Shown piece after piece: positions 1-32,000 of a stretch of 32,000 nucleotides of DNA. The notes under the pieces are model-generated. The model had not been told where the DNA came from, made no database searches, and saw only the letters and a list, made by a program, of their open reading frames with translations. Each line of letters opens with the position of its first letter. Positions within the stretch are counted from its first letter, which is position 1. Made by a program: the position numbers and the translations under genes. Source of the DNA: Casimicrobium huifangae (GTDB lineage: Bacteria; Pseudomonadota; Gammaproteobacteria; Burkholderiales; Casimicrobiaceae); the NCBI RefSeq assembly GCF_009746125.1, contig NZ_CP041352.1, forward strand, positions 367,847-399,846, written 5' to 3'.

Positions 1-98
1 CAGGCCTTGCGCCAGACCATATCGCGGCCACAGACCGTGCAGGGCTTTACCGGCAACGATGCCTTATTGCCACGGAAGGAGTTGCGTTGTTGCGTCAT
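1..98 (-). CDS. DUF2256-like small zinc-ribbon protein, N-terminal part only (runs off the left edge)
   Basis: Not in the ORF track because it is too short within the window. The reverse strand from ATG (complement of 96-98) reads MTQQRNSFRGNKASLPVKPCTVCGRDMVWRKA. The K-x-C-x-x-C-G-R-x-x-x-W-R-K pattern matches my recollection of DUF2256. The ATG overlaps the TGA of the upstream MerR gene (ATGA at 95-98). Confidence 0.5.
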   Translation of the reverse strand, partial: MTQQRNSFRGNKASLPVKPCTVCGRDMVWRKA

Positions 99-1069
99 GC
101 TCCGGCTGTTTCTTTGCTGGACATGTGGAGCCGGGCATGCCGCGCGATATCGTCAACCGAGGCGATCAGGGTCACGCCCGCTGGCTCACGCCGAAGCCGC
201 CCGATCAACTCACCGACAGCCCACACCGGTATCGCCGCCGGCAGTGCCTCGCGCAGGGCCTCCAGGCTTGCCATTGCTATTTTCGGACTCAGCGACGCGG
301 CGAACGAGGGCACCACAACGGCCGCACCCAACTGGTTGGCCGCTGTCGCGATGTCGGCCACCGGTGCCTGCATGCCCAGCGACAGACAGTGCATTCCTTC
401 ACCGAGCAGCAAAGCCTCGGCAGCGAGCAGTGGCAGGTCGTCGGTGTCGTGCGGCAGCGTTGCCAGCACGGTTACGGCCTGCAGTTGCCCGGCGCCGGCA
501 GCGGGGCGCATGGCCAGCAGGCCGCGCGCCATCAGTAGCGTACGGCGAAGCTGCTCACGGCAGTAGCGTTCGGCGAAGGGAGGCATATCGCCATGCAGTC
601 GGGCATCGTCGATCTGTTCAAGCAAAGGCAGCATCACATCGCGAACGAACGCGGACAAGCCGCGCTGCAGCAGTGCTGCGGCGAGCGCCTGCGCCAGCAA
701 CTCGGTCTCGCAGGCGCGCGCATGCGCCATCAGCACGGTAACCACGCTGCCGGTTGCGAGGTTGTCGCCGGATTGGGAGGCAAGCCCTCCACGCGCAGTG
801 GCAGTTGCGCCGCGCGGGCGCGACAAGGCCAGCAGTTCAGCCTCCGTCAGCGTCAGCAAGCGGCCCGGTCGGTGCCCCGCGTCCATCAGGCGACGGATGG
901 TGCGCAGCCGCTCCACCTGCCTGGGCGGATACAGCCGTTCGCCGTTGCCATCGCGTAGGGGCGTCGGAAAGCCGTAGCGGCGTTCCCACACCCGAAGCAC
1001 GTCTTTCGACAAGCCGGTATCGCGCTCGACGGCACTGATGGTCAGGTGGGAGGTGATGGAAGCGGCCAA
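95..1069 (-). CDS. MerR-family transcriptional regulator with C-terminal cobalamin (B12)-binding domain (LitR/CarH-like)
   Basis: ORF 95..1249(-). MerR HTH: ISAVERDTGLSKDVLRVWERRYGFPTPLRDGNGERLYPPRQVERLRTIRRLMDAG. C-terminal B12-binding-like Rossmann segment: VTVLATLPHDTDDLPLLAAEALLLGEGMHCLSLGMQAPVADI. The HTH starts about 70 codons into the ORF with no ATG nearby, so I placed the start at an in-frame TTG (1069-1067). The start is uncertain and the ORF extends to 1249. Confidence 0.75.
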   Translation of the reverse strand: MAASITSHLTISAVERDTGLSKDVLRVWERRYGFPTPLRDGNGERLYPPRQVERLRTIRRLMDAGHRPGRLLTLTEAELLALSRPRGATATARGGLASQSGDNLATGSVVTVLMAHARACETELLAQALAAALLQRGLSAFVRDVMLPLLEQIDDARLHGDMPPFAERYCREQLRRTLLMARGLLAMRPAAGAGQLQAVTVLATLPHDTDDLPLLAAEALLLGEGMHCLSLGMQAPVADIATAANQLGAAVVVPSFAASLSPKIAMASLEALREALPAAIPVWAVGELIGRLRREPAGVTLIASVDDIARHARLHMSSKETAGA

Positions 1070-1334
1070 GGCGGATGCTCGGGTGGCGGAGGTTGTCGGG
1101 CCAGCTCGGTAGGCCTGTGCACAAAAGTCTAGGGGGCGGGGGCAGTTTTGTCCATGACAAACTCTGCTGGTCACGGTGAGCGTTGATGTCGTCCAGCGGG
1201 CGGCAAGGCCCTGCTGGCGACGCGTTTGAATTTCGCCCGGCAGACCCAATGTACCGCACTAGTGCAGAAAATTTGATGCGCTTGCTCTACTGTGGCGACC
1301 GTTGCGGCGCCCGGTCCGCCGCTAAACTACGCCC

Positions 1335-2171
1335 ATGAACGCTTTCGACCGCGCGCTGTATCAGGCGGCGCCCCCCAACGCTCTCGACGATACGCAGTCG
1401 CTGCCCGACGCGCGGCACCTGCCGATCCAGCGGGTGGGCATCAAGGCGCTGCGCTATCCGATGCAGATCGTCGCCGGCAACGGCGAGACGCAGGGCACGG
1501 TGGCAACCTTCGCCATGTACGTCGGCCTGCCGGAGCAGGTGAAGGGCACCCACATGTCGCGCTTCATCCAGTTGCTGGACGAAACCCGCGCCCCGCTTGA
1601 CGCCGCCGGTTTTCTCGCGCTGGAAAAGACCATGCGCCAGCGGCTGGAGGCCGAGACCGGTTACCTCGAAATGTCGTTTCCTTACTTCCGCCGCAAGGCC
1701 GCGCCGGTGTCGGGCGTGGAAAGCCTGCTCGACGCAGACGTCAAGCTGATCGCCGAGACCACCGCCACCCACGGCACCCGGCTGACACTGCAGGTAGTCG
1801 CCCCGGTGACCAGCCTGTGCCCGTGTTCGAAGAAGATCTCCGACTACGGCGCCCACAACCAGCGCTCGCACATCACCATCCGGGCCGAGGCTGGTCCGGC
1901 GCTCAGCGTTGATGCGCTGATCGACATCGCCGAGCGTGAAGCTTCCGCCGAGCTGTACGGCGTGCTCAAGCGCGCCGACGAAAAGTTCGTGACCGAACAG
2001 GCCTACGACAACCCGAAATTCGTCGAGGATCTGGTTCGCGACGTTGCGCTGGCCTGCCACTCGCACGAGCAGATCGGCGATTTCGTCGTTGCCAGCGAGA
2101 ACTTCGAGGCGATTCACAATCACTCGGCCTACGCCGAAATCTACGGTCGCGGCAAGCTGCCCGCCGCGTAA
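1335..2171 (+). CDS. folE2: GTP cyclohydrolase FolE2 (type IB)
   Basis: 278 aa with hallmark segments: LPIQRVGIKALRYPM, GTHMSRFIQLL, VTSLCPCSKKISDYGAHNQRSHITI, EDLVRDVA. Confidence 0.9.
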   Translation: MNAFDRALYQAAPPNALDDTQSLPDARHLPIQRVGIKALRYPMQIVAGNGETQGTVATFAMYVGLPEQVKGTHMSRFIQLLDETRAPLDAAGFLALEKTMRQRLEAETGYLEMSFPYFRRKAAPVSGVESLLDADVKLIAETTATHGTRLTLQVVAPVTSLCPCSKKISDYGAHNQRSHITIRAEAGPALSVDALIDIAEREASAELYGVLKRADEKFVTEQAYDNPKFVEDLVRDVALACHSHEQIGDFVVASENFEAIHNHSAYAEIYGRGKLPAA

Positions 2172-2196
2172 ATCGGCCTCAACATCCGACGCCCGC

Positions 2197-2226
2197 TTGC
2201 CGAACCAGAGAAAGTCTGGTTATAAT
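2197..2226 (+). promoter_or_regulatory. Sigma70-like promoter for tRNA-Lys
   Basis: TTGCCG (2197-2202), 18-nt spacer, perfect TATAAT (2221-2226). The tRNA 5' end lies 11 nt downstream of the -10 element. Confidence 0.6.
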
Positions 2227-2236
2227 GGAAGGCTTC

Positions 2237-2312
2237 GGGACGTTAGCTCAGTCGGTAGAGCAGCGGACTTTTAATCCGTTGGTCGGCAGTTCGAGCCTGC
2301 CACGTCCTACCA
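2237..2312 (+). tRNA. tRNA-Lys (anticodon UUU)
   Basis: 76 nt folded by hand into a cloverleaf: acceptor GGGACGT/ACGTCCT, D arm GCTC..GAGC, anticodon stem GCGGA/TCCGT with loop CT-TTT-AA (anticodon at 2270-2272), T arm GGCAG-TTCGAGC-CTGCC, encoded CCA. Close in layout to E. coli tRNA-Lys. Confidence 0.95.
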
Positions 2313-2349
2313 ATCGCCTTTGGGTGATTGCAAAAACAAAAAACAAAAT

Positions 2350-2372
2350 AGCCCGGTTTTCCGGGCTTTTTT
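2350..2372 (+). terminator. Rho-independent terminator after tRNA-Lys
   Basis: AGCCCGG-TTTT-CCGGGCT hairpin followed directly by a T-run (ccgggctttttt). Confidence 0.8.
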
Positions 2373-2719
2373 ACGTCCGTTACTGGCAACAGCCCCTTTA
2401 GCAAAGCCTCATCTGCAAAGGGCGAAAAGCGTCAAAAGCCGCAAAGTCGACATTTCGACAAATGGCCTGTCGAGCCCACCCACAAAGGGTTGCAACGCAA
2501 AGCTGATACGCGTGTGCTGCTGTTCAGTGTCTGCGATCCCGTCGCGCCTCTACCTGCACTCCCGCCCGCACGCGGGGGATCAAACGCTGAGCCTGAAGCG
2601 GATCGTGCGAGACGGTTCTCACCTGCCGGTGGATTGACTACACTCGCGGCAACCGGAGTCCATCCGATCAGACGCCAGCAGCGCAGGCGCATCGCGATGG
2701 AACGCAGAAGGGGACGATC

Positions 2720-3304
2720 ATGATTTGCCGCATCCACCTGCGTCGCGCCGGCGGCGCCCTGTCAGCTCTGGTGTTCGGGCTGGTGATGGCTGCTACCGCC
2801 ACCGCCCAGAGCAGCGAAATGCCAACCGTCGATGAGATCGTCGGCAAACTCAATGCTGCCGCACAGGGTAGCGCGCAACCTGCCCGCAAGAAGACCCGCG
2901 GCATCAGCCTCGATGGCACTGCCAGCAGCGGCGTCGAACGCGTTGAAAAGATCAATTCGACCAGCTACAGCGAAACCCGTATCCAGTTCGAGTTCGGCTC
3001 TGATCGCCTGACCGAGCAATCGCGGAACGTGCTCGACGTTTTCGCCTCGGCAATCATGTCGCCATCGCTGCAATCGATGAAGTTCGTCATTGAAGGCCAC
3101 ACTGATGGCGTCGGCAGCGATCAGTACAACCTCGACCTTTCACGCAAGCGCGCCACGGCGGTGATGCGCTATCTCACCAGCACCCGCGGCATTCCTGCCA
3201 AACGGCTGTCGGCACGCGGCAAGGGCAAACGCGAGCTGGCCAATCCGGACGAACCGGCGTCGGCAGAAAACCGTCGCGTCGCCTGGGTGCCACTGCGGGG
3301 ATAG
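2720..3304 (+). CDS. OmpA-family (OmpA/MotB C-terminal peptidoglycan-binding domain) secreted protein
   Basis: Signal peptide: ALSALVFGLVMAATATAQS. OmpA_C motifs: KFVIEGHTDGVGSDQYNLDLSRKRATAVMRYL, AKRLSARGKGKRELANPD, AENRRV. A GGGGA RBS lies 5 nt upstream of the ATG. Confidence 0.85.
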   Translation: MICRIHLRRAGGALSALVFGLVMAATATAQSSEMPTVDEIVGKLNAAAQGSAQPARKKTRGISLDGTASSGVERVEKINSTSYSETRIQFEFGSDRLTEQSRNVLDVFASAIMSPSLQSMKFVIEGHTDGVGSDQYNLDLSRKRATAVMRYLTSTRGIPAKRLSARGKGKRELANPDEPASAENRRVAWVPLRG

Positions 3305-3388
3305 CAAGGCGGCGGCGAGCATCGCCGCCACCCGCCCGCTGGCCACGATCACCGTTGTCCGGCAACACAGTTTTTGAGGGGGAACACC

Positions 3389-6300
3389 ATGTTGAATGCA
3401 CTGCACCGAAGTTGTTGGGCGGTAGCGATGTGCGCGTCCGTGCTGGCTGCCAGCTTCGCCGACGCGCAATCGACGTGGGCTGGCCGCAAGCTCGCCGCCG
3501 GTGAATTTTTCAGTGCACAGCTCGCCGCCGACGGCACCGTCTGGTCGTGGGGCGAGAACACCAATGGTGAGCTGGGCGACGGCACCGTGCTCAACCGCTC
3601 GCTCCCGACCCTCGCAATCGGGCTCGCCAATGTGACGTCAATTTCTGCCGGCAACAATCACATGCTGGCGCTGACCACCGGCGGCGATGTCTACGCATGG
3701 GGTGCCAACGATGACGGCCAGCTCGCCAGCAATCGCACCGCTCGGCTCGAAGTGCGGCCACTCAAGGTCAGCGCCCTGACCCAGGTCGTCGCAGTATCTG
3801 CCTACGGCAGCACCAGCGCGGCGGTGGCCGGCGGCAATGTCTGGCTCTGGGGGCGAGCGGTGACCCGCAGCGTGCCGGCGCGGATGACCGGCGCGGTGCA
3901 ATCTGGCGAAACGCCAATCGGCGTGGTGATCGGGCTGGACGCCGGCATCACCGTGCTCAGCAACCGCACCATGCGGGTGTGGAGCATGTCGCCCTCGCTC
4001 ACCAGTTCCTCAGCAATCGTGGCCCGCAGTGACGGCTCACCGCTCACCGGCGTGGTTCGGGTGGCGGGCGACGACACCACGTTTTATGCCGTCACCGACG
4101 ACGGCCAGGCGTGGAAATTCGGCGGCGCGGTTGCGGAGAAGATCACGCTGCCGGGATCAGTGGCGGCTGCCGACGTGGCTGCCGGGCGCGGACAGGTGGC
4201 GTGGGTCAGCGCCGCCGGCGCGATGTTCATGCAGGGTGACAACACCTTTGGCCAGCTTGGCATTTCGATCGTGTCCGGTGTCACCACCGCGCTGTCACAA
4301 GTGCAGAACATCAGCAACGCACGCGCCGTCGCCGCCAGCCGCTATCACACGGTGGCCAGCACCACCACTGGCAAATTGTTCGCGTGGGGATACAACGCAT
4401 TTGGCGAGCTGGGCAGCGGCGCCCGGCAATACGTCTCGGAGCCCCTGCACGCCATTGACCTTGGCAGCTACGCATTGGTGTCGCCCGGCCGCAAGCACAC
4501 GCTCGGCCTCGCCTCGGTGTCGCCATCCACGGGCGCCGGCGCGCTCTACGCCTGGGGTTCCAACGAAAACGGTCAGGCTGGTGCATCCCTATTTCTCACC
4601 GGCACCGTCGCCACGCCGGGGCGGGTGCTGTCCGGCACCCAGTTCATCGACGCATCGGCAGGCAATGCCCACTCTGCGGCGGTAGCGGAGGATGGTTCGG
4701 TCTACACCTTCGGCTCCAACGCGCAGGGCCAGCTGGGTAGCGGCACCTTTGGCGGGCAGGCGCAACCCGCCAAAATCAGTGGCGTGTCGGCAGTACGCGC
4801 GATCGCTGCAGGCGCACAGTCAACCCACGCATTGACCGCTGACGGCCAGATCTACAGCTGGGGCAATAACTCGTCCGCCCAGCTCGGCACCGGCACTGCC
4901 GATTCAAGCGCGTCACCGGTGCGCACACTGGCCCCCGGCAGCGCGCGCTACACCGCAGTCGTCGCTGCCGCCACCCATGTTGCGGCGCTCGCCAGCGATG
5001 GTGGCCTCTGGGTCTGGGGTGGCAATCGCTTTGGCCAGCTGGGCAACGGCAATATTGCGGTGGCCAGCGACGGCACGCCGAAACGGGTGAGCTTTCCTGA
5101 CGGCAGCACCGCCCGCGTGATGGCGGTGCGACTGGGTTTCAGTTCCACCCTTGCGCTGCGCGAGGATGGCACCGTGTGGCTGTGGGGCGAGACGCGACAG
5201 GGCGGCACGCCGACCTATTCACCGCAGCAGATGAGCGGTTTGCCGAAGATCGTGGCCATTGCCGCATCCGGCTATTCCTACTCGGCACTTGGCGTTGACG
5301 GCTCGCTCTGGGCGTGGGGACGCAATGCGTCGATCAGCCCCACCACCTTCCGCTCCACCATGTCGTTCGCGCAGGCCGCAGGCGGTCCGTTTGCCGATTC
5401 GATGTTTGCCCGCGACACCGGTGGCCGCTGGTGGGCAACCGGCTACAACGGCTATTCGCAACTGGGTCTCGGCGACCCGTCGCGGGTGCAGGAGACGCTG
5501 CCGATCGAGGTCTATCTGCCGTTTGCCAGCACCAGCACCGTCACCACCGTGCAGGAATTGTTTACCGACAAGATCGGCCCGGCCGGCGAGCGCTTCTTCC
5601 TCTCGGCCGACGTTGCCCAGTCCGGGCTGCTGGACACCCTCAAGGCTGCGGATGGCACCTACTTCTGGGGCCGCACCGGACGCGGCTTCCGGGCATGGCC
5701 CACGCGCGATGGCGCGCCGGCCAACGTCTCCGAGGTGTATCGCTTCTACTGCCTGTTCCCGGACGGCAAACCCAACACCCACTTCTACACTGCCAACCCG
5801 GCCGACAAGACGGCGCTGCAGGCCACCAACCCGACCAACGAAACCGGCAAGGGCTGCCGCTATGAGGGCGTTGCCTTCTACGCCGTCGCACCCAGCTTCA
5901 CCGCCTACACCGGTGCCGCGTCCGCCGGCTTGGTCGGCCAGAGCTGCCCGAGCGGCTACCAGCCGGTCTATCGCGCCTACAACAATCGCAGCAACCTCAA
6001 TGACGGCAACCACCGCATGAGCACCAGCTGGGTTGACCATCTGCGTGCCGTGCGCTATCTGGGCTACACCGACGAAGGCGTGGTGTTCTGTTCGCCGACG
6101 ACCACCGTTGCGGGCGGCGACCTGCACGCCTATCACTCCTATCCGGGGCCGGAGGTCAAGGCGGGCGACCGCATCCGGGTCGAATATGTGTTCGCCAACA
6201 ACGGGCCGGGGCATGGCAACGGCGCCCGTGTCAGTGCTGTGATCCCGACCGCAGTGACAGACTGGACCATGTCCTGTACGTCCCGCCTCGGCGGCATCTG

Positions 6301-7207
6301 CCCCGACGCCGGTTTCGCCGCGCTGCGCACCGGCGTCACGCTTGACGCACTGCCGGCCGGCGGTTCCGTCGTGTTCACCCTCAACGGTACCGCGCCATCA
6401 TTGCCTGCGGGTAGCACCGCCACCACCGAGCTGCGCTTTGCCAACTCGATCGTCGCTGCGGCCAGCGCTCCCGACGTCTACGACGCCAACGACACCACGC
6501 GCTACAGCAGTACCCAGGTGCGTGCCCCGCAGCTCTGCAGCTACGGGCTATCGGTGAATCAGGTAGCGATTGCCGCGGCGGGTGGCTCTGCCACGTCGGC
6601 GGTGGTAACCAACGCGGCCTGCGCGCTCAGCGCCAGCGTCACGGCGGCTACGCAGGGCGGCGTCGCCATTCCGTCGAGCTGGCTGACTGTCTCGCTGCCC
6701 AATGGCGCGACGGGTGCTGCGAACTTCGCCAACAACGTGGTCAAGGTCGTTGCCACGACCAATCCAGGCCCGCTGTCGCGCAGCGCCACGGTCACGGTGA
6801 ACGGTCAGGCGCTCACGGTCTTCCAGGAAGCGCCACCACCGGCAGTGCCGTCGAATTGCGTCAACCAGTTGCAACCGTCGAGCGAGCATGCTGCGGTCAC
6901 CGGCTACAACTCGCGGACGGTCGCTGTGTCTGCGCCGTCGCTCAACTGCCAGTGGAAAGCAGCGCCCGATGTTGACTGGATCACCATCGTGTCCACCGCC
7001 AACGGTACCGGCGCTGGACTGCTCACCTACGCCATCCTTGCCAACGCGACGGGCGCTGCGCGCTCCGGCCGCATCGTGATCGGCAACACCGCGCTCGAGA
7101 TCTATCAGGAGGGCACCGGCGGCGGTGGCGCAGAAGGCGGCGCTGGTGATGGTGGTGGCGAAGGCGGTGGCTCGTCAGGCGGCGAGGGCGGCAGCGCCGG
7201 GTCGTGA
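3389..7207 (+). CDS. Secreted multi-domain RCC1-repeat protein (RCC1 beta-propeller repeats, DUF5648-like, DUF11-like and BACON/Ig-like modules, Gly-rich tail)
   Basis: The track ORF starts at TTG 3374. ATG 3389 is preferred because GAGGGGGA lies just upstream. Signal peptide: CWAVAMCASVLAASFADA|QS. More than 10 RCC1-type repeats (WGxNxxGQLG: VWSWGENTNGELGDG, YAWGANDDGQLAS, FAWGYNAFGELGSG, YTFGSNAQGQLGSG, YSWGNNSSAQLGTG, WVWGGNRFGQLGNG). Later segments: HFYTANPADKTAL...CRYEGVAFYAV (DUF5648-like), VEYVFANNGPGHGNGARVSAVIP (DUF11-like) and two W..I/V all-beta modules. C-terminus: GGGGAEGGAGDGGGEGGGSSGGEGGSAGS. Confidence 0.8.
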   Translation: MLNALHRSCWAVAMCASVLAASFADAQSTWAGRKLAAGEFFSAQLAADGTVWSWGENTNGELGDGTVLNRSLPTLAIGLANVTSISAGNNHMLALTTGGDVYAWGANDDGQLASNRTARLEVRPLKVSALTQVVAVSAYGSTSAAVAGGNVWLWGRAVTRSVPARMTGAVQSGETPIGVVIGLDAGITVLSNRTMRVWSMSPSLTSSSAIVARSDGSPLTGVVRVAGDDTTFYAVTDDGQAWKFGGAVAEKITLPGSVAAADVAAGRGQVAWVSAAGAMFMQGDNTFGQLGISIVSGVTTALSQVQNISNARAVAASRYHTVASTTTGKLFAWGYNAFGELGSGARQYVSEPLHAIDLGSYALVSPGRKHTLGLASVSPSTGAGALYAWGSNENGQAGASLFLTGTVATPGRVLSGTQFIDASAGNAHSAAVAEDGSVYTFGSNAQGQLGSGTFGGQAQPAKISGVSAVRAIAAGAQSTHALTADGQIYSWGNNSSAQLGTGTADSSASPVRTLAPGSARYTAVVAAATHVAALASDGGLWVWGGNRFGQLGNGNIAVASDGTPKRVSFPDGSTARVMAVRLGFSSTLALREDGTVWLWGETRQGGTPTYSPQQMSGLPKIVAIAASGYSYSALGVDGSLWAWGRNASISPTTFRSTMSFAQAAGGPFADSMFARDTGGRWWATGYNGYSQLGLGDPSRVQETLPIEVYLPFASTSTVTTVQELFTDKIGPAGERFFLSADVAQSGLLDTLKAADGTYFWGRTGRGFRAWPTRDGAPANVSEVYRFYCLFPDGKPNTHFYTANPADKTALQATNPTNETGKGCRYEGVAFYAVAPSFTAYTGAASAGLVGQSCPSGYQPVYRAYNNRSNLNDGNHRMSTSWVDHLRAVRYLGYTDEGVVFCSPTTTVAGGDLHAYHSYPGPEVKAGDRIRVEYVFANNGPGHGNGARVSAVIPTAVTDWTMSCTSRLGGICPDAGFAALRTGVTLDALPAGGSVVFTLNGTAPSLPAGSTATTELRFANSIVAAASAPDVYDANDTTRYSSTQVRAPQLCSYGLSVNQVAIAAAGGSATSAVVTNAACALSASVTAATQGGVAIPSSWLTVSLPNGATGAANFANNVVKVVATTNPGPLSRSATVTVNGQALTVFQEAPPPAVPSNCVNQLQPSSEHAAVTGYNSRTVAVSAPSLNCQWKAAPDVDWITIVSTANGTGAGLLTYAILANATGAARSGRIVIGNTALEIYQEGTGGGGAEGGAGDGGGEGGGSSGGEGGSAGS

Positions 7208-9444
7208 AAGCGCTGGCGCGTCGCCTGCTGTGTGCGCTGCTGATGGTGGCGCAGTGTGCGCTGCCGGTCTGGGCAGCGCCGCTGTATGACACCGCCAGCA
7301 CGGATGAATCGCGCCTCGCACTGGTGATTGGCAACTCGGCGTATCTCGTCGATCCGCTCGACAACCCGGTCAATGACGCCAATGCCGTCGCACGGTCGCT
7401 GGAGCGCCTTGGCTTTGAGGTGATGCTCGCCATCAACCTGCCGGGGGCCGAGCTCAAGCGGCGGGTGCGCACCTTTCAGGCGCGGGCTCGGGCCGAACGC
7501 GGCACCGCGCTGGTCTACTACGCCGGGCACGCCGTGGCGCCGGCCGGCCGCAACATCCTTTTGCCGGTGGACATCAACTTTCGTGATGTGCTTGAAGTGG
7601 AGGACGAGGGCATTGATGTAGCGAAGATGCTCGCCATCCTTGAGGACTCGAAGAAGCACACCCGCATCATGATCTTCGATGCTTGCCGCGACAACCCGTA
7701 CGGCCAAGTTGGCGAGGCGCTCATCCGTACCACGGCGCGCGCTCGTGGCATCAGCAGTGGCGGCGCCCGAGCCAACGCGTCCGACGCCACTGGCGGGCTT
7801 GCCGCGATGGCCGGCAAGGGCACGCTGGTGGCCTATTCCACCGCGCCCGGCGCCGTGGCCGAGGACGGCGAAGGCCGCAGCAACAGTGTGTTCACCGCCG
7901 AGCTGGTTGATGCGCTGGCGCAGCCGGGCCTCACCGCGCAGCAGGTGTTCAGCCGCGTGGCCGAACGGGTGCGCAAGGAGACCCGCGGCCAGCAGGTGCC
8001 GTGGATCAGCGGCGCACTTGACCGCAGCTTCGTGTTCAGTGCCGCCCGCGTGGAGCCCGCGTCGCTGGTGGTGCCGGGCGAGCGTCGTGAGCAGACCGAA
8101 GCGCAACTGCGCACCGAGATGAGCCGCCTGAAGCGTTTGCAGCAGAACGAGAAGGCCGCTGCGCAACAGGTGGCCGTGACCCTGCTGGAGCGCGAGCGCG
8201 TCGCCACCGAGCTGGACGAAGCTGCCCAGCGGCTCAAGCTGGCTGCGCAGGCTGAAGCAAAGGCGCTGGCTGACGCCGCGCGGGCGCAGGCAGAGGCCGC
8301 GCAGCGGGCAGCGGCGGAGGCGCGAGAGACCGCCCGCCGACAGGCCGCGGAGGAGCAGGCGCGGCTGGATCGTCTGGCGCAGGCCGCGCGCGAAGCGGAA
8401 GCCCGTGAACAGGCGGCGCGGCAGGCATTGGCCGCACAGCGCGAGCGCGACCTCGCCGAACGCCGGCAGGCCGAGCAGGCGCGCCTCGCCCTGCTCGCCG
8501 AAGCGTCGCGTCCCGAAGGCGTCGCCGCATTGCCGGCAGCGCCGATCGCTGTGCGCCGCGACGCCGACGGCAACCTGTTGGTGCGCGGTGTCCGTCTGCC
8601 GGCGGACCTGCGTGTACGCGATTTGACCGCCGGGGTGCCGGCGGCCTGCGCCGCGTTCTACGGCGCCTGGGGCCGCGCCCGCTGGGAGGGCCAGCGCAGT
8701 GCCGAGGTATGGGTGGAGAACGTCACCCCCGCCTGTGACGCCACCGTGGTGTATGCGCGCGGCGGCGACAGCGTGGACCGCGACGAGCCCGCGTTCGAGC
8801 GCCACACGGTGCGCGTGCAGCGCGACGAGCTGCGCCTGCGGCTGCGCGGTGGCGCCGAGCTCACCCTGCGCGCCACTGCGGACCGTACGCTGACGGCCAC
8901 CTGGTCGCGCGGCAGCGTGGTGGCCAATGTGGAGTTTGAGCGCATCGCCAGCGACCCGCTGGCCAGTCAGGCGTTCGCTCTGGAAGATCGCGACGACGGC
9001 GTGCGTCCGCCATCGGTCATCACCGCCCGCAACTACAGCCGCCGCCTGCCGGTGGCGGCACCGGGCGCAGCCACCATCAGCACCGCGCAATTGCTGCGCA
9101 TGCTCGGTGAGGCGCAGCCACCACGCCTGATCGACGCCCGCGCCGGCGCCGCCAAACCGCGCATCAATGGCGCCGTCTGGTTACCGGAGCTCGGTGCGGA
9201 GCAGCGACTGGGTGCGGTGGAGCGGGGGGCCATCGAGGCCACGCTCAGCAAGCTGGCCGGCAGCGACCGCAGCGTGCCGATGGTGGTGTTTGACCGCAGC
9301 GTTGACTGGGGCTGGATCGGCTATCACGCCGTGCTGCGCCTGCGCGAGATGGGCTACAGCAATCTCTACTGGTATCGCGGCGGCTCGGACGCGTGGCACG
9401 ACGCCGGCTTGCCGCTGGTGGCGGCGACCAGTCCGGCGCGCTGA
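7204..9444 (+). CDS. Secreted caspase-family (peptidase C14) protein with central Ala/Glu/Arg/Gln coiled coil and C-terminal rhodanese-homology domain
   Basis: The GTG start overlaps the upstream TGA (GTGA at 7204-7207). Signal peptide: LLCALLMVAQCALPVWA|AP. Caspase fold: LALVIGNSAYL..NPVNDANAVARSL..GFEV, catalytic His in YYAGHAV (codon 7528-7530), catalytic Cys in IFDACRDNP (codon 7684-7686). Coiled coil at about 8090-8500. Rhodanese-like end: LIDAR...VVFDRSVDWGWIGYHAVLRLREMGYSNLYWYRGGSDAWHDAGLP. Confidence 0.85.
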   Translation: MKALARRLLCALLMVAQCALPVWAAPLYDTASTDESRLALVIGNSAYLVDPLDNPVNDANAVARSLERLGFEVMLAINLPGAELKRRVRTFQARARAERGTALVYYAGHAVAPAGRNILLPVDINFRDVLEVEDEGIDVAKMLAILEDSKKHTRIMIFDACRDNPYGQVGEALIRTTARARGISSGGARANASDATGGLAAMAGKGTLVAYSTAPGAVAEDGEGRSNSVFTAELVDALAQPGLTAQQVFSRVAERVRKETRGQQVPWISGALDRSFVFSAARVEPASLVVPGERREQTEAQLRTEMSRLKRLQQNEKAAAQQVAVTLLERERVATELDEAAQRLKLAAQAEAKALADAARAQAEAAQRAAAEARETARRQAAEEQARLDRLAQAAREAEAREQAARQALAAQRERDLAERRQAEQARLALLAEASRPEGVAALPAAPIAVRRDADGNLLVRGVRLPADLRVRDLTAGVPAACAAFYGAWGRARWEGQRSAEVWVENVTPACDATVVYARGGDSVDRDEPAFERHTVRVQRDELRLRLRGGAELTLRATADRTLTATWSRGSVVANVEFERIASDPLASQAFALEDRDDGVRPPSVITARNYSRRLPVAAPGAATISTAQLLRMLGEAQPPRLIDARAGAAKPRINGAVWLPELGAEQRLGAVERGAIEATLSKLAGSDRSVPMVVFDRSVDWGWIGYHAVLRLREMGYSNLYWYRGGSDAWHDAGLPLVAATSPAR

Positions 9445-9619
9445 TGACGGAAGGCACGCTGAGGCTCGCTACGGTGCTGCCAGTGACTAGCATCTTTTGC
9501 GTGAAACCCGCATTGCAATTGGGCTAAGAGCCTGAAAACTCAATAAGTCGATTATTGGCCGTTTATGCGGTTAAGCCCAATGCCAATAAGGGTCTGCGAC
9601 AAAAGCTGAAGCACCAACG

Positions 9620-10585
9620 CTACGGCTGCGCGGTCGGCGGCGTTGCCACTGGATGGTCCAGATCCGGCCGCTTCCACGGGTCCACATGGGTCATCAGGTT
9701 CAGCACGCGGTGCCGCTGCATCACCCGGCGGCGCGCCTCCACGGCGATGTCGTGCCCCGCCTCCACGGTGAGCTGCGCGTCCACCTCGATGTGCGCGTCG
9801 GCCACGATCATGTCACCCATCTTGCGGGTGCGGATGTCGTGCACCGCCTTCACGCCCGGCGTGTCGGCAATGGTGCTGCGGATCGCCGCCGTCTCGGCCT
9901 CGTCCACCGCGCGGTCCATCAGGTCGTGCAGCGCGTCCCAGCCAAAGCCCCAGCCCATCTTCGCCACCATGAAGCCCACGATCAGCGCCGCAATCGGGTC
10001 GAGGATTGGGTAGCCGAGCAGGTTGCCCACGATGCCCACGCTCACCACCAGCGACGATGCCGCGTCCGAGCGCGCATGCCACGCGTTCGCCACCAGCATG
10101 CTCGATTTCACCCGCTTCGCCACCTTGAGCATGTAGCGGAACAAAAGCTCCTTCGCCACCAGCGCGCCCAGCGCCACCCACAGCGCCACCACATGCACCT
10201 GCGGGATCGCCTCCGGGTTCTCCAGCTTCACCGCCGCCGACCACAGCATGCCCGCACCCACCGCCAGCAGGATCACCCCCAGCGCCAGCGATGCCGCGGT
10301 CTCAAAGCGCTGGTGCCCGTACGGATGGTCCTCATCGGCATCCTTCTGGCTGTGCCGGCTGGCCAGCAGCACCACAAAATCCGACACCAGATCCGACAGC
10401 GAGTGAATGCCATCCGCAATCAACCCCTGCGACTTCGACAATACCCCCACCACAATCTGCGCGGTGGAGAGCAGCACATTCACCACCACACTCACCCAGG
10501 TGGAGCGCGAAGCCGCCGCCGAACGCTCGGCAGGCGAAATGGGGGAATCGTCGTCGGATTCGGTGTTGATTGTGGGGATGGGCAT
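9620..10585 (-). CDS. Cation diffusion facilitator (CDF) family metal efflux transporter
   Basis: 321 aa with six predicted TM segments. CDF signature regions: LLSTAQIVVGVLSKSQGLIADGIHSLSDLVSDF, ANAWHARSDAASSL. C-terminal cytoplasmic domain: VHDIRTRKMGDMIVADAHIEVD. Confidence 0.85.
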   Translation of the reverse strand: MPIPTINTESDDDSPISPAERSAAASRSTWVSVVVNVLLSTAQIVVGVLSKSQGLIADGIHSLSDLVSDFVVLLASRHSQKDADEDHPYGHQRFETAASLALGVILLAVGAGMLWSAAVKLENPEAIPQVHVVALWVALGALVAKELLFRYMLKVAKRVKSSMLVANAWHARSDAASSLVVSVGIVGNLLGYPILDPIAALIVGFMVAKMGWGFGWDALHDLMDRAVDEAETAAIRSTIADTPGVKAVHDIRTRKMGDMIVADAHIEVDAQLTVEAGHDIAVEARRRVMQRHRVLNLMTHVDPWKRPDLDHPVATPPTAQP

Positions 10586-10630
10586 GGCGTGCGACGAGGG
10601 TTTGACTTATCCGAAGATACGGTGACGACC

Positions 10631-10855
10631 TTACCGGAAGATTAGCGGCGGGGTGCTCCGCCCGACGTGCTGCAAGACTGCCACCACCTGCTGCCGCTTA
10701 ACGCCTGGAAACCAGTTCACAAACTCGTCAATCGTGGCACCTGCTTCGAGGTTTTCAAACAACGCAGTCACTGGCACTCGCGTGCCAGCAAACACCCACG
10801 CGCCGCTCATTTTCTGCGGGTCTTGCTCGACGGCGTTGCAGTCGTTCCAATGCAT
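10631..10855 (-). CDS. DUF433 domain protein (antitoxin-like, orphan)
   Basis: 74 aa. DPQKMSGAWVFAGTRVPVTALFENLEAGATIDEFVNWFPGV is the typical DUF433 core. No partner toxin ORF is adjacent. Confidence 0.7.
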   Translation of the reverse strand: MHWNDCNAVEQDPQKMSGAWVFAGTRVPVTALFENLEAGATIDEFVNWFPGVKRQQVVAVLQHVGRSTPPLIFR

Positions 10856-11068
10856 TGAAAATCTCCGTGATGCGTCACGGTTGTGACCTTGCTGTGCGAT
10901 CTTGCGTAATTCCTGAATACGGTCGCATCGGGTACGGGAGCGGGGCGATCAATCTGGTGCAGTTACCTTCTGGCTTTTGATTGTCTGGTTAGGACCCTGT
11001 CGCAGTTTGCACGATGCGTGAACCTGGTAAAGTGCGAGATTGAACCGTCCCACCGAGGAGCCCCGAAA

Positions 11069-11365
11069 ATGATGTCACGCATCCCAAACCTGCTGGACAC
11101 AAGTGCAGCGTCTGTGCGCTCATGGTTTCAATCATTGCACGACAAGGGACTACTGTACTGTCTCGATGACGATCCGGTATCTCTGGTTCGCATTGACAAC
11201 AATGAAAGGCTGTTCTCCGACGCGGCAGCGCTCGAAGTCAGCGTGACAACCAGCCGCATACTGGATTCACTCGGAGACCGGGCGCACGACATTGCCCTGG
11301 ATGTGCTTCGCCGCACTTTTCTCACCCCTCAAGAATATTCGCTCGCGAACATCGCGCGTGGTTGA
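11069..11365 (+). CDS. Hypothetical protein, first gene of the vsr-dcm operon
   Basis: Track ORF 11018..11365. ATG 11069 is preferred (GAGGAG 9 nt upstream). 98 aa with no recognisable motif. The stop overlaps the vsr GTG start by 8 nt. Confidence 0.45.
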   Translation: MMSRIPNLLDTSAASVRSWFQSLHDKGLLYCLDDDPVSLVRIDNNERLFSDAAALEVSVTTSRILDSLGDRAHDIALDVLRRTFLTPQEYSLANIARG

Positions 11366-11849
11366 TGTTGTCGACGCGGCTACGCGAAGCCGCATGATGG
11401 CAGGGATCAAGTCGCGCGACACAAAGCCCGAAGTGCTGGTTCGCCACGGCTTGCACGCGCGTGGCTTCCGGTATCGGTTGCAGTCGGGCGATCTGCCCGG
11501 CAAGCCTGATGTTGTCTTGCCGAAGTGGCGCACCGTTGTATTCGTGCACGGTTGCTTTTGGCATTGGCACGGGTGCGCATTGTCAAAACTACCGGGCAAC
11601 AATGCGGCTTTCTGGCTTAAGAAGCTTGACACCAATCGACATCGCGACGACTACGTGAAGCGTCAGCTTCTTGCCGAAGGTTGGCGCGTTGCGGTCGTGT
11701 GGGAATGCGCTACGCGTGGCGCGCGTGCAGCCGTTGCAGTACCCCGCGTACTCGACCAGCTCGCGCAGTGGATCCGCGCATCAGGTCGATCGAGGTTTTT
11801 CGAAATAGGCAACGCCACTGTTGCCCGGATGGAGACATCGCCGCGATGA
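11358..11849 (+). CDS. vsr: Very short patch repair endonuclease Vsr
   Basis: VVDVVDAATRSRMMAGIKSRDTKPE..LPGKPDVVLPKWRTVVFVHGCFWHWHGC...FWLKKLDTNRHRDDYVKRQLLAEGWRVAVVWECA aligns along its length with E. coli Vsr (MADVHDKATRSKNMRAI...FTHGCFWHHHHC...VWEC). The start is set at in-frame GTG 11358 by that alignment. Confidence 0.9.
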   Translation: MVDVVDAATRSRMMAGIKSRDTKPEVLVRHGLHARGFRYRLQSGDLPGKPDVVLPKWRTVVFVHGCFWHWHGCALSKLPGNNAAFWLKKLDTNRHRDDYVKRQLLAEGWRVAVVWECATRGARAAVAVPRVLDQLAQWIRASGRSRFFEIGNATVARMETSPR

Positions 11850-13414
11850 CGATTGATGTCATTGACCTGTTTGCAGGTCCGGGTGGTCTTGGCGAGGGGT
11901 TCGCTTCACTTGATGAGGGGCGCAGATTCAAGATTGCCGTCTCCGTTGAGATGGAGGCCAGCGCACATCAGACGTTGATGCTGAGAAGCTTCTACCGTCA
12001 TTCGCAAGGGGATCAGCGTGCACTTCAGGCGTACTACAACTATTGCAACCGCAGCGATGCTCCGCACCCTCGCGAGCTTCATCCAGCGCTCTGGCGTCAT
12101 GTCGAAGATGAAGCTCGTCAACTGACGCTCGGTGTAGAGCGGGACAACAACGTTCTGCGCCGGATTCTGGACGAGCGAAAACTTGATCCTGACAGAACGA
12201 TAGTGATTGGCGGACCACCTTGCCAGGCGTATTCGCTGGTTGGCCGTTCAAAGAATCAGGGCACCGCGGGTTATGTGGCCGAGGATGACCATCGCCATTT
12301 CCTCTACCGCGAATACCTGAAAATCCTGAATCACACACAGCCTGCCGCGTTCATCATGGAAAACGTGAAAGGCATACTGTCGTCAAAGGTCGGCGGGCGA
12401 CGAGTTTTTCACGACATCCTGCGCGACCTGTGTCACCCGGGGAGGGCTCTACGCCGTCCCATCGACGAACAGGGAAATGGCTATCGCATTTGTTCGCTGG
12501 TTTCACCCACGTTCTACGCGGAAGGTATGGACCCGTCCGCTATCAATGCCAGCGACTTTGTTATCAAGGCGGAAGAATATGGCGTGCCACAAGCTCGCCA
12601 CAGGGTAATTCTTCTTGGTATTCGCAACGACCTGGCGCACAAGGCGATCGACCTGTTGCGCACGCGTCCCCGAGTCTCGGTGCGCTCTGCGATCGCCTCG
12701 CTGCCGCCGCTGCGAAGCAGATTGAGCTCAGGTGATGATGCTGCAACGTGGAGTAGAACAGTCAAAGGCTTGGTGCTGGATCAGGCGAAAGATGCGGCGA
12801 GAAAGGGATTGGACGACCTGAGCAAGCACCTGACGGCCTGCCTTCATGGGATAAATGGCGGCTTGCCAACCGGCGCTCTACGTGTTGCATCGTATGTTCC
12901 GCCCGTTGCGCAGGACGACGTTGACAAATGGTCTTGTGACAGCCAGCTATCTGTCTGGTTGAACCATGAAGCGCGTTCGCACATGAAGTCGGATTTGGGG
13001 CGATATTTCTTTGCAGCCGCCTTCGGCGAGAAGTTTGGGAGATCACCGAAAGGTCACACAGACTTTTGTCTTGAGGGCCTGTCGCCCAACCACGCGAATT
13101 GGACGACCGGAAAGTTCGAGGACCGCTTCCGGGTGCAGTTGTACGACCTGCCTGCGACAACAGTTACCAGCCACATTGCCAAGGACGGGCACTACTTCAT
13201 TCATCCCGACCCGACGCAGTGCCGTAGTCTCACGGTTCGCGAGGCGGCCCGCCTGCAGACGTTTCCGGACAACTACTTTTTTCAGGGTAATCGGACACAG
13301 CAGTACCACCAAGTTGGCAATGCTGTGCCGCCTTTGCTTGCTCTCGGCATCGCGACGACGGCAGCCCGATTTCTAGCAAATCGCACTGCGGCTGGACGTG
13401 GGTATGTGGCCTGA
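11846..13414 (+). CDS. dcm: DNA (cytosine-5)-methyltransferase
   Basis: ATG 11846 overlaps the vsr TGA (ATGA). C5-MTase motifs: I VIDLFAGPGGLGEGF, IV GGPPCQAYS, VI FIMENVKG, VIII YGVPQARHRVILLG, IX REAARLQTFPDNYFF, X QVGNAVPPLLA. A long variable region lies between VIII and IX. The track ORF start at 11681 is an upstream extension inside vsr. Confidence 0.92.
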   Translation: MTIDVIDLFAGPGGLGEGFASLDEGRRFKIAVSVEMEASAHQTLMLRSFYRHSQGDQRALQAYYNYCNRSDAPHPRELHPALWRHVEDEARQLTLGVERDNNVLRRILDERKLDPDRTIVIGGPPCQAYSLVGRSKNQGTAGYVAEDDHRHFLYREYLKILNHTQPAAFIMENVKGILSSKVGGRRVFHDILRDLCHPGRALRRPIDEQGNGYRICSLVSPTFYAEGMDPSAINASDFVIKAEEYGVPQARHRVILLGIRNDLAHKAIDLLRTRPRVSVRSAIASLPPLRSRLSSGDDAATWSRTVKGLVLDQAKDAARKGLDDLSKHLTACLHGINGGLPTGALRVASYVPPVAQDDVDKWSCDSQLSVWLNHEARSHMKSDLGRYFFAAAFGEKFGRSPKGHTDFCLEGLSPNHANWTTGKFEDRFRVQLYDLPATTVTSHIAKDGHYFIHPDPTQCRSLTVREAARLQTFPDNYFFQGNRTQQYHQVGNAVPPLLALGIATTAARFLANRTAAGRGYVA

Positions 13415-13784
13415 AACTGAGAACGGCTCAAGTCTGAGGTTGCCACATGGTCAAGATATTGAAGTTGCTGCTGCTTTCTTCCACGTTCCTCTTGACTGCG
13501 AACCACAGCAAGATGGATTGCAAAAACTGATGACGCGGGTTGTGCTTGGCAGTTTGCCGATAGGGGGCGCGCACCACAGCCCTTAACCGAGTCCCGCGCT
13601 ACGCCCCGCGTACAAAACTGTAGGAATCAAGCCAGCGCTAGGGTCAGGTAGGCTAGCCAAACTTCTCGAGTGCGCAACCGCCCGAAACCACATCGATCTG
13701 ACTCTAAAAACCTCGACAGGATTCCCTGAAGATTCACGCGTACTAGTTGTAGAGCGGATGCGGAACAATGTCTGTGCACGAAAA

Positions 13785-15857
13785 TCACAAACCGATCTGA
13801 AATCCTGCCAATTCCAAGCGTTGACGAATCTGAAGAATCGCAAACGCTTGTCGTGAAGTTGGAATGCGCCCAGCTGAACCAGCCAGCATCAACAGTTGAT
13901 CTTCCTTGGGCGTCAGCTCGTTACTCTGGATGCCCCAATCGCGCAATTTGCGCCAATTTGATGCCTTGTAGTTCATTACTTCTGTAATTGCCGCAATGTC
14001 CGAATCGATGCGTGCAACCCCAATCGCATCTTCTTTGCGCTGCAATTCATCCGCCTCGGGTACTAGTTCTGCAGCAAATTCTGATATTAGTGAGATTCGC
14101 TGCTGATGGGCACGCTGCCATGCTAGCTCCTTCTTGCACCACTCGGTGACGTTCTCCAACCCCTGTTCGGGAGCGGTAATGACCGAATACATTGCGCGAG
14201 CGATAACCTTTAGCTGAGCGGAAAGCGCTGGAGAGATCGCTTGCGTGCGCCAGATGGACTGGACATTCAACGCGTTACCTGCGCCCTGTTCAGCAATCAT
14301 TTGCGCCAACTTTGCAATCGTGAAAGTGACGATGTTTGCGCGGTAACCTCCGTCATACCAGTCCGTTTCAGCGGGAATAAGCTGCTCCAACTCTCGGAAC
14401 ACGATGGTATGGCCCACCGATGACTTAAAGAACTCGTCGTTGAACTGCAGCGGCCTGCGCTGCCACTCTTCCACGACGAACTTGCTGTAGACGTCGAAGT
14501 TCTTCTGCGCACCTTTGCTGACTTCATGCGGCAACTGCCGCCACGAGTTCTCGATCTTTGCTAGGTCCGTTTTCGTGATGACCTGCCGCCTCGGATTATC
14601 GGACTCGAAACGAAGCTTCTCAGCGGGACTCATCTTCGATGTCTCAATGCGGTACTGACCTTTTGCGCGCTCGTAGAACCATGTTGTTGGCCTCTGCGAC
14701 CCGGGTCTTGGTGGAGCTTTGATCCGCCTGGACAGCTCCTCCATCTTGCGGTGAAAGGCGTGATTTGAGAAAAGGTCGGAATCAGAGACCTTGGTCTGCC
14801 GGTTCGCGTACTCAGAAATCTTGGGAATCAGGTCCGCTGACCTATCGGTATCGACAACGGACAGCTTCATCTGTACGAAGATCCCGTTGAGGTCTGCGCC
14901 ATCCTTTCGGCGCGCGAGAGCAAGGGATGCCGTGGTCTGCCCGCCGTTCACGATCTGAAGGTCCGTCGCAGCAAGAAGTCTCGGACCGCCTGGCGTGTCC
15001 TGTGTTTCAACCGACGTGGCCGTCGCGGCAATTCCGTTGTTAAAGGCAAAAAACATTTCCGGGCTCCGAAGGATCGTCTCCCGGATTGCCTTGTTCACCC
15101 TCACCGCTTTGCCGAGAAAACTTCTTACATTCCCCTCAAGAAGTCGGCTGCCGTATTCCTCGTACATGCGTGCCAAGGTCTCGCCGGGTAGCACGCAAAG
15201 GTAGCCGCTGTACTCTGACTGGTTGAGGCTCGCCTTGAGGCAGGGAATCCCGCCTTCGACTAGGCCGCCGAAGTCGACTGTTAATGCCTCGCGCCCGGAT
15301 CGCGACGAGAGTACATCATGAAAACGGACAATATCCCAAATGTGGAACTCGGCTGGAATTCCGTCAACGCTTTGCTCTGGCCAGTCGCGTATCCGATCGC
15401 TCAGGATGCCGTCGGTGGCCAAGTAAAAACGCAGCCTCGTGATGCTTGGTTTATGCGTCTGCAGGAGGGAAAAGAAGTCGGACGCAGGATGGTCATCTGC
15501 CGAGAGATGATCGTCGTTTCTCGCGAACGCTTCCTCGACGAAGGAAACAGGTTTGGAGAAGATCGCCTTTGCGATAGTTTGAGTCAGTGTGAATGGCTGC
15601 TTTTCGCCCCCGAACTCAGCGATGACGATTCGCAGGGATCCGTCTGCTTCGTCAAATGCATATCCGTCAATGCCGAGGCTTCGTCTCCTCGCCCCAAATC
15701 CGCGATACGGACAGGGCACGAAATCAATGAGCTCCTCCGCCTCCTCCAGCATTTGTCCAGCCACGGAACCGAAGCCGGCTTCGCGATCTCGTCCCCCAAA
15801 CACATCTGCAGCGCGGGCAATTACTTCATCGCGAAATGCCCCCAAGTACTCTTCCAT
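13785..15857 (-). CDS. AIPR (abortive infection phage resistance) family protein
   Basis: 690 aa. The N-terminal layout is typical of AIPR proteins (IDGYAFDEADGSLRIVIAEF..TLTQT..AIF; IPAEFHIWDIVRFH). The central region has the FNNGIAATA and IVNGGQTT motifs. Convergent with dcm and divergent from the five-gene operon. Confidence 0.75.
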   Translation of the reverse strand: MEEYLGAFRDEVIARAADVFGGRDREAGFGSVAGQMLEEAEELIDFVPCPYRGFGARRRSLGIDGYAFDEADGSLRIVIAEFGGEKQPFTLTQTIAKAIFSKPVSFVEEAFARNDDHLSADDHPASDFFSLLQTHKPSITRLRFYLATDGILSDRIRDWPEQSVDGIPAEFHIWDIVRFHDVLSSRSGREALTVDFGGLVEGGIPCLKASLNQSEYSGYLCVLPGETLARMYEEYGSRLLEGNVRSFLGKAVRVNKAIRETILRSPEMFFAFNNGIAATATSVETQDTPGGPRLLAATDLQIVNGGQTTASLALARRKDGADLNGIFVQMKLSVVDTDRSADLIPKISEYANRQTKVSDSDLFSNHAFHRKMEELSRRIKAPPRPGSQRPTTWFYERAKGQYRIETSKMSPAEKLRFESDNPRRQVITKTDLAKIENSWRQLPHEVSKGAQKNFDVYSKFVVEEWQRRPLQFNDEFFKSSVGHTIVFRELEQLIPAETDWYDGGYRANIVTFTIAKLAQMIAEQGAGNALNVQSIWRTQAISPALSAQLKVIARAMYSVITAPEQGLENVTEWCKKELAWQRAHQQRISLISEFAAELVPEADELQRKEDAIGVARIDSDIAAITEVMNYKASNWRKLRDWGIQSNELTPKEDQLLMLAGSAGRIPTSRQAFAILQIRQRLELAGFQIGL

Positions 15858-15972
15858 TCAGAATGCCCCCAAAATGACCCTAAGCTCAGAGCCTGTTCGT
15901 CACAATTGAAAATCAGAATTCTCAAAAGTCTCGAGTCAATCATAATTCGATCCACTATAAAAATAGGGAGGA

Positions 15973-16995
15973 GTGGCTGGACCTGTGCTCATTGATGTCG
16001 ACGAAATATTGATCGCGCTACGGCGCAGCGACTTGGCTCTAGTAACCGGTGGCAAGTCGATTGCACCTCCTCCATGGGTCGATTGGCTTGTGTGGCTTGG
16101 TCAGTGGATGCGAGTCCAGGCTGAGCTTGAAGGCCGACGGATAGCGGTCGTTAGATTACCAAGTAGAAGGCTCGCCGCCGCGTTCGTTGCTATCGGTTCT
16201 GTCTTCGCATCTGCACGACTTCATGACGAATCGCTCGACTGGGATGGTTTACGGAGCCTCGCTCCCGGAACGAAGGTATTCTGGCGAGAATCTGCATCTG
16301 GCAAGACCGTGCGCCGGGCGGGGATCGCGGTCGGCGTAAGCCAGATTGACGGTGGTGACTTCTTGGAAGTCACTGTCGACACCCAAAGGAGAACTCAGCA
16401 AGGAAAGCGCTTTTTCGCCAAATCTGCGGCGTTGTCCTACGGGATAACCCTCGGAGCGGTTAGCGCGGTTGCCGATGAGCGACTGGCCTGTGCAGAGCGC
16501 TGTATCAACGCGGCATTGACGGATGCTCCTCAGGGTTGGATTCGGTCGCCGGCCGTCGAGTGCAACATCATCACCGAGCGAGCCTCATTTCTGGGTGATA
16601 TTGAGAACCTCGTCATCCGCGTTGCCGGAACAGTGGGCGCGGCATGCTCTGATGTTCTGGCCATAGCCGACTCCGGCGGGCGATCACATGGCAAGACAAG
16701 ATTGGCTTCAGCGCGAAGCGATGGGGTGCTCGACGAGTCGGGCTTCGTCACGATTCTTGACGGCGCGGCCGCAGCACTTCGCTTGAAGGACTCCATCGCA
16801 CGCAGCGTCGTGGTCCTGCTTGACCAGGCCGAGTACGACGAAGAGGTCGAGCAACTGCTTCTGACTTTCTTGGGCTATTCAGTCGATGCTGGCATCGACC
16901 CACCCTCGAGCGGAGTCATGGCGCTGCCGGAGAGTGTCGAGTGCTTCATCTTCGGTCTGCCTCTAGAGTCTCAGTCAAACTATGAAGCGCACTAA
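15973..16995 (+). CDS. Hypothetical protein (340 aa), gene 1 of the five-gene DrmAB-containing operon
   Basis: Long ORF on the same strand as the following four genes. GGGAGGAG RBS at 15966-15973. The start is GTG 15973 or in-frame GTG 15985, which has better RBS spacing. I recognise no motif. Confidence 0.6.
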   Translation: MAGPVLIDVDEILIALRRSDLALVTGGKSIAPPPWVDWLVWLGQWMRVQAELEGRRIAVVRLPSRRLAAAFVAIGSVFASARLHDESLDWDGLRSLAPGTKVFWRESASGKTVRRAGIAVGVSQIDGGDFLEVTVDTQRRTQQGKRFFAKSAALSYGITLGAVSAVADERLACAERCINAALTDAPQGWIRSPAVECNIITERASFLGDIENLVIRVAGTVGAACSDVLAIADSGGRSHGKTRLASARSDGVLDESGFVTILDGAAAALRLKDSIARSVVVLLDQAEYDEEVEQLLLTFLGYSVDAGIDPPSSGVMALPESVECFIFGLPLESQSNYEAH

Positions 16996-18655
16996 GAAAG
17001 CCACTAACGGCCAATTGATTCGTCCGACCATGGGTGCGTCTGACATGCTGGCTGCGACAGGGCCAACCGAGTCGATCCTAGAGCTCGTGGCTACTCACCA
17101 TGTAAACGCAACCAGATGCCAAACGGCAAGAGTAGTGATCGACTTCCCGCCGATGCGAGAAGTTATGCGGGCGTGCTCATCGATTTTTGCTGAAATTGAT
17201 CGAGAGGATCCCCTGCAACGCGCGATCTCGCGAGACGTGTGGCTTGTGAAGTCGTCGCTAATGCTGACCGCTCTACCATTCAATGATTCGCGCCTAGGCC
17301 TAGACGAATTGCTGAATAGACTAGCTACCGCCACCGAAAGCGTTCCGGCAATCCGATCTCCAGTCAGGGCTTTGACTGGCTTTGCACAACACCTAGCCTC
17401 AGAGCGGTTCAATCCAAAGCGAGAGCGCTTGATGGAATTGCTGCAAACTTCAAAGCTTGGCGGCCGTCCTGTTGGACTTCTCGCAAATATTTGCGGGTCT
17501 CCGACCCCAGGCTGGCCAATCTCATTAGAGGTGGAAAGCGACTTCGGCGCCTCAGAGTTGGACCTCATTCGACGAAGACGACAGGTGAAGAGTTCGCTTT
17601 ACGAGCTATTAGTTATTCCGGGCAATCCGTGGTTCGCTTCCAGAGGCCTTCTGTTCGATCTGCTCTATGGCGGAAGAACTTCGGAGGTCGTCGTCGTTGC
17701 GTATCGATCAGAACCGGTTTCTTTGCCGATCCCTAGCGAAATGCCGAGAGATCGCTATTTCCCACCAACCCGACGCCAGCCGAAGCAAACTGTCGGGGAG
17801 AGCGAGCAGGGCGACAGCGCTCAGCTAGACAAATGGGCTAACGAGTCATTCTGGTCATCGATTCACGCCCAGCAGGCTGACATTACTCCGACCTCGGACA
17901 GAGACGTCACCACGGACGCCCAGTTCGTATTGTTTGCCGATGGGAGCGGCGCATTCCTCCCGGCAGATGGACGCGTTGTCGAGGTATCGGAGCTGTTTGA
18001 GACGGGAGCAAATTTCGACGTCACGGAAGACAAGCTTCCCCGGGTATCGGTCAGGGACCTTGAGGAAGGTGATCTTGTAATGCTCAGGCTTTCGGGTAGC
18101 GGAAACTACCTCGACGATGTTGCGGACTCGCTCATTCAGCGAGCCGGTGAAAATGCTCTGCGCCATCGTGCGCTGGAGTGGAAGGATATGCTCCACGATG
18201 TGATTAATCGCCAAGGCGAGGGCGTAGTGGCGATGAAGCTGCGAAGCCTTGGCGTCAGACTCCGGTCCCCCCAGTATCTTTGGGTTTGGGCGGGTGACGC
18301 TGTCATGGCGCCCCACGACCGACAGACGTTTCACAGTTTGATCACAACCATCTGGCAACTGGGGCGCCACACTGGCGACGGTGAGCCGGAAGCCTACGCC
18401 AACGCGCGATGGGACGACATGGAGCGCCTTAAGGCGTACCATCATAAGGCTGGTGTCGAAATTCGCGCTGCGCTGCTAACCCGAGTGCGGGGCTTGGTTG
18501 CCGAGCGCCGCCGCATCGACACGATGGAATCGATCGAACTGCCGGGGGTAGCAGCCGGTCGGATGGGCCTTCTACGCGTGGCGGCAGTCGACACAAAGAC
18601 TAGAAGGGTGTCGGTGTCTAGGCTGTTTCATCTGGGAAAGGTGAAGGCGGCGTAG
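16982..18655 (+). CDS. Hypothetical protein (557 aa), gene 2 of the operon
   Basis: ATG 16982 overlaps the end of gene 1 by 14 nt. The stop TAG 18653-18655 overlaps the next start by 1 nt. No recognisable catalytic motif. Confidence 0.6.
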   Translation: MKRTKKATNGQLIRPTMGASDMLAATGPTESILELVATHHVNATRCQTARVVIDFPPMREVMRACSSIFAEIDREDPLQRAISRDVWLVKSSLMLTALPFNDSRLGLDELLNRLATATESVPAIRSPVRALTGFAQHLASERFNPKRERLMELLQTSKLGGRPVGLLANICGSPTPGWPISLEVESDFGASELDLIRRRRQVKSSLYELLVIPGNPWFASRGLLFDLLYGGRTSEVVVVAYRSEPVSLPIPSEMPRDRYFPPTRRQPKQTVGESEQGDSAQLDKWANESFWSSIHAQQADITPTSDRDVTTDAQFVLFADGSGAFLPADGRVVEVSELFETGANFDVTEDKLPRVSVRDLEEGDLVMLRLSGSGNYLDDVADSLIQRAGENALRHRALEWKDMLHDVINRQGEGVVAMKLRSLGVRLRSPQYLWVWAGDAVMAPHDRQTFHSLITTIWQLGRHTGDGEPEAYANARWDDMERLKAYHHKAGVEIRAALLTRVRGLVAERRRIDTMESIELPGVAAGRMGLLRVAAVDTKTRRVSVSRLFHLGKVKAA

Positions 18656-20436
18656 TGGCCAGGATGATCCCGCCTCTAGTAGCAGGCGATGCGCCCAAGG
18701 GCGAAAGGCAGTTGTTCGCCAAGCTGCGTGACGATCCCAAGACAGGGGACTGGCTGGTACTTCATTCCTTCGACATACGCCGACACGTTGCGCGGGCCGA
18801 AGGCGAGGCGGACATGCTAATCGTGGTTCCAGGCCAAGGCGTGCTCTGCGTCGAGGTCAAGGGATGCTGCGTAGTTCGAGAGGGCGGGCTCTGGAAGTAC
18901 TCCTACGACCCACCCAGGACGTCCACGGTGGGCCCGTTTCGCCAGGCTAGTCAGGCCGGACACTCCATCCGGCAATACCTTGCGCAGAAGGATTCATCGC
19001 TTGGATCGCTGTTGTTCCACTCGGCAGTTCTCTTCACCGAAGTGGACTTCACCGAAAAGTCCCTTGAGTGGGAGCCGTGGCAGGTCATCGGGCGTAGCGA
19101 CTTCGTGCGGCAGCCCATCTCCACGACCGTGACCCGCGTGCTGGAGGCGGCGCACTCCCAGTGCCGCTCTAGAAAGCCGGTGCCAGCCTGGTACGGAAGT
19201 CATAGTCGGCCATCTGTTCGGCAGCTGGACTCCATCCTCAGACTGTTGCGTCCGGACTTCGAATACGTGGTTTCCGGACGAAACGACGTGGAGCTTGCCG
19301 AAGCTGCAGTACGCAAGTTCACGGAAGAGCAGTTCGAGGCGCTCGATCATCTCGAGGACAACCACCGGGTGGTGTTCAAGGGACCCGCCGGAACTGGCAA
19401 GACGTTCCTCGCAATGGAGGCAGCCCGAAGGGCTGTGCGTGACGGGCAAAGCGTGGCGCTCCTGTGCTTCAACAGCCTTCTCGCAGCATGGCTGAAGCAC
19501 GAGACCGCAGTGATTGCGCAGGAAGCGCAGGCGCGATCGCTGCCCTTCTACGTCGGCAGCCTCTCCGGGCTCATGCGCAGCGTTGCAGACATCGACGTTC
19601 CGCCAGAGCCCGACAGCAAATTCTGGGAGGCTGAACTTCCCATGCGGGCGGTGGATGCCCTGCTGGCCGACGGGCGCGGCACGCCGAGCTTCGATCTGCT
19701 GCTTGTTGACGAGGCGCAGGACCTACTGTCTGACGCGTATCTCGACGTCATGGAACTTCTGTTGGGCGGTGGTCTGGCAAGCGGCCGCTGGGCGCTGTTC
19801 GGCGACTTCGAACGGCAGGCGATCTACGCGGACAAGGGTGCAGCTCTGGGACTCGAAAGGCTCCGGAGCCGGACCGCGGACAGCGTTTCAACGTACCGCT
19901 TGCGAGTCAACTGCAGGAACGCAGTCAGGATCGCGGAAGCGGTCACCATTACCAGCGGACTATCCCCTGGATACAGCAGGGTTCTCAACGATGCGGAATC
20001 AGCGGACGTTGAACCTGTCTTCTACCGCAGCGCTTCCCATCAAGGAGAACTGCTGCTGGCGACCATCGCCAGACTCCTCACATCCTTTGCTCCGTCGGAG
20101 ATAGTCGTGCTCTCCATGCGAGCCGACGCATCGTCGTGCGTCGCCCGGCTGGCACGTGAACAGGCCGGCTGGCACTTTGCTTCCTGTCGCGAAGAGGCGG
20201 AGGACGGAGTCTCGATACGGTACGCCAGCGTCCATGCGTTCAAGGGGCTGGAGGCTCCGGCCGTCGTGCTGACGGACATTGATGGCATCGGCGACGAGCA
20301 GGCCAAGTCCCTTCTCTACGTGGGCATGTCCCGTGCACGGGTCAGGCTGCACATCCAGATGAACGAGCGACTTCGTTCGAGCTATGACGCGATGCTGACG
20401 GTCGGCTTGAAGGCAGCGCTTGGGAGGTCTACCTGA
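18655..20436 (+). CDS. NERD-domain nuclease-like / SF1 (UvrD-like, AAA) helicase fusion protein (Nhi-like architecture)
   Basis: N-terminal NERD pattern: GERQLFAKLRDD...WLVLHSFDI...EGEADMLIVVPGQGVLCVEVKG. Walker A VVFKGPAGTGKTF (19381-19404). Walker B LLLVDEAQDL (about 19699-19725). C-terminal UvrD_C-like segment: SVHAFKGLEAPAVVLTDI...LLYVGMSRARVRLHI. An alternative ATG start is at 18664. Confidence 0.8.
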   Translation: MARMIPPLVAGDAPKGERQLFAKLRDDPKTGDWLVLHSFDIRRHVARAEGEADMLIVVPGQGVLCVEVKGCCVVREGGLWKYSYDPPRTSTVGPFRQASQAGHSIRQYLAQKDSSLGSLLFHSAVLFTEVDFTEKSLEWEPWQVIGRSDFVRQPISTTVTRVLEAAHSQCRSRKPVPAWYGSHSRPSVRQLDSILRLLRPDFEYVVSGRNDVELAEAAVRKFTEEQFEALDHLEDNHRVVFKGPAGTGKTFLAMEAARRAVRDGQSVALLCFNSLLAAWLKHETAVIAQEAQARSLPFYVGSLSGLMRSVADIDVPPEPDSKFWEAELPMRAVDALLADGRGTPSFDLLLVDEAQDLLSDAYLDVMELLLGGGLASGRWALFGDFERQAIYADKGAALGLERLRSRTADSVSTYRLRVNCRNAVRIAEAVTITSGLSPGYSRVLNDAESADVEPVFYRSASHQGELLLATIARLLTSFAPSEIVVLSMRADASSCVARLAREQAGWHFASCREEAEDGVSIRYASVHAFKGLEAPAVVLTDIDGIGDEQAKSLLYVGMSRARVRLHIQMNERLRSSYDAMLTVGLKAALGRST

Positions 20437-23400
20437 TGTCGCCCCTCGACAAGAACCTAGCGAACAGAGAGCAGATGCTCGCGCGACTGCGAGCGGAGAT
20501 TGTCGGTCCGGATCCGGCGGGGAAGCCGGTATCACTTGGCGACAAGCAGGCCATGACCTGGGAGGAGTACCGGATCCCGCAGATGCAGGCGGACGGGCAG
20601 GAGATCGTCTGGCAGGACCCGCCGACGAAGCGATTCGGTGCTGGCATCTTGTTTCCGCTGGGCGCCACCGAAGAGGCGATCGTCAACGCGACCGAGGCGG
20701 ACGAGGTGGTCCCGCTCACTTCACCCGATCTCGCGCCGCCTGGACAGCAGCCGGATGAAGAACTTGCGGCGAGGGAAAGGGCGCCATCGTATGGTGGACC
20801 TGCCGATGACGCAGAGGAAGAGGACGTCACACTCGCCAACGCCTTTCGCCCGTCCGCCATCGGACTCAGCTTCCTGGCCGATCTTGCAGCAGAAACCAAC
20901 GGGATCGTCGTCGAATTGGTCAACGTCGGACGCATAGGTCTGGAGCGAACCGTCGAAAGTCCTTGCGGCTCGTACCTCCCGTTGACTCTCCATCTTGGAG
21001 GGGCGGTCGGTAAGCAGCCGACGCCACGCAAGGTGTGGCTGCGCAAGCCGGTACTTGATGACCAGGGCAAGGTGCCTGCGGTTTCCATCGCCGCCAAAGA
21101 GCTGCTCAACGCCGCCAAGCCCCTGCGGCACCCGATCGGACCTGCCGCCCTTGGTCTGGAACTTGTCGTAGTCTCGCGGACTTGGCGTTCGGCTCCAACC
21201 AGTGGGCATCGGCTCCTGACCGTGTCCGTCGCGAACAAGAAGAGGGCCAAGGAGACGGAACTTGATTCCCTGTGTCTGTTCCAGGCTGGAATCCGGGTCA
21301 GCGGTGCGAGCGGAAATCAGTGGATCGACGCGTATCCCGAGAACTTGATCGCGGATTTCCAGGACGATGATCCGCTTGCAGACGAGAACGTCAATCGTGT
21401 ACTGTACAGGGAGAACCGGACCTTTGCCATCGGTCATGGATGTGGCGCCGACTGGATCAGTGGCCGCCCGCAACGTGTGACGACGGTGTGGTCGGATGTC
21501 CTCCCGGTATTCGAGACGCCAGCTACAAGCGCAGATCTGCAGATCAAGGGCCCCGGAGGCCGATCGCAGTCCCTGCGCGTCAGCATGCGTCTGCTGGCGG
21601 GCCTTCAGCCAGGTGATGACGGGCTTGGCGACGTCGACCGGTTGCTGCAGGAATACGAGGGCTGGATTGCTGCGCTTGACTCGAAGGTTGCCACCATTGC
21701 CGAAGGGTACCGGCCGACAGCGACTGAACTGATCAGGAAGTGTCGCGAGTGCGCTGCTCGGATTGCGGACGGGCTTTCGATCTTGCGACAGGCTGGCGCT
21801 CAAGGCGATGTGGCACGCAAGGCGTTCAGACTTGCAAACCACGCCATGCTGGTTGCGCAACTCCGGTCACGGCAGGAGCTGCGAGTGCCAGATCGCGACG
21901 CAAACAGCCGGCTGACGTGGTCCCGCCCGATCGCGGTGGTCGATCCCGCGGTTCCCAACGAGAGACAGGGCTTCTGGAGACCATTTCAGATTGCCTTCCT
22001 CCTCATGTCACTGCGGGGCATCTGCGACTCGAGCCATCCGGACCGGAAGGTGGTGGATCTCATCTGGTTCCCGACAGGTGGTGGCAAGACCGAGGCGTAC
22101 CTCGGTCTGACGGCGTTCACCGTCTTCTTCAACGCGCTGTCGGGGACTGCCAATGGGGGCGTCGATGTCCTCATGCGATACACGCTGAGGCTGCTCACTG
22201 CCCAGCAGTTCCAGCGCGCAGCAACGCTGTTCTGCGCAATGGAACAGCTGCGTCGCTGGGACGTGGTGGCTCTTGGCAATCGGCCGTTCCGGATCGGCCT
22301 GTGGGTAGGCAGCGCGGCCACGCCGAACAAGCGTGACGATGCCGTGGAGAAGCTGAAGGCGCTGCAGCGGGACTCCGACGCCGAGAATCCCTATGTGCTT
22401 CTCAGGTGCCCATGGTGCGCGGCGAAGTTCGGACCGCATGAGGCAGCCTCATCGCCCGTTCAGCGAAAGGCAGGCCGCGGCCGCCAATCCTCGGGCGGAC
22501 ACGTCTACGGTTATGCAAGGGAGAGAGGACCGTCGGGAGACACCGTCGTCTTCAGATGCGGAGATCCCGGGTGCGAGTTCGGCGGCATGCCCGGTCCGGG
22601 AACGCCCCCACTCCCGATCGTGGTCATCGACGAGGATCTTCTCGATGCTCCGCCCAATCTGCTGATCGGGACCGTCGACAAGTTCGCGATGCTTGCGTGG
22701 ACTCCTGCGGCGCGCAGCATCTTCGGACTGGATGACTCGGGTCGCCATCGCGGCGCACCGCCAACGCTGGTCATCCAGGACGAGCTGCACCTCATCTCCG
22801 GGCCGCTCGGCTCGATGGTTGGCGCCTACGAAACCGTCATCGAGGCGCTGTGTGTCGATCCTCTCGGGGGGATGGTCCTGCCGAAGATCGTTGCATCGAC
22901 GGCGACCATCAGCCGGGCGCGTGAGCAGATCGCAGGGCTCTACGCGCGTTCAGGGGTCATGCTGTTCCCGCCTTCGGGCCTCGATGCAGCCGATTCCTTC
23001 TTCGCACGCGAAGCGGTCGACGACGATGGCAGACCCAAGCCAGGTCGGCTCTATGCCGGGGTGCTGGCACCCGCGCATACGTCGCTTCAGACTTCAGAAG
23101 CGCGGGTGTTCGCCACGTTGATGCAGCATGCTTCCCTGCTCGAGGGAGAGCCACGAGAACTGGATCCATGGTGGACATTACTCGTGTTCTTTAACTCCCT
23201 GAGAGAGCTCGGCGGCGCCGCAACGCTGTTCACTGCAGACACGCGCGAATACCTCAAGGTCATCCTGAATCGCCACGGTATCGACTACGGCAGGATCCGC
23301 CAGCTCTTCCATGTCGAAGAGCTGACCAGCCGGATCCGAGGAGACCACATCCCGCGCCTGCTGGAGCGACTCGAGGTCCCTGTCACGGTCCGGGAGGGAG

Positions 23401-24119
23401 CCGGCGCCGCTATACCCAGTCCGGCGCCTATCGACGCCTGCCTTGCGTCGAACATCATCGAGGTCGGAGTGGACGTCCCGCGTCTTTCGCTGATGGCGAT
23501 CGTCGGACAGCCCAAGACCACGTCCCAGTACATCCAGGTCTCGAGCCGGGTTGGCCGGGACCTGGACAAGCCAGGTTTGGTGGTGGTGATCTACGGTCAG
23601 ACGAAGCCCAGGGACCGCAGCCACTACGAGAGGTTCCGCTCGTACCACCAGCGCCTGTATGCGCAAGTCGAACCGACCAGCGTCACCCCGTTCAGCCCAC
23701 CAGCAGTCGATCGTGCTCTCCACGGTCTCGTTGTGGCACTGGTACGACAACTGGGACGCAGAGGCCATGAGGCGGATACGCCCGACCCGTTCCCGCTGAC
23801 TGCTGGCAGCGACCTGCGGCTGAAGGTCGAGGAAGTGATCCGTGATCGAGTGCGTTCCATTGCGCCCGATGAGGAGGCTTCCGTGATGGCCAAGCTCAAG
23901 CTCAGGCTCGATCAGTGGAGCGCCCGGAAGCCGGCCGAATACGGTGATTTCTCGAAGACGCCAGAGCACCCGCCGCTGATGCATCCTGCCGGGCGAACCG
24001 AGCTTGCGCAGTGGGAGGGTCGCAGCTGGGCAACAATGTCGTCCCTCCGCAATGTCGACGCGAGTTGCGAGGCGGATCTCACGGCTCAGTACAACAACAT
24101 TCCCGAGGCAAACCAATGA
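20436..24119 (+). CDS. DrmA-like SF2 DExH helicase (DISARM-type large helicase)
   Basis: ATG 20436 overlaps the upstream TGA by 1 nt. Motif I WFPTGGGKTEAYLGL (22074-22091 encodes TGGGKT). Motif II VIQDELHLISGP (DELH at 22779-22790). Motif III ASTAT. Motifs V/VI NIIEVGVDVPRLSLMAIVGQPKTTSQYIQVSSRVGR. Long N-terminal region of about 540 aa. C-terminal SLRNVD. Followed by a separate DUF1998 gene, as in DISARM. Confidence 0.8.
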   Translation: MSPLDKNLANREQMLARLRAEIVGPDPAGKPVSLGDKQAMTWEEYRIPQMQADGQEIVWQDPPTKRFGAGILFPLGATEEAIVNATEADEVVPLTSPDLAPPGQQPDEELAARERAPSYGGPADDAEEEDVTLANAFRPSAIGLSFLADLAAETNGIVVELVNVGRIGLERTVESPCGSYLPLTLHLGGAVGKQPTPRKVWLRKPVLDDQGKVPAVSIAAKELLNAAKPLRHPIGPAALGLELVVVSRTWRSAPTSGHRLLTVSVANKKRAKETELDSLCLFQAGIRVSGASGNQWIDAYPENLIADFQDDDPLADENVNRVLYRENRTFAIGHGCGADWISGRPQRVTTVWSDVLPVFETPATSADLQIKGPGGRSQSLRVSMRLLAGLQPGDDGLGDVDRLLQEYEGWIAALDSKVATIAEGYRPTATELIRKCRECAARIADGLSILRQAGAQGDVARKAFRLANHAMLVAQLRSRQELRVPDRDANSRLTWSRPIAVVDPAVPNERQGFWRPFQIAFLLMSLRGICDSSHPDRKVVDLIWFPTGGGKTEAYLGLTAFTVFFNALSGTANGGVDVLMRYTLRLLTAQQFQRAATLFCAMEQLRRWDVVALGNRPFRIGLWVGSAATPNKRDDAVEKLKALQRDSDAENPYVLLRCPWCAAKFGPHEAASSPVQRKAGRGRQSSGGHVYGYARERGPSGDTVVFRCGDPGCEFGGMPGPGTPPLPIVVIDEDLLDAPPNLLIGTVDKFAMLAWTPAARSIFGLDDSGRHRGAPPTLVIQDELHLISGPLGSMVGAYETVIEALCVDPLGGMVLPKIVASTATISRAREQIAGLYARSGVMLFPPSGLDAADSFFAREAVDDDGRPKPGRLYAGVLAPAHTSLQTSEARVFATLMQHASLLEGEPRELDPWWTLLVFFNSLRELGGAATLFTADTREYLKVILNRHGIDYGRIRQLFHVEELTSRIRGDHIPRLLERLEVPVTVREGAGAAIPSPAPIDACLASNIIEVGVDVPRLSLMAIVGQPKTTSQYIQVSSRVGRDLDKPGLVVVIYGQTKPRDRSHYERFRSYHQRLYAQVEPTSVTPFSPPAVDRALHGLVVALVRQLGRRGHEADTPDPFPLTAGSDLRLKVEEVIRDRVRSIAPDEEASVMAKLKLRLDQWSARKPAEYGDFSKTPEHPPLMHPAGRTELAQWEGRSWATMSSLRNVDASCEADLTAQYNNIPEANQ

Positions 24120-26239
24120 GCCGCCCTGTCAGACGGTCGCAGGCCGTGTCCCCCTTCGGTGTGGGCGCGCTTGTGGACTTCCCCGGTCCGGTGTCCCTGA
24201 TCCATGCCGGACTCGACGCGTGGCCTTTCGACGAGAGGAACCCGGCTCACCGCGAGTTCAGAGTTGACGATGAGCCGAGGCTTGCCAGGCGGCTCGGGGT
24301 CGACTTCTTCGTGCAGCCTCCAGACTTCAGGCAGGTCGAGAGAGGAGGCTCAGGAGAGGCAGTCAACCTTGGACTGAAGCTACCCTTCCTTCGCTTTCCA
24401 CTGTGGCACTCATGCCCTCGCTGCGGTCGAATGTACGAGGCTAAGTACCACCATCGGTCTCCGCCGGAGTGTGAGGGGCCTATCGGAAGCGGAGCAGAGA
24501 AGGGCAAGGCGCACAAGAAGCGGCGCGCCATACAAGTCCGTTTCGTCGCCGTATGTCGATCTGGCCATCTTCGTGACTTTCCCTGGATCGAGTGGCTACG
24601 TCTCGATCGAGCTGACTGGGATGGCGTCAGGACTGACCGCTGGCTTCGCCTGTTGTCCACGGGATCTGCATCAATTGCCGGCGTCGTTGTCGTTGCAGAA
24701 CGGCGCGACAGTTCCGGAGTCGTCGAGGTCGCGCGCGAGTCCCTCGCCGGTGCGTTCAGTGTCGAATCGAGCGGTGCCACAGCCTTCACCACCATCATCA
24801 AGCTGACATGCGACGGCCAGAACCCAGCGATTGGCCTCGGCGACGGCGGCGACGTTCCGATCGAGCCTTGCGGTCAGGACCTGAGGGCCGTGCTTCGTGG
24901 CGCGAGCAACCTCTACTTCGCCGACGTCCGGAGCTCGATTTACGTCCCGGAAGTGGAGGACAGCGGACTGCCTCAGGCCGTGCTGGATCTGCTCGAGGAT
25001 TACGCACTGAGGCAGGAACTGTTGGGTGGAGCATTGGCATCGGAGACCGATGGAACCCTGAGTGTCAGGGCAGCGGGTGCGACTCTCCGTCGCCGCTATC
25101 CGGAGTCGGATGTCAGGGCAGAGGTTCTTGCGGCAGCAGTCAACAAGCACGCGCTGCACGAGATACTGACTCAACCACGACTCATCGCTACGACCCTGGT
25201 CCAGAAGGCGAAGACCGCAGTCGACGGAAAGGTCTCGGCGGAGATCCTCAAGGGTCTGATCGAGACTGCGCAGCCGGACTGGCTGATCGACCCGAATGTA
25301 CTGGTGGAACCGGTGAATGCGTGGCTCAGGCGTCGCGAGGGTCTGGAGGCCGAGGGCGCACCGCAGCGCACGGAGGACGTCTCCGACAGGACCTACCGCG
25401 CAGAGGAATACCGCGCATTCAGTCGCGATGGTCAGGATGGGCTGCCGAAGGTCAATCTGCTCGTACGGAGCAAGCCACTCGATCGCTACAGTGATCTCGT
25501 CAGGAGGAACTTCTCGCGCGTGGCCCTGTTGGACAAGTTGCGCGAAACACGTGCCTTCGTCGGATTCAGCAGGATCTATGCAAGCTCGAACACCCCCCCG
25601 GCGCAACGCTGGAAGCTCATTTCAAGATCTCAGCAGAACTGGCTTCCAGCCGTCGTCGTCCGTGGCGAGGGCATCTTCCTAATGTTCAATCAAGAGCGCC
25701 TGGCGCAGTGGACCAGAGAGTTCGGCGAGGTGCACAAGGATCGGCTGCGTCAGGTCAATCTCAATCTACAGGCCCAGGCGCGCCGACGTCAGGTGCATGC
25801 CGATGACGCCTCGCCCGCCCTCGTGCTGCTGCACACCTTCGCGCACGTGTTGATTAGCCAGCTCGTGTTCGACTGTGGTTACGGCTCTTCGTCTCTGAGG
25901 GAGCGGATTTACTTCTCCGAGACGCATCCGCAGATGACCGGTGTGCTGATCTATACCGCCGCTGGGGATTCCGAAGGAACCATGGGCGGCCTTGTCAGGA
26001 TGGGCGAACCGGGTCAGCTCGATCGAATTATCGCCAGGGCGCTCGACCGAGCCCGGTGGTGCTCAAGCGACCCCGTGTGCATCGAGAGTGCTGGACAAGG
26101 GCCTGACAACTGCAATCTCGCGGCCTGCCATTCATGTGCCCTACTGCCGGAAACCTCTTGCGAGATGCAGAACCAGCTGCTTGATAGGGGCATGCTGGTC
26201 GGGGTACTGGACCGCCCGGAGATTGGTTTCTTCTCATGA
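24116..26239 (+). CDS. DrmB-like DUF1998 (MrfA-type Zn-binding) protein
   Basis: ATG 24116 overlaps the drmA-like TGA (ATGA); the track start at 24011 is an in-frame extension. N-terminus RRSQAVSPFGVGALVDFPG. Zn ribbon CPRCGRMY...PPECEG. FVAVCRSGHLRDFPWIEWL. C-terminal DUF1998 signature: LLHTFAHVLISQL...YTAAGDSEGTMGGLV...WCSSDPVCIES...CNLAACHSCALLPETSCEMQNQLLDR. Confidence 0.85.
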   Translation: MSRPVRRSQAVSPFGVGALVDFPGPVSLIHAGLDAWPFDERNPAHREFRVDDEPRLARRLGVDFFVQPPDFRQVERGGSGEAVNLGLKLPFLRFPLWHSCPRCGRMYEAKYHHRSPPECEGPIGSGAEKGKAHKKRRAIQVRFVAVCRSGHLRDFPWIEWLRLDRADWDGVRTDRWLRLLSTGSASIAGVVVVAERRDSSGVVEVARESLAGAFSVESSGATAFTTIIKLTCDGQNPAIGLGDGGDVPIEPCGQDLRAVLRGASNLYFADVRSSIYVPEVEDSGLPQAVLDLLEDYALRQELLGGALASETDGTLSVRAAGATLRRRYPESDVRAEVLAAAVNKHALHEILTQPRLIATTLVQKAKTAVDGKVSAEILKGLIETAQPDWLIDPNVLVEPVNAWLRRREGLEAEGAPQRTEDVSDRTYRAEEYRAFSRDGQDGLPKVNLLVRSKPLDRYSDLVRRNFSRVALLDKLRETRAFVGFSRIYASSNTPPAQRWKLISRSQQNWLPAVVVRGEGIFLMFNQERLAQWTREFGEVHKDRLRQVNLNLQAQARRRQVHADDASPALVLLHTFAHVLISQLVFDCGYGSSSLRERIYFSETHPQMTGVLIYTAAGDSEGTMGGLVRMGEPGQLDRIIARALDRARWCSSDPVCIESAGQGPDNCNLAACHSCALLPETSCEMQNQLLDRGMLVGVLDRPEIGFFS

Positions 26240-26446
26240 TCGTCGGCTCAGGGATTGTTCGGCGCGAGGACAGGAGAAGTTTGCTGACGGCAGCGCGACG
26301 ACAATCAAAGTGGAAAGCGAAGTTATTTCCAACAAGCTATACGCCACGTACGCGGTGTTAGGCGGATATCCGCTCGATCAGTATGTCCGGCGCTTGGCGT
26401 GGCAAAGGCAATAATGTACGTTCACACTAAGACACTTAAGTCCGAT

Positions 26447-26869
26447 TCAAGTAAGCCATTTCATCGCAAGCGCCGCCAGCTCCATAACCTCAATGTCGCG
26501 ATAAGGGTTCAGCACCAGCAGGTCGTCGTCGCTTGAGATGATCGCGCTGGCGTTCGCTGCCAGCGCGAGCGCAAGGAACTTGTTGTCCCTGCTGTCGCGG
26601 CAATCGTTCACCGTTTCGGTGACGGCGACCATCTGAACCACGCCAGCGTAGCGGCGGACAAATTCGGCGCGGTCGGCCGCTGCGCGGTAGCGGTCGAACT
26701 TTGGCCGGGAGAGAACCTCGACCAATTCCTGCATTGTGTCGGTGGACGCTACCGCCTGATGGCGAGCGATGGCATCGCGAAATGCCTGTGCGTGCGCGGA
26801 CTGCGGATAGAGCAGCACGCCGACGAGCGTGCTGGTGTCGAATACGATGCGTTTAAGCGCGGAGCTCAT
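26447..26869 (-). CDS. PIN-domain toxin (type II TA, TIGR00305-like)
   Basis: IVFDTSTLVGVLL...MQELVEVLSRPKF...CRDSRDNKFLALALAANASAIISSDDDLL. Acidic PIN residues are present. Overlaps the upstream antitoxin gene by 17 nt. Confidence 0.8.
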   Translation of the reverse strand: MSSALKRIVFDTSTLVGVLLYPQSAHAQAFRDAIARHQAVASTDTMQELVEVLSRPKFDRYRAAADRAEFVRRYAGVVQMVAVTETVNDCRDSRDNKFLALALAANASAIISSDDDLLVLNPYRDIEVMELAALAMKWLT

Positions 26870-27122
26870 GCACGAGGTCGGTGATTTCCTTCGTGCTCAG
26901 TTCCGGCGCGTTTGGCTCGACAAATCCTTCAGGCAGGCCGTCGAGAAATGCGCCCATGCGTTGCGCCGCGAGCAGACGCAAGGCTTCCTGACCCTGCGCA
27001 TAGGGCAGGATCATCAGGGTCGGCCGCCCATGCTGCGTCACGGTCACGGGCTCGCCGCTCTTCACAATGTCAGCGATGCCGCCAAAGTTGTTTTGCACCG
27101 TACGTGATGCGAGCGTTTTCAT
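26853..27122 (-). CDS. Phd/YefM-family antitoxin
   Basis: 89 aa. MKTLASRTVQNNFGGIADIVKSGEPVTVTQHGRPTLMILPY is a typical Phd/YefM N-terminus. Lies immediately upstream of the PIN toxin. Confidence 0.8.
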   Translation of the reverse strand: MKTLASRTVQNNFGGIADIVKSGEPVTVTQHGRPTLMILPYAQGQEALRLLAAQRMGAFLDGLPEGFVEPNAPELSTKEITDLVHELRA

Positions 27123-27153
27123 TGCTGCGACCGGTTTGGATTGAGTTTGAATT

Positions 27154-27179
27154 ATAGCTAATGTAGCTACATTAGCTAT
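27154..27179. promoter_or_regulatory. 26-bp perfect palindrome, candidate antitoxin operator
   Basis: ATAGCTAATGTAGCTACATTAGCTAT equals its own reverse complement. It sits 32 nt upstream of the Phd/YefM start codon (27122, minus strand). Confidence 0.6.
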
Positions 27180-27265
27180 TGCCGCTACAGCTGCTTAATC
27201 CATGCAAGCAACTCACCACCGCTTTCGGGTCACGTGGCTTTGTGTATGCAATCCATAGGCGCTGG

Positions 27266-27673
27266 TCACAAGATCGCCACACCCGCAGCGATCGCAGAGC
27301 GACGCAACGCATCATCGAGCGTCGCCAGCGGCAGCGCCTTTCGCTGTGCCAGTTCGAGATAGCTGGCGTCGTAGCTGCTGAGCCCGTGTCGTTCGGCCAG
27401 TTGCAGCGCGTTGCTCCAGGTGAGCGCAACGCCTTCGGTATCCACGGCGATGGGTAGCGCGGCGATGCGCTGCGCTACCTGGCTGACGGCTTCCGCAGGG
27501 ATGCGCTTGCGGCGAGCGGCGCCCAGCAGGACGTTGCAGACTTCCAACGGCCAGATTGCGGGTGCGACGGCGCCGGATTCGATCACGCGGGCCAGCAGCC
27601 CGTCGGTGGCCGGCGTGTGCTCGTCCTCAAAGCACCACGCCATGGTGACGGAGCAATCGATGACGAAGCTCAT
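27266..27673 (-). CDS. vapC: VapC-family PIN-domain toxin
   Basis: MSFVIDCSVTMAWCFEDE...IWPLEVCNVLLGAARRKRI...SYDASYLELAQRKALPLATLDDAL is the classic VapC layout. 4-nt overlap with the upstream antitoxin. Confidence 0.85.
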   Translation of the reverse strand: MSFVIDCSVTMAWCFEDEHTPATDGLLARVIESGAVAPAIWPLEVCNVLLGAARRKRIPAEAVSQVAQRIAALPIAVDTEGVALTWSNALQLAERHGLSSYDASYLELAQRKALPLATLDDALRRSAIAAGVAIL

Positions 27674-27927
27674 CGCCGTCCTTCGTCGCGCAACTCGTTC
27701 ACGGTCACGCCGTCAAGCCGCCAGCCACGCGTCGCCGCGAGCAGCGCGTCGGCCGCGCGCTGCGCGGCGGCGCGGTCATGCCCGGCGTTGGCCGAGACGA
27801 GGCGCGCGACCGGCCGGCCGCGACGGGTGATGAGTACCTCGTCGCCTGCCTCCACCCAGTCGAGCAGGGTGCCGAGTTTGTTCTTGGCCTCGAAGGCGCC
27901 GATTTCATGTTGGGCAGGGATGCTCAT
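27670..27927 (-). CDS. Phd/YefM-family antitoxin (VapB-like partner)
   Basis: 85 aa. IGAFEAKNKLGTLLDWVEAGDEVLITRRGRPVARLVS. Coupled to vapC. Confidence 0.8.
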   Translation of the reverse strand: MSIPAQHEIGAFEAKNKLGTLLDWVEAGDEVLITRRGRPVARLVSANAGHDRAAAQRAADALLAATRGWRLDGVTVNELRDEGRR

Positions 27928-28040
27928 GGTGGTTTCGTACAGTTCACAGCTCTATTGAGCTAGATTGTAAGCTGGTTTATTGAGCGGGTGTTCCGCTCTG
28001 CCTGGGTAGTGCCAAGCACATATATCCAAAACAATATAAT

Positions 28041-28373
28041 ATGCGAATGAAGCCCGTACAGTTCCTTGGCGACTCGCTGAAGCGACTCCGTGAGTTCCCG
28101 GCAGACGCGAGGCAAGATGCAGGTCGCCAACTTGATCGTGTTCAGCGTGGAAAACAGCCCGACGACTTCAAGCCCATGTCGTCTATCGGCAAAGGCATTC
28201 AAGAAATTCGGGTTTGGGACGACGCTGGCACCTTTCGCGTGATTTACACAGCGCGGTTGGCGGATGCGGTTTATGTGTTGCATGCGTTCCAGAAGAAGAC
28301 GCAGGCAACCTCCAGACGAGACATCGAAATCGCGAAAGCCAGATTTGCAGAATTGATGAGAGGTTTGACATGA
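28041..28373 (+). CDS. RelE/ParE-superfamily toxin (HigB-like, phage Gp49/DUF891 type)
   Basis: SLKRLREFPADARQDAGRQLDRVQRGKQPDDFKPMSSIGKGIQEIRVWDDAGTFRVIYTARLADAVYVLHAFQKKTQATSRRDIEIA is the typical Gp49-like toxin sequence. The real start may be ATG 28047 (MKPVQF). Confidence 0.8.
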   Translation: MRMKPVQFLGDSLKRLREFPADARQDAGRQLDRVQRGKQPDDFKPMSSIGKGIQEIRVWDDAGTFRVIYTARLADAVYVLHAFQKKTQATSRRDIEIAKARFAELMRGLT

Positions 28374-28657
28374 AATCGCCACAAGCTGACCGTTTCGCGA
28401 GTGTTTGGGATGCGATCGCAGACACGCCGGAAGAGGCTGCCAACCTTCGCTTGCGCTCCGAATTGATGGACAAAATCTCGGAACTGATCGCAACCAGTGG
28501 TTGGACCCAGTCGGAAGCTGCGGCACGATGCGGTCTGACCCAGCCGCGAATCAGCGACTTGTTGCGTGGGCGTATCTCGCGGTTCTCTCTCGATGCGCTC
28601 GTGAATATTGCGTCCGCGCTCGGGCAGCGCGTGCATGTGGAGCTGGAAGCGGCGTGA
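28370..28657 (+). CDS. XRE-family HTH antitoxin (HigA-like)
   Basis: ATG 28370 overlaps the toxin TGA (ATGA). HTH: WTQSEAAARCGLTQPRISDLLRGRISRFSLDALVNIASALG. Confidence 0.8.
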   Translation: MKSPQADRFASVWDAIADTPEEAANLRLRSELMDKISELIATSGWTQSEAAARCGLTQPRISDLLRGRISRFSLDALVNIASALGQRVHVELEAA

Positions 28658-28659
28658 TC

Positions 28660-28708
28660 AAACAATCCCGTTATTCGTTCGCCACGCGATAGATTTACGG
28701 GATTGTTT
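28660..28708 (+). terminator. 12-bp perfect stem hairpin after higA-like gene (possible terminator; no T-run)
   Basis: AAACAATCCCGT (28660-28671) pairs with ACGGGATTGTTT (28697-28708) across a 25-nt loop. There is no U-tract, so the terminator function is uncertain. Confidence 0.35.
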
Positions 28709-28791
28709 CGCGGGATGACAGCATGCCAATGGCTTACCCAAGTACGACCGGCTGCTGAACGGGCTTCTGCCGTTGAGGTACTGAATAGCTG

Positions 28792-29802
28792 TCAGCCGAT
28801 CCCCGCCAGCAACTCATAACTCCGCTTCCGCGCCGCATGGTCGTGCACGGCGCCAGTGATGATCAGTTCGTCTGCTTGCGTCTGCGCGACGATGTCGCTG
28901 AGGCGGCCGCGGACGGTGGCGGGTGCGCCGACGGCGGTGACGGTCAGCATTTGCTCCATGCCGGCGCGCTCGGCGGGCGAGCCCAGCGCGTTCATTTCGG
29001 CAACCGGGATGGGGTGCGGCAACGGGCCGCGCTTGCCGGTTTGCATGCCGAGGAATCGCTGTTGCAGGGACGTGAAGAGATACGCCGCTTCGTCGTCGGT
29101 GTCTGCGCAGATGACGTTCACGGCCACCATCGCATGCGGTTTGGTGAGCGCGCCGGGCTGGCCGTTCGGGCGGAAGCGTGCGCGATAGATCTGCAGCGCC
29201 TGCTTCAGCATCGCCGGTGCAAAGTGGGACGCGAACGCGAACGGGTAGCCCAAGTGCGCTGCCACCTGTGCGCTGTAGAGACTGGAGCCGAGCAGCCAGA
29301 TCGGCACGTCACATCCGATGCCGGGAATGGCGCGCACCGGGCGGCGTTCATCGGGCGGCGGCTTGAAGTATTCCGCGAGCTCGACCACGTCGCCAATGAA
29401 GTCATCTTCGCTCTGTGTTGCCAGCGTGCGGCGCAGCGCGCGCATGGTCATCTGGTCGGTGCCCGGCGCGCGGCCGAGGCCCAGGTCGATGCGGCCGGGG
29501 TACAGCGTGGCGAGCGTGCCGAACTGCTCGGCGATCACCAGCGGCGCATGGTTAGGCAACATCACGCCGCCGGAGCCGACGCGGATTGTCTTCGTGCCCG
29601 CCGCGAGATAGCCGATCAGCACCGACGTGGCGGAGCTGGCCACGCCGTCCATGTTGTGATGCTCGGCCACCCAGTAACGCTGGTAACCAAGTTGTTCGGC
29701 ATGTTGAGCGAGATCGAGCGAATTGCGCAGCGCGTCAGCGGCGCTGCCGCCTTCGACGATCAGGGAGAGATCAAGGATACTGAGAGGAGGGAGTGCGGCC
29801 AT
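28792..29802 (-). CDS. LLM-class (luciferase-like) flavin-dependent oxidoreductase
   Basis: 336 aa. [61 protein letters not shown] is the typical N-terminus of the YhbW-like LLM family. Confidence 0.8.
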
Positions 29803-29836
29803 GCCGATACTCTACCCGCTCCGCAAAAACCGCACG

Positions 29837-30292
29837 TCAGTCGGGGTCACTCGTCCCGACACCCAGCCGCTCGATCATCGCATCCAGCGCCCGGTAGGTA
29901 TCGTCGGTGAATGCCTTGCCCAGTGCCGATTCGATCTCGGCGTACACCGCCTCGATTTGCGGCGCCATGGTTTGCGCCAGCTTGCGACTTTTCGCAGTGA
30001 GTGACACGGTGACGCGACGCTGGTCGCCTGCCACCGGGGACTTGCGGATCAGGCCAAGATCGTCCATGCGGGCGAGGATGCCAGCCAGGCTTGGGCTGGA
30101 AATACCGCACAGGGCAACGATCTCGCGCGGCTCGCGCGGACCCGTGTCGATCAGCGCCCGGACGATGCGCCACTGCTGCTCGGTCAGTCCGTGCGCGTTG
30201 AGGATGGGCCGGAAGCGCGCCAGCACCGCCTCGCGCGCGTGCAGCAGCAGCAGCGGCAGGTTGCGGTGGTGAATGGGGCGGTCGGCAGGCAT
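29837..30292 (-). CDS. hpaR: MarR-family homoprotocatechuate degradation operon regulator HpaR
   Basis: LLLLHAREAVLARFRPILNAHGLTEQQWRIVRAL...SPSLAGILARMDDLGLIRK...DQRRVTVSLT aligns with E. coli HpaR (LLQAREAAMSYFRPIVKRHNLTEQQWRIVRIL...). ATG 30292 is preferred over the track's TTG 30307. Confidence 0.85.
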   Translation of the reverse strand: MPADRPIHHRNLPLLLLHAREAVLARFRPILNAHGLTEQQWRIVRALIDTGPREPREIVALCGISSPSLAGILARMDDLGLIRKSPVAGDQRRVTVSLTAKSRKLAQTMAPQIEAVYAEIESALGKAFTDDTYRALDAMIERLGVGTSDPD

Positions 30293-30320
30293 CGGGGCAA
30301 TCGGCAATCGGAACGGTGGA

Positions 30321-30350
30321 TTGACAGTGTCGAGAACGTAACGCTATATT
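30321..30350 (+). promoter_or_regulatory. Sigma70-like promoter of hpaG operon with overlapping short inverted repeat (candidate HpaR operator)
   Basis: TTGACA (30321-30326), 18-nt spacer, TATATT (30345-30350). ATTACT (30348-30353) and AGTAAT (30362-30367) form an inverted repeat overlapping the -10 and TSS region. Confidence 0.5.
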
Positions 30351-30373
30351 ACTCACATATTAGTAATCAGGCA

Positions 30374-31081
30374 ATGGCGATCATGCTTACCGCTTTGTCC
30401 ATCGACATGCCCATGCGCCCGTGGCGGTTGAGCGGGACGGTTTACGGCACGCTGCTCAATCACGTGCCGGCGCTGGCTTCGCTTGGCGACGCTGCGAATG
30501 CCGCGCCATACAAGGCGGCGCCGAAGGCCCCCGTGCTGTTTGTCAAGCCGCGCAATACGCTGCTCGCACCCGGACAGCCGGTATGTGCGCCGGATGGCGA
30601 CGGTGTGTGGCAGGTCGGTGTGTCGCTGGGCATTGTGATCGGCCGCACTGCCTGTCGCCTTGCTGAAAGCGACGCTGCCAGCGTCGTCGCTGGTTACACG
30701 ATGGTCGTGGATTTCAGCGTGCCACACGAGAGCTTTTATCGTCCGTCGGTGCGCTTCAAGGCGCGAGATGGTTCGTGCGCTATTGGTCCGCGGGTGGTTG
30801 CGGTTGCGGAGACTGAATCGCCCGACGACCTCGCGATCACGGTCGCGGTCGATGGCGCGCTGGTGCAACAGGCCAGCACAGCGAACATGATTCGCCCGGT
30901 CACACGCCTGCTCGCGGACGTGACCGACTTCATGACGCTGGCACCCGGTGATGTGCTGATGCTCGGTGTGCCGCACGGCGCGCCACTGGTGCGTGCGGGG
31001 CAGCGCATTCGCGCCGAGATCGCGGGCATTGGCGCTTACGAAACGGTGATCACGGCGGCCACGGTGCAGGAGGCCGCATGA
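30374..31081 (+). CDS. hpaG1: Fumarylacetoacetate hydrolase-family HpaG/HpcE N-terminal-type subunit (homoprotocatechuate pathway isomerase/decarboxylase)
   Basis: Track ORF 30191..31081. ATG 30374 is preferred because it lies downstream of the promoter. FAH-family sequence: VYGTLLNH...APVLFVKPRNTL...VGVSLGIVIGRTA...GYTMVVDFSVPH...MTLAPGDVLMLGVP. Context: between hpaR and hpaG2/hpaE. Confidence 0.75.
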   Translation: MAIMLTALSIDMPMRPWRLSGTVYGTLLNHVPALASLGDAANAAPYKAAPKAPVLFVKPRNTLLAPGQPVCAPDGDGVWQVGVSLGIVIGRTACRLAESDAASVVAGYTMVVDFSVPHESFYRPSVRFKARDGSCAIGPRVVAVAETESPDDLAITVAVDGALVQQASTANMIRPVTRLLADVTDFMTLAPGDVLMLGVPHGAPLVRAGQRIRAEIAGIGAYETVITAATVQEAA

Positions 31082-31845
31082 GAACTGCGCGCGTTGCCTA
31101 CGGCGGGGCGATTCACACAGCGTATCCGCACGAGCGCGGCGTTCAGCTTGCGGACGGCCGCGTGCTGGCTGACGCTGACGTGGTGTGGCTGCCGCCGTTC
31201 GAGGTGGGCACCATCATTGCGCTGGGCCTGAACTACAGCGACCACGTCAAGGAGCTGTCGAAAGAGCTCACCATCACCACCAAAGACGAGCCGCTGGTGT
31301 TCCTCAAAGGGCCGGGCGCCGTGATCGGCCATCGTGGCTTTACGCGGCGGCCAGCTGGCATGAGCTTCATGCATTACGAGTGCGAGCTCGCCGTCGTTAT
31401 CGGCAAACCGGCGTACAAGGTGCGCGCGGCCGATGCGATGCAGCATGTGGCGGGCTACACCGTGTGCAACGACTACGCCATCCGCGACTATCTCGAGAAC
31501 TGGTATCGCCCCAACCTGCGCGTGAAAAACCGCGACACTGGCACCGTGCTGGGTCCGTGGCTGGTGGATGCGGAGGATGTGCCGCATCCGCATGATCTTG
31601 CCCTGCGCACGCTGGTCAACGGCAAGGTGACGCAGCAGGGCCACACCGGCAACATGATCAACGACATCCCGGCGCTGATCGAGTATCTCAGCGGTTTCAT
31701 GACGCTCGCGCCCGGCGACGTGATCCTCACCGGCACGCCGGAGGGCGTCGTCAACGTGAATGTTGGCGACGAGGTTGTCACAGAGATTGACGGCATCGGC
31801 CGTCTTGTCAACACCATCGTCGGCGACGAAGCGTTCGGCCGTTAA
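31078..31845 (+). CDS. hpaG2: FAH-family HpaG/HpcE C-terminal-type subunit
   Basis: ATGA overlap with the previous gene. IIALGLNYSDHVKEL...PLVFLKGPGAVIGH...HYECELAVVIGK...GYTVCNDYAIRDY...MTLAPGDVILTGTPEGV. Confidence 0.8.
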   Translation: MRTARVAYGGAIHTAYPHERGVQLADGRVLADADVVWLPPFEVGTIIALGLNYSDHVKELSKELTITTKDEPLVFLKGPGAVIGHRGFTRRPAGMSFMHYECELAVVIGKPAYKVRAADAMQHVAGYTVCNDYAIRDYLENWYRPNLRVKNRDTGTVLGPWLVDAEDVPHPHDLALRTLVNGKVTQQGHTGNMINDIPALIEYLSGFMTLAPGDVILTGTPEGVVNVNVGDEVVTEIDGIGRLVNTIVGDEAFGR

Positions 31846-31863
31846 TCCTCGAATTCTGGAAGC

Positions 31864-32000
31864 ATGCACATGCAGATTCAGCACCTCATTAACGGCAAAT
31901 CACAGACAAGCCGCGACACCTTCGAAACGGTCAACCCTGCCACGCAGGAGACGCTGGCCGAAGTCGCTCGCGGCGGTGCAGACGAAGTGAACGCCGCCGT
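31864..32000 (+). CDS. hpaE: 5-carboxymethyl-2-hydroxymuconate semialdehyde dehydrogenase (aldehyde dehydrogenase family), N-terminal fragment running off the right edge
   Basis: Not in the ORF track. The frame from ATG 31864 reads MHMQIQHLINGKSQTSRDTFETVNPATQETLAEVARGGADEVNAA, a canonical ALDH N-terminus (INGK...F...NPAT.E.L..V..G...EV..A). Position after hpaG matches hpa operon order. Confidence 0.7.
   Translation, partial: MHMQIQHLINGKSQTSRDTFETVNPATQETLAEVARGGADEVNAA

Follow-up and report, generated by a model that had tools for sequence, protein, structure and literature searches.

Two adjacent genes, referred to here as A and B, open an operon on the forward strand of the window (the whole stretch of 32,000 nucleotides that was analysed). 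The genes and features of the locus, in window coordinates, are as follows.

11681..13414, + strand: C5 cytosine DNA methyltransferase, DrmMII-like self-marking enzyme (PF00145, TIGR00675)
13785..15857, - strand: AIPR family protein, divergent from the operon (PF10592, AIPR_N)
15858..15984, + strand: AT-rich intergenic region between the divergent genes; promoter-like site at 15919-15946, GGGAGG Shine-Dalgarno sequence at 15966-15971
15973..16995, + strand: protein A, 340 aa from GTG 15973; 336 aa from GTG 15985 more likely
16982..18655, + strand: protein B, 557 aa, ATG start
18655..20436, + strand: NERD nuclease domain-UvrD-like SF1 helicase fusion (Pfam, PADLOC, translation motifs)
20436..24119, + strand: DrmA, short class-2-type YprA-family SF2 helicase (PADLOC, NF038325)
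24116..26239, + strand: DrmB, DUF1998/MZB zinc-binding partner of DrmA (NF038324, Pfam MZB)

An earlier note had described two ORFs of 340 and 557 aa with a 14-nt overlap, coupled to the helicases downstream, and both statements hold: the ORF coordinates give the same A/B overlap, the stop TAG of B has one base in common with GTG 18655 of the NERD-helicase, the NERD-helicase/DrmA junction reads TGATG, and DrmA and DrmB overlap by ATGA (DrmB probably starts at ATG 24116, giving 707 aa). A, B, the NERD-helicase, DrmA and DrmB are thus tightly coupled, with every junction from A through to DrmB overlapping. The same note had spoken of long ORFs in a high-GC genome; the ORFs are real, but the genes of the A-B operon sit in a lower-GC island (54-60% GC, against 63-74% GC in the surroundings). 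Translation of A probably starts at GTG 15985, judging from the alignment of homologue N-termini to V5 of A, the 336-aa length of its relative P0121 (99% identical) and the position of the Shine-Dalgarno sequence. Promoter-like matches in the region scanned were no more numerous than expected from shuffles, so the site at 15919-15946 is suggestive by its position only.

The class 2 DISARM hallmarks present in the window are a C5 methyltransferase and a short-type DrmA. The methyltransferase (PF00145, E 5e-45) qualifies as the DrmMII of class 2; DrmA (PADLOC, E 5.8e-207) qualifies as a class 2 DrmA, scoring 854 bits on NF038325 (DrmAS), a little short of the equivalog cut-off (950); and DrmB is identified by NF038324 (392.5 bits; cut-off 240) and the PADLOC DrmB model (E 2.6e-69). 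The DrmC of class 2 was not found: no cassette gene gave a DrmC/PLD match, and the HxK(x)4D motif is absent from every ORF of at least 80 aa in all frames of the window (the same scan recovered it in the annotated drmC genes of loci L010 and L012). The NERD-helicase matches Pfam NERD (6.3e-10), UvrD_C_2 and AAA_30, as well as RTasNERD-Hel and NERD+UvrD in PADLOC, and its translation contains GPAGTGKT and VDEAQD motifs; its NERD domain is of the PD-(D/E)xK type, and this NERD-SF1 helicase is a candidate nuclease effector. The AIPR protein (PF10592, E 5.5e-96) does not qualify as the MzaE of Mza, since it scores 310 bits on a model whose cut-off, at 1050, is far higher; we regard it as a conserved accessory and a candidate effector.

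For protein A no match was found in Pfam, PADLOC, NCBIfam or PDB sequences. It has 101-126 homologues. A-like proteins are called 'hypothetical' throughout the databases, while some B-like ones are named DrmE. The AF2 model of A (pLDDT 91, pTM 0.89) predicts an alpha/beta domain, into which an SH3/Tudor/WYL-like beta-barrel is inserted, and a disordered tail; its Foldseek matches are weak. The string 'ALVTGGKS' was considered as a Walker A motif and rejected, as it is not conserved in homologues.

For protein B we found 120 homologues, and 830 matches at E<=1e-3 when cluster representatives (50% clustering) were searched; the identical 557-aa sequence is present in public assemblies. Its match to PF24957 (DrmE_C) is faint (E 0.0017, 18.5 bits, below the Pfam cut-off of 27), and the same region is matched in 38 of the 68 close and 38 of the 68 distant B relatives (best E 1.5e-11), rising above that cut-off in the relative P0354 (44.8 bits) and in the Nostoc B (28.2 bits). 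B itself matches neither the PADLOC nor the NCBIfam DrmE models; residues 355-448 of P0354 align to positions 661-755 of the PADLOC DrmE model (PDLC02635, 790 positions), and Bacillus and Nostoc B-like proteins carry the names 'DrmE family' or 'DrmE domain-containing' in NCBI and UniRef. The AF2 model of B (pLDDT 79.6) comprises an N-terminal alpha/beta and helical region, DrmE_C at about residues 320-500 and a C-terminal beta-hairpin, with residues 1-29 predicted to be disordered; Foldseek returned weak matches to RIG-I-like/Hef helicases. Judged by its C-terminal domain, B is most likely a short-form DrmE-family protein. The earlier note had seen no recognisable domains in either protein and had named similarity to DrmE as contrary evidence. 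Its description remains accurate for A, which stays without a family assignment, whereas B carries a divergent DrmE_C domain, sub-threshold in B and above threshold in relatives, and to that extent the similarity to DrmE was found.

In every locus with sequence upstream of B, a homologue of A lies before it, and DrmA-DrmB follows B (L013 and L024 start at B and are uninformative on A). The A-before-B order spans Burkholderiales, Syntrophobacteraceae, Nostoc, Bacillus and metagenomic contigs. Many relatives have a NERD-helicase between B and DrmA; AIPR adjoins A in all Burkholderiales loci and is co-directional in L032 and L059; and related loci carry a C5-methyltransferase homologue at either the one or the other cassette end. 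Elsewhere, the genes upstream of drmA include UvrD/GajB-like and type III Res-like helicases, and the other plasmid DrmA loci that we examined are class 1.

Some relatives fill the slot upstream of drmA with a single chain of 853-906 aa (L059/L034, L047, L033 and L056). Locus L059 encodes a C5-methyltransferase, an AIPR protein, an 853-aa protein, a NERD-helicase, DrmA and DrmB, which is the architecture of the window, except that a single gene stands in for A and B. Residues 320-808 of this 853-aa protein align to positions 5-475 of the profile of distant B relatives (E 6e-39), leaving an A-sized N-terminus ahead of the B-matching part. Long forms in turn match the PADLOC DrmE model collinearly, over residues 419-830 of the 853-aa L034 protein (positions 354-765, E 5.8e-6) and residues 627-801 of the 862-aa L056 protein (positions 563-732, E 2.8e-11); the link from B to the full-length DrmE model is transitive, through the distant-B profile. 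Overall, the C-terminal ~530 aa of the long forms are homologous to B, and the N-terminal ~320-380 aa have the size of A and resemble it weakly. When the A profile was compared by hhalign with these N-termini of long DrmE-like proteins, it aligned over 252 collinear columns at P 0.002 with a probability of only 14%; the score of 31.9 compares with 14.1 when the alignment is reversed and with 11.6±1.4 (max 14.8) when its columns are shuffled (40 shuffles), and VVRLPSR ~ IFVFPD and SLAPGTKV ~ SLTPGDKV are motifs common to both. No fused form occurs among the 150 closest of B's representatives, whose lengths (104-611 aa) are too short to include an A-like half, and metagenome and viral scans with the long-form proteins returned the queries themselves only. 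An 801-aa L. plantarum protein encoded between a C5 methyltransferase and DrmA (L011) was tried as a canonical DrmE and rejected; it has no Pfam or PADLOC DrmE match and no similarity to A or B, and is therefore unusable as a reference.

We consider it moderately probable that DrmE is split here into two polypeptides, A corresponding to the N-terminal ~320 residues of the single-chain DrmE-like proteins and B carrying the C-terminal region of DrmE, so that in place of the single ~790-aa polypeptide of DrmE there are two overlapping genes (336-340 and 557 aa). A appears best explained as the detached N-terminal DrmE module, and the predicted disorder of the tail of A and of the first 29 residues of B is as expected of a former linker. 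The principal competitor, possible if rather unlikely, takes B alone as a short DrmE and A as an unrelated, independently evolved accessory (e.g. a specificity or regulatory subunit) that occupies the slot before B, the long forms then having a different N-terminal domain. That no A-like sequence matches the PADLOC DrmE model or any other DrmE model, that the hhalign probability is low and that the A-like proteins have remained 'hypothetical' beside neighbours named DrmE are all to be expected under it; against it, the collinear alignment lies far above its shuffled and reversed controls, the two motifs recur, L059 is otherwise identical in architecture to the window, and sizes and junction agree, because B begins where residue 320 of the long form aligns. 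It is very improbable that A and B instead belong to a separate AIPR and C5-methyltransferase (Mza-like, RM-like) module that merely abuts a DrmAB cassette. The AIPR gene and A do share a divergent promoter region, and an AIPR with a Dcm-type methyltransferase (accompanied by Vsr in L001) resembles known AIPR-methylase modules, but A-B-DrmA-DrmB occurs with no AIPR or C5-methyltransferase match in L031, Nostoc L005 and Bacillus L007-L009, in L003 the methyltransferase lies on one side of the operon and AIPR on the other, and the overlapping junctions run unbroken from A to DrmB. High-GC DNA does hold many long, spurious, overlapping ORFs; the idea that A and B are chance open frames or pseudogenes is nevertheless already refuted by the conservation data, with hundreds of full-length homologues down to 17-25% identity across phyla in kept synteny, and the confident AF2 models of both also count against it. 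The pseudogene or non-conservation outcome that the earlier note had set against its own proposal was accordingly not what we found, and its view of A and B as coupled, expressed-looking components of a DrmAB-based defence operon is borne out, both being conserved (>100 homologues each, overlapping junctions, A-B-DrmA-DrmB order kept).

A, B or both could be catalytic effectors of the system, for example a novel nuclease replacing DrmC, and we rate this as quite improbable. In its favour are the lack of a PLD gene in the cassette, the residues D263 and E323 of A, which are nearly invariant across phyla and lie at or near beta-strand ends, and the essentiality of drmE (known for the B. paralicheniformis gene only) beside the dispensability of drmC in class 2 DISARM, as cited in 10.1101/2021.12.28.474362. 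Conservation across the wider families is, by contrast, confined to about 10 positions in A and about 6 in B, mostly W, P, G or L; neither protein has a PD-(D/E)xK, HNH, PLD or Walker motif, neither model has a nuclease fold match in Foldseek, and the operon already encodes a NERD nuclease-helicase. Nor do A and the N-terminal part of B qualify as SF1/SF2 helicases or RecA-like NTPases: they contain no conserved NTPase or helicase motif, hhalign comparison of their profiles with those of four helicases (Res-like, UvrD-like, DrmD and the NERD-helicase) yielded nothing, and the best Foldseek matches of the models are Mfd (E 1.7e-3) and LGP2 (6e-3), with TM <= 0.28. Profile searches of PDB sequences with alignments A1, A2, A3 and A5 gave no match. 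Of the roles suggested in the earlier note, sensor or specificity subunit is a reasonable guess, whereas the near-absence of conserved polar residues in A and B makes effector less likely.

Under the split-DrmE reading, A and B would be made in coupled fashion and then assembled into one adaptor, probably non-enzymatic and DNA-binding, which would bind nucleic acid with no NTPase or nuclease motif of its own and work with the DrmA-DrmB translocase. Such an adaptor would recruit the nucleases of the system once invading DNA without the C5-methyl mark has been recognised; in place of the PLD nuclease DrmC, these nucleases may be the NERD-SF1 helicase and possibly AIPR. A bolder version, which we hold only tentatively and think unlikely, makes A·B a heterodimeric 'pseudo-helicase' sensor, with a degenerate RecA-like lobe in each half, an SH3/WYL-like ssDNA-binding barrel in A and DrmE_C in B, that would sense DNA ends or the state of methylation and allow DrmAB and the NERD nuclease-helicase to act. 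If this were true, the class 1 helicase DrmD would have an inactivated counterpart in DrmE, and this would explain why class 2 DISARM cannot do without drmE but can do without drmC.

The system is best read as an undescribed class-2-like DISARM variant with no DrmC and with a NERD-helicase and AIPR instead; full-text literature searches found no paper describing this subtype, and those of its loci that were examined lack DrmC and often have a NERD-SF1 helicase and AIPR. It would delineate a widespread subtype, given the 830 B-matching representatives, in which A and this B are currently annotated as 'hypothetical'. With B most likely in the DrmE family and A as the putative N-terminal module, the pair would thus be a split known DISARM component and not wholly new proteins. 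A split DrmE would present an essential, mechanistically uncharacterised class 2 component in two modules with a conserved junction, as two smaller proteins that can be separately expressed, mutated and tested for binding, with a confident model of the N-terminal module at hand.

Among known systems, class 1 DISARM offers DrmD, an SNF2 helicase; like A-B, it and the other helicases upstream of drmA (UvrD/GajB-like, type III Res-like) take the accessory position beside DrmAB. Foldseek matched the A and B models weakly to helicase cores, but A and B have neither ATPase motifs nor profile-level similarity to these helicases, and any relation would be at most structural. The AIPR protein and C5 methyltransferase of the window resemble MzaE of Mza and the Dcm-Vsr-AIPR modules. 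The DrmE of class 2 DISARM (Bacillus paralicheniformis type) has in common with B the C-terminal end and the DrmE_C domain, sub-threshold in B, is likewise encoded upstream of drmA-drmB in association with a C5 methyltransferase, and is of similar size (~790-900 aa, against ~840-900 aa for A and B combined); the window differs in having two genes, a B too divergent for the Pfam, PADLOC and NCBIfam thresholds, a NERD-helicase gene between B and drmA, and no DrmC. The long DrmE-like proteins of 853-906 aa take the same operon slot as A and B in one polypeptide; the L056 locus, unlike the window, keeps a PLD (DrmC-like) gene after DrmB, and L059 encodes the six functions of the window in unchanged order.

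The two open reading frames that head the operon, which the earlier note had given as 340 aa and 557 aa with a 14-nt overlap (A and B here), were both found as described, overlap included, and their coupling to the downstream helicases held throughout, as the junctions from B through the three genes that follow it (NERD-helicase, DrmA and DrmB) all overlap:

15973-16995, + strand: A, ORF of 340 aa, GTG start
16982-18655, + strand: B, ORF of 557 aa, ATG start
18655-20436, + strand: NERD plus UvrD-like SF1 helicase, third operon gene, overlapping junction
20436-24119, + strand: DrmA, TGATG junction with the NERD-helicase

A probably starts at GTG 15985 (336 aa), because the N-termini of its homologues align to V5 of the 340-aa form, its homologue P0121 (99% identity) has 336 aa, and GGGAGG lies ahead at 15966-15971. 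The mechanical DrmB ORF opens at GTG 24011 (742 aa; 109-nt overlap with DrmA, 24011-24119); from the ATGA overlap with the DrmA stop at ATG 24116, which gives 707 aa (homologues, 705-706 aa), we place the start probably there rather than at 24011. The GC content of the cassette island is 54-60%, against a surrounding background of 63-74%, and a tRNA-Lys (UUU) gene at 2237-2312, ~8 kb upstream of the GC drop (which starts at ~10 kb), is a possible integration landmark. Elsewhere in the window, a PIN-domain (VapC-like) toxin gene lies directly downstream of DrmB (26447-26869, - strand), and at 3374-9444 the genes for a 1277-aa RCC1-repeat/BACON/DUF11 protein and a 746-aa caspase-like (Peptidase_C14) protein with a rhodanese domain share 4 nt, an unusual pair that could form a separate conflict or signalling module.

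A and B are real genes. A 5.8-billion-protein index holds 101-126 homologues of A and 120 of B, unnamed or 'hypothetical' throughout, the named ones mostly from Burkholderiales; an exhaustive search with the B-family profile returned 830 cluster representatives at E<=1e-3 (401 at E<=1e-10), and among the 150 matches listed full-length representatives are mostly ~480-560 aa. One public protein in the same cluster as B is from the betaproteobacterium Casimicrobium huifangae. AlphaFold2 modelled A with pLDDT 91 and pTM 0.89, and B with pLDDT 79.6 and pTM 0.70. Across phyla, only W35, P63, L96 and L229 of A are invariant (G43, G75, G99 and D263 near-invariant), and in B W400 is kept, with P145, L404, G424, W436, A490 and G491 near-invariant. 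So few conserved positions argue against catalysis, and the effector role that had been suggested for either protein loses ground with it.

The earlier description of both proteins as lacking recognisable domains stands for A, which had no match in Pfam, PADLOC, NCBIfam or PDB sequences (single-sequence and member-by-member scans), and fails for B. The sole match of B was sub-threshold, to Pfam PF24957 (DrmE_C; residues 348-454, E 0.0017, 18.5 bits, cut-off 27); the signal recurs in 38 of 68 close relatives and in 38 of 68 distant ones (best E 1.5e-11), and exceeds Pfam's threshold in the B-like protein P0354 (44.8 bits) and a Nostoc homologue (28.2 bits), with nearly the whole domain covered. 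It is thus systematic. Residues 355-448 of P0354 match positions 661-755 of the 790-position PADLOC DrmE model, which makes the C-termini of B-like proteins and DrmE collinear all the way. In NCBI and UniRef, the B-like proteins of Bacillus (507 aa) and Nostoc (520 aa) already go by 'DrmE family protein' or 'DrmE domain-containing protein', and every A-like protein by 'hypothetical'.

We annotated 13 loci with profiles from the window's own genes (L014-L022, Burkholderiales loci from a genome scan; the Comamonas pair L001/L002; L003/L004) and found C5-MTase, AIPR, A, B, NERD-helicase, DrmA and DrmB wherever the contig was long enough, the MTase at either end. A Syntrophobacteraceae locus (L023) lacks only AIPR. 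Around distant B homologues (17-30% identity) the order is A-B-NERD-helicase-DrmA (L029), A-B-DrmA-DrmB (L030, L031) or the full set (L032), the upstream genes being A homologues (E 4e-56 to 3e-11). On a Nostoc HK-01 plasmid, an IS element separates A (hhalign 96.9%, E 1.5e-10) from B, and DrmA and DrmB follow. Bacillus and Priestia plasmids encode a protein of 326-330 aa, then a B-like one of 507-510 aa, DrmA and DrmB; in Bacillus, the 326-330-aa protein is a distant homologue of A (hhalign 87%, E 3.7e-6, 295 columns). A-B is therefore kept beside DrmA-DrmB across relatives (the earlier note had named a lack of such conservation as a refutation), and A-B-DrmA-DrmB is the invariant core, often joined by NERD-helicase, AIPR and C5 MTase. 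A motif scan, which did pick up the annotated drmC genes that served as positive controls, found no PLD (DrmC) gene in the window or the scanned A-B loci.

Several of these loci have further neighbours. TniQ/TnsD (Tn7-like) genes adjoin the Comamonas cassette (L001/L002, 19930-21596) and a TnpB/Cas12f-like gene lies close to that of L031 (4924-6807), which points to mobile elements as carriers. In L003/L004, the stretch just ahead of the AIPR gene (3063-5823) encodes a further, unrelated NERD-UvrD helicase, followed by a WYL/WCX regulator, and may be an adjacent defence module. In L020, from a Rubrivivax MAG, the genes for AIPR, A, B and DrmA all come in several ORFs, through either decay of this copy or long-read assembly frameshifts.

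A DrmA-alignment scan of viral-collection contigs revealed proteins of 853-906 aa, each a single chain encoded immediately before drmA, with matches to the B profile. The most telling fused counterpart is L034, complete on contig L059, which has the window's architecture with one gene replacing A and B (C5-MTase, AIPR, 853-aa protein, NERD-helicase, DrmA, DrmB, co-directional). Residues 320-808 of this protein match positions 5-475 of a distant-B profile (E 6e-39), and residues 419-830 match positions 354-765 of the PADLOC DrmE model collinearly (E 5.8e-6). The L056 protein (862 aa; DrmE model, E 2.8e-11) precedes DrmA, DrmB and a 180-aa HKD-motif ORF, as in canonical class 2 DISARM. Each long form has an A-sized N-terminal stretch (~320-380 aa); against an alignment of these four N-termini, the A profile gave hhalign P 0.002, probability 14% and 252 collinear columns (score 31.9; 40 column shuffles gave 11.6 ± 1.4 with a maximum of 14.8, and the reversed alignment scored 14.1), with common motifs (VVRLPSR ~ IFVFPD, SLAPGTKV ~ SLTPGDKV). 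Predicted disorder in the first 29 residues of B and the tail of A is consistent with a former linker. Taken as a pair, A and B are most likely a split DrmE.

The slot directly upstream of drmA differs in occupant between viral-collection loci (L033-L058): in some a long DrmE-like protein, in others a UvrD/GajB-like helicase extended by ~200 aa at its N-terminus, a type III Res-like helicase or DrmD. DrmAB seems to take a second helicase-like partner in modular fashion, and since bona fide helicases otherwise fill the slot, a degenerate-helicase origin of DrmE is attractive but unproven. An 801-aa protein that takes the DrmE position on an L. plantarum plasmid (L011, 3826-6231), between C5 MTase and DrmA-DrmB, shows no detectable resemblance to A, B or the DrmE models and may be one more protein that fills this slot. 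Of the profile and fold comparisons proposed earlier, the former returned DrmE_C for B and were negative for A and B with real helicases; the latter gave weak likenesses. The A model consists of an alpha/beta domain into which a small beta-barrel is inserted; the barrel resembles CarD/Mfd Tudor-like, PafBC WYL and SH3-like barrels (E 1e-3 to 1e-1). For the N-terminal half of B the likeness, a weak one, is to the helicase cores of RIG-I-like proteins, Dicer and Hef (E 6e-3 to 5e-2; probability up to 0.99, TM <= 0.28). We treat these predicted likenesses as hints only. From them and the conservation pattern, we propose that A and B could act as a non-enzymatic DNA-binding adaptor, which would couple self/non-self discrimination to DrmAB and to the candidate effectors NERD-helicase and AIPR.

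In class 2 DISARM, according to 10.1101/2021.12.28.474362 (citing Ofir 2018), none of drmA, drmB and drmE can be spared, drmC is dispensable, and it is deleterious to lose the C5 methylase; what DrmE does relative to DrmAB is expressly called an open question (PMC9142583). A 2025 survey of the YprA family speaks of 'many uncharacterized DISARM-like classes'; DrmE and AIPR are absent from its text, and NERD appears only for the unrelated TALON system. Full-text searches brought up no description of this DISARM subtype or of the A family. Compared with known DISARM, this cassette is without DrmC, has its DrmE split and adds a NERD-helicase and AIPR.
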